Shown: one piece after another, positions 1 to 58,116 of the stretch | Layout of the letters: every line of letters starts with the position of its first letter | How positions within the stretch are numbered: the stretch's first letter is position 1 | From: Candidatus Micrarchaeia archaeon | Lineage (GTDB): Archaea > Micrarchaeota > Micrarchaeia > CAILAH01 | DNA length: 58,116 nt | Assembly: GCA_049970015.1 (NCBI GenBank) | Contig: JBMFNT010000002.1 | Coordinates: 1 to 58,116 of the forward strand | Direction of reading: 5' to 3' | Program-made: the position numbers and the translations under genes | Notes under the pieces: generated by a model | Told to the model about the DNA's origin: nothing | Databases searched by the model: none | Seen by the model: only the letters and a program-made list of their open reading frames with translations

Positions 1-235
1 ACTGAGGGGGGATACTTCCCCCCGCGGTTGTCTTCCCAAGGAAACCGGTAGGGGGTGGAACCCCCTGCGGTTGGCTTCCCCATTTATTGAGAGGGGGAGT
101 CAGGAATCCCAAGGAAACTAGAGGGGGACCCTTCCCCCTCTGGTTGGCTTCCCGAAGAAAGGTACGGGGGTAGCTGGAATCCCAAGGAAACCGGTAGGGG
201 GTGGAACCCCCTGCGGTTGGCTTCTCCCTTCTTCT
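1..235 (-). repeat. Modular array of GC-rich G5-loop-C5 hairpin units directly downstream (minus strand) of the tRNA-Ala 5' half; runs off the window edge
   Basis: Six units of gggggN5-8ccccc, each followed by gcggttggcttccc and/or aaggaaaccggta. A 43-nt exact direct repeat, cccaaggaaaccggtagggggtggaaccccctgcggttggctt, occurs at 35-77 and 181-223 (146-nt period). G+C is visibly above the flanking DNA. Confidence 0.8.
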
Positions 236-241
236 CCTCTT

Positions 242-277
242 TGCGAAGGCGGCGTCATACCATTAGACCACGAGCCC
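242..277 (-). tRNA. tRNA-Ala(CGC) 5' half (positions 1-37 only); 3' half not in window
   Basis: The reverse complement reads GGGCUCG-UG-GUCU-AAUGGUA-UGAC-G-CCGCC-UUCGCA(A). U8, A14, G18G19, A21 and U33 are present, the D stem is 3 bp plus a U-U, and the anticodon is CGC. The sequence after position 37/38 is not the GGCGG needed to close the anticodon stem. Confidence 0.75.
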
Positions 278-301
278 AGCACCATTTTTCAACAATGGAA
301 C

Positions 302-309
302 TATATATG
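302..309 (-). promoter_or_regulatory. TATA box for the tRNA-Ala 5' half
   Basis: GCATATATAG on the minus strand, centred about 28 nt upstream of tRNA position 1 (277). Confidence 0.5.
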
Positions 310-330
310 CTTTTTTCTGTTTGCCAAACA

Positions 331-340
331 TTTTATATAG
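331..340 (+). promoter_or_regulatory. TATA box for purF
   Basis: ttttatatag ends 22 nt upstream of the ATG at 362. Confidence 0.45.
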
Positions 341-361
341 TGTTTATTTTTGAAACCATCT

Positions 362-1735
362 ATGCTCAGCGAAAAGAAAGAGGAGTGTGGCATAGTTGGC
401 ATCTATTCTAAGAATCGCAAGAATATTTCTTATCATATTTACAGATCACTGCTTGCTTTACAGCATCGTGGCCAGGATGCAGCGGGCATTGCTCTAACTA
501 ATGGAAGAGTGGCGTTTGTTCATAAGGGCATAGGTACTGTGAACGAGGTGTTCAAGCACAATGATCTTCTTGTGGAGGGGTATATTGGTATTGGGCATAC
601 CCGCTATTCAACGACTGGTGGGTATTCACAGCTTGATGCGCAACCTTCACAAGTGCGTGACATTGCAGTAGCACATAACGGCCACATAGCAAATCAGGAT
701 ATTGTGAGGCGGATGCTTGAGCGTTTTGGGTATATTTTTACGAGCACAGTTGATTCTGAGACCATAGCATACCTTCTTGACAGCGTTCTGAGGGAAGGTG
801 CAAGCATAAAATATGCAATCATGAACCTTATGGATACTCTCGATGGGGCCTATTCAGATGTTGCAATAATTGGCAGTGCACTGGTTGTGTTCAGGGATCC
901 GCATGCCATACGCCCGCTTGTATGGGGCGAGAATGACGATTACATATGTTTTGCTTCTGAGAGTGTAGCGCTTGACATAAACGGCATTGAGTATAAGGGC
1001 ACTGTTAAAGGTGGAGAGCTTGTTATAGTTAATGAGGGTGGTATGCATAGGGAGATGATAAAGGAGGCAGAAACCCGCCATTGTATGTTTGAGTATGTGT
1101 ACTTTTCACGGCCTGATTCCTGTATAAATGATAGATATGTTTATGAGGTTAGGGAAAAATTAGGCGAGCAGCTTGCAAGAGAGTACCCTACTAATGCAGA
1201 TGTAGTTGTTGCAGTGCCAGACACTTCCAGGACAGCCGCATCAGCATTCTCCAGTTCTCTTGGTATACCTCTTGTGGAAGGTTTGATAAAGAATAGGTAT
1301 ATTGGCAGAACATTCATAATGCAAACACATGATGACAGGTGTAGTGCAGTATCCCTAAAGCTTAATGTTATAAGAAAACTGCTTGAGAATAGGAGAGTTG
1401 TGCTTATTGATGATTCGATTGTGCGCGGTACAACTCTTAAAGAAATAATCTCTCTTATAAGAAAGGCATTACCCAAAGAGGTTCACCTTAGGATAACATG
1501 CCCACCTATACGCGCCCCTTGTTTCTATGGCATAAACATTCCCACATACAAGGAGCTGATTGCGCATAACAGATCAATTGATGAGTTACGCAAATATTTT
1601 GGTGCCGATAGCATTGGCTACATATCAATGGATGGCCTAAAAGAAGTGCTTGGCAGTGATATATGCACGGGATGTCTGGATTGCAACTATCCTACACGGT
1701 ACGTGATGGAGCTTGCAAAGGTAGATCGTTGTTAA
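362..1735 (+). CDS. purF: Amidophosphoribosyltransferase (glutamine PRPP amidotransferase)
   Basis: Short propeptide then CGIVGIYS (Ntn nucleophile Cys), GHTRYSTTG, and the PRPP loop VLIDDSIVRGTT. The ATG at 362 is preferred over the TTG at 350. Confidence 0.93.
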   Translation: MLSEKKEECGIVGIYSKNRKNISYHIYRSLLALQHRGQDAAGIALTNGRVAFVHKGIGTVNEVFKHNDLLVEGYIGIGHTRYSTTGGYSQLDAQPSQVRDIAVAHNGHIANQDIVRRMLERFGYIFTSTVDSETIAYLLDSVLREGASIKYAIMNLMDTLDGAYSDVAIIGSALVVFRDPHAIRPLVWGENDDYICFASESVALDINGIEYKGTVKGGELVIVNEGGMHREMIKEAETRHCMFEYVYFSRPDSCINDRYVYEVREKLGEQLAREYPTNADVVVAVPDTSRTAASAFSSSLGIPLVEGLIKNRYIGRTFIMQTHDDRCSAVSLKLNVIRKLLENRRVVLIDDSIVRGTTLKEIISLIRKALPKEVHLRITCPPIRAPCFYGINIPTYKELIAHNRSIDELRKYFGADSIGYISMDGLKEVLGSDICTGCLDCNYPTRYVMELAKVDRC

Positions 1736-1743
1736 TTTAAAGG

Positions 1744-1750
1744 TTTTTTT
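1744..1750 (+). terminator. Oligo-T tract after the purF stop
   Basis: A T7 run lies 9 nt after the stop codon. Archaeal termination typically occurs at T-runs. Confidence 0.3.
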
Positions 1751-1754
1751 GCCA

Positions 1755-1964
1755 ATTCCCACATACAAGGAGCTGATTGCGCATAACAGATCAATTGATG
1801 AGTTACGCAAATATTTTGGTGCCGATAGCATTGGCTACATATCAATGGATGGCCTAAAAGAAGTGCTTGGCAGTGATATATGCACGGGATGTCTGGATTG
1901 CAACTATCCTACACGGTACGTGATGGAGCTTGCAAAGGTAGATCGTTGTTAATTTAAAGGTTTT
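1755..1964 (+). pseudogene. Tandem duplicate of the last ~195 nt of purF plus its 3' flank
   Basis: 1755-1964 repeats 1538-1747 at an offset of 217 nt. ORF 1749..1952 is identical to the purF C-terminus from IPTYKELIAHNR to the end. Confidence 0.9.
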
Positions 1965-1981
1965 GTAGCAAAAAAGAGTCT

Positions 1982-3091
1982 ATGACAAGATTTGTCGTTA
2001 TTTTATTGCTGCTGTTACCACTTTTTTATTCCGCTAGCATAGATTGTGTCCCAAGATCTTTTTCAAGCAATTCATTAGTTGCTGAGAAGTTCTGCAATAA
2101 CTACATTGGTAGCGATTGCAGGTGCTGGATTAACAATGCCTATGTAATATGCAGCTTTGACTTCAAGGACAAAATCACAGTAGCTTGCATTGGTGATAGC
2201 TGTACTATTAAAGTGCTTGATGAGAATAAGAGCATAGATTATGTTCCACTACAACTCTCTCTTGTTGGTTTGATGTGTGACAGAATAACAGGGGCAAAAT
2301 GTGATTGTGAGAGTATAAGTTCTGACACTGTTGAGTGTGAGATAAAAAATGTACGAGCAAAATCATTGTGTGATGATACTGGATGTACTATGTATATAGG
2401 TGAATTGAGTCATGAGAGCAAATACTGTGCGAAAGAAGAATCAGGGGTGCTTTTTGAGAAGGTAAGCAATGGTCTGGCTTTGAGCATTGAAGGTACAGTA
2501 GTGTCAGAGGATGGGGGAAGAAAGAAGCTTGATAATGGAATTATTTCCATATCAGGTCCTCTCAAGAGGGGCATAGAGGTTGAGATGGTTGCTGACATAG
2601 GATATGTTGATGAGAATTCTAGCCTCGCTGCAATACGCTCTGAAGTCAAAGAGGAGGCCAGAAATCTTTTCAGGAAAACAATCCGTGAACAGTATGGTAC
2701 GGAGGATTTTGAGACTATAGAGGCAATTGAAGTTAATCTTTCGAACCTTCGAGATGGAGAACACATAAAATCAGCAGTTGTTAGGTTTAAGGTACCTAAG
2801 ACCATTATCAAGGAAGGCACAGTTGTAGTTATACTTAGATATGATGATGAGGGAAGGGTATCTGTTTTAACACCTTCGGTCAGAGAGGACGATGCCCACT
2901 ATATATATGAAGTTAGCACGGATGGCCTTAGCCTTTATGCAGTTGCAACAATCAACCAGATCACTGGGTCGGTTGCTGAGGATCAATTGGGAGAAGAGAG
3001 TGCAAGTAAAAGGCAGGGAGAGATATGCGGTGTAGTGGGAGCAATCTTGCTGTTGCTTGGTGCTCTTTATACAGTTAACGAGAGTACATAA
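1982..3091 (+). CDS. Secreted/anchored Cys-rich protein, unknown function
   Basis: N-terminal signal-like hydrophobic segment, many Cys in the first 150 aa, and a C-terminal hydrophobic anchor (GVVGAILLLLGALY). Confidence 0.6.
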   Translation: MTRFVVILLLLLPLFYSASIDCVPRSFSSNSLVAEKFCNNYIGSDCRCWINNAYVICSFDFKDKITVACIGDSCTIKVLDENKSIDYVPLQLSLVGLMCDRITGAKCDCESISSDTVECEIKNVRAKSLCDDTGCTMYIGELSHESKYCAKEESGVLFEKVSNGLALSIEGTVVSEDGGRKKLDNGIISISGPLKRGIEVEMVADIGYVDENSSLAAIRSEVKEEARNLFRKTIREQYGTEDFETIEAIEVNLSNLRDGEHIKSAVVRFKVPKTIIKEGTVVVILRYDDEGRVSVLTPSVREDDAHYIYEVSTDGLSLYAVATINQITGSVAEDQLGEESASKRQGEICGVVGAILLLLGALYTVNEST

Positions 3092-3606
3092 AACACATAT
3101 ATGAACCATAGGATAAGGGCAATTCCTTCAATAGCATACCTTTTCATATCATTTTTTCTTCCCTCCACCACGCTACCGGATGCTATTGCAAGGAGTACAA
3201 TAAAATAGTAAGTTGGTATTAGAGTGGCACTCGCTGCCCAGAGTACACTGCTTACTCCAAAAGGTAATCCCACCAGGTGCAATAGAAACAGAATAATACT
3301 ATTTACGATAAAAGCAATACTGGTTATGTATATGAGCCCAACACTTATTTGCACAAAAGATTTTTTAGCTACTTGTGAGGCAATGAACCCAACAATGCTG
3401 TTTATAGATATTATCGATATACCATTTATTAATAGGTTGATAAGGTAGTTCAAGTACGAAAATTTTGTTGGTAAGGATATTATTATAAGAGCAATAAAAG
3501 ATACAATTGCTGATTTTATCACACTCACATTAATTATTTTGTTTCGCAGGTCCCTTTTTGATGCGAGAAATGCATACACATACTCTTTTATCCATTTCAT
3601 TAACAT
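3067..3606 (-). CDS. Multi-pass membrane protein, unknown function
   Basis: Several hydrophobic helices. Its start overlaps the cyclase stop by 7 nt. Confidence 0.55.
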   Translation of the reverse strand: MLMKWIKEYVYAFLASKRDLRNKIINVSVIKSAIVSFIALIIISLPTKFSYLNYLINLLINGISIISINSIVGFIASQVAKKSFVQISVGLIYITSIAFIVNSIILFLLHLVGLPFGVSSVLWAASATLIPTYYFIVLLAIASGSVVEGRKNDMKRYAIEGIALILWFIYVFYVLSLTV

Positions 3607-4517
3607 TCCACCCGGTACACTTTTATTGGGATGCTCTTCCCTTTTACAGCCACTTCCTCAGGTTCTGAAAACCTGAATTTACCTTTCACAAGCTCATATG
3701 TACTCTCGCTTACGACAATCTCTCCACTCTTTGCCACACCATTGAGCCGAGAAGCTATGTTTACAGTATCCCCTATCACAGTGTAATCCATATATCTATA
3801 CGACCCAATGTTTCCCATAACAACTTCTCCAGTGTTCACCCCTATTCCGATTGAGAAATTATTAACCCCATACTTTTTCTTCACCATACGCGCATACTCT
3901 CTCATCCTGTTTTGTATTTTTACACATGCTTTTATTGCACATACTGCATGATTCTCTTTTTGTACAGGTGCATTAAAAACAGCCATTGTAGCATCGCCTA
4001 TATACTTTAACACAGTCCCATCCTCGTTGAATATCTCTTCAGTTATTATATCAAAGTGCCCATTAAGCAATTCAACAATCTGTTTTGGGTCCAGTTTTTC
4101 AGAGAGTGATGTAAACCCCCTCACATCTGTGAACACCACTGTTACTTGATGCTTTTCACCACCTAACTGCAGGTCTTTCTGCTCAAGCAGTTTTTCAACA
4201 ATATTTTCTGACACATACTTAGAGAAGAACTGTTTTGTCTTTATCTTTTCCTTTTCTTCTTTTACCCTTCTACCTTCTACATACATTATCACTATTATTA
4301 TTGCAATAGGCATGACACTTGTTATTATCCTAAACTGCTCTATGAACTCCCTAAATATTTCGGAATACATGTTGAACCAGATGTTAAAGAATACGAGTAA
4401 CACCATAGCAGTCATTGCAATGTACTTAACATCATTCGTGTCAAGATACCTACAAATCATTTTTATGCTTATGTAAAGCAGAAGAAGTAATACTACGTTC
4501 TCAAGCATGCGATTCAC
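3600..4517 (-). CDS. Membrane-anchored class III adenylate/guanylate cyclase
   Basis: N-terminal TM helices followed by VVFTDVRGFTSLSE, YIGDATMAVFNAP, GVNTGEVVMGNIGS and DYTVIGDTVNIASRL. Confidence 0.85.
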   Translation of the reverse strand: MNRMLENVVLLLLLYISIKMICRYLDTNDVKYIAMTAMVLLVFFNIWFNMYSEIFREFIEQFRIITSVMPIAIIIVIMYVEGRRVKEEKEKIKTKQFFSKYVSENIVEKLLEQKDLQLGGEKHQVTVVFTDVRGFTSLSEKLDPKQIVELLNGHFDIITEEIFNEDGTVLKYIGDATMAVFNAPVQKENHAVCAIKACVKIQNRMREYARMVKKKYGVNNFSIGIGVNTGEVVMGNIGSYRYMDYTVIGDTVNIASRLNGVAKSGEIVVSESTYELVKGKFRFSEPEEVAVKGKSIPIKVYRVEC

Positions 4518-5892
4518 TTATTCTTCTAAGGTATTGCTGGTACCAGAGTGATTTCGCTATTGCGCTTATGGCAGATGACGGTGATCCATATGTCGGGAGG
4601 CCTGAAGACTCAACAATCTTGAGCAGCATTCGTGTATACTCCCCCCCAGTTGCAACTGATACTATAGTCTTATCAGTCATATTATCTGCTTCCATAACCA
4701 CTCTAATGACTTCAGGGCCCAACCCTACTGTTTGGAACAGCGTTATCACGACGATCGCATCTACACCTTCCTCTTTTATAATCTCAGTCAATACTTTCCT
4801 GTACCTTTCACTGTCTGCATCACCTGTCAGGTCAAGGGGATTGCCCACTACAACATGCCTTGGAAACATCCTTTTGAATTTTCTTATTGTTTTCTTGCTC
4901 AGCTGTGCAGGCCTAAGCCCATTTTTTTCGATTGCATCCATGGCAAGCACTCCATCTCCCCCACCATTCGTTATCACCATTATCCTGTCACCACGTGGAA
5001 GCGGTTGTAAGAACACTTTTAAAAGGTTGAACAATTCATCAAGATTTTCAGCCTCAACTGCACCTGCCTGTTTCAGCATCGAGCTGAATACTTTATAATC
5101 GCCTGCAAGCGCGCCAGTATGCGATTTTGCGGCCTCGGATGCAAGTCTTCCTTTACCTGCCTTGAGCACGACGACTGGTTTTATAGCAGTAGTGCTTTTA
5201 AGCACTTCATAAAACTTCCTTCCATCTTTAACCCCTTCGATATACACAACAATCACGCTTGTGTCAGGGTCATCTCTTAAATATTCCAGCAGGTCTGACT
5301 CATCAATCACTGTAGCATTGCCGTAAGATATAAATTTTGACACCCCTATGTTTGATTCTGCCACTAGATCAAGTATTGTTGAGCCGACCGCACCGCTTTG
5401 AGTTATGAAGCTAATTTTGCCTACTTGCGATCTTTTCATTTTGTATGTTGGCAGGAATGTGCTGTCAATATGTTTCTGCATATTTATTATACCGAGGCAG
5501 TTTGGGCCTATCGCAGCAATATTGTACTTTTTACATACCCTTACAAACTCCTCCTCCAGCTCTTTTTCTCCAACCTCTTTAAATCCTCCGGAGAGCACTA
5601 CTGCCCCACCAACCCCCTTCTTTCCACATTCCCTCAATACCTGGTTTACATAAGGTGCCGGCACAGCAATTATTGCACATTCAACATCCCCTTTTATGTC
5701 CAGCACGCTCTTGTAGCAATTTACACCAAGTATCTTTTCAGCGTTCGGATTAACGGCATATATCCTTCCATTGTACCCGCCCATCAGCAGGTTCTTAAGC
5801 ACAGCATTCCCGACCTTTGAAGGGTTTCTTGATGCGCCTACCACAGCAATGGTTTTTGGCTCAATGGCTTTTTTTAGGTCTAGTTTATCCAT
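4501..5892 (-). CDS. acdA: ADP-forming acetyl-CoA synthetase, alpha subunit (CoA-binding/succinyl-CoA synthetase-like)
   Basis: IAVVGASRNPSKVGN, GPNCLGI, and SHTGALAG (phosphohistidine loop). Confidence 0.88.
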   Translation of the reverse strand: MDKLDLKKAIEPKTIAVVGASRNPSKVGNAVLKNLLMGGYNGRIYAVNPNAEKILGVNCYKSVLDIKGDVECAIIAVPAPYVNQVLRECGKKGVGGAVVLSGGFKEVGEKELEEEFVRVCKKYNIAAIGPNCLGIINMQKHIDSTFLPTYKMKRSQVGKISFITQSGAVGSTILDLVAESNIGVSKFISYGNATVIDESDLLEYLRDDPDTSVIVVYIEGVKDGRKFYEVLKSTTAIKPVVVLKAGKGRLASEAAKSHTGALAGDYKVFSSMLKQAGAVEAENLDELFNLLKVFLQPLPRGDRIMVITNGGGDGVLAMDAIEKNGLRPAQLSKKTIRKFKRMFPRHVVVGNPLDLTGDADSERYRKVLTEIIKEEGVDAIVVITLFQTVGLGPEVIRVVMEADNMTDKTIVSVATGGEYTRMLLKIVESSGLPTYGSPSSAISAIAKSLWYQQYLRRISESHA

Positions 5893-5896
5893 ATGA

Positions 5897-6520
5897 TCAT
5901 CTCACAACTCTTACATCAACCGCATAATAGCTGTTTTCGTAGACCACCACTGGGTTAAGATCAATCTCTCTTATGCCTTTGTTTTTGTGCATTATAGAGC
6001 ATATTCTTTTCATAATCTCTGCAACCATATTCCTGTTAATCTTTGGCCCTCCTCTAAACTGGTCGAACACTACATCCGCCTTTGTTTCTCTTATCATATC
6101 AAGTGCATCTTCAGTTGATATAGGGCACAATCTCACCGAAACATCTTTGTAGAGCTCAACATTGACTCCTCCAAGGCCAAACAGCACAACCTCACCAAAC
6201 TGTTTGTCTCTTTTTGCACCTATTATTATTTCAATACCCTTTGGCACGTGCTCTTGCACTAGGAATCCATCAACCATGTATTTTCTTGCAGTGAGGCGGT
6301 TATACATGCGCCTGATTTCAACTGCAACATCCTCTCTTTCAATGTTTGTTACCACTGCCCCAACCTCTGTCTTATGAATAATGTTTTCACCAATGGCCTT
6401 TATGACATACCTTTCCGCATGAAACAAATCCTTTGGCAGTGAGGTGCCTTCTATTATAAGATACTTCGGAAGGTTTATCCCAGCCTTGCTGAAAAGTGCC
6501 AAATCCTCCTTCAACTGCAT
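5897..6520 (-). CDS. acdB: ADP-forming acetyl-CoA synthetase, beta subunit (ATP-grasp)
   Basis: ATP-grasp-like sequence lying directly upstream of acdA with a 4-nt gap. Confidence 0.8.
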   Translation of the reverse strand: MQLKEDLALFSKAGINLPKYLIIEGTSLPKDLFHAERYVIKAIGENIIHKTEVGAVVTNIEREDVAVEIRRMYNRLTARKYMVDGFLVQEHVPKGIEIIIGAKRDKQFGEVVLFGLGGVNVELYKDVSVRLCPISTEDALDMIRETKADVVFDQFRGGPKINRNMVAEIMKRICSIMHKNKGIREIDLNPVVVYENSYYAVDVRVVR

Positions 6521-6524
6521 TCAA

Positions 6525-7235
6525 TCACTTCAGATAAGCAAGCAAAACCGCCGTTACAAGTATGCCAAGCAAAATGATGATGCCAATATAGACCCAATAC
6601 TTTTCAAAATAGTATTTGATGTTTGCGATTATCTTTTGCTCAAATGTAATCTGCGCAGTTTCAGTGCCAAGCGAAATTTCCTGCATGGCAAGCTCTTTAG
6701 CAATCTTGTTCCTCACTTCTGGTGGCGCCTCTATAGTAGGCCTCTCAGCATGCTTTGCCCCGCCACTGGCCTGTACTTCCGGTCCTTGTTCAAACCCATG
6801 TGCAGTAAGCATGACTTCAACAGTGCCATTCTTTATCCTGTAATCAATAAACTTTTTCTTCCACAGCTTGTATATACTGTATGCAACATCCCTGCTATTT
6901 ATATTAAGCAAATTCTCAATTTGTGTAGGATCTCTTACCCCACCTTTTATGTGTCCGAGCACTGCAATATCCACACGGCCAAGGTTTCCTTCAGAAAACA
7001 AGTCAAGCTCTTTAAGAAGCTCCTTACCGCTTTCCGTAATTATGACTGGGCTATTGCCTATAGATGAATGTATATCGACAAACCCCTTAAGCTTGAGCGC
7101 ACCTAAAAGGTTTGCAGCCTCAAAAAAAGTGCTACTTATTTTTGGCCCAAAATTCTCCACAGTTGTTTCAGCATCTATCCTCTTTAATAGTGCAATATCT
7201 ATAAACTCAATGTCGCTCACAATAACAATTCGCAT
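6525..7235 (-). CDS. Hypothetical protein with C-terminal membrane anchor
   Basis: Long ORF that is first in the minus-strand gene string. C-terminal TM segment WVYIGIIILLGILVTAVLLAY. Confidence 0.5.
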   Translation of the reverse strand: MRIVIVSDIEFIDIALLKRIDAETTVENFGPKISSTFFEAANLLGALKLKGFVDIHSSIGNSPVIITESGKELLKELDLFSEGNLGRVDIAVLGHIKGGVRDPTQIENLLNINSRDVAYSIYKLWKKKFIDYRIKNGTVEVMLTAHGFEQGPEVQASGGAKHAERPTIEAPPEVRNKIAKELAMQEISLGTETAQITFEQKIIANIKYYFEKYWVYIGIIILLGILVTAVLLAYLK

Positions 7236-7268
7236 TGAAAATTAAAAAGCTTTTTAATACTGAACTCT

Positions 7269-9038
7269 TTGATGGAGTCCATAATTCGTCAGCCAATAGT
7301 AGTAGTAATGGGGCATGTTGACCACGGGAAGACAAGCATTCTTGATGCAATAAGGAAGACGAGTGTGCACAAGCGCGAGAAGGGTGCAATAACACAACAC
7401 ATAGGGGCAAGTGAAGTGCCATCAGAGGTCATAGTTGAGATGGGTAGAAGTTTTTTAAGCAAGATGAACATTTCAATAAAGATACCGGGCCTTCTTTTCA
7501 TAGACACTCCAGGCCATGAGGCATTCACCACCCTGCGAAAGAGAGGTGGCAGCATATCAGATATAGCAATCCTTGTTGTTGATGCTATGCAGGGGTTCCA
7601 GCCTCAAACGATTGAGTCCATAAACATACTTAGGGAGTACAAGACCCCATTCATAGTTGCAATGAACAAGATAGATCTAGTGCAGGGATGGAAAGATGCA
7701 AAGACTACTTCTTTCATGGAATCCTTTTCAAAACAATCCAAGCAAGCACAGGAAATGCTCGATTCAAAGGTTTATGAAGTGGTTTCAAGCCTGGCTGAGC
7801 ACGGGTTTAATTCTGACAGGTTTGATCGTGTCTCAGATTTTACAAAAGAGATTGCAATAGTTCCAGTGAGTGCAAAGACCATGGAAGGCATAATGGAAAT
7901 TCTTGTTATGCTTTCAGGCTTGTCCCAAAGATTCCTTGAAAAAAACCTGTACATAGATCCGGAACAACCGGGCCGGGCCAGTATAATCGAGATAAAGGAG
8001 GAGCCAGGTCTTGGCAAGACAATGGATGCAGTGCTTTATGATGGAACTATACGTGTGGGCGACAAGATTGCATTCCCTACCATTAATGGGCACAAGATTA
8101 CGCATGTACGCGCACTGCTCAGACCAAAGCCGCTTGATGAGATGCGTGACCCGCGCGACAAGTTTCTTCATATTGAGTTTGCGAGCGCAGCAGCCGGCCT
8201 TAAAATATCAGCACCCGATATAGATGATGCAATCCCGGGCTCAACATTGCTAGTTGTAAAGTCTGAAAATGATGCAGTTTTAGCAGAAGTTGATGCTGAA
8301 ATATCATCTATTTTGTCGCACACATCAAGTCAAGGGGTTATGGTAAAGGCAGATACATTGGGATCACTTGAGGCAGCCGCACGCCTTCTTTCTAAGGAGG
8401 GGATATCTGTTAGGAGCATGGGGATAGGTAATGTCTCCAAGAAAGATGTTGTTGAGTGCATATCCATATCATCAGTGAACCCATATGATGCCGTGATACT
8501 TGCATTCAATGTAAAGGTACCTAAAGATGTTGAGGAGTATGCACGCTCTGTACACATTCCAATATTCTGTGAGGATGTCATATATATGCTTGTCGAGAAT
8601 TACACAAAATGGCTTTCTGAAAAGGTAGAAGAGGAGAAAAGGAATGTGTTTATGAAACTACAGCCGATCGGCCAGATCTGCGTACTGTCTGGGTGCTGCT
8701 TTAGGGTGAGCAAGCCGAGCGTGTTTGGTGTGCGTGTTGTGGCTGGCAGGATAACTCCAGGAACTATGATGGTTAATGAGGATGGTTGTGAAATAGGCAG
8801 GATAAAGTCAATACAGCAAGATAAGGTTTCGCTTGCTGAAGCGCGTGAGGGGATGGAGGTTGCGATATCCATGGATGAGCCAGTGTACGGCCGTGATATA
8901 GTTGCGGGTAATGTATTATACACATATGTGCCAAAGGATGAGGCGAACATATATTTGGAAAAGTATAATAAACTAATATCTGATAAGGAAACATCATTAC
9001 TCATGCACATACTGAGGATAACAAAACAGAGGTATTGA
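7269..9038 (+). CDS. infB: Translation initiation factor aIF5B (IF-2 family GTPase)
   Basis: VVVMGHVDHGKTSILD, DTPGHEAF and NKID motifs. 589 aa. Confidence 0.93.
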   Translation: MMESIIRQPIVVVMGHVDHGKTSILDAIRKTSVHKREKGAITQHIGASEVPSEVIVEMGRSFLSKMNISIKIPGLLFIDTPGHEAFTTLRKRGGSISDIAILVVDAMQGFQPQTIESINILREYKTPFIVAMNKIDLVQGWKDAKTTSFMESFSKQSKQAQEMLDSKVYEVVSSLAEHGFNSDRFDRVSDFTKEIAIVPVSAKTMEGIMEILVMLSGLSQRFLEKNLYIDPEQPGRASIIEIKEEPGLGKTMDAVLYDGTIRVGDKIAFPTINGHKITHVRALLRPKPLDEMRDPRDKFLHIEFASAAAGLKISAPDIDDAIPGSTLLVVKSENDAVLAEVDAEISSILSHTSSQGVMVKADTLGSLEAAARLLSKEGISVRSMGIGNVSKKDVVECISISSVNPYDAVILAFNVKVPKDVEEYARSVHIPIFCEDVIYMLVENYTKWLSEKVEEEKRNVFMKLQPIGQICVLSGCCFRVSKPSVFGVRVVAGRITPGTMMVNEDGCEIGRIKSIQQDKVSLAEAREGMEVAISMDEPVYGRDIVAGNVLYTYVPKDEANIYLEKYNKLISDKETSLLMHILRITKQRY

Positions 9039-9202
9039 CGTATGAGAAACCATATCATCTTGCCAGCATTCCTTTCTTGGCCAGTAATATCAGGTAAAGA
9101 GATGTCATTACTCATACTGAGGATAACAAAACAGAGGTATTGACCTATGAGAAACCATATCATCTTGCTTGCAGTCTTGTTTGCATTCTTTTTTTGGCCA
9201 GT
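8994..9202 (+). repeat. Diverged tandem duplication of the infB-stop / next-gene-start junction
   Basis: 8994-9085 and 9105-9202 share tcattactcat...actgaggataacaaaacagaggtattgac(g/c)tatgagaaaccatatcatcttgc, with a 6-nt indel and a ~13-nt indel. Confidence 0.85.
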
Positions 9203-11081
9203 CTATTCGGTGAATTTTGAGCTGGATTCAGAGTACACGTTTGAACAAGGGAAACATCCATATAAAGTATTCGTTGAAAATGGAACAGTATACCTGCTTT
9301 TGCGGTATGAGAAAGAGGTGGAGGAATACGTACTGAAAGATGGCGGCCTGAAGCGGATAGGGTCTGTGGGAAAGGAGGGGCTTAATGGAAAGATTATGGG
9401 GCCACCTAAGGATTTTTGGGTTGATGGCGATTATGTATATTTTGTGGACGGTTCAGATGCGATCTTCAAGTTTAGAAAGTCAGACGGCGAGCTTGTTTTT
9501 GTGGGAGACAGCGAATCTTACAAGCCTGTGAATGGGGTTGCAATAGCGGCGAGTGGGGACCATATATACATAGTAGATGCTGAAGCTGATTCAATTATAG
9601 TGCTTTCACAATTTGCGGAGAACAGGTATATATACAATACAAGCATAAATCAGCGGATAGCAGGTGGTAATGCAGCATTTTCATATCCATCTGATATTTT
9701 CATTGAAGATGGGCTTATTTATGTTTCTGATATGGAGAACGATAGGATACAGGTTTTCAATAAGTCCGATTACACATTTGTCTCGTACTACGGGCTTGGG
9801 CGTGGTGGTGCAGTATTGACACAACCTAAGCATGTGGCGGTTGACAGCGATTATGTTTATGTGGTTGAATCAAAGGAAAAGTCAGTGAAGGTGCTTTTTA
9901 AGAGAGATGGGCGGATTGTACGTGAGATAAACAGCTCAGTTTATGGGTTTAAGGATATAAGCGGGATATTTTCTGATGGAAGCAAGCTTTATGTGGTTGA
10001 CAGCGGTTTGATGATGCTTGTGGTGTTTGACATAAACAAGACGAGCCTGCTTGACTATGATGATGTGTACCCATTGTTTGAAAAGATGAACACGTCCATT
10101 AACAACTTATGCGAAACATACTCTGTGGCATACCTTGCCGGCATGACTCAGCAGGATAAGTGCAATTACTACAAAGGTATTGTCAACCAGTCATATTCAT
10201 ATATATTGAACAAGTCATACGATCAAGCATACTCACTGATTACTGGCAAGATGCCTTCGATAGAAGGGGATATCTCATATCTTCAGCCAAGGGTTTTAGA
10301 TTTTCTGTATGGCATGCACTCAAACTATAGTAAAAGGATAAACATGCTTTACCCACAACTGTCAGGTGAGCTCAAAACATCAGCAAGGCAGATCAGGTCA
10401 GACCTTGCCAAGGCAAATTCATCAATATCAGCTGGAAGGTATGCAGAGGCATATATAACGCTCAAAGAGATCGGAGTAAGGATATCTGCGCTTGAGGATG
10501 CAATGGGTGGAGAAGAGCAGGTAGAATCAATGCTTAAAGAAAGATATATCAAGGAATTGAATAACCTAAGAGAAGAATACCAGATCATTGAAAAAGATTT
10601 GTACAAGTATGGGATGAACGATACAGCGCTTAACATAACCTCTCTGTTTGATGATGCAGGCGACCTGCTCGAGAGCGGTGATATAGATGAGGCGTACGAA
10701 GTGATCTTGCATCTGTCTAAAAGCATCTCAGAGGCAGGTGATGATGTATCCTCCAGGAAGAAATACAGCAGTGATGCAAACACAACTATTTATGAAGTGC
10801 GTGCAAGTATTGAGAAAGATCGGGTAATGCTTGAGCTGCTGTTTAAAAACAGGCTTACAGAAATAAATAATTCACTGGCAGATGCAGAAAGCCTGTTGTA
10901 CAGCAACCCTGAGATGGCATATGAATTATCAGGTGAAGCGCGCAACATGTTTATAGAGTTGAAAAAAGAGCTTGATGATACATTTTTCCTGGTTTTTGTT
11001 CTATTGGCCGCTGCCATTTTCCTGATTGCACTTGTAATCCTGCTGAGTTCCGGTATATACTTTATGTTTAGGAGAAAGTAG
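9147..11081 (+). CDS. Anchored extracellular protein with NHL-type beta-propeller repeats and a coiled-coil stalk
   Basis: Signal peptide, repeated motifs such as YVSDMENDRIQVF and YVVESKEKSVKVL, and a C-terminal TM plus RRK. Confidence 0.6.
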   Translation: MRNHIILLAVLFAFFFWPVYSVNFELDSEYTFEQGKHPYKVFVENGTVYLLLRYEKEVEEYVLKDGGLKRIGSVGKEGLNGKIMGPPKDFWVDGDYVYFVDGSDAIFKFRKSDGELVFVGDSESYKPVNGVAIAASGDHIYIVDAEADSIIVLSQFAENRYIYNTSINQRIAGGNAAFSYPSDIFIEDGLIYVSDMENDRIQVFNKSDYTFVSYYGLGRGGAVLTQPKHVAVDSDYVYVVESKEKSVKVLFKRDGRIVREINSSVYGFKDISGIFSDGSKLYVVDSGLMMLVVFDINKTSLLDYDDVYPLFEKMNTSINNLCETYSVAYLAGMTQQDKCNYYKGIVNQSYSYILNKSYDQAYSLITGKMPSIEGDISYLQPRVLDFLYGMHSNYSKRINMLYPQLSGELKTSARQIRSDLAKANSSISAGRYAEAYITLKEIGVRISALEDAMGGEEQVESMLKERYIKELNNLREEYQIIEKDLYKYGMNDTALNITSLFDDAGDLLESGDIDEAYEVILHLSKSISEAGDDVSSRKKYSSDANTTIYEVRASIEKDRVMLELLFKNRLTEINNSLADAESLLYSNPEMAYELSGEARNMFIELKKELDDTFFLVFVLLAAAIFLIALVILLSSGIYFMFRRK

Positions 11082-11110
11082 GGAGAAAACGAATTAAGTA
11101 CTAAACAGGA

Positions 11111-11653
11111 TCACCCTATACTTTTCACTCTTGGGTTTTTTGCAGTTATGTTAACATTCATTGTTTCATTGCCCTTCGTAAATGTTACTGACCAAACATC
11201 ATCCTGGCCAATATACTCTGCATTTGCTGTAACATCTTCTCCATTTCCTATAAACCTACTAACTTCCTTAGTCCCTGGTAAGGAGTGTGCTGCAACTATT
11301 GCCTCTTCTTCCCCAGTAATTATACAGTCGCCTTCACAGCTGTACTTACAGTCTTTCACAATATAAGTGGGCACCCCAGTTTCGTACCCAAATGTTGGAT
11401 ACTTGTACCTCAGCCTCATCCTGACAGGACATACGGACTTACTATTGAAAGTCACACGCACATTCGTGATTTCATACTCGCCTATCTTCTCAGTACCCTC
11501 AATCTCTATTATGTCAGCACCCGGATACTTTGCCTCAGCATCCTGTATTATGCTTTTCTCAAAATCACTCTTATCCATGTTAACCTGGCGTGTGCACCCA
11601 ATAACCACCAGCGCCACAAACAGAATGATTAATGTAGCAATTCTTCTAATCAT
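11111..11653 (-). CDS. Putative lipoprotein, unknown function
   Basis: Signal peptide ending in VIGC (lipobox-like). Confidence 0.5.
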   Translation of the reverse strand: MIRRIATLIILFVALVVIGCTRQVNMDKSDFEKSIIQDAEAKYPGADIIEIEGTEKIGEYEITNVRVTFNSKSVCPVRMRLRYKYPTFGYETGVPTYIVKDCKYSCEGDCIITGEEEAIVAAHSLPGTKEVSRFIGNGEDVTANAEYIGQDDVWSVTFTKGNETMNVNITAKNPRVKSIG

Positions 11654-12621
11654 TTATTACCACCTCTCCCCTCAAGCACAATCTGCGCGAGCAGTGCAGT
11701 TATTTGTATCCTTTCATCAGCACCTTCCGTAAGCCTGAAATTATATTCACCAATCTTATCAATCAACCTTACTTTTGCATTGTCTGGGATCCCCATCCGC
11801 ACTATTTCAGTATACATCTGATCGAGTATATCCTGCCCGCTCATGCCATATTCAACCATTATCCTGCTAAGCATCTTTCGCGATTCCGAGAAATTCCCGC
11901 TGTATGCGAGTGAAACAACATTTGCAATCTCCTCCGGTTTTGCACGCGCGGCAAGTGCATATATATCCTTCTCACTGATCTTTGTAGAGTGAAGGGATGC
12001 GCTCTGGAATAGGTTGATAGTCTTTCGCATGTCCCCTTCCCCGACCTCAACAAGCGCATCTATACTCTCTTTAGTCATGTGAAGTTTTTCACTTTTTGCA
12101 ATATGTTCAATCATCTTAACAATATCTTCTTTTTCAAGCAATGTGAACCTGAATATTGCACATCTGCTTTGGATGGGCTCAATTATCTTTGATGAATAGT
12201 TGCATGATAATATGAATCTTGTAACGTTTGAATACATCTCCATTGTCCTTCTCAGTGCATTCTGTGCATCCGCTGTAAGCGCATCTGCCTCATCAAGGAA
12301 TATTATTTTGAAAGGCACCTTTGTTATTGGAATGGAACGTGCAAAATCCTTAATCTTGCCACGCACCACATCTATTCCCCTTTCATCAGAAGCATTCAGC
12401 TCAAGAAAAGTTTCCCTGTATTCTTTTCCATACATCTCATGTGCAATTGCAATTGCAGCAGTAGTCTTCCCAACCCCTGCCGGCCCGGCAAAAAGAAGGT
12501 TAGGCATATTCCTTTCCTTAACATACGCCTCCAGTCTTTCAGTGATGTGCGCTTGCCCAACAATATCCTTTATTTTTGTGGGTCTGTATTTCTCAGTCCA
12601 TGGGATGTATGAATTTTCCAT
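11650..12621 (-). CDS. rfcS: Replication factor C small subunit
   Basis: PWTEKYRP, GPAGVGKTT, DEAD and SRC motifs. Confidence 0.93.
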   Translation of the reverse strand: MENSYIPWTEKYRPTKIKDIVGQAHITERLEAYVKERNMPNLLFAGPAGVGKTTAAIAIAHEMYGKEYRETFLELNASDERGIDVVRGKIKDFARSIPITKVPFKIIFLDEADALTADAQNALRRTMEMYSNVTRFILSCNYSSKIIEPIQSRCAIFRFTLLEKEDIVKMIEHIAKSEKLHMTKESIDALVEVGEGDMRKTINLFQSASLHSTKISEKDIYALAARAKPEEIANVVSLAYSGNFSESRKMLSRIMVEYGMSGQDILDQMYTEIVRMGIPDNAKVRLIDKIGEYNFRLTEGADERIQITALLAQIVLEGRGGNK

Positions 12622-12796
12622 ACGATTATTTGTTTGGCAAGAATGCTTATATTAGTAAGATTACACACTTTTCCAGCAACCAAAATGTTTATAAACGTAG
12701 TTAAGGCCAAAGTTAATAAAACTGGAGGTGTTAGGTTTGAAGATAGAAAAACAGTCAGATATTAAAGTTGCTGATAAAAATACAGATCTAGATTGC

Positions 12797-13861
12797 ATGA
12801 AGAGAAAAAGTGCCTGGGATAAGGCAAAGGAGAAGTTTGGCAGGGCAAAGAAGATTATGGGCATAGCTTTTGCTACTGCCGTAATATCACTTTCTGGGTG
12901 TGAAGGCTCTTTTGATACTGACAAATATTTGCACGATGCAGGTACTCAACATGATGGTGATGTAGGGATATTGCAAGATGCAAGCACTTTATCAGATGCT
13001 GGAGATACAAATATGCAGCAAGATGGTGGCATTTTGTGTTCTGATAATGATGCTTTAGTTAAGATTAAGCTTGTGATAAATGGAAGGAGTACAGTAGTTG
13101 AAAATGGTGGCAGTGTTAACATAAACGGTAAGGAGTATACTGTACACATATCAAGTGATAACAAGCTCATTTTGTCATCTGGCGATGACATAACTGTTAT
13201 TGGAAACGGTGAAGAGAAGGAAGTAAATGGTGTGCCTGTTAAGGATGCTGACAGGTGTACAGACCTTGTTAATTACACGAGCAGGGTACTGCTTAAGGTT
13301 GAGTATAACACCTCATCTGATTATGCAATACTTGGTGAGAATGATACAGCCGCATTTAACATAGATGGGGTAGGCTTTAATCTATCATCTAATGGCATAT
13401 CACAATGTGATTCTGGTCCAAGTGTAAGCCTAAGCCTTAAAATAAATGATAAAAACTATGAATTAAATGCTGGCAATTTTGAGGTCAGCAAGGAAAAGGA
13501 ACTCACTCTTAACATGGATTCAGGAACAGTTAAGGTTTCGGTGGCTGAGTTTGCTGTAGACCTGTTCCCTAAGAGTGATGCAGAGCTTTGCAGTACCACA
13601 AAGATGTATGTTGCTTTGGAGGTTAACGGTAAGGAGGTAAATGTTGAGGAAGGGGCGCAGATTGTTGAGAGTGATGTTTCGGTAAAAGCGGTAAAGACAT
13701 TCCCAGGAGCAACCGATGAGACAAAAAAAGCAGTGATTAATGTATCTTGCAATAACATGTCTGAGAAATTGAACGTAAGTAAGGGAGACAAACTCAGTTT
13801 GTGTAGTACAGAGATAGATGTGAAAGATGTTTTCTTTAAAACCACAGAGAATGAATTTTAA
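12797..13861 (+). CDS. Putative secreted lipoprotein, unknown function
   Basis: The ATG at 12797 gives MKRKSAW...AVISLSGC (lipobox). The remainder is Ser/Asp/Asn-rich and looks beta-rich. Confidence 0.5.
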   Translation: MKRKSAWDKAKEKFGRAKKIMGIAFATAVISLSGCEGSFDTDKYLHDAGTQHDGDVGILQDASTLSDAGDTNMQQDGGILCSDNDALVKIKLVINGRSTVVENGGSVNINGKEYTVHISSDNKLILSSGDDITVIGNGEEKEVNGVPVKDADRCTDLVNYTSRVLLKVEYNTSSDYAILGENDTAAFNIDGVGFNLSSNGISQCDSGPSVSLSLKINDKNYELNAGNFEVSKEKELTLNMDSGTVKVSVAEFAVDLFPKSDAELCSTTKMYVALEVNGKEVNVEEGAQIVESDVSVKAVKTFPGATDETKKAVINVSCNNMSEKLNVSKGDKLSLCSTEIDVKDVFFKTTENEF

Positions 13862-15117
13862 TCCTCAATTATTTTTCCTTTTACATGTGCAACCCGGCCA
13901 CTTATGATTTTTACTTTTACTCTTTCCCCCAGGTTTATATCTGAATTACCCAGCACGATATGTTTATAGTAATCATTCCTTGCAACATGCCCTTTTCCAT
14001 CCTCAAGAACAGTTGCACTACATACCTTTCCAACCCACATACAATTCCTTTCCAGTGAAATAGCATCACAAATCCTGCTCATCTCAACACTTCTCTTTTT
14101 TACCTCCCTTCCATCAATTCGGTCCATGTTAAATGCAACAGTGCCAGGCCGTGGGCTGAACTTTGACACATTTGTTGTGTCTGGCTCAATTTTCTTAACA
14201 AGTTCGATAGTCTGTCTAAAGTCCTCCTCGCGTTCTCCAGGAAACCCAACAATCACATCAGTCATAATGTTTGAGTACCTATCCTTTCGTATTCCCCTTA
14301 CAACCTGCATAAAATCATCAACACTATATTCCCTATTCATTTTTTTCAGTATCTCATCAGAACCGCTCTGCACAGGTATATGATAAAACTTGTAAAACAC
14401 ATCGTTTTCTCTTATTATATCTATAATCTCCATGTTTCTAACCAAATGCTGTGGATTTATCATTCCAACACGTATCTTTAAACTGACATTCATACGGGCA
14501 ATCTTTTCAAGCAGGTCTGTAAGCCGTGTTCCAATATCATGCCCGTATGCCCCAGTATCCTGTGCAGTCAGCCTTAGTTCTTTTACACCGGCCTCATCTG
14601 CAATACGCACCCTTCGCAGTATCTCTTCAGGCAGCATACTTTTCAGCCCCGGCCTTGCAATCTTTGTAAAACAGTACGTGCAACTACCCTTGCACCCTTC
14701 ACATACAGCAATGGATTCAACAAGCCTGCAGAAAGCGCACATATACTTGTTCTTATCATCATAGCCAAAGTAGTCCGTACTCAGCCCTGCGATTGCATCA
14801 TCGACTGCTCGAGGTATATACCCTATACTTTTTGTGCTTACGATTACAGAATCTGGTGCAAATTTCCTAACAAGTTTTGCATTTGCAGTGGCAATACACC
14901 CACAGACAACAACAGGTTTTTTTACATTTTGCAACCTGTGTATTATCCTTTTCTCGGTTGCATCCTTGACCCCACAGGTGTTTATTATTAAAACATCTGC
15001 ATCATTCTCATTATCAACCTCAAAAAATCCGTGCTCAACAAGCACCTTTCGCATAATATCAGAGTCGTGCCTGTTGAGCGTGCACCCATATGTTTCTATG
15101 TAAAACCTTGTGCTCAT
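13858..15117 (-). CDS. Radical-SAM methylthiotransferase, MiaB/MtaB (CDKAL1-like) family
   Basis: YIETYGCTLNRHDS (UPF0004 domain), CxxxCxxC (CKGSCTYC), and a C-terminal TRAM-like region. Confidence 0.85.
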   Translation of the reverse strand: MSTRFYIETYGCTLNRHDSDIMRKVLVEHGFFEVDNENDADVLIINTCGVKDATEKRIIHRLQNVKKPVVVCGCIATANAKLVRKFAPDSVIVSTKSIGYIPRAVDDAIAGLSTDYFGYDDKNKYMCAFCRLVESIAVCEGCKGSCTYCFTKIARPGLKSMLPEEILRRVRIADEAGVKELRLTAQDTGAYGHDIGTRLTDLLEKIARMNVSLKIRVGMINPQHLVRNMEIIDIIRENDVFYKFYHIPVQSGSDEILKKMNREYSVDDFMQVVRGIRKDRYSNIMTDVIVGFPGEREEDFRQTIELVKKIEPDTTNVSKFSPRPGTVAFNMDRIDGREVKKRSVEMSRICDAISLERNCMWVGKVCSATVLEDGKGHVARNDYYKHIVLGNSDINLGERVKVKIISGRVAHVKGKIIED

Positions 15118-16109
15118 TGCAATTCCTGTTCGATTGCATTACTGAACACGCTGTACGGCTGTGCGCCCACAATTGAAAGCCCATTCACAAAGAATGTAGG
15201 GGTACCGCTCACACCAGCGGCAGTGCCATCATTAAAGTCTTTTCTTACTATCTCTGCCGTTTTTCCAGAATCAAGGCATTCATTAAACTTCTGTGAATCA
15301 AGCCCTATATCCACAGCATATTTTTTCAAACTGTTTATGTCTAATGCATTATTGTTTTCAAACAGTTTATCATGCATCTCCCAGAATTTTCCCTGCTCAG
15401 CCGCACACTCTGCAGCCTCTGCTGCTTTCTCTGAATTCTCATGGAAAGAGAGTGGGAAATGCCTGTACACAAGCTTAACCTTACCCGTTTTTATGTAATT
15501 CTCATTAATCTGCCCGTACGTTTCCCTATAAAACCTTGTACAGTATGGGCATTGGAAATCACTAAACTCAACTATTGTAACAGGTGCGTTCGGATCACCT
15601 TTCATGTTCCTTGCATCACCAGCCAGTTGTTCCACACTCATTTTCCGATTACCTTCATTGCTAGGCCCGGATTTTAGCTGGGCCTTTGCAATTGCAACAT
15701 CCTCTTTTATTTTTGAAACCTCAATTGGCTTCTGCAACAGGTAATTGTAATCTTTGGTTATGTATACATCCTGCGGGTAAATTCCATCAACAGTAAAGCT
15801 CAGCACTGCAAAATCACCCTCTTCACTATACTTCACATACTTAACCGTGTGCTGTGTACCTGTCTGAACATAATACATGTCCTCAAATATGCTAGCAATC
15901 TCATTAATCTTGTTTTGGTTTTCTGAAAACATTGCACATGCAATAGTGTTGTTCTCCAGATTTGTACTGTTTTGGCCGGTTGCAGAGAGTACAAGTGGTA
16001 CTCCATAATACCCCATAACAATCCCAAACAAAAACACAGCTATTGAAGCAACCACCATTTCTTTGCTTATCTCAAGAGTTTTTTCTCCTTCTTTCACATA
16101 AAACACCAT
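15114..16109 (-). CDS. Membrane-anchored DsbA-family thiol:disulfide oxidoreductase
   Basis: N-terminal TM segment and the thioredoxin-fold motif FSDFQCPYCTRF. Confidence 0.8.
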   Translation of the reverse strand: MVFYVKEGEKTLEISKEMVVASIAVFLFGIVMGYYGVPLVLSATGQNSTNLENNTIACAMFSENQNKINEIASIFEDMYYVQTGTQHTVKYVKYSEEGDFAVLSFTVDGIYPQDVYITKDYNYLLQKPIEVSKIKEDVAIAKAQLKSGPSNEGNRKMSVEQLAGDARNMKGDPNAPVTIVEFSDFQCPYCTRFYRETYGQINENYIKTGKVKLVYRHFPLSFHENSEKAAEAAECAAEQGKFWEMHDKLFENNNALDINSLKKYAVDIGLDSQKFNECLDSGKTAEIVRKDFNDGTAAGVSGTPTFFVNGLSIVGAQPYSVFSNAIEQELQ

Positions 16110-16159
16110 TTTACCTTCTCTTTGAAAACAAATATAAACATATCTAATCTAAGGAGTTT

Positions 16160-18691
16160 GTGATTTTGTCATCTGAATTGGAGGATTTGTTTAAGAAACG
16201 GTTTGAAAAGTATACAGAAGTTCAGCTTAAGGCAATCCCTGTTATCAAGTCAGGAAAGGATACGCTCGTAGTTGCACCCACAGGTAGCGGCAAGACTGAA
16301 GCTGCACTGCTTCCAATCCTTGATATGATGCACAGCTCAGGAACCCCCTCTCCACTTACTACAATATACATAACCCCTTTACGTGCTCTTAATAGGGACA
16401 TGGTAGAAAGGTTAAGGGAGTGGGCAAGCTGGATAGGGTGTAGGGTTGGTGTGAGACACGGTGATACATCAGCAAAGGAAAGAAGCTTCCAGGTGAAACA
16501 TCCTCCGCACATACTCATAACAACACCTGAAACATTGCAAAACCTTCTTGCAAATGAGCGATTCATTCCTTATTTAAGAAACCTTAGGTTTTTGGTGATT
16601 GATGAATTGCACGAGTTGGTCTCAAGCAAACGTGGTGCACAGCTATCACTGGGTATTACAAGGTTGGGTGAACTAGCAAGTTTTCAGGTAATTGCTCTAA
16701 GCGCAACAGTGTCTGACCCAGAGAACATAGGCAGGCCATTTCTTAAGGAAAATTATGAGATAGTTGTTGATAAGTCTGCTAGGCCCCCGGACATCTCAGT
16801 GGAGTTCATAACTGGAAAAAGTGAGATGGGAAGGCTTGATACGCTATGCAGAAGAATAAAAGAAACAATACGAGGTTCAAAGGCGCTGATATTTACCAAC
16901 ACTAGGTATATGGCTGAGCTTGTAGGCTCTCGGTTGATTGCAGATGGGATGAATGTACTAGTCCATCATGGATCTCTTAGCAAGGAAGAGCGCGAGTCTG
17001 TTGAGGAAAGGTTTAAGAAAGGCGAGGTAAATGCGCTCGTGTGCACATCATCCCTTGAGTTAGGCATTGACATTGGTGATGTTGACCTTGTTGTGCATGT
17101 AGGTTCTCCAAAACAGGTTAAGAAAGCACTTCAGAGGATTGGCAGGAGCGGTCATGCCCATAATAAGGTTTCTAAGGGCATAATACTTTCATACAATATA
17201 TTTGATTTCAATGAAGCCAAGGTTATAGCAGAACTATGTATAAAGAATAGCATGGAAAGGGAAGTGCATATCTATCCTTGTATGGATGTGCTTGCCCATG
17301 CAATTGTAGGAAGGCTGCTCACTCAAAAAAGAGGTGTGGATGATGAAATGTATAGATTTTTCAAAACAAACTGGTTGTATTCATCCATTTCTCTTGATGA
17401 TTTTAAGCTATTACTATCTGAGATGCACAGGTATGGTGTAATATTTTATGATGGTTCAAGGCTAAGGTTAACAAACAAATCAAGAAAGTATTACTTTGAT
17501 CGTGCAAGCACAATACCATTTACCTTAAAGTATGGAATGGTGTGCAATGGCAGGATGATTGGATATTTAGATGAGAGGTATGTCTCGTTCCTTGAGGAAG
17601 GTGAGACATTCATAATGCGCGGTGTTCCGTGGACCGTGCTTAGCATAGAGGAGGACAGGGTTATTGTTGAACAATCACACTCATTCTTGTTAACAATACC
17701 TGAATGGGAAGGTGAACAGATACCGGTTAGTATGGATGTTGCAAAAATGGTTATTGATAAGATGGATTTCAGTAAAGATACAATCCGTATTGATGTGTAT
17801 GCAGATCTCATGATAATCTATACATTCCTTGGCAGTAGTGCAAACAATGCGCTTGCACTTGCGCTTGCAGCGCGATTGAATGAGCACTTAAACAGCAATG
17901 TTGTCGTTCAATCTTCCCCTTACGCAGTTGCTCTCAGACTCCCATATCCAATGAGTAAGGAATCATTCATCAATGCAATCCGTGGTATAAACATAAACAA
18001 TGAGATACTTTCAAACATTACAAATCTGAGGGCTTTCCAGTATATATTTTCACAGATGGCATACTATTTTGGGATGTCTGAAGCTCGCGAGCATTTTAGC
18101 AGCTATTATCTGTCAAAATGCTCTGCATCCTATGTTTACAAGGAATCGGTCAACTATTTCTTCTATAAGTATTGTGATACAAGCACGGCACAGGAATTTT
18201 TGGACAGGGTTTTGATGCACAGCAAAATCAAGTTCATCATTCACAAATCATTACCTGAGATTGGAATGCAGGCGATCGAACATATGTCAGGCTCACAAAT
18301 CCTTTTCCCACAAATACCACAGAGTGCAGTTGAGGTATTGCTTGGCAATCTTCCAGAAACATACAGGTTTAGGTGCCTTAACTGTGGCAATGAGTTCTAC
18401 GGATATACAAAAGATCTTCCAAAGAAATGCAACAAATGTATGAGTGTTCTTATTGCTCCTTCCTCAGAAAAAGAATCTGCAAGGCTGGATAGGGAGGAGC
18501 TTATGCGCAGGGCATCGCTTTACAATGCGTATGGCAGACGCGCGCTCATAGCACTCTCAACGTATGGGGTTGGTACTGAAACTGCTGCACGTATACTGGC
18601 AAGGCTCCATAAGGATGAACGTGCGCTTGCACTTGACTTATTGCGTGCACGTGAGCAATTCATAAGAACAAAGAAATACTGGTCTGCATAG
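16160..18691 (+). CDS. lhr: Lhr-type superfamily 2 DEAD/DEAH-box helicase with C-terminal zinc ribbon
   Basis: APTGSGKTEAA, DELH, SAT, HHGSLSKEER and GRSGH motifs, plus a C-terminal CLNCGN...CNKC. Confidence 0.85.
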   Translation: MILSSELEDLFKKRFEKYTEVQLKAIPVIKSGKDTLVVAPTGSGKTEAALLPILDMMHSSGTPSPLTTIYITPLRALNRDMVERLREWASWIGCRVGVRHGDTSAKERSFQVKHPPHILITTPETLQNLLANERFIPYLRNLRFLVIDELHELVSSKRGAQLSLGITRLGELASFQVIALSATVSDPENIGRPFLKENYEIVVDKSARPPDISVEFITGKSEMGRLDTLCRRIKETIRGSKALIFTNTRYMAELVGSRLIADGMNVLVHHGSLSKEERESVEERFKKGEVNALVCTSSLELGIDIGDVDLVVHVGSPKQVKKALQRIGRSGHAHNKVSKGIILSYNIFDFNEAKVIAELCIKNSMEREVHIYPCMDVLAHAIVGRLLTQKRGVDDEMYRFFKTNWLYSSISLDDFKLLLSEMHRYGVIFYDGSRLRLTNKSRKYYFDRASTIPFTLKYGMVCNGRMIGYLDERYVSFLEEGETFIMRGVPWTVLSIEEDRVIVEQSHSFLLTIPEWEGEQIPVSMDVAKMVIDKMDFSKDTIRIDVYADLMIIYTFLGSSANNALALALAARLNEHLNSNVVVQSSPYAVALRLPYPMSKESFINAIRGININNEILSNITNLRAFQYIFSQMAYYFGMSEAREHFSSYYLSKCSASYVYKESVNYFFYKYCDTSTAQEFLDRVLMHSKIKFIIHKSLPEIGMQAIEHMSGSQILFPQIPQSAVEVLLGNLPETYRFRCLNCGNEFYGYTKDLPKKCNKCMSVLIAPSSEKESARLDREELMRRASLYNAYGRRALIALSTYGVGTETAARILARLHKDERALALDLLRAREQFIRTKKYWSA

Positions 18692-18739
18692 TTTACATTT
18701 ATCGTAAAGTATTTATTTGTTGGATATGAGAAACTCTGC

Positions 18740-19669
18740 ATGGAAACAACGTGTAAAAAAGGAAAAGACTCCAATAGCAGGAAGTATTTTAAGAAATGGG
18801 GTGCATATATATTAGTAGGTGGCTTGATGATTGTTGGTGGTTATATGGGTGGCTCTGTTGCTCTCAAGAAATTTGAAGCAAGTAATACAGTCCCAGTAAA
18901 AGAAGAAAAGAAAATTACTCCTGCTAAAGATGCTATTATCAAAGATGCTGAGAAAGTGTATAATGAACTGAGTACCATGGTAAATGAGTTGGAGAATAAG
19001 TTCTGGGAAAGAAAAATCACCTTTTCGGAAATGATTGGTGAAATGAATTCAGGTATTTATAATCGCATGCCACAAATCTTGAAGGTTCTTTCCTCACTTG
19101 CACGCGAAGCGGTTAAGTATGAAGGAAGTAAAGAGAACCCCTATTATGAAATTTTAAAGAAGCTGTGCCATATTGGTTTTGACGCAGCTGTAGGGACACC
19201 TAATGATATAAGAGTGCCGCGAATTGCTTATGAATACATAAACGATGGGAGAAGGACTAAAGAGGAAATACTTGGAGCATTTGCAGCAATAGCAGTTGAA
19301 GATTCAAGTAGGTCGATTGATGAACCGTACTCAAGCGATGATCATTTCGCTGAGTCTATGATTAGAGCTGCAATGATCGTAGATATAAATGAAAAGCCCA
19401 GCGCAAACAAAAAAGAACTGGAGAAGAAACTCAATGAAATCCGCAATGAGAGGGATAATAGGCTCTATCATTCTTTTGACAGGTTCAAGGAGAACAACTC
19501 ACAATATAGCATAGTCGCGGATTTCATTTTAGACTATCTTTTACAAGATAAGTTTGGCAGTAAAAGCCCTATAGAGCGCTTCAACGAAGGATCATATGAT
19601 GAATACATGAGAAAAAGGCATATTGAGTGCATTAAGACGCTGATAGCAGTTGTGGGCTCAGTTCCCTGA
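18740..19669 (+). CDS. Hypothetical membrane-anchored alpha-helical protein (low-GC gene)
   Basis: One N-terminal TM segment. No motif recognised. Visibly lower G+C than the neighbours. Confidence 0.5.
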   Translation: METTCKKGKDSNSRKYFKKWGAYILVGGLMIVGGYMGGSVALKKFEASNTVPVKEEKKITPAKDAIIKDAEKVYNELSTMVNELENKFWERKITFSEMIGEMNSGIYNRMPQILKVLSSLAREAVKYEGSKENPYYEILKKLCHIGFDAAVGTPNDIRVPRIAYEYINDGRRTKEEILGAFAAIAVEDSSRSIDEPYSSDDHFAESMIRAAMIVDINEKPSANKKELEKKLNEIRNERDNRLYHSFDRFKENNSQYSIVADFILDYLLQDKFGSKSPIERFNEGSYDEYMRKRHIECIKTLIAVVGSVP

Positions 19670-21535
19670 GTACTTCAGTTTAGAGTATAGTTCTGGAGGC
19701 TTAGCTTTTTTTCCTGCGAAGTAATCAGCGAAGTAATCAGACAACTTTTCCAGGAACTCATACTGTTCCTCATAATATGTCGTTTTGGAGTATTCTCTAT
19801 ATTTTTCTGGATCAATATCTATTTTCTTTAGCTTTTCTTCAGCGATTTTAGTTATTGATTTCCTATCATCCTTATTAATAGCACTAAGTATCATATCATT
19901 AGTTAAGGGATCAATATGATATGGAAAAGCACCAAGTTTAAAGGCAAGAATAATATCATCTATCACCCATTCCGGTCTTTCATTTTTCAACCAATCCTTC
20001 TTTTCCCTATTTATTTTCAGAAAAGCCTTAGAGATAGCTGTCAGGTCTTGTATAGTTTTCTGCTTAGTTTCTCCCCAAATGCCTCTACAAATAGCTCCAG
20101 CACGTATCACATTATAAATTATTATAGCATGCTCTTTATATCCCTTATCAACCAATAATTCAAGTGCGCGCGCGTACTGCTGATAAAATTTAGATATTTT
20201 CATGCTATTAGCCATCCTTTTATTTGAGATTTCTTTAACTGACTCAGCAATCATCTTTGCATATTTAACTGCTTCATCCAAATCCGTATATACTCCCTCT
20301 TCATTGTATGTGCTCTCAAATAATTTGGTAGCAATGTGCATTCTCACAATGGGATCTAGATTATTTAGGTTAAGGCTTTTGCTTTTTTTTACAAATTCTA
20401 TATACTTTTTATCATACTCTATAACATATTTCTGATATGCTGGCGGCAAATTTTCGAATTCTTCTATTTTTAATTCCTGTCCATCAAATAACTTCTGTTG
20501 CGCTTTGCATGCCTTTACAGCATCATCAAATCCCATATTACTTCCCAAATAGTATGTTAAATTTTGCTTCTTAGCAATTGTTGGACTTTCTACTTCAGCA
20601 TGGCCCTTTCCTTCTTTGTCTATTTTTGTTGTATCATACAAGTAACTCTTCTTACCAATTTTAACAATTGCTACAGCATGGGATATTTCCATAGAATCTA
20701 TTGCAGCAACTTCTGTTATTGATACACTCCCTCTGGTTCCAGTGTCCTTTAGTATTGAGGCAGCCAATGCTGCGGCAGCAACACTCCCAGAAAAACAGTT
20801 TATTGAACGTTTCTCAGCTATTGATTCTACATCTGCCTGTGAAGAAAATGCATCGTAGCTCAACCCAAAACTGTTTTCGGCACTGTTTTTGGCATCTTTT
20901 TCCTTTTCTTCCTTTTTCTTGATCCTCCATTCCTCCATGACAGCATCTATGATCTTGCGTACATATTCCTCTTTTTCCTTTTCTGATTTACTATTAGCAC
21001 TATTGATTGCCTTTTCTAAAGTGGTCTCTTCCCCATTGATATTTATGGTCATTTTATTTATGTTAAACTGCTTTCTGAGTTCATAACCGATTTCAACAGC
21101 ACTCTCGCTAAGCGCAAATTCCGGTTTTTTCATAGCAGGACCCACAGCATTTTTTAAATATTCAGATGCTTTGGCATATCCATTATATTTTGCAATTTTC
21201 TCACATTCCTTTATTGTTTCCTCATCAATTACTTTTCCCTTTTGTTTGTAAAACTCAGTTTCGATCTTGATTGCGCGCACAGGATCCTTATCTATAAGGA
21301 CACTAAACATCTCCTCTTTTACTTTCTTCATAATATAATCAATACTCTTGTTTTTTTCGATCATTTTGAACGCCTTATCCCTTATTCTCTTATATTCTGG
21401 GGTTTCATATTCAATACCATATTTAGGAGCCTTTTGCATAATTAGAAATTCCACACCCAGTTTTTTTACAGGCTCCATCTCTTTTTTTACAAGTTCACTC
21501 TCTCCAGTTCCCATACAGTTATATATAGATTGCAA
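19658..21535 (-). CDS. Large hypothetical protein (low-GC gene); possible papain/transglutaminase-like Cys-His-Asp core
   Basis: 625-aa Lys/Glu-rich ORF. The segment NCFSGSVAAAALA...ISHAVAIVKIGKKSYLYDTT resembles a Cys...His...Asp thiol-peptidase arrangement, which is a weak inference. Confidence 0.5.
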   Translation of the reverse strand: MQSIYNCMGTGESELVKKEMEPVKKLGVEFLIMQKAPKYGIEYETPEYKRIRDKAFKMIEKNKSIDYIMKKVKEEMFSVLIDKDPVRAIKIETEFYKQKGKVIDEETIKECEKIAKYNGYAKASEYLKNAVGPAMKKPEFALSESAVEIGYELRKQFNINKMTININGEETTLEKAINSANSKSEKEKEEYVRKIIDAVMEEWRIKKKEEKEKDAKNSAENSFGLSYDAFSSQADVESIAEKRSINCFSGSVAAAALAASILKDTGTRGSVSITEVAAIDSMEISHAVAIVKIGKKSYLYDTTKIDKEGKGHAEVESPTIAKKQNLTYYLGSNMGFDDAVKACKAQQKLFDGQELKIEEFENLPPAYQKYVIEYDKKYIEFVKKSKSLNLNNLDPIVRMHIATKLFESTYNEEGVYTDLDEAVKYAKMIAESVKEISNKRMANSMKISKFYQQYARALELLVDKGYKEHAIIIYNVIRAGAICRGIWGETKQKTIQDLTAISKAFLKINREKKDWLKNERPEWVIDDIILAFKLGAFPYHIDPLTNDMILSAINKDDRKSITKIAEEKLKKIDIDPEKYREYSKTTYYEEQYEFLEKLSDYFADYFAGKKAKPPELYSKLKYSGN

Positions 21536-21552
21536 TAATAATAATAAAAGTT

Positions 21553-22014
21553 ATGCTTAGTGAGAGGGCGTATGCAAAACAAGTGCTTACATATGTAAAT
21601 AGCAGAAATTATGCAGATGCGCTGAGATTAGCATTAGAAATGGCCAAGAACTATCCATCCTCTTTTCTTTCTGCCTTTATTCTATCCAAGGCATACTTCT
21701 GGAATGATATGTACGATGATGCGGAATCGCACGCAACCAAAGCAGTTTCCTATGCTAAGAACGAAAATGATAGAAATCGGGCACGCTTTTTTCTCTCGTT
21801 AGTGTACATTCAGAAAGATGATCTCAGGAAGGCATATGAAATTCTAGATCAGATCCCAAAATCAAGCCTTGACCCTTATTACTGGGAACTGAAGGTAATT
21901 CTCGATCTTGCACTGGACAGGGGTAGTGAAGATGATTTCAAAAGACTTTACTTGTTGAATCGCGAGATGGCAGAAAAGCTTCTCATCGAGATCATGGTTA
22001 GATATAAAGTTTAG
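21553..22014 (+). CDS. TPR-repeat protein
   Basis: Repeated 34-aa helical pattern (ALRLALEMAK..., AYFWNDMYDDAESHATKAV...). The last 6 codons lie inside the left direct repeat. Confidence 0.6.
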   Translation: MLSERAYAKQVLTYVNSRNYADALRLALEMAKNYPSSFLSAFILSKAYFWNDMYDDAESHATKAVSYAKNENDRNRARFFLSLVYIQKDDLRKAYEILDQIPKSSLDPYYWELKVILDLALDRGSEDDFKRLYLLNREMAEKLLIEIMVRYKV

Positions 22015-22057
22015 TTGCATATTAATTGTATGCACTGCTTTTTGAGAATGGCAAGAT
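21993..22057 (+). repeat. Left direct repeat flanking the PMK-MVD cassette (decayed copy of the rfcL promoter and 5' end)
   Basis: 21993-22036 is identical to 24654-24697, and 22032-22057 is identical to 24775-24800. The left copy therefore equals the right copy with an 82-nt deletion between two gcact microhomologies. Confidence 0.9.
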
Positions 22058-22160
22058 GTAACTGCATTTACAAGTACTATTACAATCACCACATTCGACC
22101 GCACTGTTTGTTGAGATGTTATAAGGCTGCAACTTTTGGGAAAAAACTATTGCATTCCTG

Positions 22161-23447
22161 TTATTGAATCGAAATCAGATTGATCATTTTTTTGAATGTT
22201 TTTTTATTCTCTTTTCTAACACCTTCGTTGCTTATACTTAAATTTAATGGATTAATCTTTTTCTTCTGATAACTTCTCCAAAAATCCTCAACTTTCTTTT
22301 TTGACCTTTTACTTAGGCAAATCGCAGCGATTGCATCTCCTCCTCCTGCCCCAGGAAGCTTTGCTACGAATGCTCCATTCTTCTTTGTATCTTCAATTAA
22401 TTCCGAATATTCGCTTGGTTCGATTGGCGCTCCGCTAAGTTCACCAAGTTTCTTTGTCAATAACCTTCCCTTGTCAAACGCTTCTCTGAAATCGTTGAAT
22501 ACTTTAAGGTCATTCTTTAATCCTTCAGTTAATCTGGATTTCCTTTTCTTTGAAGCTACCTTTAGTACAAGCCCATATTTTTCAGGATTTTGTTTTGAAA
22601 GCTTGTTTATCTCGGAAAGCGCTGCTATTGCCAGCTGATTTGCTCCATTTAGTTCTATCATTAGTTGCTTGTACTGTTCTGGTTGAGCTTCTTTGAAAGC
22701 ATTAACCTGTTTCACCATCGCAGAAGTTGACGCTGACTCTCCAATAAAATTACCAATCACCGGAACAAATTTAGGTGGAAGTTCAAGTTGTTGAACTAAA
22801 TAATCCCACTTTTTATCAATGACAGAGACAACTTGTTCGATTGTTGGGTCATCAGACACGTCATTGATTATCGAAGGACTGTATCTTACGTAAGAGTGGC
22901 CGCCATATGTACTTGCAGCAACATCAAATCCACTACCTACCTTACCTTGCGCCTTTGAATGAGCAAACTGCGCAATTTTATGAATCAGTTCTCTGCTTTT
23001 GTCAATCTTGAAACCATATGCTTGAAGGATTGCTCCAACCGTTGCAGTTGTCACTGCTGCAGAGCTTCCGAGTCCTGCTTTTGATCCTTCAACCGAAAAT
23101 GCTGGATCACTAATTGTTGTAAGTTTGAAACCTATAATTCTTTTTCCTTTTCCCTTCAAATATTTTATGCATGTTTCAGTAGCTATCTTCACAAATTTGA
23201 TGACGCTTGCTTCTTGCTCACTGAGTTGCTTGTCAAAAACAATCTTTTCATTATCAATTCTTCCTTCAAGCTTCAATCTGAATTGAGGAAGATCAAATAC
23301 AATTTTGTTTTCTTTTGATGTTTCAACTCTTGCATAAACTCTTTTGTTAACACCTGTGACAAAACTCACATTTGGTCTCTCTAGGACCGAATACCCGCCT
23401 ATCCAAAGAATCTTCCCTGGTGCGGATGCAATTGAAATTTTCATCAT
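22161..23447 (-). CDS. Phosphomevalonate kinase (ERG8-type GHMP kinase)
   Basis: SAPGKILWIGGYSVLE N-terminus, GLGSSAAV, and KLPGAGGGDAI. Confidence 0.8.
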   Translation of the reverse strand: MMKISIASAPGKILWIGGYSVLERPNVSFVTGVNKRVYARVETSKENKIVFDLPQFRLKLEGRIDNEKIVFDKQLSEQEASVIKFVKIATETCIKYLKGKGKRIIGFKLTTISDPAFSVEGSKAGLGSSAAVTTATVGAILQAYGFKIDKSRELIHKIAQFAHSKAQGKVGSGFDVAASTYGGHSYVRYSPSIINDVSDDPTIEQVVSVIDKKWDYLVQQLELPPKFVPVIGNFIGESASTSAMVKQVNAFKEAQPEQYKQLMIELNGANQLAIAALSEINKLSKQNPEKYGLVLKVASKKRKSRLTEGLKNDLKVFNDFREAFDKGRLLTKKLGELSGAPIEPSEYSELIEDTKKNGAFVAKLPGAGGGDAIAAICLSKRSKKKVEDFWRSYQKKKINPLNLSISNEGVRKENKKTFKKMINLISIQ

Positions 23448-23525
23448 ATCACTTTTTCAAATCTAAACTCATATTAGAGTTCCACTCAAATCAAAAAGCA
23501 CTGCTTTTATATTCATATAATCACA

Positions 23526-24656
23526 TTATTCCACAATCAGTTTTCCAGAAGTTTCATCAAAGAAATGCTTTTTTACGTTTCCATTCTCATCGATAAGATG
23601 ATCCCTTTCAGCTGTGAGTATTTTTGGACCGTTTCCGATTTTACAAACCATTATCTTTTGAACTCCTTCAATTTCTTCAAGGATTTTCTTGATTTCAGGA
23701 ACATATTTTTCAATTGTAAATATGTGTGCGTTTGGACCTGCATCAAATGTGTACCCAGCCTTTATTTCTCCAGCCGAAGTATTGTAATCATGTATTGCAT
23801 AAATTATTTCTTTTGAAACATCGTTAAGGTACATAATTGGTGGCCATGTATCAAGCATTGTTGCATGCATATTATTGCTATCCCTCATAACCATTTCAAG
23901 AAGCTTTGGAAGATCCTTGTTTAATATTGCTGCTTTTACATTTTCAATTAATTTTGGTAGATAATTTAGTCTTGCGGGGTATAATAGACTTGTTGCAACT
24001 GTTTGTTTCATTCCAGCTCTTGAACTAACTTTTTTCTTACCAGATTCAACAATAGCAATAACATTCCTAAATTCTGGCCAGTGCGATGATTGTGCTATTT
24101 GAACAGCATAACTATCACTTCCATCTGCCTTACACCCTTTTTTCCATTCTACAAAACCTCCCAGAACTGATCTGCAGGCAGAACCAGATCCCAATCTTGA
24201 AAGAATTGAAAGTTCCTTACTATCAACTTTCAGATCAAGTGCGGCTACTGCCGCAACTGCAAGTGCGGCAAGGCCGGCTGCTGAAGATGCAAAACCGGCT
24301 GCTGTTGGGAAACAATTGAGAGATACAATTTTTGCCTTAAGGTTCGTTCCAGCTTTTTTTCGGACCACATCCAGTTGCTGAAGTCGCTCTTCTGTGTCTT
24401 TTCCTTCCATCTTCTTCCCATTAAGAATAAGTTCATCTTTTAAGAACTTATCTGAGAACATGACTGTCGTCCTTGTTTTCAGCTGTTCATCCATCGTTGC
24501 AGAAATACTTCCTTCTTTTGGAAGAATCAGTTTCTCATCTCTTTTCCCCCAATATTTTACAAGTGCAATATTTGCAGTTGCTTCTGCAGTTGCTCTATAC
24601 ATAGTTTCACCTATTCTTCCAGTTACCGCAGTACGGCTTTTAAATCTGTTTGCCAT
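23526..24656 (-). CDS. mvaD: Diphosphomevalonate decarboxylase (GHMP family)
   Basis: NIALVKYWGKRD, GFASSAAG, and FDAGPNAH. Confidence 0.85.
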   Translation of the reverse strand: MANRFKSRTAVTGRIGETMYRATAEATANIALVKYWGKRDEKLILPKEGSISATMDEQLKTRTTVMFSDKFLKDELILNGKKMEGKDTEERLQQLDVVRKKAGTNLKAKIVSLNCFPTAAGFASSAAGLAALAVAAVAALDLKVDSKELSILSRLGSGSACRSVLGGFVEWKKGCKADGSDSYAVQIAQSSHWPEFRNVIAIVESGKKKVSSRAGMKQTVATSLLYPARLNYLPKLIENVKAAILNKDLPKLLEMVMRDSNNMHATMLDTWPPIMYLNDVSKEIIYAIHDYNTSAGEIKAGYTFDAGPNAHIFTIEKYVPEIKKILEEIEGVQKIMVCKIGNGPKILTAERDHLIDENGNVKKHFFDETSGKLIVE

Positions 24657-24800
24657 GGTTAGATATAAAGTTTAGTTGCATATTAATTGTATGCACTTGT
24701 ACCAGAAATATGCCCCAAAGAGCTTGAAAGAATTTGCCGGAAACCCAGAAGCAGTTGAAAAAGTTAAGAAATGGGCACTGCTTTTTGAGAATGGCAAGAT
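24654..24800 (+). repeat. Right (intact) direct repeat: MVD start codon, the divergent promoter region and the first 110 nt of rfcL
   Basis: See the left repeat at 21993-22057. Confidence 0.9.
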
Positions 24801-25848
24801 ACAGAAACCTATATTCTTATATGGCCCGCCTGGTATTGGGAAGACTGCACTTGCGTATGCGGTTGCTCACGAGATGGGATGGGAACTCATAGAGTTTAAT
24901 GCCTCTGACACGCGAAACAAAAATAATGTTGAAAGGATAATTGGAGCAGCAAGCGGCTCAGCAGGATTATTCTCGAGGAGAAAACTTATACTGATTGATG
25001 AGGTTGATGGACTAGAGGGCACTGCTGATAGGGGAGGCATTTCAGCAATTGTCTCAATGATTAGGAGCTCTAGCCAGCCGATTATACTTACTGCGAATGA
25101 TGCATGGGATAGAAAGCTTACACCTTTACGCGGAGGCTGCGATTTTGTTGAGATGAAGAGGATTAACAAGAGGACGGTATTATTGACAATACGAGAGATT
25201 GCACATAAGGAAGGTATAAAGCTGAGCGATGAAGTGCTTGAGCGCATTGCAGATGCCAGCAACGGGGATCTGCGCTCTGCAATAATAGACCTTCAGGTAG
25301 GTCAATCTATCATGGAGAGGAACAGGGAAAGGCTGGTGTTTGAGTGCATGAAGGATTTATTCAAGGCAGAAGATTACCAGAATGCAGTTTCCTCATTTGA
25401 AGATTCATCTCTTGATCATGATATGATAAAGCTTTGGATAGAACATAATATAGCAAATGAGTATGAATCTGCTGAGGAGGTTGCACGCGCATACGATTAC
25501 TTGTCACGTGCAGATGTTTTTGATGGGAGGATAATCAGAAGACAGGCATGGAAGCTTCTCAAGTATAGCAATGCCATAATGCTTGCAGGGGTTTCATTAT
25601 CAAAAGAAAAAAAATACCATAAATTTGTAAAGTACGAATTCCCGAGTTACTTAAAAAGTATGAGTATGAGCTCTGAGAAGAGGCAGTTAAGAAAATCTAT
25701 TGTAAGAAAGGTTTTGCGCAAATGCCATACGTCAGCTTCCGATGCTGAAAGCTACCTCCCACTGCTCAGGGAGATGGCAAAGAAAGGAATGCCTCTTGAT
25801 TATTTTGAATTTGATGATGATGAGATTGCTTTTATCAAAAAGACATAG
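24691..25848 (+). CDS. rfcL: Replication factor C large subunit
   Basis: YAPKSLKEF, LYGPPGIGKTA, and LILIDEVDG. The ATG at 24691 is preferred over the TTG at 24676. Confidence 0.88.
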   Translation: MHLYQKYAPKSLKEFAGNPEAVEKVKKWALLFENGKIQKPIFLYGPPGIGKTALAYAVAHEMGWELIEFNASDTRNKNNVERIIGAASGSAGLFSRRKLILIDEVDGLEGTADRGGISAIVSMIRSSSQPIILTANDAWDRKLTPLRGGCDFVEMKRINKRTVLLTIREIAHKEGIKLSDEVLERIADASNGDLRSAIIDLQVGQSIMERNRERLVFECMKDLFKAEDYQNAVSSFEDSSLDHDMIKLWIEHNIANEYESAEEVARAYDYLSRADVFDGRIIRRQAWKLLKYSNAIMLAGVSLSKEKKYHKFVKYEFPSYLKSMSMSSEKRQLRKSIVRKVLRKCHTSASDAESYLPLLREMAKKGMPLDYFEFDDDEIAFIKKT

Positions 25849-25883
25849 ATAACTTTTATAATAAAATACGAGTAATCTCTTAT

Positions 25884-26282
25884 GTGAGAAGTGTTGCGGC
25901 AGATGCATTTGTAGTACGTGAGAACAAATTACTTTTGATAATACGCAAAAATGATCCGTTCAAGGGCATGTTTGCACTCCCGGGAGGGTACCTTGAAGAT
26001 GATGAGACTTTGGAGGAGTGTGTTGTAAGGGAAACTTATGAAGAGACTGGGCTAAATGTCAGGCCAAAGAAAATAATAGGTGTATATTCAGACCCTAGGA
26101 GGGACCCACGCAAGATTGTGAGTGTAGCATACTTGTGTGAGTATATTGGTGGGATGGCACATCCAGCCACGGATTCAGTAGAAGTATTGTGGTATGACAT
26201 TGATAAGGTAGATAATCTACAGCTTGCGGCAGACCATAATATTATTGTTAGGGATGGGGTGCTATTACTGAAGAAATTGTAG
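25884..26282 (+). CDS. NUDIX hydrolase
   Basis: Nudix box GGYLEDDETLEECVVRETYEETGL. GTG start. Confidence 0.85.
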   Translation: MRSVAADAFVVRENKLLLIIRKNDPFKGMFALPGGYLEDDETLEECVVRETYEETGLNVRPKKIIGVYSDPRRDPRKIVSVAYLCEYIGGMAHPATDSVEVLWYDIDKVDNLQLAADHNIIVRDGVLLLKKL

Positions 26283-26290
26283 GTGTTAGT

Positions 26291-28342
26291 ATGAATATTT
26301 TTAAGGTATTTTTCATGGCGTTTCTCCTATTTTCTTTGGTTTTTCCATACATCCCACAAAATGTTCTGCCAACGCAGATCTCTTGCATCAATACATCTTT
26401 CTCAAGGGAAGGTACATTAACAGTTTCTGCTGGTGAGATGCATAACATAATAGTTGAGTTGCTTGTACCACAACATTCAAAGAACCAGGAAGTATCACTT
26501 AACATTACTGATGCTGAAGAATTCTCTGACTCAGATGGGAACAGATGGGTACGTATCATGCATCCAGGTTATGAGAAAGTGTTCAATTTCAATATTGCAG
26601 GGAATGTATCCACTTGTGCAAACAAGGTGTATTATATTAATGAGACATATTCATTTGGCAGTGAGATGAATAAGTATCTTTCTGAAACAAAGCACATAAT
26701 CATTAATGATGCTATAAGACAGGAGGCAAGAAATATAACTTCCAGTCATAAAACTGACATTGATAGGATCGCCGCACTTGCCATATGGGTAAACGATTAT
26801 GTCAAGTATACTATACAAGATGTTGGAAAAAACAGGGATTCAGTATCTGTGTACAATGACCCACATGGCGTATGCACAGAATATACAAACTTATTCATTG
26901 CGTTATCCCGTTCGCTTGGGTACCCAACACGTGCAGTCATGGGGTACGCTTACTCCCCAGATTATGGATGGCAGCTACATTCCTGGGCAGAGGTATACTT
27001 AGGTGAATGGATAGGGGTTGACCCCACATGGCTTGAGGTTGGGTATATAGATGCAACGCATATCCCAATATATTTTAGTGAAGATACAGAGGTTGTAGAG
27101 CCTGCAAACACACAGGTCACTGACAAAGATGGAGTGCTGCAGTGGAAAAGCAAAGAAGAGTTTGGAGGGACATCTTCTGACATAACTGTTTTTGGCTATT
27201 CCTTGGACATACCGGAGTATAGCATTTTGCTTGCACCGGAAGATGTTGGGATTGGAGATGAAGGTGCAATTGTATTGAATCTGGACAGCGAAGATTACAG
27301 AATCATGAACATTATGGTGGCACCATGCCTCTCTGAAGGATTGCCAATGATGAAGGTCAAGCGCGAAAAGTTTGCAGTGCTTCTTCATCCTGGAAGAAAC
27401 AATATAATAATCCCCTATGAGGTCTCCCCATATCTTGACCCAAGGTACTCTTATGTTTGTCCTGTCTCGATAGCGCATAGTTTCGGGAGTGATGTCGTGC
27501 ACATAGCAGTAAACAGCAAGGCTGGGAAGTATACAAAGGTGTTTAATGCATTTGTTGCAAGGCATGGGGACAGGAACGCTACGGTACGTGTAGATTCATT
27601 TTATAGTGCTGACATAACATTTGTTGATGATAAGGGCACGTCTACTGCATATGTTCCAGCAGGTAAAGAGGTATTTTTTGACACATCTTTTGATGGGATC
27701 AGCAAGTATGTTGTAATTTACACAGATGGTTATGCACAATCCATCTTGCTTGAGCAGTCTTCAACTAATGATCAGCATTCTTACATATTAAGGGATTTTC
27801 ACATAACAAGCGCAGTACCTACAGATAGGAATGTAACCTTAGATATCTCTTTTGATGTAAACAGTGATGATCCTTACTTCTTTAAGTTGTATGTTGATGA
27901 TAAGCTTTTGTATTCTGAGAAATCAAATGACAAAATATACTCGCTAAATTATAGCTTTGACCCTGGCAGTGTTGGCAAACATAAGGTTCTTGCAATATTG
28001 GACACTGGATTTGATGAATATAAAGAAGAGGTTTACTATTCAGTTTTTAAACCAGAAATAACAATCGATAAATATGAAAACGAAACTTCATATGTTTTTG
28101 ACGTCAATGGACCGTATGCATCATACGAGTTTTATGTTGATGGAGAAAGGGTGGACCCTCATGTACAGAGAAATTTCACGGCCGGGTTTCACGAGATAAC
28201 TGTCAAATGGGTTGATCTTGCAGGGTATGAGCGAGTTCATACTGAGCGCTTTTATTCCGGAGAAGTAGGAAACAAAACGGTGTGCGCAGCCGTTCCAATT
28301 CTTATCATGTTAATATTAATTTTGTTTATATATAAGAGATGA
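26291..28342 (+). CDS. Anchored extracellular transglutaminase-like (cysteine protease fold) protein
   Basis: Signal peptide, then GVCTEYTNLFIALSRSLGYPTR...HSWAEVY...DPT (Cys-His-Asp), and a C-terminal TM segment. Confidence 0.8.
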   Translation: MNIFKVFFMAFLLFSLVFPYIPQNVLPTQISCINTSFSREGTLTVSAGEMHNIIVELLVPQHSKNQEVSLNITDAEEFSDSDGNRWVRIMHPGYEKVFNFNIAGNVSTCANKVYYINETYSFGSEMNKYLSETKHIIINDAIRQEARNITSSHKTDIDRIAALAIWVNDYVKYTIQDVGKNRDSVSVYNDPHGVCTEYTNLFIALSRSLGYPTRAVMGYAYSPDYGWQLHSWAEVYLGEWIGVDPTWLEVGYIDATHIPIYFSEDTEVVEPANTQVTDKDGVLQWKSKEEFGGTSSDITVFGYSLDIPEYSILLAPEDVGIGDEGAIVLNLDSEDYRIMNIMVAPCLSEGLPMMKVKREKFAVLLHPGRNNIIIPYEVSPYLDPRYSYVCPVSIAHSFGSDVVHIAVNSKAGKYTKVFNAFVARHGDRNATVRVDSFYSADITFVDDKGTSTAYVPAGKEVFFDTSFDGISKYVVIYTDGYAQSILLEQSSTNDQHSYILRDFHITSAVPTDRNVTLDISFDVNSDDPYFFKLYVDDKLLYSEKSNDKIYSLNYSFDPGSVGKHKVLAILDTGFDEYKEEVYYSVFKPEITIDKYENETSYVFDVNGPYASYEFYVDGERVDPHVQRNFTAGFHEITVKWVDLAGYERVHTERFYSGEVGNKTVCAAVPILIMLILILFIYKR

Positions 28343-28353
28343 GGTGTTGTTTC

Positions 28354-29790
28354 ATGACAAATATAAAATTGCTCAATAACCCAATGGGTACACCTACATA
28401 TGTGGAGTTTTGTTATTCTAAGGATAAAAAGCCAGTCTTGGAAGGCAGTCTGAAAAAGTATTCTGAGAATGCAACAGCAAAGGGTTTTGGGGCATCCCTT
28501 GGAGAATATTTTATAGTTAACGATGGGCTTATTTTAGTTGGTCTAGGTGAAAAAGGCAATTTTAAACCGCGTTTTATAAGAAAAGCAATCTTTTCCGCGC
28601 TCGGGTTTGTGAAGGCGCTTCGGATTGCCACGGTTGCCTTGATGTTAAAGCAGTTTGATGAGATTATTACTAAGAATGCCGTTTACTCCGCATACATGAC
28701 CGAGTATGAGTTTGATAAGTTTAGATCAAAAGAGGAGAAGAAGGAAAAAGGAAAGTTGGAACAAGTTCAACTGATTATTGATGAGAAGTTTAATCAGGCT
28801 ATGCGCGAGGTTGTTGAAGTATCTGAATCGATAAATTATGCACGTACTATTTGTAATACCCCTGCAAATGTGGCCTCCCCGCAATACATGGCAGAAGAGG
28901 CAAGAAAGCTTGCCAAGGAATGTTTATTGAAATGCTCAGTCTTAACAAAGAAAGATATGGAAAAGAAAGGGATGAACGCATTGCTTGCAGTTGCAGCTGG
29001 AAGCGCACGCGAGCCGGTGATGCCAATACTTGAATACTCTGCAAAGAACGCAAAGAAAACAATTGTTGTGGTTGGAAAAGGAATTACATTTGATAGTGGT
29101 GGTATCTCACTAAAGCCCAGTAAGGGTATGGATGAAATGAAGTTTGATAAGAGCGGTGCATGTGCAGTTCTTGGAATAATGCGCGCAGTATCAAAACTCA
29201 GACCAAACGTTAATGTAGTAGGGGTGCTTCCGTGCACAGATAACATGCCAAGCGGTTCTGCAACACGTCCTGGAGATATTGTAAAAGCATACAATGGAAA
29301 GACTATCGAGATACTTAACACTGATGCTGAAGGAAGGCTCATACTTGCAGATGCGATTGCGTATGCGGAGGATAAGTATAAGCCAGATTACATAATAGAT
29401 CTTGCAACGTTGACAGGTGCATGCATTGTTGCCCTAGGTGTTTATGCAATGGGTATGCTTTCAAACGATGACTCGTTTGCAAATACCTTTAAGGAAGCAA
29501 GCAACGCGAGCTTTGATGAACTGTGGCAGTTACCACTTTGGGATGAGTACAAAGATATGATGAAGAGTAAGGTTGCAGATATAAAGAATATATCAGATAC
29601 TGGCGAGGCAGGTACAATAACCGGTGCAGCGTTTATATCAAACTTTGTTTCAAAAGCAAAATGGGTGCACCTTGATATTGCAGGTACGGCACATAGATCA
29701 AAACCAGTGCCTCCATTCGATCACGGGGCCAGTGGTTCTGGCATATCAGTAGTAATAGAAGCAATAAAGATGATTGAAAAGGTAAAATAA
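28354..29790 (+). CDS. pepA: Leucyl aminopeptidase (M17)
   Basis: VGKGITFDSGG and NTDAEGRLILAD. The start could be 28339 instead. Confidence 0.9.
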   Translation: MTNIKLLNNPMGTPTYVEFCYSKDKKPVLEGSLKKYSENATAKGFGASLGEYFIVNDGLILVGLGEKGNFKPRFIRKAIFSALGFVKALRIATVALMLKQFDEIITKNAVYSAYMTEYEFDKFRSKEEKKEKGKLEQVQLIIDEKFNQAMREVVEVSESINYARTICNTPANVASPQYMAEEARKLAKECLLKCSVLTKKDMEKKGMNALLAVAAGSAREPVMPILEYSAKNAKKTIVVVGKGITFDSGGISLKPSKGMDEMKFDKSGACAVLGIMRAVSKLRPNVNVVGVLPCTDNMPSGSATRPGDIVKAYNGKTIEILNTDAEGRLILADAIAYAEDKYKPDYIIDLATLTGACIVALGVYAMGMLSNDDSFANTFKEASNASFDELWQLPLWDEYKDMMKSKVADIKNISDTGEAGTITGAAFISNFVSKAKWVHLDIAGTAHRSKPVPPFDHGASGSGISVVIEAIKMIEKVK

Positions 29791-29807
29791 TTATATGATG
29801 ATCAGAG

Positions 29808-30057
29808 GAGCGGCAAGCAGTAGTCTGCCTTCTGTTTTCAGCAGCATTTGTCTTAGCGCCATAATGGCTTGCACGTTCATTGCCTATAAGGATGGCCGTT
29901 TCATCCAGCGCATGCAGATGTCAGTTTTCTTCATTCCTTTTAGCAAGGCCGGTATCGTTTCTGTTCCGTCCTCTCCTATTACAGGAATATAGGCTCAGCG
30001 TGGGCAGAACTTCCTCAGCGCACCTTTTCTTTCTTGGGAAGAAAGAAAAGCTGCACC
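29808..30057 (-). ncRNA. rnpB: RNase P RNA, catalytic core (the 5' end may lie at ~30367; see findings)
   Basis: On the minus strand, in the canonical order: GAGGAAGUUCUGCCC (rc of 30002-30016, CR-I), ACAGAAACGAUACCGGCC (29947-29964), GGAUGAAACGGCC (29894-29906), and ACAGAAGGCAGACUAC (29820-29835). AGUUCUGCC pairs with GGCAGACU leaving one bulged U, which is the geometry of helix P4. Confidence 0.7.
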
Positions 30058-30357
30058 AAAAGAAAGAACCTCTTCTTTTTGAGAAGAGTTGCACCGAAAA
30101 GAACCTCTTCTTTTTTAAGAAGAGCTGCACCAAAAGAAAGAACCTCTTCTTTTTGAGAAGAGTTGCACCGAAAAGAACCTCTTCTTTTTGAGAAGAGCTG
30201 CATCAAAAGAACCTCTTCTCTTAGTGCAAACTTCTTTTTTTAGAAGAGTTGCACCAAAAGAACCTCTTCTTTTTGAGAAGAGCTGTATCAAAAGAACCTC
30301 TTCTCTTAGTGCAAACTTCTTTCTTCTCTCAAGGAGAGGTGCACCGTCAGCTGCACG
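30018..30357 (-). repeat. Tandem array of ~9 hairpin modules (about 34 nt each, two of ~50 nt)
   Basis: The plus-strand unit is gaaccTCTTCTttttgAGAAGAg(t/c)tgcacc followed by an (g)aaaa spacer. Unit starts are about 30066, 30101, 30140, 30175, 30209, 30260 and 30294, plus the perfect 11-bp hairpin at 30025-30049. Higher-order repeats are 30051-30123 versus 30124-30196 and ~30197-30281 versus 30282-30345. Confidence 0.9.
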
Positions 30358-30388
30358 CCTGCCGCTCATTATAATTTTGATTGATATG

Positions 30389-30396
30389 TATAAATA
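30389..30396. promoter_or_regulatory. Shared near-palindromic TATA box (tataaata) between the MFS gene and the putative RNase P RNA 5' end
   Basis: The centre (30392.5) is 25.5 nt from the MFS ATG (30418) and 25.5 nt from 30367. Confidence 0.45.
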
Positions 30397-30417
30397 GTTT
30401 TTGTATTATATTACCTT

Positions 30418-31581
30418 ATGAGTTCCGATAAGATAGGTAAAAAAAGCGATGGCAAAAAAAGCGTTATACTCCTTAGCATTACAAGTTTTATAAATGATGT
30501 AAGCAGTGAGATGATTCTTCCTATATTGCCATTTTTTCTTGCATCATTTGGTATTACTCCAGTATTCATAGGCCTTGTTGGTGGCGTGAGGGATTCTTTA
30601 TCAAGCTTGCTAAAAGTGTTCTCTGGATATCTTTCTGACAGGATTGGCAAGAGAATGCCTTTCATTTATACTGGTTATTTCATATCTTCAGTATTCAAAG
30701 TGCTGCTTGCATTTTCTCCAACATGGCTGTTTGCCATCATATTTTCATCGCTTGAGAGGATTGGAAAGGGAGTGAGAGATGCTCCTCGTGATGCACTTAT
30801 AGGAAGTCTTATGCCGGAAAGAACAGGGGAAGGGTTTGGGATACAACGCTCGCTCGATACTGCAGGTGCATTTATTGGTACAATTCTCATAATACTACTC
30901 TTTTACTACTTTGGCTTTGAACTGTTTTCAATAATACTGCTTGCAGGGTTTATAGGCCTTCTTTCACTTATCCCACTCTTGTTTGTTAGGGAGGAAAAAT
31001 ACGACAAGGTCACAAGAGGGATGTTTTTTTCAATAAAGAATATTCCGAAAGAGGCAAAAATGCTTATATTGGTGGCATCAGTGTTTACCTTAGCAAATTT
31101 CAGTTATATGTTTTTTATTATGAAAGCGCAGGTCGAAACCGGAAGTCTTATTTATCCTGTGCTCTTGTACCTGTTGTATAACTTATTTTATGCACTCTCC
31201 GCATACCCTTTGGGAACGTTTGCTGACATAATCGGCAAGAAAAAGACCCTGGCTTTGGGTTATTTCATGTTTTCATTTGTCATGTTTGGCATGATATATG
31301 CACATGATATTTTCTCACTTACAGTATTGTTTGTTTTGTATGGTATATCTGTGGGAATAGTTGAAACAATCCATAAAGCATATGTATATGACCTCTCTAG
31401 CAAGGATACTAAAGGTGTTTCGGCAGGAGTGTTTCAAGCATCTATTGGCATAATGGCACTTCCTGCAAGCATAATAGCAGGAGGCCTTTGGGAGATTTCC
31501 CCAGGTTATGCTTTTACCCTTGCAGGCATTTTCTCACTGTGTGCATTGATATTTCTTGCATTCATTAATCGGAAACAATAA
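30418..31581 (+). CDS. MFS transporter
   Basis: About 12 hydrophobic helices and an MFS loop motif, GYLSDRIGKR. Confidence 0.8.
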   Translation: MSSDKIGKKSDGKKSVILLSITSFINDVSSEMILPILPFFLASFGITPVFIGLVGGVRDSLSSLLKVFSGYLSDRIGKRMPFIYTGYFISSVFKVLLAFSPTWLFAIIFSSLERIGKGVRDAPRDALIGSLMPERTGEGFGIQRSLDTAGAFIGTILIILLFYYFGFELFSIILLAGFIGLLSLIPLLFVREEKYDKVTRGMFFSIKNIPKEAKMLILVASVFTLANFSYMFFIMKAQVETGSLIYPVLLYLLYNLFYALSAYPLGTFADIIGKKKTLALGYFMFSFVMFGMIYAHDIFSLTVLFVLYGISVGIVETIHKAYVYDLSSKDTKGVSAGVFQASIGIMALPASIIAGGLWEISPGYAFTLAGIFSLCALIFLAFINRKQ

Positions 31582-32602
31582 GCGAGGCTGCTTTTTTATT
31601 ACCCATACTTTTGTGTGCTATTCTTGATAAGAGCGCAACCCTTTCTTTGATAAATGTGCTCAGAGCAATCTCTATGCCCATTTCAACATTCTCTTGGCAT
31701 ATCCACCTTGGGTCAAGCATAATCCCAGCACCTATTCTTTCAACACCTTTTGCATTGTTAATACGCTCAGTATAATTTTTTGTAGGTATACATATTACAG
31801 GCGTTCCTGCACTTATGGATGACATTATCGTAGTGTGCCCACCATGTGTTATGATTGCGCGAGATCTCGATATTGCTTTTTCAGCATCTTTTCTGCAGAG
31901 TTGGCCATCACCAACCACAGCGTCATATCCGATTTTGTTAACCCATTTCTGCAATCTATCGCTTCTTACAGTATTCTTAACACTGCTGCCACCCATGCTT
32001 ATGAAAATCATATCCTTCTTTTTTGCTGGAGTGAGCAGAGCAGTTGGGCCAACGTGTGTGAATTTTGTTGGACTAAAATAAAGCAAGTTATGGGCAGATA
32101 CAGTAAATGGCGGGCTAAAATCTGGTATTAGTACCATGTTTGATAACTCTACCGCGGTTCTTGACAGGAAATTTGCCCCCTTTTCTATGTACTCGTTAGT
32201 TTTTGGGAACACATACCAAAGGTTTGTGCAGTTTGCAATGTTAATCACCCTTTTTCTTAACATGCGGCCTACAAAAAGCCCAAGAATATATCCATCAACG
32301 ACCAGCACATCTGGTTTTGTTGCAAGTATTATATCAGTTATTTTCTTTATTGCCAGCGGATGAAACCGTTTTATGTTTTGCCACAAGCTTTTACTTATAT
32401 TAACACTATCCTTGGTTGTAAATATCTCTCCTATTTCTGGAAGCGTATATACATTTTCATACCCCTCCTCAATAATAACTTCATAAGGCCTTCCGAACGA
32501 TGAGATGCTGACCTCACAATTGTTTTTAAGTTGGTCTACGATTGGAAGAGACCTGTAAACATGCCCAAGCCCAAACCCATTTATCATAAAATGTACTCTC
32601 AT
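31565..32602 (-). CDS. GT-B glycosyltransferase (MurG/UGT-like)
   Basis: C-terminal HGGHTTIMSSISAGTPVICIP nucleotide-sugar binding motif. Confidence 0.7.
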   Translation of the reverse strand: MRVHFMINGFGLGHVYRSLPIVDQLKNNCEVSISSFGRPYEVIIEEGYENVYTLPEIGEIFTTKDSVNISKSLWQNIKRFHPLAIKKITDIILATKPDVLVVDGYILGLFVGRMLRKRVINIANCTNLWYVFPKTNEYIEKGANFLSRTAVELSNMVLIPDFSPPFTVSAHNLLYFSPTKFTHVGPTALLTPAKKKDMIFISMGGSSVKNTVRSDRLQKWVNKIGYDAVVGDGQLCRKDAEKAISRSRAIITHGGHTTIMSSISAGTPVICIPTKNYTERINNAKGVERIGAGIMLDPRWICQENVEMGIEIALSTFIKERVALLSRIAHKSMGNKKAASLIVSD

Positions 32603-32609
32603 TTTAAGT

Positions 32610-33638
32610 TCACCTTACCTTGAATCTTAGGAGTGCAACCACACCACCAAATGCATTTAACTGGAGTGCAACTTGACTTTCTTCTGGAACTATTAACACA
32701 CTACCACCCTTGCTTTTTACATTATCTATTAGCATTTCATAAGACTCATCAGACCTTACCAGAGAATCCACTATGATAAGTTTTTCTATGGCACCCATCT
32801 CACTGCATTTCTCAACCTCTTTTTTCCCATACGCGCTCAATCCATCTTCCTTACCAATGCTTTTAAGGAACGTTTCAATATCCCTTACTGCAGCGCGCAC
32901 CTGCTCTTCTTCCATGATGTCTCTTATCTCATCGCTCCTTATCACCTCATACACTCCGCTCTTCTCCGCGTTTGATGCACTTACAAGCAGTATCCTTTTA
33001 GCAGTGTCTGGAGATTCTTTTCTTGCAAAGTTGTAGAAGTTCTCTTTTGTAAACCCAGGCCCGCCCAAGATTATCTTTCCATCGATTCTTTTCATTTCGT
33101 TGAGCACTTCATGGAAATACCTGTCAGTTGGTATATTCTTGTCAACCTTTTTACCAGTATTCTCAATCTCAATTCCAAACTCAACACCATACATTCTTAT
33201 TGAGGCAAATGTTGCTTTCTCATCATCCATAACAATTATGTTGAGAATACTTCTTCTGCTTGCTTTTATTGCATTTTCCAATGCCTCGATCTCATAATCT
33301 TTCCACTCCTTTCTTATGCTAACTTCATCCCCTATACCTACATCAATCGTATGGTATGCACCTATGGGTGCAACATACTCTGGGCGTGCCTCAACTATTT
33401 TACCAGTTACTCTTATACTGTTTGAATACTTGCTCAAATCCACTTTCTCCGCCTCAAGTATAACATATATACTAATCCTTTCTTCCCTATTGCTTCCAGG
33501 CGGCTTATACTTTCTATTAGTCCTAGCACTTACGGTTGCACCTTTTGTTATGAGTTTGTAAACATTCCACACATCTTCGAACGTCTCAGGGACAACTGAC
33601 ACTATACCATCTTTCCTGTTTATCTTTGCACGCATCAT
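32610..33638 (-). CDS. pelA: Pelota (mRNA surveillance / ribosome rescue factor)
   Basis: eRF1-like three-domain protein; EDVWNVYKLI and GPGFTKE motifs. Confidence 0.88.
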   Translation of the reverse strand: MMRAKINRKDGIVSVVPETFEDVWNVYKLITKGATVSARTNRKYKPPGSNREERISIYVILEAEKVDLSKYSNSIRVTGKIVEARPEYVAPIGAYHTIDVGIGDEVSIRKEWKDYEIEALENAIKASRRSILNIIVMDDEKATFASIRMYGVEFGIEIENTGKKVDKNIPTDRYFHEVLNEMKRIDGKIILGGPGFTKENFYNFARKESPDTAKRILLVSASNAEKSGVYEVIRSDEIRDIMEEEQVRAAVRDIETFLKSIGKEDGLSAYGKKEVEKCSEMGAIEKLIIVDSLVRSDESYEMLIDNVKSKGGSVLIVPEESQVALQLNAFGGVVALLRFKVR

Positions 33639-33687
33639 CTCATATTTTGTGCAAAGTTATTATTAGTATTTATTGAAAATAAAAGCG

Positions 33688-35439
33688 ATGAAACGGATAG
33701 CAGTAATTGATAGGAATAAGTGTATACGTGAAAAATGCGGTTACCTGTGCAGGCAGATATGCCCACCTGTACGCATGGGTATAGATGCAATCATTGTGAA
33801 TGAAGAAGGCTGGCCGGTCATAGATGAAAACCTCTGTACCGGCTGTGGCCTGTGCCCAAAGAAGTGCCCCACGAATGCAATCAAGGTGATAAATCTTGTA
33901 GGAGAGGCGGGAGAACCTTTGCACCAGTATGGGGTTAACATGTTCAGGATTTACAATTTTGCTGTGCCTAAGGCAGGCAGTGTTACGGCACTGGTTGGCA
34001 GGAATGGTATTGGCAAGACAACTCTTCTTGACATACTTTCAGGCAAGATTATACCTAACATGTTTGACCTTCTTTCAGAGCCATCTTATCAAAGCATACT
34101 TACAAGGACAAAGAATAAAGTGCTTATGAGCTATTTCGAAAGACTTATGAGCGGACAGAGAATGAGTTATAAGGTACAGAATGTTGAACTGCTGCGAAAG
34201 GCAGCCCCCAATGAACTGGTGGGTGATGTAATAAACAGGTTTGATGAGCGTAAAGTTTCTGCAGAAATTATCAAGAATCTTGGCATGGGAAAGTTCTTGG
34301 ATTCAACAATCTTGAGCTTGAGTGGTGGAGAACTTCAGAAAACTGCGGTTGCCATTGCAATATCCAAGGAAGCTGACGTATATTTTTTTGATGAGCCATC
34401 ATCATATCTGGATATATACGAAAGGGTTCGTGTGGCGCGCGAGATTTCAAGGCTTGCTGAAGAGTTCGGAAAGCAGGTGATCGTAGTTGAACATGATCTT
34501 GCACTGCTTGACTATCTTGCAGAATATGTCTATGTGCTGTATGGTGTTCCTGGAGCATATGGTGTTGTTAGTGGTATAAAAGGAGCGCGTACCGGTATAA
34601 ATGAGTTTATGGATGGGTATTTGAGAGAGGAAAATGTTAGGTTCAGAGAAACTTCGCTCAGGTTTGAATTATACTCTGCAGCCGAATCTGGGAAACAGAT
34701 ATTTTTCAGTTATCCTAGTATGGAGAAGAATTATGGGAGGTTTATGCTTCATGCAGATGCAGGAAATGTGAGGAAAGGTGAAGTGGTAGGCATAGTTGGC
34801 CCAAACGCAATAGGTAAGTCAACATTCATCAAACTGATGGCAGGTGTTGAAAAGCCAGATAATGATGCGAAAATCCCTGAGATGACAATATCTTACAAAC
34901 CCCAGTATATAAAGATTGATTTTGATGGAAAGGTTGATGAGTATATTACAATTGAGAAAGTTGGGCAAGAGTACATAAAAGAATTTGAGCTTGATGGGCT
35001 ATTACACAAGAAAGTGGCACATTTGAGTGGTGGTGAAATACAAAGATTGGCAATTGCATGTGCGTTGTCAAAAGATGTTGATATATACCTCCTTGATGAA
35101 CCATCTGCATTTCTGGATATTGAGCAAAGGATGCGCTTGTCAACAATAATAACACGGGATATAATGAACAAGGAGAAAGTGTGCTTTGTTGTTGACCATG
35201 ACATTGTGTTCATCGATTCTATTGCAAGCCGTATAATTAGGTTTGCTGGAACATCATCAGTTGAAGGGCATGCAAACAGTCCTGAAGATAAGGTTGCTGC
35301 GATGAATGCATTCTTAAAAGACATTGACATAACCCTGAGAAGGGACAAGGACACATTACGACCTAAGATAAATAAGAAAGGCTCAGTGCTGGACCGGGAG
35401 CAAAGACAAGCGGGCAACTATTACTATTATGTTAGTTAG
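33688..35439 (+). CDS. ABCE1 / RNase L inhibitor-type ribosome recycling ATPase
   Basis: N-terminal two 4Fe-4S Cys clusters (CGYLCRQICP, CTGCGLCPKKCP), two ABC cassettes (GRNGIGKTT, GPNAIGKST), and LSGGE twice. Confidence 0.93.
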   Translation: MKRIAVIDRNKCIREKCGYLCRQICPPVRMGIDAIIVNEEGWPVIDENLCTGCGLCPKKCPTNAIKVINLVGEAGEPLHQYGVNMFRIYNFAVPKAGSVTALVGRNGIGKTTLLDILSGKIIPNMFDLLSEPSYQSILTRTKNKVLMSYFERLMSGQRMSYKVQNVELLRKAAPNELVGDVINRFDERKVSAEIIKNLGMGKFLDSTILSLSGGELQKTAVAIAISKEADVYFFDEPSSYLDIYERVRVAREISRLAEEFGKQVIVVEHDLALLDYLAEYVYVLYGVPGAYGVVSGIKGARTGINEFMDGYLREENVRFRETSLRFELYSAAESGKQIFFSYPSMEKNYGRFMLHADAGNVRKGEVVGIVGPNAIGKSTFIKLMAGVEKPDNDAKIPEMTISYKPQYIKIDFDGKVDEYITIEKVGQEYIKEFELDGLLHKKVAHLSGGEIQRLAIACALSKDVDIYLLDEPSAFLDIEQRMRLSTIITRDIMNKEKVCFVVDHDIVFIDSIASRIIRFAGTSSVEGHANSPEDKVAAMNAFLKDIDITLRRDKDTLRPKINKKGSVLDREQRQAGNYYYYVS

Positions 35440-35474
35440 GCAAACATCAAAAGCGAACACTTGATATGAATAAA

Positions 35475-35945
35475 TTACACACGTAGCATATCAATAAGGA
35501 GATGTGATGCATATCCAACAAAACAGCATATTGAATATAACAAAGCATCTTTTATACCCATAGATATTAGTAGAAGAAACAGAACACTGGACAGGACAAT
35601 TGCAAACTGAAATGTATGCATTATTCCGCGATGCTTTGGGATGAGCATCTCACTGAACTTTATGAGCAATGTTGAGAGCAGTGCTGAAATAATGATCGAG
35701 TATATGAGCTCTATATTAAGTACAGTAAATGCCACTACAAAGAGTAGAATTGCAATCACTACCATCCCTATTGTCCTGTAAGCCTTTCTTGCAGTTGCAT
35801 CTTTGTGGTCAACATCAGGGAGTAGTGAGGATCCCAGGACTATTAGCCCCGCAGTAATGCTAGTTTCAATTGATGTGTTTATGTAAGATACTATTATGAT
35901 TGCAGCAAGCGCACCAAAGAGAGTGTGCACAAGAGCATTTGGCAT
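35475..35945 (-). CDS. Membrane-bound metal-dependent hydrolase (YdjM/DUF457-like)
   Basis: Four TM helices, plus LLPDVDH and HRGIMHT. Confidence 0.55.
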   Translation of the reverse strand: MPNALVHTLFGALAAIIIVSYINTSIETSITAGLIVLGSSLLPDVDHKDATARKAYRTIGMVVIAILLFVVAFTVLNIELIYSIIISALLSTLLIKFSEMLIPKHRGIMHTFQFAIVLSSVLFLLLISMGIKDALLYSICCFVGYASHLLIDMLRV

Positions 35946-36144
35946 ATTTGTTTATTCTTAAGTAAAAGTAAAAAATTAAACAATTGCAATTACTGAATTC
36001 TTTCTCTCAAATGCAATATCCATTTTGTGTGCAATTCTCTCAAGATCTGCTATTTTTAGTCCGCTCACTCCAAACTTCATTTTAACCACCAGAAAAAGCT
36101 ACATTATATGTATATATTGCGGTTATGTAAGTAAGTTTCCAGTA

Positions 36145-38757
36145 TTAGCTTATCAGGCAAATGCTCCAGCCACAATCTTTGCAGCTTGCACAACCAGACT
36201 CGAAGTGTATGTTCTGGCCATAGCATTCTGGGCACATACCATCTTTAATAATGATACCATTTTTCTGTGCCATATTAGCTTCTGGTTCTTTAGGAATATT
36301 CTTGATGTTTATGTATTCCTTCACATACTCATTTTTCTCAATTATACTAGATATCATTGCAAGCGAATATTTGCTTACAGGTAGTAATTCGATTTTTTTC
36401 TTCACCTTTCCTGTGGATATGAGCACCTGACCCTTCTTTGACTCATTCTTATATATTGTTATTCCTTTACATAAAAGCTCGTGTGCAAGAAGGTATGCTT
36501 GCTCAACATCTTCTATCTTCACATCGGCAGGCATGTTTATGGTTTTGCTTATGCTATCCGTTATCCACATCTGCATAACGGCCTGTGCAACCAAATGATC
36601 TATCCAGTGCACGTCCATGGATGTGACAAATACATATCTTATGTCATCAGGTATTTGTTCTATTCCCTGTACACTTCCATAGTTTTCCATTATCTGCTTC
36701 ACAAGCTCAATTGAATTAATTCCTCTTCTCTCAAGCTCTTTTTCAAGCAACTCATTAGTATAGTAGAATGAACCAACAGTAACCCTCTTTTCAAATGCAA
36801 GCGAATAAACAGGCTCGATTCCTGTGCTTGTGTCTGCAATCATTCCTATTGATCCTGTTGGTGGTGCTGTTGTAACCATGGCATTTCTAAGTCCATTCTT
36901 CTTTATTTTGCTAACAAGCGCATTCCAGTCACATGTCCATTCCTCTTTATGGTAATATCCCTCTATTGGCATATCCCCATTAACATAATCTGTCTTTTCA
37001 TAGAGTGGAAACGGACCGCGTGCCTCAGCCAAGCTGCAGGACTCCTCATATGCATAGTATGTGAGGTGCTCTGAAACTTTTTTCATAAACTCAAACCCAT
37101 CTTCACTATTGTACCTTATTCCAAGCTTTATGAGTGCATGGGCAAGCCCCATAACACCAACACCTATCCTTCTTGTCTTTTTTGTTTTTTTCTCGATTTC
37201 ACTGAGTGGGTACTTGTTCACGCTTATTATATTGTCAAGCACGCGTACAACAAACCTCACAGTCTTATGAAACCTTTCCCAGTCAAATGATGGTTTACCA
37301 CTTCCATCACTGATAACAAAATTCTCAAGGTTTATGCTTGCCAGATTACAAGATTCGTAAGGGTACAATGGCTCTTCCCCACAAGGATTAGTCACTTTTA
37401 TCTCTCCCAGGGTCCTTCTCATTATGTTCCTCCTGTTAATGTTGTCAAAGAATAGTATCCCAGGGTCAGCAGTCTCCCATGCATTCTCTGCAATCATCCT
37501 GAACAATGCCCTTGGATTAACTTTTCTTACTGTTTTCCCAGTTGTTGGGTGCACAAGCGGATACTCTTCATTTTTCTCAAAATATTTCCAGAAATCCCCG
37601 TTTACTCCAACAGATATGTTGAAGTTCTCAAGAAATCCCTCCTTCTTCTTTGCACTTATGAACTTCTCTATGTCCGGGTGCCATATCTCAAGTATCCCCA
37701 TATTTGCCGCGCGCCTTACCCCACCTTGCTTTATGACATCTGACACTGAATCAATGAGCTTCATAAAACTTACTGGACCGCTTGCAACACCTGTTGTAGA
37801 TGCTACAATATCACCCTCTGGCCGTATTTTTGAGAAATTGACACCCGTCCCTCCACCGCTCTTGTGTATCATTGCACAGTCCCTTGCAAGTTTCATTATT
37901 GATTCCATGTCATCCTCAACATCAAGCGTGAAACATGCGGACAGCATACCGAGTTTTCTGCCTGAATTTACAAGGGTAGGCGTGTTTGGCAGGAAATCCC
38001 TGCTTACCATCTTCTCATAAGCCTCCATTGCAACCGTTTCAGCCTTCATGAACATTTTCTTTTCTAGCATTGCAAGCAGTTTTTCAATGGAGATTTTCAC
38101 CTTTCCTTCCTGCCCAAGCTCATTATACAGGGCGATCAGTCTCTCAAAATTCCATTTATTGATCGGCCACCCGTTTATTGAAAATTTTCCATCAAACTTT
38201 TCAATATCCTTATACTTATCTCCAGCCTTCTTCTTTGCACTCCTTCCGCTTTTATCGTAAACTTTTTCATCGTAGAAAATTTCAGGAATTGCCATCGTGA
38301 CGGCCACGCTCTGGAACAATTCCTTTGGAGTCTGTATTGGTTTGCCAGTTTCATCCTTTAATAAGTAGCGTGCTGCAAGAAGCCTGAGCGCATTTATGCT
38401 GAATCTCTTGTCAACTTCATCCAGCTCTGTCTTGTTAAGTATTTTCTTCTTCTCCTCGCGTATCTCACTTTTCTTGTTCCTGTAAAGTATGTATGCCTTT
38501 GCAACATCAAACAATCCAACACGCATCAGCTCCACTTCTATTATATCCTGTATCTCTTCCACTGAAGGAATTTTTCTCTCAAACAACTTGCCGCACTTGG
38601 TAAGCACTTCTCCCACAATCCGCTTTAGGAGCTTCTCATCATACATCTCCTTTGCAATCATTGCCTTTTTTATAGAATTAGATATTCTCTCTTCATCAAA
38701 AGATACAATACGCCCATCCCTTTTCCTTACCTTTGCAGGCACTCGTATTTTTCCCAC
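36145..38757 (-). CDS. nrdJ: Class II (adenosylcobalamin-dependent) ribonucleotide reductase with ATP-cone and C-terminal zinc ribbon
   Basis: ATP-cone at the N-terminus (VRKRDGRIVSFDEERI), active-site NPCGEEPL, and a C-terminal CPEC...CASCKDC. Confidence 0.9.
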   Translation of the reverse strand: MGKIRVPAKVRKRDGRIVSFDEERISNSIKKAMIAKEMYDEKLLKRIVGEVLTKCGKLFERKIPSVEEIQDIIEVELMRVGLFDVAKAYILYRNKKSEIREEKKKILNKTELDEVDKRFSINALRLLAARYLLKDETGKPIQTPKELFQSVAVTMAIPEIFYDEKVYDKSGRSAKKKAGDKYKDIEKFDGKFSINGWPINKWNFERLIALYNELGQEGKVKISIEKLLAMLEKKMFMKAETVAMEAYEKMVSRDFLPNTPTLVNSGRKLGMLSACFTLDVEDDMESIMKLARDCAMIHKSGGGTGVNFSKIRPEGDIVASTTGVASGPVSFMKLIDSVSDVIKQGGVRRAANMGILEIWHPDIEKFISAKKKEGFLENFNISVGVNGDFWKYFEKNEEYPLVHPTTGKTVRKVNPRALFRMIAENAWETADPGILFFDNINRRNIMRRTLGEIKVTNPCGEEPLYPYESCNLASINLENFVISDGSGKPSFDWERFHKTVRFVVRVLDNIISVNKYPLSEIEKKTKKTRRIGVGVMGLAHALIKLGIRYNSEDGFEFMKKVSEHLTYYAYEESCSLAEARGPFPLYEKTDYVNGDMPIEGYYHKEEWTCDWNALVSKIKKNGLRNAMVTTAPPTGSIGMIADTSTGIEPVYSLAFEKRVTVGSFYYTNELLEKELERRGINSIELVKQIMENYGSVQGIEQIPDDIRYVFVTSMDVHWIDHLVAQAVMQMWITDSISKTINMPADVKIEDVEQAYLLAHELLCKGITIYKNESKKGQVLISTGKVKKKIELLPVSKYSLAMISSIIEKNEYVKEYINIKNIPKEPEANMAQKNGIIIKDGMCPECYGQNIHFESGCASCKDCGWSICLIS

Positions 38758-38807
38758 AGTTTTATTTTAGTATGCATCCTTTTATTTTTTATGCGTGATT
38801 TATACCC

Positions 38808-39494
38808 ATGAAACCAATAATCACGCTCTCGATAGGCGGGAGTCTTATAGTGCCAGGGGAACCTGATGTAGAATACATAAAGAAAATGGGCAATCTCCTC
38901 ATGAAACACTCCGTTAAGTTCAAGTTTGCAATCGTAACAGGAGGAGGTGCTGCGGCACGTGTCTATGCACGTGCGATGAAAAACATTATCAATAATGAGT
39001 TTTTGGCGGACCAGGCAGCAATAATGAGTACTTGGCAAAATGCATACCTAATACTTGCAGCATTACATGGGAAGGCTTACAAGACATTACCAAAAACATT
39101 TGATGAGGCGGCACAGGCGCTTGAGACGAACGATTTTGTTGTTATGGGAGGTACTATGCCAGGTATTACTACGGATACAGATGCAGTGCTTCTTGCGGAG
39201 AGGGTTGGCTCAAAAAGAATAGTAAACATAAGTAATGTGGACGCAATATATACGGGAGACCCGAGGAAGGATAGCAATGCAAAAAAGATTGACAGGATGC
39301 ATGTTGATGAGCTGGTTTCGATGGCCTCAGTTGCGGATAGGAGGAAGGCTGGAGAGAATTTCATATTTGACATACTTGCATGTAAGCTCCTCGCACGCTC
39401 TGGTATAGAGGCGCATTTTGTGAGCGGCCGCAACTTGATGGATGTTGAGAATGCAATTATTGGCAGGAAACATGGTGGGACAGTTGTAAAGTGA
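38808..39494 (+). CDS. pyrH: Uridylate kinase, archaeal type
   Basis: Amino acid kinase fold with LSIGGSLI, TGGGAAAR and GGTMPGITTD. Confidence 0.88.
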   Translation: MKPIITLSIGGSLIVPGEPDVEYIKKMGNLLMKHSVKFKFAIVTGGGAAARVYARAMKNIINNEFLADQAAIMSTWQNAYLILAALHGKAYKTLPKTFDEAAQALETNDFVVMGGTMPGITTDTDAVLLAERVGSKRIVNISNVDAIYTGDPRKDSNAKKIDRMHVDELVSMASVADRRKAGENFIFDILACKLLARSGIEAHFVSGRNLMDVENAIIGRKHGGTVVK

Positions 39495-39528
39495 GGCCAA
39501 GGAAGCGATACGTTCTACAATAGGATTT

Positions 39529-40215
39529 TTACTCGAGTACCCATTCTCCTTTGAAACTAACTTTCTTTGCACCTTTTATTTTCATCAAGTCTCTTGCGAT
39601 CAGGGCCATGCCAGCTGTATTCCTCGCATTCTTCTCATCATACTTTACGCTTCCCATATCTATCTCAATCTCACCTTCAGCCCTAGAACTTATGGTGCAT
39701 GCGATATCATACCTTTCAGCAAGCAACCTTGCCCTATCTTCAGCACTTTTTGCATCTTTCACAACTTTGAGCTCATACTTTAGTGGGACCCCGGCAAGTG
39801 GATGATTAAAATCAGTTATTACGCGCCCACTGTTGACAGCGCGTATGGTTGCAGGTGTATCATCTATATTGACAACCTGCCCTGGAATAGGGTCTATCCC
39901 AGCACTCTTGAACTGCTTTAGTGGAATTATTCTTACAAGCCCTTCATCTCTTTTACCAAACGCCTTCTCTGGAGGCACTTCAAATTCCTTACTCATATTT
40001 TCCTCAAGGCCTATCAGTACCTCATCAACCCCTTCAAGTATCTCTTTATTTCCAACAGTTAAAACTGCAAACCCATACCTTTTCTTTGGGTCGTATATCC
40101 CAGCCTCTTTTGCCTTTTTCTCATCTGTAGTATCTATTACATGCCCAGTGCTCTTTGAGTATGCAGTATACTCTATCTTAACAACATCTCCCTTTTCAAT
40201 AGCCATATACATCAA
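39529..40215 (-). CDS. FKBP-type peptidyl-prolyl cis-trans isomerase (long archaeal type)
   Basis: GDVVKIEYTAY...VIDTT, an IF-insert region, and NHPLAG. Confidence 0.85.
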   Translation of the reverse strand: MMYMAIEKGDVVKIEYTAYSKSTGHVIDTTDEKKAKEAGIYDPKKRYGFAVLTVGNKEILEGVDEVLIGLEENMSKEFEVPPEKAFGKRDEGLVRIIPLKQFKSAGIDPIPGQVVNIDDTPATIRAVNSGRVITDFNHPLAGVPLKYELKVVKDAKSAEDRARLLAERYDIACTISSRAEGEIEIDMGSVKYDEKNARNTAGMALIARDLMKIKGAKKVSFKGEWVLE

Positions 40216-40270
40216 CCTTACCTTAATTCAAAGCATAAACACTTTAAACTTTTGCTACTTATTCAAACAG

Positions 40271-41536
40271 ATGGCAATCTCAATAACCCGCAGCCAGGCA
40301 ATCCAGCTTATAGTCATATTAACAGCTATTGTATTCATTGCATCGACGCTGAGCATTTGGTTCAGAAGTAGCAACAGCTCACCACCTTCAGTTACTCAAT
40401 CAGGGCAGGCCTCAATCGAACAGAATGTTTCAATAGGCCGTGCAAACATAGTTCTTATCCTGGAGTCATACTCCCCAGTTGTCAAGTCAGGTGTTCTCAA
40501 TGATGATGCAAGCAATTATGTCAAGGAGCTTGCAGCTAATGGAAAGGTACAGTATATTGATACATCAAACCCTTCGTACACGACAATTGTTCTCTCAAAT
40601 AAAGATGATGTTTACAATTTTACAAAGACTTTACTATCGCTTGACACAAATGCAAGTATAATGCTTGAAGCATATGTGTACTCTAATGAGGAGTTTGATT
40701 TCATAACTCCAGAAGGTATTGTAAGGACTAGTATACCCCGTAGCAAGATCACTCTGACCTCTCCATATCCTGTTGGCAGTATGCTAGCATTCAATGCACT
40801 TGCACAGTTCTCCAATGGCAAGATTGTTAATGCGAAGCTTACCCCGCTTGCAATAACAGATACTGCTGAGATGCAAGCAAGGGTTGATGAGCTTTACCCA
40901 TATCATTATGTGAGGATGTTTTTCTTCTGGCATGATCGTGTAGCAATCAACAATTCATACGCCACACTAAAAGAATCTCTCTCGCAGATTAATGCAACTA
41001 ATATAAGCATGAGATATGTGCGTAATGATGTTGCATATGCTTCAAGGCCGTTGACTATTTATGAAATTGCCAGTTTGCAGGAAATGCTTCCAGGAGTTAA
41101 AATGGTGCGCGGCAATGAGATCGTGATATATAGCAATTACTCTTACACTGAGAATGATGTGAGTGATGGAGTTGCAAATGCAACAAACAACTCAGTATCT
41201 ATATCATTTTCTCCTCCACTGCTTGAGATTGTGTTCGATTACACTGGTCCGGTTGAAAAGCTTGACGAAGTGCTTGACGAGTTTGAATATACTCCCATTT
41301 CAAAAGAGGTTTATAGGAGGGCGCGCATAACAATTCCTGCTGGAAATGTTACAGTAAATGGCAAGGAGTATGAGATTGCAAAGAATATTGAGATTACAGC
41401 GCTTGTTCCATACAATGCCCAGGTTGGTGGAACCACTTCAGTAAAAATTAGACTATCAATACTAGGTGATCAGATCGTTTCTGCAGAACAGGTTCTTGAA
41501 GTACCAGTGAAAGTTGACAATAGGTACATTAAGTAA
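40271..41536 (+). CDS. Membrane-anchored hypothetical protein
   Basis: The ATG at 40271 is followed by a TM segment (LIVILTAIVFIASTLSIWF). The upstream part of ORF 39833..41536 is antisense to the FKBP gene and low-complexity. Confidence 0.55.
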   Translation: MAISITRSQAIQLIVILTAIVFIASTLSIWFRSSNSSPPSVTQSGQASIEQNVSIGRANIVLILESYSPVVKSGVLNDDASNYVKELAANGKVQYIDTSNPSYTTIVLSNKDDVYNFTKTLLSLDTNASIMLEAYVYSNEEFDFITPEGIVRTSIPRSKITLTSPYPVGSMLAFNALAQFSNGKIVNAKLTPLAITDTAEMQARVDELYPYHYVRMFFFWHDRVAINNSYATLKESLSQINATNISMRYVRNDVAYASRPLTIYEIASLQEMLPGVKMVRGNEIVIYSNYSYTENDVSDGVANATNNSVSISFSPPLLEIVFDYTGPVEKLDEVLDEFEYTPISKEVYRRARITIPAGNVTVNGKEYEIAKNIEITALVPYNAQVGGTTSVKIRLSILGDQIVSAEQVLEVPVKVDNRYIK

Positions 41537-41582
41537 ATTGCATAGATGTATTCATATTTATTTTATTTTTATCCACTAATTC

Positions 41583-41963
41583 ATGCACATGGCCAGAAAT
41601 TATGTTAAAGGGGCACGTTCAGAGCGTGAGCTTGCAAACATGCTTGTTGAAAGAGGTTTTCTTGTAGTGCGTGCTGCAGGCTCTGGTGTTTACAAGACTG
41701 CACCAGACCTTCTTGCATTTAAGGGACATGAGCAGTACGCGTTTGAATGCAAGGCATGGAAAGGCGATCGGCTCTCATTGAGAAAAGAGCAGTATGGATT
41801 GCTTAGGGAGTGGGAGGAAAAGAGCGGGCTTTCTGTTTACATTGCATGGAAAGTGCCATACGATGGCTGGCTCTTTGTAAGGCCGAGCGAGCTTAATGAA
41901 CATATGTCCATACGCATTGATCATGCAAGGCGGATAGGTCGCAGGATTGAAGGGTTGGTTTGA
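41583..41963 (+). CDS. hjc: Holliday junction resolvase Hjc
   Basis: GARSERELANML...RAAGSG...DLLAF...ECK, the archaeal Hjc catalytic pattern. Confidence 0.88.
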   Translation: MHMARNYVKGARSERELANMLVERGFLVVRAAGSGVYKTAPDLLAFKGHEQYAFECKAWKGDRLSLRKEQYGLLREWEEKSGLSVYIAWKVPYDGWLFVRPSELNEHMSIRIDHARRIGRRIEGLV

Positions 41964-41964
41964 T

Positions 41965-42960
41965 ATGAAAGGAGTGAAGGTGCTGAAGCAGCATGCGCAC
42001 GATGTCATCAAGCTGCTCTCGGCCAAAAATCTCATAAACAGGGAGTACGTGATAAAAAAAGGCAAGAAGTATGTATATATTCCTGTCAAAGGGCGGATGG
42101 GTTTTGAGGATATTCATGTTAGTGTTGTGAACATAAAATTTCAGAAAAAAGAAAAACAGCCCAAAACATTACGGGAAATAATTGATACTAATGGTTTTAG
42201 GGCGTTTGACATAATAGGGGATATTGCACTGATTGAAGTGCGGAAAGGTGATAAGGGATTGGAGAAACGGATTGGAAATGGAATACTCAAAGTTCACAAA
42301 AACATAAAAGCCGTTTTTGCAAAAGAGCCCGTACGCGGCAAGTACCGTGTAAGAGGTGTACGGTATGTGTGCGGTATCAATAAGACTGAAACAGTGCACA
42401 GGGAGCATGGATGCATGTTTAAGCTTGATATTTCTAAAGTGTATTTCTCTCAGAGACTATCGCATGAGCGTGGCAGGATAGCTGACCTTGTGAAAGAAGG
42501 TGAGAATATCCTTGTGCTTTTTGGGGGTGTTGCACCTTTTGCAATAGTCATAGCAAAAAAGCACAGGAATGTTAAAGTATATTCTATTGAGATTAATCCA
42601 GATGCACACATGTATGCACTTGAGAATGTGAGGTTGAATAAGGTTGAAGATAGGGTTTTTCCTGTGCAGGGAGATGTTATTGAGGTGTTGAGCGATAAAA
42701 AGTTCGAAAACTGGGCTGACAGAATAATAATGCCATTACCATGGAATGCAATAAATTTTATCCCGAATATAATACATTCTGCACGAAAGGGAAGCATGTT
42801 GCACATATACACATTCTGCAGGACAGAAGAGGTTGATGATGTAAAACAGAAAATCAGCAACCTGATTGGAAGGCCATCAAAGCTTATTTACTGCAGGCGT
42901 GTACGCACATACTCCCCAGATATTGAACAGTATGTTTTCGATTTCTTGGTTAATGGGTAG
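41965..42960 (+). CDS. trm5: tRNA (guanine37-N1)-methyltransferase Trm5 / Taw22 family
   Basis: FKLDISKVYFSQRLSHERGRI and SIEINPDAHMYALENVRLNKV. Confidence 0.82.
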   Translation: MKGVKVLKQHAHDVIKLLSAKNLINREYVIKKGKKYVYIPVKGRMGFEDIHVSVVNIKFQKKEKQPKTLREIIDTNGFRAFDIIGDIALIEVRKGDKGLEKRIGNGILKVHKNIKAVFAKEPVRGKYRVRGVRYVCGINKTETVHREHGCMFKLDISKVYFSQRLSHERGRIADLVKEGENILVLFGGVAPFAIVIAKKHRNVKVYSIEINPDAHMYALENVRLNKVEDRVFPVQGDVIEVLSDKKFENWADRIIMPLPWNAINFIPNIIHSARKGSMLHIYTFCRTEEVDDVKQKISNLIGRPSKLIYCRRVRTYSPDIEQYVFDFLVNG

Positions 42961-43375
42961 CATTTTCTATAATTCTCTTCACATTCTCCATCATTCTTGA
43001 GAATTGATACATTGCAGATTCCTCTATATCTTTGTAAAACTGTACCTTCTCGCCTGCAGACAGATTCTCGCTGGAGATGATATCAAGCTCAGCTATTGCT
43101 AACACATAGCTCTTTTTTATCTCATCTAGAGCCTCGCGGACAGCCTTTCTTACATTTGGGTCTATGGTTGAGCTATATATTTTGCTCAGTTTTTCAGTAT
43201 GTTCAACAAACCGTTTCTCTATCCTTTCTTGTACGGATTTTTTACCATGAACATCCTGCACAAAACCACTTATTTGCTGTAATAGCTCGCCAAGCCCTGA
43301 AATTTTCTTTTCTTCACTTATCAGCCTCTTTACCTTTTCCTCTTCTTTTTTGACAGGCTTGGTAGCCTCAAGCAT
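42950..43375 (-). CDS. Coiled-coil hypothetical protein
   Basis: 141-aa charged helical ORF with no recognisable motif. Confidence 0.45.
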   Translation of the reverse strand: MLEATKPVKKEEEKVKRLISEEKKISGLGELLQQISGFVQDVHGKKSVQERIEKRFVEHTEKLSKIYSSTIDPNVRKAVREALDEIKKSYVLAIAELDIISSENLSAGEKVQFYKDIEESAMYQFSRMMENVKRIIENATH

Positions 43376-43425
43376 GCATAACTATCTCATCCACATTTTT
43401 TAAATGTGCTTGCTTATGTTTTTAT

Positions 43426-44520
43426 ATGGAGCTTGCCGACCTTGAATATCATTACATTACCAGAGAACTGAAAGAGAAGCTCGTACAATCTCACATCTCA
43501 AAAATTTACCAGTTGACTGATGTTTTGTTCAAACTCACTTTTGCAGGAAAGACGGGCAAACATACCCTGCTGGTTCAAATCCCAAAGTATATCACACTAA
43601 CTTCGCGTGTGCTACAACCACCGGAAACACCATCAAACTTCATAATGGCATTGAGAAAACGGATTATGGGAGGGCAGGTGGAGGATGTTTACCAGAATGG
43701 GTTTGAGCGCATAGTTTTCATTAGTATAAAGAACCAGGGCAAGAGGTATAAGATGATTATAGAATTGTTTTCAAGGGGAAACATAATCTTGTGCAATGAG
43801 CAGGGTATTATTGAAGTTGTATACAGGAGTGAAGAGTGGAAGGACAGGAAGATTGCCCGCGGTCTTGAGTACAGGATGCCACCCTCAAAACTATCCCCAT
43901 ATGATATAACTACTGAGCATATAACCCTCTGCGGAAAGAAGAGCTTGTTTGCCGGTATATTGTCAAGAGTTTCAATCGCCCCTAAATATCTTGAAGAGGC
44001 ATTCTTCCGTGCAGGCATAAACCCAAAGATTAATGTTGAGCTTTCTGAGCATGACAGGCAGGAGCTGATTGAAAGGGTACACGAGGTATGTAATGAAGGA
44101 AGGTATTATGTGTACATGAAAGATGGAAAAATAGTAGATTATTCTGTATGCTCGCTGTCCAAGTATGCAGATTTTGAGAAAATGGAGTTTGGATCGGTGT
44201 GCGAGCTTATAGATAAGGTATACGAACCCGTATTGGTTGATACGGGCGCTGAAAACAATACTGTGAAAGAGAAGGAAAAGGCAGTTTTGGAAGAGATGAA
44301 GGTGCACCTTGAAGAGCTTCGCAGGAAGGCTGAAGAGTATAAGCAATATGGAGACTTGATATATTCTAACTATGCACTTCTCGAGCGATTGGTTGAGGAA
44401 ACAAAACTGATGGAACGCAAGGGCATGGATGATGAACAAATAAATAGACTACTTTCAGAAATATACTCCGGCGCACATTTTGATCGCAAGAGGAAAGTGC
44501 TGATAGTATCTTTTGATTGA
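43426..44520 (+). CDS. NFACT-N (FbpA/Rqc2-like) domain protein, short form
   Basis: The N-terminal pattern ...PSNFIMALRKRIMGGQVEDVYQNGFERIV...ELFSRGNIILC matches the NFACT-N domain. It is followed only by a coiled coil. Confidence 0.55.
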   Translation: MELADLEYHYITRELKEKLVQSHISKIYQLTDVLFKLTFAGKTGKHTLLVQIPKYITLTSRVLQPPETPSNFIMALRKRIMGGQVEDVYQNGFERIVFISIKNQGKRYKMIIELFSRGNIILCNEQGIIEVVYRSEEWKDRKIARGLEYRMPPSKLSPYDITTEHITLCGKKSLFAGILSRVSIAPKYLEEAFFRAGINPKINVELSEHDRQELIERVHEVCNEGRYYVYMKDGKIVDYSVCSLSKYADFEKMEFGSVCELIDKVYEPVLVDTGAENNTVKEKEKAVLEEMKVHLEELRRKAEEYKQYGDLIYSNYALLERLVEETKLMERKGMDDEQINRLLSEIYSGAHFDRKRKVLIVSFD

Positions 44521-44530
44521 TGGTGGTTTT

Positions 44531-46162
44531 ATGAAGTATTTGGTGACAGCAGCATTGCCGTATGCAAATGGTCCTTTACACTTGGGGCATGTGAGGAGCA
44601 CATACTTGCCAGCAGACATATACTCACGGTTTCTAAGAATGTTTGGTGAAGATGTGAAGTTTGTTTGTGCTACGGATGAGCATGGCACACCCATTGTGGT
44701 TAATGCAGAGAAGGAGAAAAAGACACCTAAGGAGTTTGTAGATTACTACCATGAGCTTGATAAAGAAATATTCCTGAAGATGGGGTTTTCTTTTGATTCA
44801 TTCCACAGAACATCAAGTAAGGAAAATTTCGAGCTTACCCAGCATTTCTTCAAAAAAATGAATGAAAATGGATATATCTATGAGCATGAGGTGAAACAGC
44901 TTTTCTGCACCAAATGCAAGCGTGCACTGCCAGACAGAATGGTAAAGGGCAAGTGTCCGTACTGTGGCGCAGAGGAACAGTATGGTGATCAGTGTGAGAA
45001 ATGTGGCCATGTGATAAAAGTTGAAAACCTTGTAAACCCGTATTGTGCAGTATGCGGTACTTCCCCTATAGTTACAGTTTCAAAACATTACTTTTTCAGG
45101 TTGAGTGCATTCTCTGACAGATTGCGTGAATGGATAGTGAGCAAGCAAGAGTTTCAAGATGAAGTTAAGAGGTATGTATTGAGCTGGATAGAAAATGGGC
45201 TTCATGATTGGGACATAACACGAGACTTGGAATGGGGTATACCTGTACCGGGCAGCACAAACCTTGTATTCTATGTGTGGTTTGATGCACCAATATGCTA
45301 TGTGAGCTCGACAAAAGCAATAGTAAAAAATTGGGAGGGATACTGGAAAGGCGATGATGTACGTATAATCCATTTCATAGGAAAGGACATAAGTTATCAT
45401 CATTACTTGTTTTGGCCCGCTATGCTCATGGCTGTTGATGAAGGGTATGCACTTCCTTATGCAATTCCAGTGCGTGGGTACCTTAATCTTGAAGGGGAAA
45501 AGTTCTCAAAAAGCAAAGGATGGTACATATCTATAGAAGATTTTCTGAAGATTTTTCCAGCAGATTATTTGAGATTCTATGAGACAGTTCTTACCCCCTA
45601 CTCAGCATCTGATGCCGACTTCTACTGGAGGGATTTTGAGGCGCGGATAAACAATGAGCTTGTTGCAAATGTTGGAAATTTCATCTATAGGACACTCTCC
45701 ATGATAAAACGAACATGCGATGGCAGGGTTCCTGAAGTCAAGCCGGACTATGACATGCTTTCTAAGATTATGCAAGCATCTGGAGATGTAAAGTCGCTCG
45801 CATATGAGTTTAAGGTCAAGGAAGCGCTTGACATAATCCTTTCATTATCATCCGAGTTCAATGCATATCTGAGTGCTAATGAACCATGGAAGAAGACAGG
45901 GCCGGAGAGGGATAAAATTCTGAAGACTGCTCTCCATGGAGTTCATGCGCTTTCAGTATTGCTCTTTCCATATATTCCAGAGTCGTGCCAGAGGCTGAGG
46001 AAACAGCTTCGGCTGGATACCGAGCCTAGTTGGATGGAAATAGAGGGCAATATAACTGGAAAAATCGACATTACTGAACTTGGTGAGGTTGCCCCGTTGT
46101 TTTCCAAGGTTGACGACAAGGTTATAAAGGAGCAGGAGTCATTGCTACGAGGAGATAAGTAA
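44531..46162 (+). CDS. metG: Methionyl-tRNA synthetase
   Basis: ALPYANGPLHLGHVRS (HIGH), KFSKS (KMSKS), and the CPYC...CEKCG zinc knuckle. Confidence 0.93.
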   Translation: MKYLVTAALPYANGPLHLGHVRSTYLPADIYSRFLRMFGEDVKFVCATDEHGTPIVVNAEKEKKTPKEFVDYYHELDKEIFLKMGFSFDSFHRTSSKENFELTQHFFKKMNENGYIYEHEVKQLFCTKCKRALPDRMVKGKCPYCGAEEQYGDQCEKCGHVIKVENLVNPYCAVCGTSPIVTVSKHYFFRLSAFSDRLREWIVSKQEFQDEVKRYVLSWIENGLHDWDITRDLEWGIPVPGSTNLVFYVWFDAPICYVSSTKAIVKNWEGYWKGDDVRIIHFIGKDISYHHYLFWPAMLMAVDEGYALPYAIPVRGYLNLEGEKFSKSKGWYISIEDFLKIFPADYLRFYETVLTPYSASDADFYWRDFEARINNELVANVGNFIYRTLSMIKRTCDGRVPEVKPDYDMLSKIMQASGDVKSLAYEFKVKEALDIILSLSSEFNAYLSANEPWKKTGPERDKILKTALHGVHALSVLLFPYIPESCQRLRKQLRLDTEPSWMEIEGNITGKIDITELGEVAPLFSKVDDKVIKEQESLLRGDK

Positions 46163-46205
46163 ATTTAAATAGATTTGTGCATATTTCTATGCGTAAGGTG
46201 GTCAT

Positions 46206-46466
46206 ATGCCAAAATATATGATTGCAAAACAACTTGCAGGTAAGAAAATAATTACCAGTGATGGTGAGGATCTGGGTAGGCTTTTGGATATAAAGGTTGC
46301 CGAGGTTGGCGGACGTCTGCAAACGCTTGTGATCGAGCCGAACTTCGACAGCCCGCTCGCGGCAAAATTGCAAAAAGATGAGCAGGGACACTCGCTCGTT
46401 TCTTATGATGCAGTAATGGCAGTGTCTGATTTTGTTATAGTAGACAAGAAAGTTCTCTCAGTTTGA
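46206..46466 (+). CDS. PRC-barrel domain protein
   Basis: GKKIITSDGEDLGRLLDIKV...LQTLVI. Confidence 0.7.
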   Translation: MPKYMIAKQLAGKKIITSDGEDLGRLLDIKVAEVGGRLQTLVIEPNFDSPLAAKLQKDEQGHSLVSYDAVMAVSDFVIVDKKVLSV

Positions 46467-46470
46467 TTTT

Positions 46471-47115
46471 ATGTCCCTTATAGCGGGCATTGATGAGGCT
46501 GGGCGCGGGTCAGTCCTCGGCCCGCTTTCCATTGCACTTGTTTGTGGTAATGAAGATGATTTTTTATCTATTGAGCTTACGGATTCTAAGCTCCTCACAC
46601 GCAAGGAGCGCGAATCACTTTACCCTGAAATAAGGAAGAAGTTTTACACATCTTTTATTCTTATAACTGCGAATGAGCTTAATGAGCTTATGAGAAGGTT
46701 TTCGCTCAATGAAATAGAGGCGATGAAGGCAGCATACTTGATTGAAGAGCTTCCGTTAAACCCATCACAGGTTTATGTAGACTCTCCAGACCCAATCGCA
46801 GAAAACTTTGGGCACAGGATTTTGAGGCATATGCAAAAAAATGTTTGTATAAATGCAGAGCATAAGGCAGACTTCAATTATCCTGTTGTGAGTGCAGCAT
46901 CTATAGTTGCAAAGGTTGTTAGGGATTGGGAGATCGACAGGATACGGGATGAACTAGGGTATGATTTTCTTTCTGGTTATCCATCTGATGAATCCACAGT
47001 TCTTGCAGTGAAAGAAATGTTAAGGACGGGCAAAGGAATAGAGTATGTAAGGATGCATTGGAGCACGGTTGAGAACATACTGTCTGAACAGAAGAAGCTG
47101 CATGACTATTTCTAG
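46471..47115 (+). CDS. rnhB: Ribonuclease HII
   Basis: GIDEAGRGSVLGPL, DSK, and SAASIVAK. Confidence 0.92.
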   Translation: MSLIAGIDEAGRGSVLGPLSIALVCGNEDDFLSIELTDSKLLTRKERESLYPEIRKKFYTSFILITANELNELMRRFSLNEIEAMKAAYLIEELPLNPSQVYVDSPDPIAENFGHRILRHMQKNVCINAEHKADFNYPVVSAASIVAKVVRDWEIDRIRDELGYDFLSGYPSDESTVLAVKEMLRTGKGIEYVRMHWSTVENILSEQKKLHDYF

Positions 47116-47139
47116 TTTTTGGTTGATGTTCATTTCCTT

Positions 47140-47410
47140 TCAATTATCCTGTTGTGAGTGCAGCATCTATAGTTGCAAAGGTTGTTAGGGATTGGGAGAT
47201 CGACAGGATACGGGATGAACTAGGGTATGATTTTCTTTCTGGTTATCCATCTGATGAATCCACAGTTCTTGCAGTGAAAGAAATGTTAAGGACGGGCAAA
47301 GGAATAGAGTATGTAAGGATGCATTGGAGCACGGTTGAGAACATACTGTCTGAACAGAAGAAGCTGCATGACTATTTCTAGTTTTCGGTTGATGTTCATT
47401 TCCTTTCAAT
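47140..47410 (+). pseudogene. Tandem duplicate of the rnhB 3' third, the intergenic spacer and the last 15 nt of the convergent DHH gene
   Basis: 47140-47410 repeats 46874-47144 at an offset of 266 nt with one mismatch (t/c near 47118/47384). The junction lies at a shared tcctttcaat. Confidence 0.92.
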
Positions 47411-48718
47411 ACATTCCCCTATTCTTTTTATGAAAGTGTTCAAGTGCTCAGGCATGATAGTAGCTCCAGCAGCAATGTTATGGCCTCCACCGACACCAAT
47501 ATCTTTACAGGCATAACTCATTATTTTGCCAAGGTCAATCCCCATCTCAACGAGTCTTTTTGTTGCACGCCCACTCACCTTTATCTTTTTTTCCTTATCA
47601 AGCGATATGGCTATTATAGGTTTATCTGCATTTATTGTACCATACAACATTCCTGCAATCACTCCTATAATCCCATCTTCAATAACCCCCCTCCCATCCA
47701 GGAGATAGAATGTGCCAAGGTCAACAACATTTTGTGTGGCATATTCTATCCCTTCTCTAAGCTTCTTTCTGTGGTATTCAAGCAACCCCCTTGCTTTCTC
47801 ATATGCACCGGGACGCATGAGTATAACATCTATGCCAATCTCCGGATGTTCATGCCTTCCACATGCATTTAGCAGTGTTGAAAACTCGCTGGCATCAGAC
47901 ATCTCAGTACCCTCAGGATATGTCAATAATTCATAAACTTCTCCTACGAGTGCTCTTGCATCCTCCCTCTTTCCCTTTTCATGCATATAACCTATGAGTG
48001 CGCTCCTAAGCCGCATTTTTTCATCACTGCTAAGCTGGTTGTATGTTCTCCATTCTTCCCCAGATTTTAATTCAATACCTAAAGATTCATAAAATGCCTT
48101 CACATTATCTTCATTGCCTGTGAGCCCAGGGATTATTGGGTCAACTGAGTATAGCAGGAATTGGACCAATGGCCTGCTCACCCTGCCAAACATCGTAATA
48201 TCATTGTAATGTTTTACTACCCCTGCAGCCTCACCCTCCTCAAGCATTTTGCGGTTCCATCCTATAAGCGGTGCTTGCATATCTCCCACTGCACCAACTA
48301 TCCCTATTGGCGCGAGCACAGGATTTCTCAGCACAAAGTATGCTGTGGATGCCCCTGACATCTCGTATGTTCCATCTATACCAAAAAGCCTTGGGTTGAC
48401 TTGTAGTATCCCTGTTTTTTCGATCGGAGGATGATGGTCGATCACCATGATATTTTTGTCAATACCTTCCAATTGTTCCTGTGCAGCAAGGTCTGCCAGT
48501 ATTATGTTTTCTTCCCGAGAGTTTGCAATTGCCTCTATTTCCTTGTCTGACAGCTTTCTGCAACTTTCCATTCTATAACTCTTGCCTTGGAGCTCAAGTG
48601 CCTTAGCAATTAGCCCTCCACTGCATAATCCATCTGCATCATAGTGATGTACAAGAAGGAACATATCTTTCTTTTCTATGAATTCCCGCGCCTCACTACA
48701 CCTCTTCTCAAAAGACAT
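47396..48718 (-). CDS. DHH-family RecJ/GAN(Cdc45)-like nuclease
   Basis: HHYDADGLCSG, VIDHH, and GGGHNIAAG. Confidence 0.82.
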   Translation of the reverse strand: MSFEKRCSEAREFIEKKDMFLLVHHYDADGLCSGGLIAKALELQGKSYRMESCRKLSDKEIEAIANSREENIILADLAAQEQLEGIDKNIMVIDHHPPIEKTGILQVNPRLFGIDGTYEMSGASTAYFVLRNPVLAPIGIVGAVGDMQAPLIGWNRKMLEEGEAAGVVKHYNDITMFGRVSRPLVQFLLYSVDPIIPGLTGNEDNVKAFYESLGIELKSGEEWRTYNQLSSDEKMRLRSALIGYMHEKGKREDARALVGEVYELLTYPEGTEMSDASEFSTLLNACGRHEHPEIGIDVILMRPGAYEKARGLLEYHRKKLREGIEYATQNVVDLGTFYLLDGRGVIEDGIIGVIAGMLYGTINADKPIIAISLDKEKKIKVSGRATKRLVEMGIDLGKIMSYACKDIGVGGGHNIAAGATIMPEHLNTFIKRIGECIERK

Positions 48719-48769
48719 ATTTGCTGATTAGTGTGTTAATTTTTAATAATTCTGCCCAAGAGATTTACA

Positions 48770-49408
48770 ATGATACTTGATTGGAGGATAGGATTTGCAG
48801 TTTATCTACTGTTTTCCACATTCCTTGTTGTCTTGGTGGTGGGGGCACCAGTCGCAGCACTTTTAGGCCATGATAATATTGCAAGTGCCCTTTACAATGC
48901 AGCAAAGCCGTTGTGCCACCAATGGATTTATCGGTCGCAGTGCATACTAGATAATGGTAAGTACTGGGTGTTTGATGATTGCATCCCACAGTCAACACAA
49001 TCAAATGTTATAGTTGAGACTAAATATTCATCATCCTTCAGAGGGTTTGATGGTTATTTCAGGTACTCGCGCGATCAAATCGGAATAAATAGGGCAGAGC
49101 ATGTCATACGTGATGGAATGGAAGGATACAAGATAGCAGTATGCTCGCGTGATTTTTTTATGTATCTTGGCCTTCTTATTGCAGCACCTGCTTATTTACT
49201 ACTCAGGAAAAGAATTACTACACTTCCATCAATGATCTACCTACTCATTGCCCTTGTGCCAATGGGTATTGATGGGACTGGACAACTTTTAGGTTTCTGG
49301 GAAAGCACAAACCTTGTAAGAAGTGCAACCGGCCTTATTGTAGGGATTGTAATGGGGTACTATTTAGTTTTCCTAACATGTGAAATTTTCGACAGAAAAC
49401 GAACGTAG
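48770..49408 (+). CDS. DUF2085-like membrane protein
   Basis: The CHQ motif (PLCHQWIYRS), a second Cys (AVCSRD), and four TM helices. Confidence 0.55.
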   Translation: MILDWRIGFAVYLLFSTFLVVLVVGAPVAALLGHDNIASALYNAAKPLCHQWIYRSQCILDNGKYWVFDDCIPQSTQSNVIVETKYSSSFRGFDGYFRYSRDQIGINRAEHVIRDGMEGYKIAVCSRDFFMYLGLLIAAPAYLLLRKRITTLPSMIYLLIALVPMGIDGTGQLLGFWESTNLVRSATGLIVGIVMGYYLVFLTCEIFDRKRT

Positions 49409-49447
49409 TGGAAATGTTTTTTAAATATTACCCATTCTAATGAGATT

Positions 49448-50869
49448 ATGCCTGTCCAATCGCATTTCACTTTTGAGAACACTTCACAGGTTAAAGTTCC
49501 AGAGGATCCAATAGAACGTGTTATAGGACAGGAGCATGTGATTGGTATTGCACGCATAGTTGCAAAGCAAAGGAGGCACCTGCTTCTTGTTGGTCCACCG
49601 GGTACAGGAAAGAGTTTCATAGCAAATACGATATCTGCGCTTCTTCCACCGCCATCATCACAGGTTGAAGTATACCAAAACATAAATGAGCCGCACAGGC
49701 CAATACTTAGGGTGAGGAACAGGGAAGAGGTCTTGAGTGAGCGGCGTCAGCACTCTAACGCACGGCTTGTTGACCCGCGCGATGTTCCATATTATGTATC
49801 AGAGCGTTTAGGGTTCAGGTGCAGGAAGTGCGGTACGATAAGTGATCCAGAGTCCAACATATGTTTGTACTGCGGTGCAGAGAAATACTATAGGAACAGG
49901 AATTTTGAGGATATGTTTTCAGCAACTCCGCGTCTTACAAAAGATGACAAGGTACTCATGCGTAAGACTAACCAGAAGGGAGAAGAAGAAGAGATAGTTT
50001 ACGAAAGGCATGGAAGCAAGGTAAAGGTCTACAAGAGTATGGAAAACCGACTGGGTACCATGCGCAAGGTCATAGTAAGCCTTGAACGGAAAACTTTTGT
50101 TCAGGCGACAGGTGCAAGCGAGTCCGAGCTTCTTGGGGATGTCATGCATGATCCATATGGGGGCCATCCCGAGATTGGCATACCACCGCATGAGAGGATA
50201 GTGCCCGGAGCGATTCACGAGGCGCATGAAGGCGTACTATTCATAGATGAACTTTCAACACTTGGTGAGCTGCAGAGGTATATATTGACTGCAATGCAGG
50301 ATAAGAAATTTCCAATAATTGGCAGAAATGCTACCAGCACTGGTGCAATCATCCGTGTGGATAATGTGCCATGTGATTTTATGCTCATAGGTGCAGTAAA
50401 CATAAATGACGTACCACACATACTACCTCCCCTGCGCTCAAGGATAATAGGTTCTGGGTATGAAGTTTTGCTTAACACAGTTATGGAGGATAACGAAAAA
50501 AACAGAGAGAAGATGGCACAGTTTATTGCACAGGAAATACAGAAGGATGGTAGGATACCACATGCTACAGCATCTGCATGTGAATGCATACTCAACGAAT
50601 CACGGATTCGTGCAAGGCAAATGGACGGCAAGGATGGATTAACCTTAAGGCTGCGTGACCTGAGCGGGATAATAAAGATGGCTGGGGATATTGCAATCGT
50701 TGATGGTGCTGAATTCATTGATACAGAGCATGTGATGAGTGCGCTCAAGCGTGCGAGAAGTATAGAGGAACAGCTGATGGATGACTACGGTAGTGTGTGG
50801 CGTGCTGGCATGAGTGACTATGCATCTTTCTCACGGAAAAGGAAAGATTCTGTGAGTGAAGTAAGATGA
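49448..50869 (+). CDS. Lon-related AAA+ ATPase with a zinc-ribbon insert and no protease domain
   Basis: Walker A VGPPGTGKS, inserted CRKCG...CLYCG, Walker B VLFIDEL, and a sensor region. The ORF ends where the Lon S16 domain would begin. Confidence 0.7.
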   Translation: MPVQSHFTFENTSQVKVPEDPIERVIGQEHVIGIARIVAKQRRHLLLVGPPGTGKSFIANTISALLPPPSSQVEVYQNINEPHRPILRVRNREEVLSERRQHSNARLVDPRDVPYYVSERLGFRCRKCGTISDPESNICLYCGAEKYYRNRNFEDMFSATPRLTKDDKVLMRKTNQKGEEEEIVYERHGSKVKVYKSMENRLGTMRKVIVSLERKTFVQATGASESELLGDVMHDPYGGHPEIGIPPHERIVPGAIHEAHEGVLFIDELSTLGELQRYILTAMQDKKFPIIGRNATSTGAIIRVDNVPCDFMLIGAVNINDVPHILPPLRSRIIGSGYEVLLNTVMEDNEKNREKMAQFIAQEIQKDGRIPHATASACECILNESRIRARQMDGKDGLTLRLRDLSGIIKMAGDIAIVDGAEFIDTEHVMSALKRARSIEEQLMDDYGSVWRAGMSDYASFSRKRKDSVSEVR

Positions 50870-51657
50870 TAGGCCTAGCCAACCCTGGGCGTGTAAAGAG
50901 AGAAGTTTACGATTTTTATTGTAATTATCCATATCCAAGCATACCTTCAATCTTTTCGAAAACACACAGACAGTTGATGAGGAGGATATTTTTGCTTGCT
51001 GGCTATAGAAGTGTAAGGGGGTTGAGGGTTCTTGATGCAGGGTGCGGTACAGGTGAAAAATCTGTATACCTTGCACTTAATGGAGCGGAAGTTACTGCGG
51101 TTGACTTCTCTCCCTCTCAGCTTTGTATAGCCAAAAGCCTCGCTGACAAGTATAATGTAGAAATCGATTTTGTGCAAGCTGACATATCTAATGTTGATTT
51201 GAAAAAGAAGTTTGACTTTGTGCTTTGTTTAGGTGTGCTCCATCATATGCCTGATTTTCATGAAGGGTTCTGTAATGTATCACGCCACACAGAAGAAGGA
51301 GGAAGGATTGTTTTAGGGTTGTATAATAAGTATGGAAGGCTAAGGTATAGAATAGAGAGAAAATTGCTAAGAATACTTAATGGAAATGACCCTAATAAGA
51401 TAATGAATTTTATTATGAATTCACCATTTGCATTTCCATTACGCACAGCATCCAGGCAAACATTATACGACAGATACGCTGTGCCTTATGAAACATACCA
51501 TACGCTTGAAGAGGTAAGGCAGCTGTTTTCAAAAAACAAGTTTAGTGTTTTAGGCATCCATCCAAGGTATGTTTATAGCGACCTTGTCTCACAGCTTGTT
51601 TGGCTGTTAAGCGGCAAATCTTTCTTCTTTGTATTTGGTGAAAAGAAAGAATTATGA
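50866..51657 (+). CDS. Class I SAM-dependent methyltransferase
   Basis: VLDAGCGTGEKS, AVDFS, and LGVLHH. Its start overlaps the Lon-like stop by 4 nt. Confidence 0.75.
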   Translation: MIGLANPGRVKREVYDFYCNYPYPSIPSIFSKTHRQLMRRIFLLAGYRSVRGLRVLDAGCGTGEKSVYLALNGAEVTAVDFSPSQLCIAKSLADKYNVEIDFVQADISNVDLKKKFDFVLCLGVLHHMPDFHEGFCNVSRHTEEGGRIVLGLYNKYGRLRYRIERKLLRILNGNDPNKIMNFIMNSPFAFPLRTASRQTLYDRYAVPYETYHTLEEVRQLFSKNKFSVLGIHPRYVYSDLVSQLVWLLSGKSFFFVFGEKKEL

Positions 51658-52833
51658 AAGGATTTTCTCAATTATTGATTTTATCTTGTATGGGTCATAA
51701 GTAAGCTTGATAAACCTTGTCTGCCCGCGTGTGCCTTTCCCAGAAGAGGTCAGGGTGATCAGCCCGAGCATATCCAAATCGTGAAGATATTCTGAGAACC
51801 ATCTTGAGCTTCTTGGAGAAATTCCAATAGATTTGCATGCTGCTACATAACTGTCATACACTTCACCTGACATGAACACATCTTGTCCATCATCACCAAG
51901 TTTCTTGTACTGACTGCCTTTTATGTAGAGCATTGATATGCCATACAATGCAATCTGTTCGTGTTGGGGTAGTGTGGATATTGTCTCAATCGCAAGGTCC
52001 TCATCAACACTTCTTCGCGCAAGCTCAACATGCTCTTCCGTAATCAACCTATGCCCTCTCTCATTTGCAATCATTCCAGCTTTGAGCACGAGCTTGAGCG
52101 CATACCTTGCATCTCCAGTCTCTCGTGCGGCAAGTGCAGATGCCATTCTTATGGCCGGCTCTGTCAGCACACCATCCATGAATGCTTTCTCCCCCCTTTG
52201 CTTTATTATCTCGTATAGCTGGGATGCATTATAAGGCCTAAAAACCAGTTCAGTCTCATAAAGCCCACTCTTGCTCCGTGGATCAAGCCGTTCTTTGAAG
52301 TGTAGCCTGTTTGATATGCCGATCATTGAAAGGCTTCCCGCCTCAAGCTCATCATTTGTACGAGTTATTGTGTATACCAGGTCATCAACATCGTTTACCA
52401 TATCTATTTCATCCATAATAACAATCAGGTGCATGTTGTTTTCTTCAATCCATTCCAGTATTGTTTCATACAACTTTGATAAGGGGTATCCCATCTTTGC
52501 ATCCCCCTTACATATATCGTTTGCAATCTTAAACATGACCTTGTACCGTGAGTCATATATCCTGCAGTTCATATACCGCATAACTGAGTTCTTCTTCATT
52601 TCGTTGAACTTTTCCATCACATGCTTTGAACAGCAGGTCTTGCCAGTTCCAGTTTTCCCATACAGGAACATATTCTTTGGCTTTGTGTTTTTAAGTGCGG
52701 GTGCAACAGTTTTCATTATAGTTTCAATCTCCTGCTCACGGTGTGGCAATATGTCAGGGACAAAATGCGGTGATAAAACATTCATATCATTGAAGATCCC
52801 ATTCTTTTGGACAATTTCTTCAAAGGTCAGCAT
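51652..52833 (-). CDS. cdc6: Orc1/Cdc6 replication initiator
   Basis: LPHREQE, LYGKTGTGKT, IMDEID, and a C-terminal winged helix. Confidence 0.9.
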   Translation of the reverse strand: MLTFEEIVQKNGIFNDMNVLSPHFVPDILPHREQEIETIMKTVAPALKNTKPKNMFLYGKTGTGKTCCSKHVMEKFNEMKKNSVMRYMNCRIYDSRYKVMFKIANDICKGDAKMGYPLSKLYETILEWIEENNMHLIVIMDEIDMVNDVDDLVYTITRTNDELEAGSLSMIGISNRLHFKERLDPRSKSGLYETELVFRPYNASQLYEIIKQRGEKAFMDGVLTEPAIRMASALAARETGDARYALKLVLKAGMIANERGHRLITEEHVELARRSVDEDLAIETISTLPQHEQIALYGISMLYIKGSQYKKLGDDGQDVFMSGEVYDSYVAACKSIGISPRSSRWFSEYLHDLDMLGLITLTSSGKGTRGQTRFIKLTYDPYKIKSIIEKILS

Positions 52834-52964
52834 TTCATCCCTCCAAAAATAAGCATCACTTTTAGTACATAAACTATTAAATAACTAATCCATGCTTTGC
52901 ACTTGGCAGCACTCAAGAATACTATATTTATAACTTTTATTGTAGCAATATAAACGGTGGTACT

Positions 52965-53330
52965 ATGGGAATACTGCAAAAATTTTCCAGCGCCCTAGGT
53001 CTCGGGGGGAGTGAGATGAATCTTCAGGAATACCTAAATACTGAAGATTTGGAGAATCTCGCCGAAGAGGAGGAAACTGTTGCCGCATATGTCAAGCCTG
53101 TTGCGCTCGAGAGCATGAAGGTGATTTCTGAAGTGCAGGAGGAGTTGAACAACGGAAACATAATACTTCTTAACATATCCCCCATGCTCAAAGACGAAAG
53201 GATGCTGAGCGAGGTAGTTAACAGGCTGAAGGAGCATGCAACCAAGATTCGTGGGGATATTGCAAGGATTGATAATGAGAAAATACTTTTAACTCCATCG
53301 AGAATAAAAATAGTGAAGAGAAGAAAGTAA
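52965..53330 (+). CDS. sepF: SepF-like cell division protein (DUF552)
   Basis: YVKPVALESMKVISEVQEELNNGNIILLNIS...GDIARIDNEKILLTP. Confidence 0.65.
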   Translation: MGILQKFSSALGLGGSEMNLQEYLNTEDLENLAEEEETVAAYVKPVALESMKVISEVQEELNNGNIILLNISPMLKDERMLSEVVNRLKEHATKIRGDIARIDNEKILLTPSRIKIVKRRK

Positions 53331-53349
53331 TTCTCTATTTTACTTCTTT

Positions 53350-54030
53350 TTAGGTTTTCTTTGTAATCTCTTTTAATACACATATGATCGAGTTAACCTC
53401 TTCATCAGATGCCCTTGTCAGCATATTCTTGAATGCACGCATGCACTTATCTTTGTTCTTTAAGCTTTTGCTTACGCGGTCAACAAGCAACCCAAAATAT
53501 TTAAGTGCATGTACCCTGGTTTTTGTATTAATTTCCTGTATATTGTTCATGGAATATTTTTTTCTTGAGAGCACATATGCAATTATCCCCGAGGCCACTG
53601 CAAGGTTTAGCGAGGCATATTCTTCGTCGGTCTCTATGTTTATGCAAAAATCACAATCACCAAGGACCTCAACAGGCAACCCAGTATCCTCACGGCCAAA
53701 CACAACCGCTGCATTGCTAAAGTCAATATAATTCCTTCTTTTTTCTATATCAGAGAGCTGTACCAGGTTTACAAGCCTCTTCCTACCTTTCTTTATGTTT
53801 CCAGTAGTACCTATCACTGGATAGCGCCCGCGGACAGCATATTTAAATGATTTCACAACATGTGCCTTTTTCAGCACATCTGCACCATGTTTGGCATATT
53901 TCATTGCAGTAAACCCTAAAGGCGCAATCGGGTTAACTATGTACAATTCTTCTATTCCAAAATTCTTCATAACACGGCATACCTTCCCAACATTCATGTC
54001 ATATATAGGTTCATAAAGCACAAATCTCAT
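53350..54030 (-). CDS. SpoU/TrmH-family RNA 2'-O-methyltransferase (TrmJ-like)
   Basis: NVGKVCRVMKNFG, VFGREDTGL, and SLNLAVASGIIAY. Confidence 0.78.
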   Translation of the reverse strand: MRFVLYEPIYDMNVGKVCRVMKNFGIEELYIVNPIAPLGFTAMKYAKHGADVLKKAHVVKSFKYAVRGRYPVIGTTGNIKKGRKRLVNLVQLSDIEKRRNYIDFSNAAVVFGREDTGLPVEVLGDCDFCINIETDEEYASLNLAVASGIIAYVLSRKKYSMNNIQEINTKTRVHALKYFGLLVDRVSKSLKNKDKCMRAFKNMLTRASDEEVNSIICVLKEITKKT

Positions 54031-54542
54031 TTTAATTCCACCAAGTATATTTTTTCAAAGAATAACTGCCTTTCCCTTATTACATTCCATGAATATCCGC
54101 ACCCCAGCGCATACCTCTTATACTTTTCATACCCTCTATCTGATATTACCATAAGTATAGACCCATTTTCTGCAAGATTATTGCGAGCTGTATTCAGGAA
54201 TTTCATTATAATATCCTCTCCGTTTTGGATATGTGTCCAGCAGATATCCCTCGGCTCGGAATCATCAAGGTAAGGGGTGTTAAATGCAATCAGGTCAAAC
54301 TTACCCTCTACCTCTGTGAACAGATCGCTAATAATAAACTTTACATTCTCTCTCTTTACATTTGTCTTTGCGCTCTCCACGGCCTGAGGGTTTATATCCA
54401 CACATACTATCTCATCTGCATTTCCTATACAGTTGGCCTGTATTCCATTACCTGTTCCCATATCAAGGAACCTTTTGCATTTTCTATTCTTGAGCTCATC
54501 TGCAAGCAGGTAAGAATCATCTGCGGGTTCATAGATATACAT
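54027..54542 (-). CDS. HemK/Mtq2-like N5-glutamine methyltransferase
   Basis: VYEPADDSYLL, LDMGTGNG, and FNTPYL (NPPY-like). Confidence 0.72.
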   Translation of the reverse strand: MYIYEPADDSYLLADELKNRKCKRFLDMGTGNGIQANCIGNADEIVCVDINPQAVESAKTNVKRENVKFIISDLFTEVEGKFDLIAFNTPYLDDSEPRDICWTHIQNGEDIIMKFLNTARNNLAENGSILMVISDRGYEKYKRYALGCGYSWNVIRERQLFFEKIYLVELK

Positions 54543-54594
54543 AGTTGGGTTTATGCATATGTTATTTTTAAAAGCATTAATATGCTAATGGAAA

Positions 54595-55305
54595 GTGGTG
54601 TTAAGCGTGAAAGCCCAGATAAAAAATACAACTGTTGGACAAATTTTGGTGTTCACACTTTCCAAGGGAGAGTATGCATATGTTGAGCCAGGTGGAATCA
54701 TATCTTCAACTGGCCAGGTTGAAATCAAGAGCGAGATTGCTGGAGGCCTTGAATCAGGTATACTTAGGATGTTTGGCGGAGGGGAGAGTGCATTCATAAA
54801 CAAAGTAACCGCAATTGAAGACACGGTCTTGGAGGTTGGTGTTTTATTACCAAGTGAAATAATTGAGGTAAACCTAGATGGTGCAATGATTTTGGGGGAT
54901 GGAGTATACCTTGCACACACTGGAGATATAAATATATCATCAAAGTTTGGATGGCTCACATCACTTGTAGCAGGTGCTGGTCTCATGTTCTTGTATGCTG
55001 AGGGCAAGGGTAAGTTATATTTGGCAGGTGCTGAGAGTATGTTCATAAAGAAGCTTGGGGCAGGTGAGTCTTTCTATGTTGATAATGCATGCTTTGTTGG
55101 CACAGATGCAAATGCAAAGATTGAGAAATTCATTGTAGGAAAAGGGCTTGTGAGCAAGATTGTTAGTGGAGAGGGCATAATGCTTAAGATAACTGGCCCA
55201 GCAACAGTATACTACCAAACAGAGAGCCCAGTATCACTGGCTGAATACATTACCCGTTATCTGAAAAGAGGTAAGAATTATGTGCGGGTTCATAGGATTG
55301 ACTGA
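54595..55305 (+). CDS. AIM24 / DUF124 family protein
   Basis: Beta-rich protein with GGESAFINK, LAGAESMF and ITGPATVYYQT, typical of the family. GTG start. Confidence 0.65.
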   Translation: MVLSVKAQIKNTTVGQILVFTLSKGEYAYVEPGGIISSTGQVEIKSEIAGGLESGILRMFGGGESAFINKVTAIEDTVLEVGVLLPSEIIEVNLDGAMILGDGVYLAHTGDINISSKFGWLTSLVAGAGLMFLYAEGKGKLYLAGAESMFIKKLGAGESFYVDNACFVGTDANAKIEKFIVGKGLVSKIVSGEGIMLKITGPATVYYQTESPVSLAEYITRYLKRGKNYVRVHRID

Positions 55306-55418
55306 ATACCTTGCCCGTTATGTAAGGGGATGAGCAAAGATAAGTTGTATAGGCCCAGCAACAGTATACTACCAGACAGAGAGCCCAGTATTACTGGCCA
55401 AATACCTTGCCTTTTCAC
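55196..55418 (+). repeat. Diverged tandem duplication of the AIM24 gene 3' end
   Basis: ggcccagcaacagtatactacca(a/g)acagagagcccagtat(c/t)actgg occurs at 55196 and 55352 (156-nt period). An extra partial copy, ctgaatac(c/a)tt(g/a)cccgttat, lies at 55240 and 55301. Confidence 0.85.
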
Positions 55419-55469
55419 TTTATGTAATTTATATAAAAGAAATGAGAAAAACCAAACAAGGTATGTTGT

Positions 55470-56573
55470 ATGAAAATAGCAATCCTTGGGGATTTTCACT
55501 TTGGATATGACAGGTTCTATGAAGACAGCTTTGTACAGGCAGAGCGTGCACTTATGAAAGCGCAGGATATTGCAGATGTTATTTTAGTGGCAGGAGACAT
55601 ATTTGATTCACGTACTCCAAAGCAGGAAGTGATCGCACAAGTATTTGAAATTTTCAACAAACTACACAAGAAAGTTATAGTTATACATGGAACACATGAG
55701 AGAAGACCACAGGGATTTACTAATCCAGTGGAACTTTTATGCAAGGCAGGGTATGCAGAATCATGCCATCTGCGACATATAGTCTTTGAAAAAGATGGTG
55801 AGAAGGTGGCTGTTTATGGGATTGCAGGCGTGCCAGAGGAGTATGCCAAGGTTGCAATAGAGCGCGCCCAGCCAAAACCATTTGAAGGTGCATTCAACAT
55901 ATTCATGTTCCACCAGAACCTTAAAGAGCTCATGCAGGTTGTTGAACATGGGCTTTACATCGATGACCTTCCAGCCGGCTTTGACTTGTACATTGATGGG
56001 CACATACATAAAAATTTAGAAATAAAAAAATCTGGAAGGCACCTTCTTGTGCCGGGTAGCACGGTTGTTACGCAGGTAAGAAAGGAGGAGAGTGTTAAAG
56101 GGTTTTATCTTTTTGATACTAGAGAACGTAGTGCCACATTTGTATCTATAGTTACAAGGCCCATCCTACACCTCTTAATCAAAAAAGAAAACAGCACCCC
56201 ATTAAAACAGAAAATAGATGAAGAGCTTTCAAAGTATGATATTTCACAAAAACCCATTGTGCGCATAGACCTAGACAGTAATGTTGAGTATTCCGAGCTT
56301 AGCGCATTGTATGAGCAATACAAGGACAAATGCTATATGTTTATTTTCACACCGCATGATGATGCTAACGAGTATGAAACAGATTTTAAGCATTTCGATA
56401 TGCATAATTTACCGGTCCGCGAACATGGGATGTCTATGTTTAAGGAAATGCTTATAAAGAATGGAATACATGTAGAAGATGCAGACGAATTGTTTGATGT
56501 GCTACAAGAAGATGATGAACAGATACGCGCATATTTAATAAACTTATTTGGTGGTTTGCGTGCCAAAAGATGA
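55470..56573 (+). CDS. mre11: Mre11 DNA repair nuclease
   Basis: Calcineurin-like motifs: LGDFHFG, GDIFD, GTHE, HQN, and GHIH. Confidence 0.85.
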   Translation: MKIAILGDFHFGYDRFYEDSFVQAERALMKAQDIADVILVAGDIFDSRTPKQEVIAQVFEIFNKLHKKVIVIHGTHERRPQGFTNPVELLCKAGYAESCHLRHIVFEKDGEKVAVYGIAGVPEEYAKVAIERAQPKPFEGAFNIFMFHQNLKELMQVVEHGLYIDDLPAGFDLYIDGHIHKNLEIKKSGRHLLVPGSTVVTQVRKEESVKGFYLFDTRERSATFVSIVTRPILHLLIKKENSTPLKQKIDEELSKYDISQKPIVRIDLDSNVEYSELSALYEQYKDKCYMFIFTPHDDANEYETDFKHFDMHNLPVREHGMSMFKEMLIKNGIHVEDADELFDVLQEDDEQIRAYLINLFGGLRAKR

Positions 56574-57243
56574 AGGGAAAGGGTTGCTTGAAAAAGCAAA
56601 AGATGACATCATAGATGGCTATTCAAAGATAAAACGCTCCTTATCCGAGGGGTCTTCAGCATTTTTGAATAACACATATATACTCCTCAAATACACACTA
56701 CTTACTATTGTACTTTCAGTTTCCTATGTTTTCATACAGGGAATACCATACATATCGTACGCATACCTGCTGCCAGCCACAGTATTGATCCTTCATTTCC
56801 ATTACGAATTTCTTATTATCCCAGTTAAGGATCTGAAAAGATTTTCATTTAATACACTTTCGCTAACATTCCTCCTATTAATCTCATATGTTACCATAAC
56901 TTTCAACCCACAGTCTCATAGCCAAGATCAATTTCCAACAGTTCATCTCATATCAACTTTCATATCTCTGTTCTCATTTGCGCTATTTCTTTTTCAGCCT
57001 GTATATATGGTGAAGGCAGGGGCAACCCCTCTTAAAGCGCTTAAGAACGCTTTTGGGTTCATATCAAACAATGCACTTAAAACAATGACCTACATAATAA
57101 TCCTCTTCTTTGCGCTTTCCATACTTTCTTCAATCCCATCATTAACCCCTCTTTCATTTCTCTCCCCAGTAGTTTTCATATACCTTTCATATGGCGTTTT
57201 CATATTCATACACTCATTTTGGGAGGTCTGCAGAAAGAAGTAA
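56548..57243 (+). CDS. Multi-pass membrane protein, unknown function
   Basis: About six hydrophobic helices. Non-ATG start (TTG/GTG) overlapping the mre11 end. Confidence 0.5.
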   Translation: MVVCVPKDEGKGLLEKAKDDIIDGYSKIKRSLSEGSSAFLNNTYILLKYTLLTIVLSVSYVFIQGIPYISYAYLLPATVLILHFHYEFLIIPVKDLKRFSFNTLSLTFLLLISYVTITFNPQSHSQDQFPTVHLISTFISLFSFALFLFQPVYMVKAGATPLKALKNAFGFISNNALKTMTYIIILFFALSILSSIPSLTPLSFLSPVVFIYLSYGVFIFIHSFWEVCRKK

Positions 57244-57837
57244 ACTTAAACATTAACTCACCAATCTTTGCCTTGCATCCATGAACACGTGACGTGCATT
57301 CGTTTACGATTTGATGATCTGACACTTCACTACATCTATGTTCAATTTATGTGTTTTCACACGAGCATGTCGGGTGATAGCAGAACGTATCAAGACACGC
57401 GCAAATGAACACGTCATAACTGAAACTCTAAAGAATGGCGCTGTAGATATGCCTCACAGTCGTGTGTATCTAATACTGCAAATGGATGACATTACGTCTC
57501 ATTGTCTGGTGGGTTTATTTGATAATGCAACTTCTGAAAATTACGTGGATTCATGAAAAAATGGATTTTTTTAGAGATGCCAGGCTAAATGTCAGTTAGG
57601 ACCAAAGGCGGAAACCACTGTTTGACAAATTTACACACGATTTAATACAACGTTTCGCGGATAAAAAGTTGCAGAAGACAATTTTTACGATTTCAACAAA
57701 CAATGAAGATTACAATACTCTTTTACTTCAAGATTTTCTGATTTTAAATTAAACTCTGCTTCTGGTTACTCCGGGTTTTAAAAACTTTCTGTAAACTTGT
57801 ATTGTTGCGTTGTCGGGTGCTGGATTCAATAAAAAAT

Positions 57838-58116
57838 TAAGTTTTGTTCGATTTGCTCAATTTAATCAAACTTAACCATTTATTGATGCTTTCTAACAAA
57901 ATTTCCATTCCTTTCATAATGGCTCTTGCACTTTCTAAACATCCATGAAAACCACGCATTATTTTTGTTCTGTCCCTAATAGTATTGTGTAATCTCTCTA
58001 TTTTGTGAATAAATCCTTTTTCATCTGCTATTACAACATATTGTCCTGCTCTCCATATAATCAGAGGCGACTATAAAACGGGTTTCTGCATCCATCACGT
58101 CTACAAACCAATTCTG
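57838..58116 (-). mobile_element. Degenerate DDE transposase remnant (IS6-like C-terminal signature), truncated by the window edge
   Basis: Minus-strand translation gives QNWFVDVMDAETRFIVASDYMESR. After a frame change it continues as IADEKGFIHKIERLHNTIRDRTKIMRGFHGCLESARAIMKGMEIL. The N-x-IE-x-H-x(4)-R...GF...A pattern is typical of IS6-like transposase C-termini. The element is far too short and frame-broken to be active. Confidence 0.45.

Follow-up and report, generated by a model that had tools for sequence, protein, structure and literature searches.

The window, a 58,116-nt stretch of DNA from a Candidatus Micrarchaeia archaeon, carries the gene set of an archaeal chromosome, with aIF5B, the small and large RFC subunits, Lhr, ribonucleotide reductase, Pelota and ABCE1, and further with Trm5, MetRS, RNase HII, Orc1/Cdc6 and an Mre11-like protein. 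Near its left end lies purF on the plus strand (331-1735, with a TATA box at about 331-340 and the coding sequence at 362-1735), whose product has the Pfam domains GATase and Pribosyltran and is listed at NCBI as amidophosphoribosyltransferase of Candidatus Micrarchaeia archaeon. Divergent from purF, on the minus strand, we find the first exon of a tRNA-Ala(CGC) gene at 242-277, followed at 1-241 by the first 241 nt of an intron at position 37/38. The intron is ended here by the contig edge and continues on two other contigs, L025 and L026.

Exon 1, nucleotides 1-37 of the tRNA, reads GGGCTCGTGGTCTAATGGTATGACGCCGCCTTCGCA. It contains the acceptor strand GGGCUCG, U8, a short D-arm, the anticodon stem strand CCGCC and the loop sequence UUCGCA, the anticodon CGC being that of alanine. 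Positions 8-38 are identical to those of an intact intronless tRNA-Ala(CGC) on the metagenome contig L002, and 35 of its 36 bases agree, with one mismatch, with exon 1 of the orthologue on the Logan contig L024. When the 36-mer was searched in degenerate form among 241 million metagenome records, a single match was returned, the unrelated intact tRNA of L002, which argues that exon 1 is not a chance tRNA match; in genome_contigs and in viral_contigs the 36-mer had no match. Upstream of the exon, a TATA box (ATATATAG, 308-301, minus strand) is centred about 27 nt before tRNA nucleotide 1, with an A-rich BRE-like run ahead of it at 317-311. Judged by consensus, the segment 301-317 would be the archaeal promoter of the tRNA-Ala gene. 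A sequence-only reading of this DNA had recognised, at minus 277-242, the 5′ half of a tRNA-Ala(CGC) preceded by a TATA box of its own, and the sequence as well as the comparisons with L002 and L024 bear this out.

The same reading held that the anticodon stem is never closed and that the interruption falls at the canonical 37/38 site. Indeed, CCGCC is absent from the plus strand in 1-241 and occurs there for the first time at 1075, and a 3′ half of the form GGCGG..CGAGYCC is absent from the whole 58-kb window. ARAGORN, with or without its intron mode, and Rfam detected no tRNA in the window. The 37/38 position likewise stands, with the proviso that a reading as 38/39 is possible too, base 241 being an A just as position 38 is.

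The structured repeat said to fill some 240 nt up to the window edge is also real. The segment 1-241 has a G+C content of about 60% (read by eye) compared with a window mean of 40.4%, and TRF finds a period of 73 with 2.6 copies over 34-224. The motif GGGGG-N4-8-CCCCC gives five pattern matches here, corresponding to four distinct hairpins (one of them in two registers), against an expectation of 0.04, and no such hairpin is present in the remainder of the 58-kb window. On the minus strand, the purine tract A-AGAGGAGAAGAAGGGAGAAG (221-241) occupies the 5′ end of the intron. Repeat unit d (152-224) is a full unit, whose hairpin core spans 184-223 and whose second, small hairpin (GGGG-N9-TCCC) spans 166-183; it scores 70 bits with the covariance model R1, the match being on the plus strand and thus antisense to the tRNA, and its hairpin is identical to those in the tRNA-Phe introns of L014 and L016. 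Unit c (79-151; hairpin core 111-150; 77 bits with R1) is a full unit of the 'TAGA' subfamily and nearly identical to free-standing copies in L006 and L011. The short unit b (34-78) consists of the core hairpin only (38-77), its 45-mer being that of unit d with the same fold, and the variant unit a (1-33), with the hairpin GGGGGGATACTTCCCCCC at 6-23, is cut by the window edge. The R1 search found no further copy of the unit elsewhere in the window.

That the edge is an assembly break within a repeat and not a biological end follows from two more MAG assemblies containing the same locus, GCA_049972225.1 (L001) and GCA_049699455.1 (L023). The three assemblies are 100% identical across the locus and stop at different points, corresponding to window positions 1, 52 and 99, all of which lie inside the repeat. 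Short-read assemblers break within repeats, and this is why the window appears to hold just a 5′ half.

Other repeated sequences are present in the window. A perfect 217-bp tandem duplication of the purF 3′ end (1538-1964) creates a 67-aa ORF (1749-1952); it is also found in L001 but not in L023, where the next gene directly succeeds purF, and is either an assembly artefact or strain variation. A near-perfect tandem duplication at 46873-47410 (266 bp x 2, 99%), covering the 3′ end of the RNase HII gene (46471-47115), is of the same kind, a duplicated gene 3′ end. Between the genes of an M17 aminopeptidase and an MFS transporter, tandem units of 35-40 nt occupy 30020-30330 (TRF counts 35-nt units, 4.6 of them over 30044-30211, and further ones extend to 30322). 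Each of these consists of a hairpin (GAGAAGAG..CTCTTCT) and a T-run after it, so that the array looks like stacked terminators; it belongs to a repeat family other than that of the tRNA-Ala intron.

The missing part of the gene was found through a relative. The closest purF relative (77% identity) is on L024, where a tRNA-Ala gene is again divergent from purF. This tRNA-Ala(CGC) is complete, with a 29-nt AT-rich intron at 37/38 and the second exon AGGCGGAGGCTCCGGGTTCGAATCCCGGCGAGTCCA; its junctions, examined by hand, form a canonical bulge-helix-bulge with H = UUCG:UGAA. The gene order on L024 is purF, tRNA-Ala, tRNA-Phe, a small Zn-finger ORF and a glutamine-synthetase-like (GS-like) gene, and an orthologue of the latter (81% identity) is present in all three MAGs. 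We read exon 2 on the contigs of two of them (L025 and L026); in the window MAG itself, a 13,342-bp contig would be expected to carry it. Both contigs begin in repeat-rich sequence which is followed by exon 2, identical to that of L024 (at 141-176 on L025), and then by tRNA-Phe, the Zn-finger ORF and the GS-like gene, in the order and on the strands seen in L024. Given this synteny, the left end of the window and the left end of L025 would face each other across the intron, on one strand. A 3′ half of the kind predicted by the sequence-only reading (AGGCGG + T-arm + CGAGYCC) is thus located at the start of L025 and L026, and the alternative considered there, a decayed remnant of an att site, finds no support since a matching exon 2 lies beyond the repeats. 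Exon 1 of the window spliced to exon 2 of L025 (tRNA nucleotides 38-73) is recognised by ARAGORN as a tRNA-Ala(cgc) of 74 nt with a 7-bp acceptor stem, and the product has the alanine identity pair G3:U70.

Some additional features of these contigs are worth recording. A comparison of L026 1-116 with L025 1-140 shows that in L026, the contig of the third MAG, 69 nt are duplicated in tandem; the duplication covers the 3′ splice region with the first three bases of exon 2 and creates a decoy 3′ splice site. Upstream of TTAGAGGGGG the two contigs differ. The neighbouring tRNA-Phe(GAA) has two introns on L024 (about 1290-1410, plus strand), one after the anticodon loop and one in the T-loop, and only the T-loop intron on L025 (about 232-340, minus strand), indicating that intron content turns over between close relatives. 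An MCM gene is found near exon 2 on L025 (3432-5453).

The intron parts in hand are the 241 nt of the window and 140 nt on L025. L025 opens with 23 nt (CCCCCTCTCAATAAATGGGGAAG) that are identical to window positions 96 to 74 on the minus strand; beyond them the sequences diverge. If the two 23-nt stretches belong to different copies the intron is at least 381 nt long, and if they are variants of one copy it measures about 284 nt. Most of it is a tandem array whose unit is GC-rich, 45-73 nt long and made of two hairpins. Close to the 3′ splice site, the hairpin GGGGGATACTTCCCCC (L025 104-119) is the reverse complement, in the tRNA sense, of the unit a hairpin at window 7-22; units of both orientations are therefore present within the intron, where they could form long-range pairings.

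The two ends of the intron are complementary. The sequence-only reading had proposed that the purine tract next to the break should have a partner, and this partner, CCCUUCUUCUCUUCU, is present before exon 2, where it can pair over 15 bp with AGAGGAGAAGAAGGG, the first 15 nt of the tract (intron nucleotides 1-15), taken from base 240, one base past the 5′ splice site; the tract would thus provide one strand of a helix clamping the intron ends. On L025 the 3′ end of the intron reads ...CCCUUCUUCUCUUCU-AU-UGAA-AA|A38-GGCGG, so that CCCUUCUUCUCUUCU is 2 nt upstream of UGAA. The latter pairs with U32-G35 as in L024, the 3′ splice-site context UGAA-NA|A being common to both, and inspection by hand shows the H helix UUCG:UGAA and a 3-nt 3′ bulge, AA|A, as in L024. 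The minimum free energy folds of both reconstructed pre-tRNAs contain the anticodon stem and the adjoining long clamp helix. In the most stable 15-bp register the 5′ splice site is located in a 2x2 loop, and in the strict register it falls within a bulge, beyond which comes a helix with mismatches. The pyrimidine tract CCCUUCUUCUCUUCU can also be taken up by a competing local hairpin. The splice motif is thus modelled as a relaxed bulge-helix-bulge.

These data make it very probable, as far as sequence comparison goes, that both exons belong to one continuous gene for tRNA-Ala(CGC), in which a giant cis intron at 37/38 measures about 285 to at least 381 nt, the adjacency of the exons resting on the synteny with L024 and on the presence of related repeats at both contig ends. 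Transcription would start at the BRE/TATA promoter and read through the intron. The 15-bp purine/pyrimidine helix would then join the intron ends and stack on the 4-bp U32-G35:UGAA helix and the anticodon stem, and the stacked helices may form a relaxed bulge-helix-bulge substrate. By likeness to the epsilon2 enzyme of ARMAN-2, the one organism for which this broad-specificity type is known, a splicing endonuclease of the lineage could cut such a substrate, and an RNA ligase would presumably join the exons. Genes for an endonuclease of this kind and for a ligase are absent from the window.

It could be argued that the expansion of the repeats has made the intron unspliceable, leaving a recent tRNA-Ala(CGC) pseudogene with the GCG codon read by tRNA-Ala(UGC). 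A CGC isoacceptor is dispensable in principle by wobble decoding, which counts for this possibility, as do the 5′ junction, which is not a strict bulge, and the decoy splice site produced by the duplication in L026. However, both exons are flawless and yield a perfect cloverleaf, promoter, H helix and 3′ bulge have been conserved without change relative to L024, and the sequence is identical in three MAGs. We therefore regard loss of function as improbable, in preference for an intact gene with a giant intron.

The unit that builds the intron is not confined to this locus. A search pattern built from the window unit (TCCCNNGGAAAC-N3-6-GGGGG-N4-7-CCCCC) was run over 185,579 species genomes and matched 20 loci, nine in Micrarchaeota and 11 in bacteria; the bacterial number accords with a rough estimate of about 17 chance matches for the information content of the pattern. 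Covariance model R1 gives 61-78 bits on every Micrarchaeota copy and at most 17 bits on the 11 bacterial loci. The copies in this range include those in introns of tRNA-Glu (L013, L018), tRNA-Phe (L014, L016), tRNA-Tyr (L017) and the tRNA-Ala of the window. No Rfam family matches the unit, and the unit patterns had no match in viral_contigs.

In five Micrarchaeota loci besides the window, the unit is flanked on both sides by intact exons of a tRNA gene. The tRNA-Glu(CUC) of L013 has a 43-nt intron which is essentially one unit (found by ARAGORN; Rfam tRNA score 53 bits), and its orthologue in L018 has two tandem units plus a separate T-loop intron. In L014 a 74-nt intron is inserted on the 5′ side of the anticodon loop of tRNA-Phe(GAA) (found by ARAGORN; Rfam tRNA score 36 bits). 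The tRNA-Tyr(GUA) of L017 combines an intron of about 190 nt, containing two units that both have the opposite orientation, with a T-loop intron of about 130 nt. When the L018 and L017 genes were spliced by hand, ARAGORN recognised the products. The tRNA-Phe(GAA) of L016 (about 5930-6330, minus strand) carries a 78-nt unit-bearing intron and a separate 271-nt T-loop intron; in its hand-spliced product ARAGORN sees a Phe-like tRNA, with an 8-nt anticodon loop as spliced. The 271-nt intron consists of a different, AT-rich repeat (TTTTGGATGAA..). An assignment of the L014 and L016 genes to tRNA-Arg(CCG) is contradicted by ARAGORN and by the pairing, both of which indicate tRNA-Phe(GAA) interrupted in the 5′ part of its anticodon loop. 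The unit-bearing introns are inserted at 37/38 in the Ala, Glu and Tyr genes and at 31-33 in the Phe genes. Copies also stand free in intergenic DNA of other Micrarchaeota (L006 1735-1811; L011 765-840; L012 4206-4284 and 1491-1520), two of them followed by a short T-run; beside the copies in L006, L011 and L012 we found neither tRNA exons nor known RNAs.

Thirteen units (from the window, L006, L011-L014 and L016-L018) were aligned. They share a fold made of a 3-bp closing stem, a 2x2 internal loop and a 12-13-bp stem capped by G5/C5, to which full units add a second small hairpin. Covariation links the two free positions of TCCC-NN-GGAAAC to the pair of bases that follows GGTTGGC (AA:TT, AG:CT, TG:CA, CA:TG), and it is seen in the lower stem as well. 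On this sequence evidence the unit is a covariation-supported family of structured elements found across Micrarchaeota. In all 13 units one strand folds better than the other, by 0.2-6.7 kcal/mol, and in five of the six host genes this strand is antisense to the tRNA, the difference arising because G:U pairs replace the C.A mismatches of the sense strand; L017 is the only host gene in which the better-folding strand is in the tRNA sense. The better-folding strand has a purine-rich GA/GG internal loop, compared with CC/UC in the tRNA-sense strand. Readings of the unit as a C/D box RNA, an H/ACA RNA or a K-turn were considered by eye and are unsupported.

A quite different view of the array would be that the repeats are sites at which proteins bind the DNA, whether origin recognition boxes for Orc1/Cdc6 or the origin belonging to an inserted element, and the tRNA half a remnant of integration. 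Six direct copies of TCC-N3-GGAAAC-N4-5-GGGGG do resemble the euryarchaeal ORB consensus GTTCCAGTGGAAAC-AAA----GGGGG (PMC1868953), and in the window the motif is seen at 34-55, 107-127 and 180-201, with related copies. The origin explanation is contradicted, since the unit sits inside tRNA genes, in several of them between two intact exons, the stems covary in the RNA-like manner described above, and the motif is absent beside the window's own orc1/cdc6 gene (51652-52833, minus strand), 51 kb away; no ORB-like repeats occur in the short AT-rich region upstream of that gene (52834-52964). As for integration, no Pfam integrase match was obtained among the approximately 40 window genes scanned or looked up, exon 2 is found after the repeats, and the half in the window is a 5′ part with its native promoter, whereas att duplicates are usually 3′ parts. 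The likeness of the unit to ORBs is probably a coincidence, and we give this explanation next to no weight compared with that of a transcribed intron.

The sequence-only reading had left the choice between a giant intron and a half-gene joined in trans. In the latter case, adjacent or nearby halves would be transcribed separately and joined through the 15-bp helix, as in Nanoarchaeum equitans and Caldivirga maquilingensis, whose split tRNAs are similarly broken at 37/38, have a promoter for the 5′ half and form a long complementary helix at the junction. The tRNA-Ala locus shows a 5′ half with its own promoter and a long complementary helix flanking the splice sites, the exons are on two contigs with the repeat gap unbridged by sequence, and a weak TATA-like element, CTATATAC, is present about 80 nt upstream of exon 2 (L025 55-62), all of which would suit split halves. 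However, judged by the synteny, the exons are colinear neighbours on one strand, at the position of a normal cis-spliced gene and not with the 3′ half at a separate locus. Furthermore, exon 1 is followed by hundreds of nucleotides lacking a terminator, whereas split tRNAs have a short complementary leader; no oligo-T run was seen on the minus strand in the 241 nt after exon 1 or in the other intron parts in hand. Finally, homologous units are bona fide cis introns in five other Micrarchaeota tRNA genes (L013, L014, L016, L017, L018), which supports a cis intron in tRNA-Ala too. Thus, trans-splicing is disfavoured and appears unlikely, if somewhat less so than inactivation of the gene, and the giant cis intron is favoured because the synteny with L024 sets both exons on the same strand, in order and at one locus.

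With a canonical archaeal bulge-helix-bulge intron, the tRNA-Ala intron shares the 37/38 position, the 4-bp UUCG:UGAA helix, the 3-nt 3′ bulge AA|A, an intron helix by the splice sites and, presumably, splicing by protein enzymes. It differs in its length of about 285 to at least 381 nt, in a body made of tandem structured repeats and in its relaxed 5′ junction. A structured RNA within a tRNA intron is itself not without precedent, since the haloarchaeal tRNA-Trp intron hosts a box C/D RNA. There, too, a conserved structured unit resides inside a tRNA intron and family copies exist outside tRNA genes, but the Micrarchaeota unit has by eye no C/D or H/ACA boxes and no Rfam match, and of its two strands the more stable one in most cases runs antisense to the tRNA.

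Archaeal tRNA introns have been described as shorter than 100 nt (PMC4033280). In Thermoproteales, different tRNA species carry very similar introns (Fujishima et al. 2010, cited from the summaries in PMC4033280 and PMC4090602). To the extent that these summaries describe them, the transposed introns of Thermoproteales are comparable to the homologous Micrarchaeota units in different tRNAs (Ala, Glu, Tyr, Phe) and at different positions; the unit differs in belonging to Micrarchaeota (DPANN), in being amplified in tandem, in occurring in both orientations and in being found alone in intergenic DNA (L006, L011, L012). Within the same phylum, Ca. Micrarchaeum acidiphilum (ARMAN-2) has heavily interrupted tRNAs and an epsilon2 endonuclease that accepts relaxed motifs for cleavage, the substrate introns tested being 13 and 25 nt long (PMC3239211). 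Many introns at canonical and non-canonical sites and a tolerance for relaxed motifs are features in common with these disrupted tRNAs (PMC3239211, PMC12397907); the portion of the ARMAN-2 paper text that was searched makes no mention of a shared repeat element or of introns of several hundred nucleotides (PMC3239211). In the searchable literature, the coverage of which is incomplete, we found no prior description of the repeat element or of Micrarchaeota tRNA introns of such length. As far as this literature shows, what is new is how long the intron is, that it is built of tandemly repeated copies of a phylum-wide covarying element, and that this element occurs in both orientations and in intergenic DNA.

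One tentative proposal, which we consider somewhat less likely to be right than wrong, is that the 45-73-nt unit is a self-propagating 'intron MITE'. It would move, in either orientation, among tRNA genes and sites in intergenic DNA and amplify in tandem, being tolerated through bulge-helix-bulge removal and yielding the longest protein-spliced tRNA introns known. In addition, the unit may itself be a functional small RNA, or encode one, on the strand that in most cases lies antisense to the tRNA.

The tRNA-Ala gene is missed entirely by standard tRNA finders, and assemblers break within it. The tRNA sets of Micrarchaeia MAGs will consequently look incomplete, and 'half tRNAs' at contig ends can be mistaken for split genes or remnants. 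For the biology of these archaea, the finding would mean that endonuclease-spliced tRNA introns can reach several hundred nucleotides via tandem amplification of a conserved covarying hairpin element which is common to different tRNA genes across a phylum. It widens the picture of intron transposition from Thermoproteales to DPANN archaea and provides a concrete sequence family for asking how archaeal tRNA introns spread.

Follow-up and report, generated by a model that had tools for sequence, protein, structure and literature searches.

In the classical mevalonate pathway the final two reactions, which lead from mevalonate-5-phosphate through mevalonate-5-diphosphate to IPP, are carried out by phosphomevalonate kinase (PMK) together with diphosphomevalonate decarboxylase (MVD). 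SSV/pNOB8-type archaeal integrative elements lie between att direct repeats of about 40–60 nt, and transposons and insertion sequences are marked by a target-site duplication of 2–15 nt, terminal inverted repeats and a transposase. Micrarchaeota differ in their dependence on a host for membrane lipids, which has been attributed to horizontal transfer and gene loss, and the mevalonate pathway is reported to be complete in several of their orders, with MVK, PMVK and MVD inferred in the last common ancestor denoted MIA LCA (PMC12892359). The classical pathway has also been reported in "several DPANN MAGs" (PMC11052028). Here we analyzed a 58-kb stretch of DNA from a Micrarchaeota (DPANN) archaeon, hereafter the window, in which an MVD-PMK cassette is bracketed by a direct repeat. 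Its features are:

16160–18691, plus strand: lhr helicase, a backbone gene (Pfam DEAD, Helicase_C, WH_Lhr and DEAD_assoc)
18740–19669, plus strand: u309, a lineage-specific resident gene outside the insert
19658–21535, minus strand: u625, a lineage-specific resident gene outside the insert
21553–22014, plus strand: TPR gene (153 aa; Pfam TPR_19 and others)
21993–22057, plus strand: left repeat copy H′ (65 nt), placed by alignment with the junctions of L017 and L018
22030–22167, plus strand: 45-codon Cys-rich ORF (translation MHCFLRMARCNC...)
22058–24653, minus strand: inserted cassette (2,596 nt) with the putative MVD promoter region, MVD, PMK and an oligo-T 3′ flank, bounded exactly by the repeat copies
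22058–22160, minus strand: PMK 3′ flank; its minus-strand T6 (22141–22146) is a candidate archaeal terminator
22161–23447, minus strand: PMK, an ERG8-like GHMP kinase (428 aa; TIGR01219, GHMP_kinases_N and _C)
23526–24602, minus strand: MVD (358 aa; TIGR01240, 317.6 bits against a cut-off of 171)
24603–24653, minus strand: MVD upstream region within the insert, with putative promoter motifs read from the sequence
24654–24800, plus strand: right repeat copy H (147 nt), placed by repeat comparison and the relatives' alignment
24698–24779, plus strand: 82-nt segment unique to the right copy and lost from the left one at GCACT
24691–25848, plus strand: rfcL, replication factor C large subunit, intact (385 aa; NF003229, 378.9 bits against a cut-off of 280)

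The repeat is real and exact. Positions 21993–22036 are 100% identical to 24654–24697 (44 nt) and 22032–22057 to 24775–24800 (26 nt), as the original prediction had read them, and the window holds no copy beyond these two (chance expectation 0 in 100 shuffles). The left copy, 65 nt long, equals the 147-nt right copy minus 82 nt (24698–24779), the gap being bounded by GCACT at 24693 and 24775, again as predicted. The left copy contains the ancestral 3′ end of the TPR gene, whose final 22 nt it includes, followed by a 15-nt spacer, the ATG of rfcL (22030) and what remains of the rfcL 5′ end, and it also carries the predicted rfcL TATA box. The right copy begins with 22 nt left over from the TPR 3′ end (24654–24675), which contain the TATA box (24663–24669), continues through the rfcL ATG (24691) and ends at rfcL codon 37. 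We read the left copy as a partly decayed remnant of a 147-base duplication of the junction. The same structure is present in three independent assemblies of the species, namely the window, L001 and L002, the latter two being about 99.6–99.8% identical to the window in nucleotides. An assembly artefact, in which another organism's cassette was joined at shared k-mers, might be suspected because these MAG assemblies contain suspicious near-perfect tandem duplications and N-gap duplicates elsewhere, and because the L002 contig stops inside the left copy (its right copy carries one SNP), an example of how a 44-nt repeat breaks short-read assemblies. Such a chimera is nevertheless extremely unlikely: the junctions are identical in three assemblies that differ by 0.2–0.4% in sequence, the left copy, being a deletion variant, has to correspond to real DNA, and a contig from another organism would have to carry, at its two ends, 26 nt and 44 nt of the genome's own rfcL and TPR sequence.

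Both genes that border the repeat are identified by their models, the TPR gene by its Pfam matches and rfcL, an essential clamp-loader gene, by a score above the NF003229 cut-off. The rfcL start is leaderless, and its N-terminus (MHLYQKYAPK..KKWALLFENGK) is common to all relatives. In most of them lhr lies directly upstream of rfcL (L003, L010–L016). In the related Micrarchaeota contigs L017 and L018 the order is lhr-u309-u625-TPR-rfcL-NUDIX-transglutaminase-M17, the same as in the window; their homologues of u309 and u625 (26–30% and 41% identity) occupy the interval from lhr to the TPR gene in unchanged order, and neither gene matches a Pfam, NCBIfam, PHROGs or PADLOC family. The TPR orthologues of L017 and L018 are 51% and 44% identical to that of the window and conserve its C-terminus, the three proteins ending in ..IMVRYKV, ..ILIRYKF and ..IMLKYKL directly before the stop. 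The predicted TATA box of rfcL lies within the R/K-Y-K codons of this terminus, an example of compactness in which the promoter of one gene is contained in the last codons of its neighbor.

The original prediction had placed the cassette in an ancestral TPR-rfcL junction with a target duplication of about 147 nt, and had proposed a search for relatives in which the two genes adjoin. L017 and L018 show the expected empty site. Their TPR stop lies 15 nt before the rfcL ATG, and the left copy of the window aligns with them in the TPR C-terminus, the TATA box and the spacer; the cassette is absent from this orthologous site, and the 10 kb to each side of the junction contain neither PMK nor MVD. 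Neither gene adjoins rfcL at eight further rfcL loci. H shares 72–77% identity with its orthologous counterparts in L017, L018 and L010. The two copies in the window are identical at 65/65 positions and the orthologous sequence of L017 and L018 is only 72–73% identical to H, so the insertion is recent and much younger than the split from these relatives. This comparison also bears on an older cassette that L017 and L018 lost by homologous recombination between the copies, regenerating a clean junction. Flanking direct repeats do promote precise excision, and the empty site would fit. However, perfect identity would then have persisted in a non-coding left copy over a time in which selected orthologous sequence fell to 72–73%, the codon usage of the cassette has not been ameliorated, and the repeat would still prove an earlier insertion into the TPR-rfcL junction; we regard this history as very unlikely. 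Recent insertion with target duplication into the ancestral junction is likely as our reading of the locus, and very likely when taken alone.

The scar suggests how the insertion may have come about. A 2.6-kb segment would have joined the TPR-rfcL junction by illegitimate, integrase-independent recombination in the recent ancestry of the species, bringing a complete MVD-to-PMK expression unit that has a TATA-like box, a Shine-Dalgarno-like (SD-like) motif and an oligo-T tract of its own. The segment's two ends would have been joined 147 nt apart, one 22 nt before the end of the TPR stop codon and the other at rfcL codon 37, so that the 147 nt between the joining points came to flank the insert on either side. 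Only outcomes of this kind would be viable: the TPR gene stays whole on the left, and on the right the essential rfcL stays whole and retains its leaderless promoter. Afterwards the left copy's redundant rfcL 5′ fragment would have been shortened by 82 nt, through slippage or a microhomology-mediated deletion between the GCACT pentamers. A target duplication of 147 nt is unusual in size. Its left edge coincides exactly with the upstream border of the minimal rfcL promoter, a placement that calls for trimming at a later stage or for a hot spot of breakage. Searches with Pfam, PHROGs, PADLOC and Rfam found no transposase, integrase, tRNA or known RNA element within the insert or beside it (0 tRNA genes in the window), and we therefore infer the joining mechanism from the scar alone.

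The locus resembles genomic islands formed by illegitimate recombination (offset end-joining) in its empty site, direct repeats of target sequence, deviant codons and shortening at a 5-nt microhomology; among the marks of a genomic island, a mobility gene and a tRNA target are missing. It differs from such islands in that an essential gene was hit within its 5′ end and was rescued by the duplication. We know of no demonstration of offset end-joining in DPANN archaea. As in SSV/pNOB8-type elements, an exact 44-nt direct repeat flanks the insert. In contrast to them, the insert has neither an integrase (whole or split) nor a tRNA target, and the repeat is not a short att core but a 147-nt target duplication with an internal deletion. 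A remnant of a mobile or integrative element, with the 44-nt repeat as an att-like site or the insert ends as terminal inverted repeats mobilized in trans, would agree with a compact unit that has its own putative promoter between direct repeats, and the ends GTAACTGCATTTACAAG and GCAAACAGATTTAAAAG match as inverted repeats at 11/17 positions (post hoc p about 0.001–0.007). The two-end consensus has no further occurrence in the window and none in 18 other loci, however, the right-hand inverted repeat doubles as the putative MVD TATA box, and the 147-nt duplication places target sequence on both sides, unlike any known transposase footprint. With integrase, transposase and tRNA all missing, we find this origin highly doubtful. 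Insertion of a transposon or IS was rejected on the size of the duplication, on ends that match at only 11/17 positions (a post hoc match) and on the absence of a transposase; transposase-type duplications are far shorter than the 147 nt or more seen here. Illegitimate joining of the kind outlined above would mean that such a cassette can be acquired without recognizable mobile-element machinery, and that, where a genome is extremely compact, the genes on both sides can be saved by a duplication.

The identities predicted for the two cassette genes were borne out. MVD scores well above TIGR01240 (other models: MvaD/PMD 152.9 bits against a cut-off of 475, mev_decarb 43.4, mev-3-kinase 37.1), has the two-domain MVD-like_N plus MDD_C architecture (PF22700 and PF18376; Pfam 1.5e-58 and 1.2e-47) and finds its best PDB match in the Sulfolobus (solfataricus) DMD (5gmd/4z7c, E 3e-83). 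Aligned with 5gmd, it contains the P-loop AAGxASSAAG of the GHMP superfamily (galacto-/homoserine/mevalonate/phosphomevalonate kinases) as well as GSGSACRS and TFDAGPN. By score, architecture and motifs it is thus predicted to be a diphosphomevalonate decarboxylase. PMK is a GHMP kinase (PF00288 in the N-terminal and PF08544 in the C-terminal part) whose best model is the ERG8-type TIGR01219, at 221.6 bits below the cut-off of 377. It also falls below the other two NCBIfam PMK cut-offs (NF040957, 142 against 500; TIGR01220, 125.6 against 165.7), but these models outrank those for MVK (79.8 and 68.8). Its PDB matches (3k17, 1k47, 3gon) are weak, and the gene that lies downstream of MVD in L004 and L006 shares 73–77% identity with it. 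The pair therefore resembles the classical lower pathway of the eukaryote/Sulfolobus type in its MVD score, its closest structure and its ERG8-type PMK, and departs from it in that PMK stays below the family cut-offs. No MVK, HMGR, HMGS, IDI or IPK is encoded within the 58-kb window.

The border of the repeat had been equated with the MVD start codon. An in-frame upstream ATG does lie there (24654–24656), and the GenBank model of 376 aa starts at it (24656). However, MVD homologues are 357–360 aa long and start with MYRATAEATANI, which places the start at 24602; the border ATG is probably spurious and the GenBank model probably 18 codons too long. The MVD upstream region then falls within the insert and includes a TATA-like TTTAAAA (24638–24644, minus strand) and an SD-like GGTGA (24607–24611), which may serve as promoter and ribosome-binding motifs. 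The insert would be a complete expression unit for isoprenoid precursors beside an essential replication gene.

MVD is followed directly by PMK in L004, L005 and L006, and with one gene between in L019. In these other Micrarchaeota the conserved pair lies in unrelated neighborhoods, sometimes with MVK ahead; the order in L006 is MVK-MVD-PMK, and the window cassette lacks MVK. The PMK 3′ flank has no nucleotide homology to the PMK flanks of L004–L006. All named organisms among the best 120 MVD matches are Micrarchaeota, except one MAG labelled Nanoarchaeota and one Minisyncoccales. A PMK-MVD pair, which the original prediction had called atypical, is atypical for Archaea in general and typical for Micrarchaeota, as these matches and published reconstructions indicate (PMC12892359). 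The cassette genes are ordinary for the phylum, and the locus provides no new enzyme, pathway or class of element.

Composition was more informative at synonymous sites than in bulk. Hand counts on single lines had given 32% G+C in the cassette genes, 42% in the TPR gene and 50% in lhr; over whole genes the values are 37.5% for PMK, 37.8% for MVD, 39.8% for TPR and 41.7% for lhr. The insert has a bulk GC of 37.3%, and its genes lie about 1.2–1.3 SD under the window mean, within a low-GC tract that begins near 19500 and takes in the resident u625 and u309. Bulk GC does not set the cassette apart from the resident u625, which is lower, but the tetranucleotide distance of the cassette ranks in the top 5 of 556 windows. 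The GC3 of MVD and PMK (0.249 and 0.296) is the lowest and second lowest of 51 genes (0.393 ± 0.048), MVD has the lowest GC4 (fourfold-degenerate third positions) of 50 genes scored, and GAG/(GAA+GAG) is 0.12 and 0.21 in the cassette genes against 0.49 ± 0.14. The cassette genes are outliers at synonymous sites; bulk GC alone does not discriminate.

The same scar would result without any transfer if a native, vertically inherited MVD-PMK operon had moved into the junction from elsewhere in the genome. Both genes are indeed lineage-typical (MVD matches; PMC12892359), and MVD is highly conserved, with 71% identity still seen in L019, whose lhr reaches only 34%. In a neighbor-joining tree the window MVD is sister to P0002 of L004, its nearest MVD at 83% identity, a value that is not by itself incongruent given such conservation within the phylum. 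Yet L004 is an outgroup by its RFCs: its RFC small subunit is 55–59% identical to those of the window and the syntenic relatives (59% to the window), whereas the relatives reach 70–77% to the window and group members 70–83% among themselves, although this is a single linked marker and possibly a paralogue. None of the named matches among the best 120 falls in the accession ranges of the L017-, L018- or L013-type MAGs, which are incomplete. MVD and PMK match the codon composition of their own neighbors in L004–L006, and genes long resident in the window should likewise have been ameliorated; instead they have the lowest GC3 and a GAG usage about 2–2.6 SD under the mean. On this evidence we hold relocation to be rather unlikely. 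The 'foreign' cassette of the original prediction is made likely, not proven, by codon usage and the RFC identities: horizontal origin, judged on its own, is moderately favored, and the most likely source of the cassette is another Micrarchaeote, one with A/T-richer codons, rather than the species' own lineage. The nearest sampled MVD and PMK (L004, L006) do not have a low GC3, so the actual donor would be unsampled. A transfer of this sort would make the locus a base-pair-resolved before and after of one of the events that shaped lipid dependence in the phylum, with a scarred filled site and two relatives that keep the empty one.

The deletion in the left copy shifted the reading frame, so that its rfcL ATG now opens the 45-codon Cys-rich ORF. 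This ORF is probably a by-product, and its transcription would run antisense towards the PMK 3′ end. A bolder reading, which we consider quite improbable, takes the scar as a sign of an unrecognized integrase-independent uptake of promoter-bearing operon cassettes in DPANN archaea. A break at the edge of a leaderless promoter occupied by TATA-binding protein and transcription factor B (TBP/TFB) would be followed by two-ended joining that duplicates >100 nt, the imperfect inverted ends could be a recognition feature, and the left-copy rfcL promoter may drive the ORF or an RNA antisense to the PMK 3′ end. If true, the ORF or RNA would be a case of the birth of a de novo gene or regulator. The ORF shows two strain differences in L001 and L002, both non-synonymous, and two T7 runs lie on the plus strand at 22187–22193 and 22199–22205.

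The genes for phosphomevalonate kinase (PMK) and for diphosphomevalonate decarboxylase (MVD) lie in a cassette that, as the original prediction held, was very probably inserted at an ancestral junction between a TPR gene and rfcL, the gene for the large subunit of replication factor C. This core interpretation is supported, with corrections concerning GC content, the MVD start codon and the rarity of the pathway. The locus comprises the following features.

21553-22014, plus strand: TPR protein (profile match)
22058-24653, 2,596 nt: insert between the repeat copies, holding MVD, a 78-nt spacer and PMK
22161-23447, minus strand: PMK, a GHMP kinase whose best models are phosphomevalonate kinases
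23526-24656 (public model), minus strand: MVD, which passes the equivalog model (317.6 bits vs. a cut-off of 171)
24691-25848, plus strand: rfcL, replication factor C large subunit (profile match)

PMK scored 221.6 bits with TIGR01219, 142 with NF040957 and 125.6 with TIGR01220, all under their cut-offs and well over the mevalonate kinase models, and its relatives in the PDB were weak only. Among solved structures, MVD is closest to the enzyme of Sulfolobus solfataricus (5gmd/4z7c; E 3e-83), and the catalytic motifs of the two align. Within the insert, a TATA-like TTTAAAA and a GGTGA occur 39 and 5 nt upstream of the MVD start, and a T6 tract starts 15 nt past the PMK stop. Judged from its sequence, the insert forms a self-contained unit of expression, with the TATA-like box and the T6 tract as putative promoter and terminator. 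A scan for sigma-70 promoters and hairpin terminators, a model not applicable to archaea, gave fewer matches than shuffled sequence, and an inverted 14-mer in the MVD-PMK spacer (GCACTGCTTTTTGA/TCAAAAAGCACTGC) did not stand out from the other chance 14-mers of the same repeat search. No further mevalonate-pathway gene was found in the 58-kb window. The sole amino-acid-kinase-fold gene of the window (38808-39494, AA_kinase) was considered as an isopentenyl phosphate kinase and rejected, being an archaeal UMP kinase.

A repeat search of the window recovered the flanking direct repeat exactly as it had been described: 21993-22036 is identical to 24654-24697 (44 nt, 100%), and 22032-22057 to 24775-24800 (26 nt, 100%). 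Joining 24654-24697 to 24780-24800 gives 21993-22057 with every base matched, so the left copy (65 nt) equals the right copy (24654-24800, 147 nt) minus the 82 nt at 24698-24779, a difference that falls at a GCACT pentamer present at 24693 and at 24775. Only two sites with three or fewer mismatches occur in the window (0 expected, 100 shuffles), and no third copy was found there by short-word self-BLAST. In the left copy, ancestral sequence is retained that begins 22 nt ahead of the TPR stop, spans the 15-nt spacer and reaches the rfcL ATG (22030); beyond it lies what remains of an rfcL 5′ fragment. In the right copy, rfcL is intact, its promoter is kept, and 22 nt of the TPR 3′ end survive as a relic (24654-24675).

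The arrangement presupposed by an insertion, with TPR directly next to rfcL, is present in two relatives, L017 (Logan ERR14788039) and L018 (GCA_024274875.1). Both show the order lhr-u309h-u625h-TPR-rfcL-NUDIX-transglutaminase-M17 in the orientation of the window, where lhr is a helicase gene and u309h and u625h are homologues of two lineage-specific genes; neither PMK nor MVD occurs within 10 kb on either side of their TPR-rfcL locus. In both, the rfcL ATG is 15 nt past the TPR stop. The TPR C-termini are conserved (LLIEIMVRYKV before the stop in the window, LLLDILIRYKF in L017 and LLLDIMLKYKL in L018), and the R/K-Y-K codons of TPR supply the TATA box for the leaderless rfcL promoter. These contigs were reached via u625 homologues in an exhaustive search of representatives, not via TPR; a word-index search for TPR homologues found none beyond the TPR protein itself, and its orthologues (44-51%) were reached indirectly through u625. 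Alternatively, L017 and L018 could have lost an old cassette through recombination between the repeats. The two copies are identical at 65/65 positions, whereas over the same 147 nt, a large part of which is under coding constraint, the window shares only 72-73% identity with L017/L018. This makes the duplication far more recent than the divergence from these relatives, which counts against such a loss.

The nearest homologues of MVD and rfcL, where named, belong to Candidatus Micrarchaeota/Micrarchaeia. Identity of rfcL to that of the window is 74% in L010, 69% in L011/L012, 67% in L016, 66% in L013-L015 and 58% in L003/L007; scans of GTDB genomes and JGI metagenomes for rfcL returned one lineage only, at 58%. 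A backbone of rSAM-DsbA-lhr-rfcL-NUDIX-transglutaminase-M17-MFS-GT-pelota-ABC is common to the window and the relatives found through rfcL, and rfcL lies directly downstream of lhr in L003, L007 and L010-L016. The 6-kb block between lhr and rfcL is the lowest-GC 6-kb segment of the window (0.366 vs. 0.404 +/- 0.014) and the most tetranucleotide-deviant of 522 windows. A reading of this whole interval (18692-24653, five genes) as one island at an ancestral lhr-rfcL junction was rejected because u309, u625 and TPR are resident, fast-evolving genes found in the same place in L017/L018, and a model of templated filler at a single break, which had been built on that reading, was dropped with it. 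The u625 gene (19658-21535) encodes an orphan 625-aa Lys/Glu-rich protein that shares 96% identity with its counterpart in L001, another assembly of the species (neighbouring proteins, 99-100%); it has two real homologues only (42-49%) among 1.84 billion representatives, and in L018 it is split over two ORFs. In L010, the closest relative by rfcL, TATGATCATATAAATCTTAG comes immediately after the lhr stop codon (175-215) and aligns with the window's TPR 3′ end and rfcL promoter. This stretch may be either a relic left after deletion of u309-u625-TPR or ancestral intergenic sequence that gave rise to the TPR C-terminus.

The exact MVD protein is encoded on two further public contigs, L001 (GCA_049972225.1) and L002 (GCA_049700115.1), at ~99.6-99.8% nucleotide identity to the window. 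L001 has both repeat copies, with junctions identical to those of the window, and L002, a 3.3-kb contig that ends within the left copy, has one A-to-G difference in the right copy. The structure is therefore real DNA of the species and not a one-off assembly error. The window also contains tandem duplications of 272 nt (46873-47144/47139-47410; 99.6%) at the 3′ end of the RNase HII gene and of 218 nt (1538-1755/1755-1972; 98.6%) at the 3′ end of an amidophosphoribosyltransferase-like gene, neither of which is covered by L001. Both may be assembly artefacts, since L001 has its own duplicates elsewhere: in stretches at 1753-2131 and 20580-21023, the pelota 3′ end is duplicated over 124 nt on both sides of a run of N, and a radical-SAM gene has a 222-nt tandem duplicate at its 3′ end. 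As both are missing from the window, they are probably scaffolding or merging artefacts of that MAG. At 30043-30325, degenerate tandem repeats (units 84-88% identical) surround a 103-aa ORF, and the irregular alignment with L001 suggests that copy number varies between strains.

The marked GC deficit that the original prediction ascribed to the cassette was not reproduced with whole-gene values, which were 37.5% for PMK, 37.8% for MVD, 39.8% for TPR and 41.7% for lhr. Resident u625, at 34.8%, is lower in GC than the cassette genes, so the low-GC tract starts near 19500 and bulk GC fails to set the cassette apart. Synonymous sites do set it apart. Of 51 genes, MVD and PMK have the lowest GC3 (0.249 and 0.296 vs. 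0.393 +/- 0.048), with GC at fourfold-degenerate sites of 0.181 and 0.236 vs. 0.334 +/- 0.060 and GAG/(GAA+GAG) of 0.12 and 0.21 vs. 0.49 +/- 0.14. Low GC3 is not intrinsic to these genes, because in L004, L005 and L006 the MVD and PMK values match those of neighbouring genes. Neighbour joining of 103 representatives of MVD clusters places the window MVD as sister to P0002 of L004 (83% identity), followed by P0003, then P0004 (L005) with P0007, then P0005 (L006) with P0006 and P0008; PMK is 73-77% identical to its L004 and L006 counterparts. The replication factor C small subunit of L004 shares 55-59% identity with its counterparts in the window, L013, L016 and L003, among which identity is 70-83%. 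No MVD closer than that of L004 was found in a 5.8-billion-cluster database that does hold rfcL of the syntenic relatives, and among the best 120 matches no named one fell within the accession ranges of these relatives' annotated MAGs. Together, codon usage, the MVD sister relationship, the L004 small subunit and the lack of a closer MVD favour acquisition from another Micrarchaeote with A/T-richer codons. They do not amount to proof, because MVD is highly conserved in the phylum, only one linked marker was used and the donor is unsampled; in the distant Micrarchaeote L019, MVD is 71% identical to that of the window though lhr is only 34% identical. The flanks of the cassette have no nucleotide homology to the MVD/PMK flanks of L004-L006. 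On balance, we regard a horizontal origin as reasonably probable, and movement of the cassette from elsewhere within the same genome as unlikely.

MVD homologues are typically 357-360 aa, and the L004 and L005 proteins start MYRATAEATANI and MYMATAEATANI. These lengths and N-termini place the MVD start at 24602 (358 aa), so that the public model (376 aa, from 24656) probably begins 18 codons too early, at an in-frame ATG within a palindromic CATG supplied by the TPR relic. The predicted coincidence of the repeat border with the MVD ATG thus holds for the 376-aa GenBank model only and not for the homologue-supported start.

Searches against Rfam, PHROGs and PADLOC and for tRNA genes, among others, found no integrase, transposase, tRNA or known RNA within the insert or next to it, and the flanking repeat consists of target sequence. 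In the simplest model, both ends of a linear fragment would have been joined illegitimately at points 147 nt from each other, whether on sister or multiple copies of the chromosome or at staggered breaks, with selection keeping only those products that left TPR whole along with the essential rfcL and its promoter. On its left, the duplication begins at position -37 relative to the rfcL ATG, which is the upstream edge of the region of the TFB-recognition element (BRE) and TATA box. The duplication may once have been longer, its redundant TPR fragment being trimmed as the left copy was by 82 nt, or this edge may have been a preferred break point. In inverted orientation, the insert ends match at 11/17 positions (post hoc p ~0.001-0.007); the motif has no other occurrence in the window or other loci, and its right-hand occurrence coincides in part with the putative TATA box of MVD. 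This resemblance is not taken as transposon evidence. With the 82 nt deleted, the ATG of the left copy begins a Cys-rich ORF of 45 codons (22030-22167). This ORF ends at the PMK stop and shows no sign of constraint, since both of its strain differences are non-synonymous.

The description of the PMK+MVD pair as atypical is correct for Archaea in general, where the classical route is rare, with reports from Sulfolobales and from some Asgard and DPANN archaea (PMC11052028), but not for Micrarchaeota. Within this phylum, one study (PMC12892359) describes a complete route in Norongarragalinales, WAL, Anstonellales and Micrarchaeales, infers MVK, PMVK and MVD for the last common ancestor denoted MIA LCA, and describes two other orders as using IPK instead of MvaD; the pair is therefore ordinary there. 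The locus is one more case of an event type already known. What it adds is a well-resolved instance of PMK+MVD mobility, with both an empty and a filled site, and a long target duplication that rescued an essential gene and whose redundant copy is still decaying.

In L006, MVD and PMK belong to a four-gene operon, GHMP344-GHMP309(MVK-like)-MVD-PMK (7982-12397), whereas the window cassette is without the upstream kinase; in L004, a same-strand gene fragment ends just upstream of MVD. L019 (GCA_037444485.1) carries clustered genes for a ThiF-type E1, a JAB deubiquitinase-like, a Rad60-SLD ubiquitin-like and a UQ_con E2 protein (14602-18242), resembling a eukaryote-like ubiquitin system, a few kb from MVD-HAD-PMK. 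The window itself, from a DPANN genome, encodes a protein with a class III adenylate/guanylate cyclase catalytic domain (3600-4517; Pfam Guanylate_cyc, 8.9e-36) and an Orc1/Cdc6 gene (51652-52833), in whose adjoining intergenic region a replication origin may lie.

What the first reader, a model, noticed from the sequence alone, without database searches (positions are those of the whole stretch)
29808..30057. Unannotated RNase P RNA core on the minus strand between pepA and the MFS gene
No credible ORF explains the 627-nt gap at 29791-30417. The ORFs listed there are repeat-driven. Read on the minus strand, the gap contains the universally conserved RNase P RNA blocks in the canonical order.
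- GAGGAAGUUCUGCCC (compare CR-I, GAGGAAAGUCC).
- ACAGAAACGAUACCGGCC (compare ACAGAAA..UACCGCC).
- GGAUGAAACGGCC (compare GGGUGAAA-GG).
- CUAAGACAAAUGCUG...ACAGAAGGCAGACUAC (compare AGAUGAAUG...ACAGAAcCCGGCUUA).
The first and last blocks pair as AGU(U)CUGCC with GGCAGACU, leaving a single bulged U. That is the hallmark of catalytic helix P4.
Basis: partly seen in the sequence, partly recalled or inferred. Interest (0 to 1): 0.6.

Follow-up and report, generated by a model that had tools for sequence, protein, structure and literature searches.

The report
RNase P RNA with giant repeat-filled P3
The gap holds this tiny archaeon's only RNase P ribozyme gene, which standard searches miss because about 330 bases of tandem hairpin repeats, related to repeats in the genome's tRNA introns, sit inside one outer helix (P3) and double the gene's length.

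Summary
The minus strand of 29808-30057 carries the conserved core of an archaeal RNase P RNA (Rfam RF00373: 60.7 bits, E 2e-16). That is below the curated cut-off of 84 bits, which is why it is unannotated.

The gene is larger than reported. It runs 30367 to 29808 (560 nt). A TATA box lies 21 nt upstream, as in relatives. P1, P2, the base of P3 and P4 are supported by covariation across nine family members.

It is the only copy in a 0.78-Mb Micrarchaeota genome. That genome encodes Pop5, an Rpp30-like protein and Rpp29, and has no protein-only RNase P.

The unusual part is helix P3. It is 11-99 nt in relatives and 329 nt here (30345-30017), built as a tandem array with 35-, 74- and 85-nt periods. 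Two other assemblies of the same species have an identical core but arrays shorter by 74 and 159 nt.

The innermost unit is a copy of a hairpin module found at least 13 times elsewhere in this genome, mostly beside tRNA exons.

The parts
29808..30367 (-). Complete RNase P RNA gene, 560 nt from the first base of P1 to the last
   Evidence: RF00373 match at 29815-30031. The 5' 30 nt align with P1, P2 and the 5' strand of P3 in eight relatives. Covariation supports the helices. Coordinates.
30388..30394 (-). TATA box (TTTATAC), 21 nt upstream of the G of GAGCGG
   Evidence: Read from the sequence. An A/T box stands at the same 22-nt spacing before GAGCGG in relatives G004, G002 and G003. The promoter function is inferred.
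30358..30367 (-). P1, 5' strand (GAGCGGCAGG)
   Evidence: Pairs with 29817-29808. 100% paired across nine sequences, and 8 of 10 pairs show changes on both sides.
29808..29817 (-). P1, 3' strand (CUUGCCGCUC)
30350..30354 (-). P2, 5' strand (GCAGC)
   Evidence: Pairs with 29845-29841 (GCUGC). 100% paired, and 2 of 5 pairs covary.
29841..29845 (-). P2, 3' strand (GCUGC)
   Evidence: This is the same position as P2 in the Rfam alignment.
30017..30345 (-). P3 element, 329 nt. The basal strands are GGUGCACC (30345-30338) and GGUGCGCU (30024-30017), and they enclose a tandem hairpin array.
   Evidence: Tandem Repeats Finder gives periods of 35, 74 and 85 nt at 81-95% match. The P3 base is 88% paired, with 7 of 8 pairs covarying. 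The element folds on its own at -126.9 kcal/mol, z = -11. Relatives have 11-99 nt at this place.
30017..30064 (-). Innermost module: a hairpin GGUGCA-G-CUUUUCUUUCUU / AAGAAAGAAAAG-G-UGCGCU that abuts CR-I. It is a copy of the dispersed module found next to tRNA exons.
   Evidence: Fold. It aligns along its full length to the module TTCTTTGGTGCAGCTTTCTTAGGCATCCCAAAGAAAGGTGC.
30116..30274 (-). Copy-number-variable part of the array. 159 nt are absent from assembly GCA_049699455.1. 74 nt (30116-30189) are absent from GCA_049972225.1. The placement of the gaps within the repeats is arbitrary.
   Evidence: Three-way alignment A2. Outside the array the assemblies are 99.2-99.8% identical over 7 kb, with scattered SNPs.
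30002..30016 (-). CR-I (GAGGAAGUUCUGCCC). The P4 5' strand is 30011-30003, with bulged U 30008.
29951..29964 (-). CR-II (ACAGAAACGAUACC)
   Evidence: Invariant in the family alignment.
29894..29906 (-). CR-III (GGAUGAAACGGCC)
29858..29868 (-). Short P15 hairpin (GCCAUUAUGGC). The 36 consensus positions that the Rfam model has inside this helix (its distal part) are reduced to 2 nt.
   Evidence: Rfam alignment. The whole family shares this form.
29844..29856 (-). CR-IV (CUAAGACAAAUGC)
29820..29835 (-). CR-V (ACAGAAGGCAGACUAC). The P4 3' strand is 29829-29822.
29784..29787 (-). First run of U in a U-rich tract (UUAUUUUACCUUUUC) 20 nt past P1. It is a possible terminator and overlaps the stop codon of the convergent pepA gene.
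   Evidence: Read from the sequence. The function is inferred.

Best explanation
This is the single-copy gene for the RNA subunit of archaeal RNase P in a Micrarchaeota (DPANN) genome of about 0.8 Mb.

Transcription starts about 21 nt downstream of a TATA box, at or next to G 30367, and runs on the minus strand to about 29808 (inferred). A U-rich tract follows.

The catalytic core is intact (shown). It comprises P1, P2, the P4 pseudoknot with its bulged U, CR-I to CR-V, a reduced specificity domain and a short P15. It works with Pop5, Rpp30 and Rpp29.

Between the two strands of helix P3 the gene carries 329 nt of tandemly repeated hairpin units. Each unit duplicates the 5' strand of P3 (GGUGCA) plus a purine/pyrimidine-tract hairpin. 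The innermost unit is a copy of a hairpin module that also fills this genome's long tRNA introns.

The array most likely grew by slipped-strand or unequal recombination of that module (inferred). It still changes in copy number within the species.

My preferred reading is that the array stays in the mature RNA as a self-folding rod or branched extension that projects from the P2/P3 corner. On this reading it is tolerated because the tip of P3 is peripheral to the active site (inferred, not shown).

The insertion keeps the covariance model from joining P1-P3 to the rest. That drops the score below Rfam's threshold and explains why the gene is unannotated.
For: Identity as RNase P RNA:
- RF00373 gives 60.7 bits and E 2e-16, and it is the only match in the genome.
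- 341 of 401 genomes of the class have one such match.
- Pop5 scores 37 bits, an adjacent Rpp30-like ORF 24 bits and Rpp29 82 bits. No PIN_5/HARP protein-only RNase P was found.

Extent of the gene:
- GAGCGGCAGGCGUGCAGCUGACGGUGC aligns with the 5' ends of eight relatives.
- Over 35 pairs in P1, P2, the P3 base, P4 and P15, 95.3% of cells are paired and 21 pairs change on both sides. 0 of 500 shuffles reach this, and slid controls give 30-54%.
- A TATA box stands at the same spacing in four genomes.

The array:
- Tandem Repeats Finder detects it.
- The 74-nt unit occurs nowhere else in the genome.
- P3 is 11-99 nt in relatives.
- Three independent assemblies have an identical core and arrays of 170, 255 and 329 nt.
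- The basal rod is predicted in all three alleles.
- The element alone has a folding z-score of -11.

The module link: the 18-mer CTTTGGTGCAGCTTTCTT occurs 13 times in this genome outside the RNase P gene (14 with one mismatch allowed) and 0 times in the reversed control. It occurs once in G004, inside that genome's P3.

No strict bulge-helix-bulge motif was found at the borders.

Precedents for repeats or large inserts kept in the mature RNA are cyanobacterial STRR repeats in P12 (Vioque 1997) and the 1149-nt Candida glabrata RNA (Kachouri 2005). I saw only the references and describe their content from my own knowledge.
Against: There is no transcript evidence of any kind.

The same module family sits in tRNA introns, which are removed. 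The genome also encodes a multi-unit splicing endonuclease of the broad-specificity type (PMC3239211). Excision is therefore plausible.

In the Methanocaldococcus holoenzyme, Pop5 sits on the P2/P3 junction and Rpp30 of the partner protomer sits on the short P3 stem. A 329-nt P3 could clash with that dimer.

The single 3' strand UGCGCU can pair with any of six GGUGCA copies. The local 18-bp hairpin is the most stable partner, so the array might topologically be an insert in the P2-P3 joiner rather than a closed giant P3.

All three assemblies carry exact or near-exact tandem duplications elsewhere. The exact copy number is therefore unsafe.
Confidence: 0.62

Rival explanations
1. The array is an intervening sequence that is transcribed but removed. 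The broad-specificity splicing endonuclease would cut it out like the module-filled tRNA introns. The two pieces would then be ligated, or the array would be excised without ligation, leaving a two-piece RNase P RNA held together by P1, P2 and P3.
For: The innermost P3 unit is a copy of the module that fills the long tRNA introns of this genome.

The genome is rich in canonical and non-canonical tRNA introns.

It has a 446-aa endonuclease ORF with two catalytic-domain hits, like the ARMAN-2 epsilon2 enzyme, which cleaves relaxed motifs (PMC3239211).

Array length varies freely between strains, as expected for a part that does not end up in the enzyme.

Removing about 235 nt at the best bulge-helix-bulge-like candidate would give an RNA of about 325 nt, the size seen in relatives.
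Against: The strict bulge-helix-bulge scan found only sliding solutions inside purine/pyrimidine tracts, with G-U-rich central helices.

The base of P3 is one continuous 8-bp helix without bulges.

In tRNA introns the module lies more than 60 nt from the splice junction (my reading of C33), so it is filler and not the recognition motif.

Relatives with 66-99-nt P3 elements keep long closed stems, as expected for a retained helix.

To my knowledge no intron has been described in an archaeal RNase P RNA.
Confidence: 0.2
2. The size of the array in this window is partly an assembly artefact. The real allele would be nearer the 170-255-nt forms, or shorter, and the near-perfect extra 74-nt unit would be a spurious duplication.
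For: This assembly has many two-copy tandem duplications at 98-100% identity, with periods of 50-360 bp. Two of them lie in this window at the 3' ends of ORFs.

The other two assemblies carry a duplication in the pelota gene that this one lacks.

The two 74-nt copies are 99-100% identical.
Against: Even the shortest allele keeps a 170-nt P3 element built of diverged units.

The 85-nt repeats are only 95% alike, so they are not simple assembly echoes.

Short-read assemblers more often collapse tandem repeats than expand them (general knowledge).

This rival concerns size only. It does not question that the array exists.
Confidence: 0.12
3. The gene is a decaying pseudogene disrupted by a repeat expansion. 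tRNA 5' processing would be done by something else.
For: The score is below the Rfam threshold. The insert is larger than the rest of the RNA.
Against: It is the only RNase P RNA match in the genome.

No HARP is present, while Pop5 and Rpp29 are intact.

All universally conserved blocks are intact, and P4 carries two compensatory double changes.

The core is identical in three strains whose flanks differ by 0.2-0.8%.
Confidence: 0.03
4. The repeats encode a small repetitive protein. Gene callers placed ORFs of 71 and 124 aa here in the two other assemblies, and the same frame gives 84 aa in this window.
For: An ATG at 30369 opens a frame across the array.
Against: The frame begins inside P1. 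Its length and C-terminus differ in all three alleles, because the 74-nt indel shifts the frame. No Pfam family is on record for these ORFs.
Confidence: 0.01

Closest known systems
Archaeal RNase P RNA (Rfam RF00373), as in Methanocaldococcus jannaschii, whose holoenzyme structure is solved (PMC6565675)
   Same: CR-I to CR-V lie in the canonical order. P1, P2, P3 and P4 are present, with the bulged U in P4. The S-domain core has ACAGAAA and GAUGAAACGG. It is a single-copy gene, and the cognate Pop5, Rpp30 and Rpp29 genes are present.
   Different: P3 is 329 nt instead of about 15 in the model consensus, so the RNA is 560 nt against 200-330 nt for the class. One hairpin of the adjacent pair before the CR-II block in the Rfam alignment (which I take to be P8/P9) is missing, as is everything distal to P15. 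The score is below the gathering threshold.
STRR heptanucleotide tandem repeats inside helix P12 of RNase P RNA in heterocyst-forming cyanobacteria (Vioque 1997, Nucleic Acids Res 25:3471; reference seen, paper not held)
   Same: Tandem repeats that also occur elsewhere in the genome lie inside a peripheral helix of an otherwise normal RNase P RNA. Their number varies between strains.
   Different: Those are bacterial, sit in P12 of the specificity domain, have 7-nt units and add tens of nucleotides. This case is archaeal, sits in P3 of the catalytic domain, has 35-85-nt hairpin units and adds about 300 nt. Its genomic relatives lie in tRNA introns. Retention in the mature RNA was shown there (my recollection) and is not shown here.
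Oversized RNase P RNAs with extended helices: Candida glabrata RPR1, 1149 nt (Kachouri 2005, RNA 11:1064; reference seen), and CPR bacteria (Lui et al. 2021, PMC8172020)
   Same: The conserved core is kept while peripheral helices carry large extensions. In CPR bacteria the genes likewise fall below Rfam cut-offs and need manual refolding.
   Different: Those are from other domains of life. Their extensions are not described as tandem arrays of one module, and no link to tRNA introns is reported.
Archaeal bulge-helix-bulge introns and the module-filled giant tRNA introns of this same genome (epsilon2 endonuclease of Micrarchaeota, PMC3239211)
   Same: They share the hairpin module (TTCTTTGGTGCAGCTTTCTT...CCCAAAGAAAGGTGC), are tandemly amplified, and sit inside a stable-RNA gene.
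   Different: No bulge-helix-bulge motif lies at the borders of the P3 array. In the three tRNA introns whose exon sense I could read (on contigs C12, C21 and C33) the module is in the opposite sense to the P3 copy.

Membership tests
Archaeal RNase P RNA (RF00373) | Conserved regions CR-I to CR-V in canonical order | tested here: met
   Sequence. Rfam alignment. The blocks are invariant in the nine-member alignment.
Archaeal RNase P RNA (RF00373) | P4 pseudoknot between CR-I and CR-V with a bulged U | tested here: met
   All 8 pairs are 100% paired in nine sequences. This genome has two double compensatory changes in P4.
Archaeal RNase P RNA (RF00373) | Terminal helices P1 and P2 join the 5' and 3' ends, and P3 precedes CR-I | tested here: met
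   P1 and P2 are 100% paired and the P3 base 88%, with 17 of 23 pairs changing on both sides. The 5' strands lie 330 nt upstream of CR-I.
Archaeal RNase P RNA (RF00373) | Score at or above the Rfam gathering threshold (84 bits) | tested here: not met
   The score is 60.7 bits. The alignment skips P1-P3 because of the insert. The E-value of 5.6e-17 for the genome is still decisive. 16 of 41 relatives, and 180 of 401 genomes in the class sample, also have no match above the threshold.
Archaeal RNase P RNA (RF00373) | Single essential gene accompanied by Pop5, Rpp30, Rpp29 and Rpp21 | tested here: met
   One RNA match. Pop5 and Rpp29 score above their cut-offs. An Rpp30-like ORF lies next to Pop5 but is weak at 24 bits. 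Rpp21 was not searched. No HARP was found.
Archaeal RNase P RNA (RF00373) | Transcribed and able to cleave pre-tRNA 5' leaders | not testable with these tools
Tandem-repeat expansion of a peripheral RNase P RNA helix (STRR type) | Head-to-tail repeats inside a helix that is dispensable for catalysis, with the conserved core unaffected | tested here: met
Tandem-repeat expansion of a peripheral RNase P RNA helix (STRR type) | Repeats are present in the mature, active RNA | not testable with these tools
   No RNA data are available.
Archaeal bulge-helix-bulge intron | Two 3-nt bulges separated by a 4-bp helix at the exon-intron borders | tested here: not met
   The strict scan gave 69 hits, all sliding registers in low-complexity tracts and none at the base of P3. 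Relaxed motifs cut by epsilon2 enzymes cannot be excluded.
Archaeal bulge-helix-bulge intron | A spliced product exists | not testable with these tools

The most novel reading that the evidence does not exclude
One hairpin-module family (core CUUUGGUGCAGCUUUCUU...CCCAAAGAAAGGUGC) would spread and amplify inside the stable-RNA genes of this lineage: in giant tRNA introns and in helix P3 of RNase P RNA.

In RNase P it would not be passive filler. One possibility is that the broad-specificity splicing endonuclease removes it, which to my knowledge would be the first intron-like element in an archaeal RNase P RNA.

The other possibility rests on orientation. The tRNA-intron copies are antisense to the P3 copy. 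The predicted duplex is -47 kcal/mol, against -37 for the two separate hairpins. The P3 copy could therefore act as a docking arm that tethers intron-bearing pre-tRNAs to the enzyme.
Probability: 0.2. Interest if true: 0.8.

Novelty: new variant of a known kind. Interest (0 to 1): 0.55.

Why it matters
1. Annotation. An essential ribozyme gene is invisible to the standard Rfam threshold. In the 401-genome class sample 180 genomes have no match above the cut-off, and 60 of these have no match at all. Claims that RNase P RNA is missing from DPANN genomes therefore need lowered thresholds and manual joining of P1-P3.

2. RNA evolution. A genome under extreme reduction carries a ribozyme whose non-catalytic insert is larger than the ribozyme itself and still changes in size within the species. 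This is a live example of expansion-segment growth by tandem duplication.

3. Structure. P3 is where the archaeal holoenzyme dimerises through Rpp30 (PMC6565675), and it is the helix that eukaryotes expanded. A 329-nt P3 predicts a changed quaternary structure.

4. The module shared with tRNA introns points to a process that targets stable-RNA genes and has not been described.

Tried and rejected
- A default Rfam scan of the window found nothing. ARAGORN found no tRNA in the window.
- The dispersed-element idea for the 74-nt unit was rejected. BLAST of the unit against the genome gave only chance 14-15-mers. A link appeared only at the level of the about 45-nt module.
- A strict bulge-helix-bulge scan gave only low-complexity sliding hits.
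- A search for closer relatives failed. The exact CR-I pattern in metagenome and genome collections returned 23 loci, none with the array unit and only one (L063, a Pirellulales bacterium) with the P2/P3 motif, which I did not inspect. The MFS neighbour has no homologue above 53% identity among 5.8 billion proteins apart from the species' own three contigs. Four contig look-ups gave only G003's locus again or loci without synteny.
- The 12 lowest-scoring RNase P matches of the class have no tandem arrays nearby.
- Rfam also cannot bridge the 170-nt allele and gives the same 60.7 bits.
- The insulation test was not decisive: 18 expected pairs between array and core, against 35 +/- 22 for shuffled arrays.
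- A regex search for a split-tRNA partner (GGGCCCG plus the module) found nothing.
- The Vioque 1997 and Kachouri 2005 papers are not held in the library.

Full report
**Observation.** The default Rfam scan of the whole window reports nothing. A sensitive scan of 29700-30450 gives one strong match: RF00373, archaeal RNase P, at 29815-30031 on the minus strand, with 60.7 bits and E 2.3e-16. All other matches are noise from the repeats, with E above 0.004. The same match is the only one in the 783-kb, 72-contig, 90%-complete genome (E 5.6e-17). The gene is unannotated only because its score lies below the curated 84-bit cut-off.

**True extent.** The covariance-model alignment deletes P1-P3 and starts at CR-I. 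Further upstream the minus strand reads GAGCGGCAGG CGU GCAGC UGAC GGUGCACC (30367-30338). In an alignment with the RNase P RNAs of all eight other species of the family, this segment aligns column for column with their 5' ends, GAGCGG..GG..CAGCU.ACGG. The 3' end CUUGCCGCUC (29817-29808) is complementary to it.

I wrote out P1 (10 bp), P2 (5 bp), the base of P3 (8 bp), P4 (8 bp, pseudoknot) and P15 (4 bp), then counted the pairs on that alignment.
- 95.3% of cells are paired.
- 21 of 35 pairs show changes on both sides.
- 0 of 500 shuffles reach the observed values.
- Sliding the partner by 1-3 columns drops pairing to 30-54%.

P4 is 100% paired. In this genome it carries two double substitutions (G-C to U-A and C-G to U-A), which is what a functional ribozyme under selection should show.

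A TATA box (TTTATAC, 30394-30388) stands 21 nt before the first G. Relatives G004, G002 and G003 have an A/T box 22 nt before their GAGCGG. The primary transcript therefore most likely starts upstream of the repeats and includes them. A U-rich tract follows P1. The gene is thus 30367 to 29808, 560 nt.

**Context.** Earlier notes of this scan place the genome in the Micrarchaeota. I did not check the taxonomy myself, but the nearest homologues of the neighbouring MFS protein are named Micrarchaeota. The genome encodes Pop5 (37 bits), an adjacent weak Rpp30-like ORF (24 bits) and Rpp29 (82 bits). It has no PIN_5/HARP protein-only RNase P. This RNA is therefore the organism's only detectable means of tRNA 5' maturation. 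In a sample of 401 genomes of the class, 341 have one RF00373 match, typically 200-330 nt long.

**The unusual part.** Between the 5' strand of P3 (30345-30338) and its 3' strand (30024-30017) lie 313 further nucleotides, which makes a P3 element of 329 nt. Tandem Repeats Finder reports periods of 35, 74 and 85 nt at 81-95% match. In the relatives the same element is 11 nt (G003, G001), 23 nt (G002), 44 nt (G007), 66-81 nt (G008, G004, G006) and 99 nt (G005). P3 is thus a variable helix in this family, and this genome is the extreme.

Each unit repeats GGUGCA, the 5' strand of P3, followed by GAAGAG/CUCUUC-type stems and A-rich linkers. Two units contain UUUGCACUAAGAGAAGAGG, which is complementary to CUUUCUUUUGGUGCAG. 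The element alone folds at -126.9 kcal/mol (z = -11).

With P1, P2 and the base of P3 enforced, all alleles share one basal rod of about 45 bp, and the variable units sit at its tip. The single 3' strand UGCGCU can also pair with the nearest GGUGCA. That forms an 18-bp hairpin (30057-30017) right next to CR-I. The array could therefore be either a closed giant P3 or an insert at the boundary between the P2-P3 joiner and P3. I cannot tell which.

**Is the array real?** The identical MFS protein led to two other NCBI assemblies, GCA_049699455.1 and GCA_049972225.1. Over 7 kb they are 99.2-99.8% identical to the window, with scattered SNPs, so they are independent strains or populations. Promoter, core and flanks of the RNase P gene are identical in all three, but the array is shorter by 159 nt (85 + 74) and by 74 nt. 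The array therefore exists in three assemblies, with P3 elements of 170, 255 and 329 nt.

Caution is needed on the exact number. This assembly has many two-copy tandem duplications at 98-100% identity elsewhere. Two of them are in the window, at 1538-1964 and 46873-47410. The other two assemblies have a duplication in the pelota gene that this one lacks. The length differences may thus be true polymorphism, collapse or echo.

The ORF that gene callers place here starts inside P1. It is 84, 71 and 124 aa in the three alleles, with different C-termini, so it is not coding.

**Origin of the units.** The 74-nt unit has no other copy in the genome. The innermost unit, UUCUUUUGGUGCAGCUUUUCUUUCUUCCCAAGAAAGAAAAGGUGC, does align along its whole length with a dispersed module, TTCTTTGGTGCAGCTTTCTTAGGCATCCCAAAGAAAGGTGC. 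Both fold into the same hairpin with a G-G mismatch.

The module core CTTTGGTGCAGCTTTCTT occurs 13 times in this genome outside the RNase P gene (14 with one mismatch allowed), against 0 for the reversed control. It occurs once in G004, exactly inside that genome's RNase P P3, and once each in G008 and G003.

In this genome the copies lie beside tRNA exons, often at contig ends. Examples are a Trp-like 5' half on C12 and 3' halves on C33 and C21. In G008 and G003 the module lies in an intron within the T-loop (my reading of the sequences).

ARAGORN finds only 17 tRNAs, several with introns of 140-203 nt that are themselves tandem arrays. The window's own left end holds a repeat-filled tRNA-Ala intron. 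The P3 array and the giant tRNA introns are therefore built from one module family.

In the three tRNA introns whose exon sense I could read, the module is more than 60 nt from the splice junction in the one case where I could measure it (C33), and it lies in the sense opposite to the P3 copy.

For retention:
- The P3 base is an uninterrupted helix.
- A strict bulge-helix-bulge scan found only sliding solutions in low-complexity tracts.
- Relatives with 66-99-nt P3 elements keep long closed stems.
- In tRNA introns the module is filler, not the splice signal.
- Repeats and large inserts are known to be kept in mature RNase P RNAs of cyanobacteria and yeast (references seen; content from my own knowledge).

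For removal:
- The module's other homes are introns.
- The genome encodes a 446-aa endonuclease with two catalytic-domain hits, like the broad-specificity three-unit enzyme of Micrarchaeum (PMC3239211).
- In the Methanocaldococcus holoenzyme, Pop5 sits on the P2/P3 junction and Rpp30 of the partner protomer rests on the short P3 stem (PMC6565675). A 329-nt P3 may therefore interfere with the dimer.

I put retention at about 0.6 and excision at about 0.2. I give about 0.12 to the reading that the size in this window is inflated by assembly.

**Comparison and novelty.** The object is a member of the archaeal RNase P RNA family by every structural criterion tested. The one failure is the curated score, and the insert explains that. 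The closest precedents for the insert are these:
- STRR repeats in P12 of cyanobacterial RNase P RNA.
- The oversized yeast RNA.
- The extended helices of CPR bacteria, whose RNase P RNAs likewise fall below Rfam cut-offs (PMC8172020).

Earlier notes of this scan describe several CPR cases with hairpin repeats in P3. I did not check them. I found no paper on RNase P RNA of DPANN archaea with such an insert.

The following features appear to be new:
- An archaeal host.
- The location in P3.
- The unit size and the total of 329 nt, which is 59% of the gene.
- Variation in length within the species.
- Homology to tRNA-intron modules.

No closer relative exists in the collections searched. The 12 weakest RNase P matches of the class carry no arrays.

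Noticed in passing
window 1538-1964 and 46873-47410; genome-wide in G000: There are exact or near-exact two-copy tandem duplications of 217 and 266 bp at the 3' ends of ORFs. Dozens more occur across the 783-kb assembly, with periods of 50-360 bp and 98-100% identity. They are either assembly or merging artefacts, or an unusually high rate of recent tandem duplication.
   Followed up: partly
L043 about 5183-5547 and L044 about 5183-5561 (pelota gene, equivalent to window about 32600-32740): Both other assemblies of the species carry a tandem duplication that splits the pelota gene into a long ORF plus fragments of 37-41 aa. The window has an intact gene. Tandem duplications therefore differ between assemblies.
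   Followed up: no
G000 contigs C1:63662, 63715, 82888, 82992; C7:28923, 29088, 29137; C12:100; C21:74; C22:10856; C27:17; C28:53; C33:4437: A dispersed module of about 45 nt (CTTCTTTGGTGCAGCTTTCTTAGGCATCCCAAAGAAAGGTGC) occurs at least 13 times, mostly beside tRNA exons and often at contig ends. It probably breaks the assembly inside giant tRNA introns.
   Followed up: partly
G000 C1:~63750-63900, C1:~83030-83092, C28:~150-240, C22:~10870-10950: Some tRNA bodies lack the 5' acceptor strand and are preceded by the module in the same sense. A tRNA-Ile 5' part runs from its T-loop into module copies with no 3' exon nearby. These could be split or trans-spliced tRNAs, very long introns, or chimeric joins.
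   Followed up: partly
window 1-309 (minus strand): A tRNA-Ala 5' half is followed by a G+C-rich hairpin array with a 73-nt period (Tandem Repeats Finder: 2.6 copies, 71% match). It shares the connector GTCAGGAATCCCAA with the dispersed module loci.
   Followed up: partly
G000 C7:~28770-28890 and C22; relatives G008 C45:~6480-6600, G003 C49:~3350-3420: tRNA genes carry an intron inside the T-loop (after GUUCAAA). In G008, G003 and C22 the intron begins (G/U)GCACCUUUCUUU and contains the module. The junction is conserved across three genera of the family.
   Followed up: partly
G000 C3:30389-30865 (minus strand): A single 446-aa ORF has two tRNA-intron-endonuclease catalytic-domain hits (78.6 and 27.8 bits). 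This is consistent with the three-unit epsilon2 enzyme described for ARMAN-2.
   Followed up: no
G000 small contigs C42, C46, C53, C55, C57, C58, C61, C63-C65: CRISPR arrays with the repeat GTTTCAATCCTACATTAGTCTTGTTCTAAC are scattered over many short contigs.
   Followed up: no
L032 (G001) about 1338-1642; alignment A1 columns 597-680: Seven of the eight other family members (all but G002) carry a hairpin of about 20-35 nt between the 3' strand of P2 and CR-V, which this genome lacks; G002 has only a 12-nt stretch there. In G001 it is expanded to about 75 nt. In the more distant G029 (family f11) there is an insert of about 70 nt at the same place. This is a second variable site in these RNase P RNAs.
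   Followed up: no
class sample: In the 401-genome class sample 180 genomes have no RF00373 match above the gathering score, and 60 of these have no match at all. Family f15 is especially divergent, with E from 1e-7 to 1e-12. RNase P RNA is systematically under-annotated in this class.
   Followed up: partly

Follow-up and report, generated by a model that had tools for sequence, protein, structure and literature searches.

An array of tandem hairpins lies between the recognizable core of an RNase P RNA and a divergent MFS transporter gene in a Candidatus Micrarchaeia genome, and this locus raises the question of whether the hairpins belong to the RNA or lie outside it. Archaeal RNase P cleaves the 5′ leader from pre-tRNAs, its RNA acting together with the proteins Pop5, Rpp30, Rpp21, Rpp29 and L7Ae. 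The original prediction, made from the letters of a 58,116-nt stretch of DNA (the window; GCA_049970015.1), placed the array within the RNA as a giant expansion of P3, on the strength of a terminal helix and a TATA box shared with the MFS gene. We put at roughly 80% the probability that the locus is the genome's single RNase P RNA gene, transcribed through the array, with the repeats forming an arm at the P3 position. A second, compact RNase P RNA gene may exist elsewhere in the genome, of which 58 kb was covered.

Searched with Rfam at gathering threshold, the whole window gave no match at all. In E-value mode, the archaeal RNase P RNA family (RF00373) matched the minus strand at 29815–30031 with 60.7 bits (E 3e-16), which fails the curated gathering score of 84 bits; P3 was deleted in this alignment, and P1 and P2 were poorly paired. 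The P4 pseudoknot between CR-I (GAGGAA.., within GAGGAAGUUCUGCCC, 30016–30002) and CR-V (ACAGAAGG.., within ACAGAAGGCAGACUA, 29835–29821) was present on the same strand, to which all RNA features below also belong. Its 5′ strand (30003–30011) and 3′ strand (29822–29829) form eight pairs, 30011–30003 with 29829–29822, and include the bulged U. Alignment to the Rfam consensus located a specificity-domain core at 29896–29964 with ACAGAAACGA (29964–29955) and GAUGAAACGG (29905–29896), two segments around P10–P12 that are invariant in the clade alignment. The gene is flanked by a convergent M17 leucyl aminopeptidase gene (28339–29790, plus strand), which served as the synteny anchor, and by the divergent MFS transporter gene (30418–31581, plus strand; Pfam MFS_1, E 2.5e-36). 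Related Micrarchaeia genomes keep the same order of aminopeptidase gene, RNA gene (minus strand) and divergent MFS gene. The public gene call for the aminopeptidase begins 5 codons after the start of the longest ORF.

The two ends of the RNA were located by helix search, alignment and covariation. The P1 3′ strand UGCUUGCCGCUC (29808–29819) starts one base past the CR-V/P4 3′ segment, as had been proposed, and pairs with GAGCGGCAGGCG (30356–30367). When recomputed, this terminal helix had the 12 contiguous pairs claimed for it, 10 Watson-Crick and 2 G-U, and its specificity for a minus-strand RNA was borne out, since both G-U positions become A-C mismatches on the plus strand. Of 20000 mononucleotide shuffles, 8 produced an equally good partner for the 3′ segment no more than 700 nt upstream, and in the sense of the minus-strand RNA such a partner occurs at a single place in the window. 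From 30367 to 29808 the RNA measures 560 nt, matching the ~560 nt proposed, and the terminal helix closes its unconstrained minimum-energy fold (z-score −6.9). All nine orthologues (9/9) start with GAGCGG..GCAGCU-N-AC and end with CCGCUC, and the window has the same ends at 30367 and 29808. Rather than being absent or unmatched in relatives, the GAGCGG... segment was present in every orthologue and complementary to the 3′ end, with compensatory changes.

Promoter geometry points to the same 5′ end. The TATA box TATAAATA (TATTTATA on the minus strand; 30389–30396, unstranded) lies at −29 to −22 from the GAGCGG start, and its centre is, as originally computed, 25.5 nt from both 30367 and the MFS ATG at 30418. 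Wherever the upstream sequence of an orthologue was read, a TATA-like box was present about −30 to −22 relative to the first G, which makes nine species with the window included. The proposal that the box is shared extended to five species, in which 51–54 nt separate the RNA 5′ end from the MFS ATG and the TATA box is central. We conclude that the TATA box probably serves the RNase P RNA and MFS genes alike, and this 51–54-nt layout around one central TATA box is a candidate for a compact, naturally bidirectional promoter in archaea. The MFS mRNA is assumed to be leaderless.

Covariation was scored for P1, P2, the outer P3 helix and P4 in the window and seven orthologues (MAFFT alignment A2; orthologue L134 was left out). 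P2, identified by alignment and covariation, pairs GCAGC (30350–30354) with GCUGC (29841–29845). The outer P3 helix, identified by covariation, has its 5′ strand CGGUGCACCU (30337–30346) right after the conserved GCAGCU-N-A junction and its 3′ strand AGGUGCGCUG at 30016–30025, the last G of which is the first base of CR-I. Standard pairs filled 93.4% of cells, compared with 30–53% when partners were slid by 1–3 columns; 19 pairs were changed on both sides, and none of 500 shuffles reached any of the observed covariation measures. The outer 8 pairs of the 12-bp P1 were 98% paired, with two positions changed on both sides, and the 5 bp of P2 were 93.5% paired. Columns of the outer P3 helix paired in all relatives, with 9 of its 10 pairs changed on both sides, and all P4 cells were paired in the 8 sequences. 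Comparison of the 12-bp helix across orthologous loci thus uncovered compensatory changes, some of them specific to the window. Pair 8 of P1, for example, is A-U in the window, U-A in five relatives and C-G in one, and two P4 pairs that are U-A in the window (one of them also in L096) are G-C and C-G in other relatives. These compensatory changes of the window's own in P1 and P4 indicate that GAGCGGCAGGCG is the true P1 5′ strand. Because the 5′ strands of P1, P2 and P3 all lie upstream of the array, the array occupies the P3 position. Together, the Rfam core match, the orthologue-conserved ends and the covariation support, at the level of sequence, the assignment of 29808–30367 on the minus strand to one archaeal RNase P RNA gene of a Candidatus Micrarchaeia (DPANN) genome, 560 nt long as assembled here.

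Transcription of this gene would start at or beside the G of GAGCGG (30367), from the TATA box ~25 nt upstream, cross the whole array and stop just past CCGCUC (29808). In the RNA sense, the longest U run in the array is 4, and there are six A runs of 5–7; with no U run of 5 or more, a minus-strand transcript of the array would contain no oligo-U terminator signal, whereas a plus-strand transcript would contain six. This A/U asymmetry is what minus-strand read-through would require; the 5′ end, the read-through and the retention of the array in the mature RNA are all inferred.

The P3 segment of the window (30346–30016) is 331 nt long, of which 311 nt (30026–30336) lie inside the outer helix. 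In relatives, P3 measures 13, 24, 25, 28, 68, 75, 78 and 119 nt and is always closed by the homologous outer helix, forming rods or branched arms. The distance from the 5′ end to CR-I is 351 nt in the window and 33–140 nt in seven orthologues, and the RNase P RNAs of orthologues are 265–400 nt long, so that the RNA of the window, as assembled, has roughly twice the length of its relatives and ~330 extra bases. The original prediction knew of no such insertion in an archaeal RNase P RNA. Expansion of P3 as such is not unprecedented, given the 68–119-nt expansions in relatives, but the window stands as the extreme, repeat-built case; the open literature searched yielded neither an archaeal RNase P RNA whose P3 is this large or which contains an internal array of tandem repeats, nor any description of an RNase P RNA in Micrarchaeota. 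A small hairpin between the P2 and P4 3′ strands, found in most relatives, is absent from the window and from L096.

The interior of the expansion is built from tandem modules of the form GGUGCA-(A/G)CUCUUCU-A(4-7)-AGAAGAG-GUUCUUUU, delimited by tandem repeats and a module table. Tandem Repeats Finder detected repeats with periods of 35, 74 and 85 nt over 30043–30322. The proposed ~340 nt and about 9 hairpin modules agree with the 331-nt P3 and the 10 modules found, a copy number that depends on the assembly. These ten modules, as assembled here, are 25–42 nt each and open with GGUGCA, GAUGCA, GAUACA or UUUGCA; the first and the last (30345, 30016) overlap the outer P3 helix. Six modules contain the CUCUUCU-A(4-7)-AGAAGAG hairpin, one with a shortened 3′ arm, and the first contains a small CUCUC/GAGAG hairpin. 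The terminal module (30016–30057), a 12-bp CUUUUCUUUCUU/AAGAAAGAAAAG hairpin with GGUGCA/UGCGCU flanks, could form an alternative local P3. It is the module most like the P3 of relatives, sharing GGUGCAGCUUU(U)CUUU with that of L004. No paired GA/GA motif of the K-turn or box C/D-like type was seen in the modules by eye. Matches of the array to other Rfam families (miRNA, PyrR and leader families) were far below thresholds and were set aside as generic hairpins.

The modules resemble the native P3 of the organism. The 14-nt pattern GGTGCARCTCTTCT, allowing up to 2 mismatches on the minus strand, occurred in 9 of the 10 modules, the native 5′ strand and the last hairpin among them. Since the modules are homologous to the native P3 strand, they point to tandem duplication and not to a foreign element. 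Judged from its letters, the array is a serial duplication of the organism's own P3 hairpin, in which the unit is itself a copy of the native P3 strand or hairpin, with GGUGCA, a pyrimidine run, an A-rich loop and a purine run. It probably arose by slippage or unequal recombination within the already expanded P3 of the clade. The locus shows how an expansion segment of a catalytic RNA is generated when a native hairpin is tandemly duplicated, with intermediate stages of expansion visible in relatives and apparent copy-number polymorphism within the species.

Folding energies left the placement of the array relative to the outer helix nearly balanced. When the outer P3 helix was enforced, the RNA folded into a long imperfect rod, 30346 to ~30296 with ~30075 to 30016, carrying apical hairpins (−124.0 kcal/mol). 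The free minimum of the full-length version (−127.5 kcal/mol) closed the last module locally without the outer P3 helix and paired UGCACC of the first module (30343–30338) with an internal GGUGCA (30095–30090). In two shorter strain variants, described below, the unconstrained minimum was the rod with the outer helix. The claim that the array is a P3 expansion therefore holds as to its P3 position, while a location strictly inside P3 and one just 5′ of a local P3 differ by 3.5 of ~127 kcal/mol. We favour the array being inside P3 because the outer helix is homologous in relatives; the folding energies do not decide. In the proposed structure, P1, P2, the outer P3 helix and P4 would join the ends of the array, so that a normal catalytic core forms, and the extra ~310 nt would project from the P3 position as a long branched arm.

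Array copy number was compared with two further assemblies of the species, in which the RNA gene and the sequence immediately around it match the window at 100% identity, the array excepted. The window (GCA_049970015.1) has the 331-nt P3 and 560-nt RNA; L001 (GCA_049972225.1) has 74 nt fewer, with a P3 of 257 nt and an RNA of 486 nt; and L002 (GCA_049699455.1) has 159 nt fewer, with a P3 of 172 nt and an RNA of 401 nt. The differences are whole repeat units and affect apical repeats only, within a copy-number-variable part at 30116–30274 (alignment A1), all of which is missing from L002 and of which L001 lacks 30116–30189. Over wider flanks of several kb, L001 and L002 differ from the window by 0.2–0.5%, which indicates that the three assemblies represent different populations. 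Two perfect tandem duplications are present elsewhere in the window, and for this reason the exact copy number of the array is not to be trusted. The length differences may reflect real polymorphism or collapse and expansion in short-read assembly. These results support the view that the gene encodes a genuine archaeal RNase P RNA whose P3 expansion segment is exceptionally large, made of tandem repeats and variable in copy number.

In published RNase P structures, P3 is a peripheral helix that points away from the active site. The array is probably a rapidly evolving and mostly neutral expansion segment, which the peripheral location of P3 allows the RNA to tolerate, and is presumably not a module on which catalysis depends. 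It is conceivable, if doubtful, that the arm is instead a working part of the RNA, whether as a multivalent protein scaffold, as a dimeriser or anchor, or as the joint of a two-piece RNA after removal of the apical repeats. If the arm were functional, copy number would be a fast-evolving tuning knob in an essential ribozyme of a reduced-genome symbiont.

Removal of the transcribed array is also unlikely on the evidence at hand. The array could be spliced out, for example as a bulge-helix-bulge intron, or excised without rejoining to leave a two-piece RNA, possibly held together by P1, P2 and the P3 rod in the manner of fragmented ribosomal RNAs. DPANN archaea are known to have split genes; two such pieces would be held together by long complementary arms at the foot of the array (30346 to ~30296 and ~30075 to 30016), and the variable copy number suggests that the apical part is dispensable. 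However, we found no convincing bulge-helix-bulge motif bracketing the array. Scanning for two 3-nt bulges separated by a 4-bp helix, with flanking helices, gave 170 hits, which are non-specific in a low-complexity repeat; the sole candidate near the array borders is flanked by 2 bp and 3 bp, and its use as a splice site would take away the P3 5′ strand and destroy P3. Furthermore, the 68–119-nt P3 expansions of relatives fold as ordinary closed arms.

There is very little room for a start of the RNA inside or just after the array (~30057–30031), with the repeats reduced to an intergenic element in or upstream of the promoter. Such a start would agree with the Rfam alignment, which spans only 29815–30031, and the A-rich hairpin loops (UUAAAAAA at ~30118–30111) are weakly TATA-like. 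Nevertheless, we reject it because the 5′ strands of P1, P2 and P3, which are conserved and covarying upstream of the array, would be lost. In the Rfam alignment of the short version itself, most of P1 and P2 is unpaired, the shortest strain variant lacks the TATA-like loops, and the conserved promoter geometry points to 30367.

Transcription from 30367 through an array of native origin also accounts better for the repeats than does insertion of a mobile element into P3, MITE-like or viral, or an artefact of assembly, either of which we regard as highly improbable. Assembly is difficult where tandem repeats exceed the read length, the three assemblies gave three lengths, and the perfect tandem duplications elsewhere in the window are what an artefact would lead one to expect. 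Still, the shortest of the three independent assemblies retains a 172-nt repeat-built P3. A foreign origin is countered by the homology of the modules both to the native P3 strand and to the P3 of relatives, and no copy of the module motif was found in the rest of the 58-kb window, the other 132 loci or the viral collection. Hardly credible, finally, is a small repetitive protein, although an ATG at 30369 opens an 84-aa ORF, public ORFs of 84, 124 and 71 aa run across the array on the minus strand and genes are called over it in both public assemblies, for neither the 84-aa nor the 124-aa ORF has a Pfam match, the strain indels (74 nt, not a multiple of 3, which breaks the frame, and 159 nt) yield called products that differ in length and start, and the ORF sits inside a covarying structured RNA gene.

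The RNA with a P3-position arm can be set against known systems. It shares with other Micrarchaeota RNase P RNAs (RF00373) the helices P1, P2, P3 and P4 with its bulged U, as well as CR-I, CR-V, ACAGAAACGA and GAUGAAACGG, and with the Micrarchaeota orthologues the gene order, the promoter geometry and both ends. It differs from them in a P3 of 331 nt, compared with 13–119 nt, that is built of tandem repeats, and in an Rfam score below gathering. The RNase P RNA of the eukaryote Candida glabrata has likewise been enlarged by peripheral insertions while keeping a conserved core, and those insertions are non-repetitive and occur at several sites, whereas the archaeal case involves one site and tandem duplication of a native hairpin. 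At 1149 nt (Kachouri et al. 2005, cited in PMC3001073), the Candida glabrata RNA is the largest RNase P RNA on record (PMC3001073).

Expansion at the distal end of P3 (ES3.1) is recognised, mainly in eukaryotes, and does not alter the core (PMC12974513, PMC3001073). The nuclear RNase P and MRP RNAs of eukaryotes have grown at the same place, distal P3, as the arm described here. ES3.1 forms a defined helix-internal loop-helix that binds Pop6/Pop7 (Rpp20/Rpp25); in contrast, the arm is far larger, repetitive and strain-variable, and its folds consist of a long imperfect rod and branched apical hairpins, with no internal loop conserved across relatives. In ribosomal RNA, too, a conserved catalytic RNA has acquired expansion segments that are peripheral, specific to lineages and fast to evolve, and such segments often grow from existing helices according to an accretion model (PMC12974513). 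The present case concerns another host RNA and differs from the ribosomal segments in its near-identical units and apparent within-species copy-number polymorphism. For archaeal RNase P RNAs, recent surveys stress reduction, not growth (PMC12974513).

A practical consequence concerns annotation. Orthologues with the same synteny scored 90–107 bits with RF00373, above the gathering score, while orthologues with a large P3, like the window, scored below it (L096, 72.4 bits; L128, 50.4 bits). Rfam scores fell as P3 grew (99.6, 90.1, 72.4, 60.7 and 50.4 bits). Because short-P3 orthologues score 90–107 bits, the sub-threshold score of the window tracks the size of P3 and does not signal loss of the core. 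The gathering threshold thus misses the gene in the window together with other expanded-P3 RNase P RNAs of Micrarchaeota, and the drop in score with P3 growth implies that standard annotation overlooks genes of this kind and lays spurious ORFs over them. Reported absences of RNase P RNA from DPANN genomes may therefore be artefacts in part.

Some loci added little to the orthologue set. No RNase P RNA was found between the aminopeptidase and MFS genes of L133, and the sequence of L132 ends 81 nt past the aminopeptidase gene. Scanning genome contigs for the pattern GAGGAAGKTCNNCCCACG returned at least 120 matches, most of those listed being chance matches in bacteria; among the matches listed were L008, L096 and RNase P RNAs of more distant Micrarchaeota and DPANN archaea. 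A tighter pattern scan of metagenomes returned 5 loci, two of which (L128 and L130) are real.

In the alignment of the RNase P RNA of the window with seven orthologues (columns 597-646), the P2 3′ strand and CR-V, the region of the P4 3′ strand, are separated in most relatives by a 15-50-nt hairpin, possibly P19. It is absent from the window RNA (29840-29836) and from that of Candidatus Burarchaeum (locus L096), and its absence in the window means that loss of a small helix is combined there with a giant P3. The Candidatus Burarchaeum RNA (L096 1213-1576, minus strand), which scores 72.4 bits with Rfam and so falls under the threshold, contains a hairpin-rich insertion of ∼57 nt within the P1 3′ strand, between UUGCCC and GGGCCGCUC, besides a P3 of 75 nt.

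The RNase P RNA of a further related genome (locus L130, about 711-997, minus strand) was noted together with ∼120 nt downstream of its 3′ end. The final ∼60 nt of this RNA (GCGAGCAU..GGCCAGCCGCUCUCCU) are repeated, with a few substitutions, ∼55 nt downstream of the gene. The repeat could have arisen by tandem duplication of part of the gene, or it could be a scar left by an element that integrated at the RNA 3′ end.

Public annotation places hypothetical proteins on the minus strand over the RNase P RNA, array included, in both shorter-array loci of the same species, one of 124 aa in GCA_049972225.1 (L001 5568-5942) and one of 71 aa in GCA_049699455.1 (L002 4696-4911), and their counterpart in the window is an 84-aa ORF (30115-30369, minus strand). 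None of the three ORFs has a Pfam match, and the reading frames over the array differ between these strains, with no conservation.

Elsewhere in the window we observed two tandem duplications, one of 217 nt × 2.0 at 100% identity (1538-1964) and one of 266 nt × 2.0 at 99% (46873-47410). Each begins within an ORF, in its 3′ portion (ORFs 350-1735 and 46471-47115, respectively), and extends beyond the stop codon. These duplications are either very recent events or assembly artefacts, and they call for caution about repeat copy numbers in the assembly of the window.

In one related lineage (L133), the aminopeptidase and MFS genes lie on the same strand, 24 nt apart (2946-2970); no RNase P RNA is found between them, and thus in that lineage either the RNA gene has relocated or the locus has undergone rearrangement. 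Unlike its relatives L006 and L134, which have an ankyrin-repeat gene between the aminopeptidase and RNase P RNA genes (4475-5017 and 3086-3511, respectively), the window has none there. The Pelota gene is one intact ORF of 342 aa in the window (32610-33638, minus strand) and is fragmented in L001 and L002 by a local duplication or rearrangement of ∼130 nt, as seen by comparing window 32600-32731 with L001 8296-8428 and L002 7275-7507.
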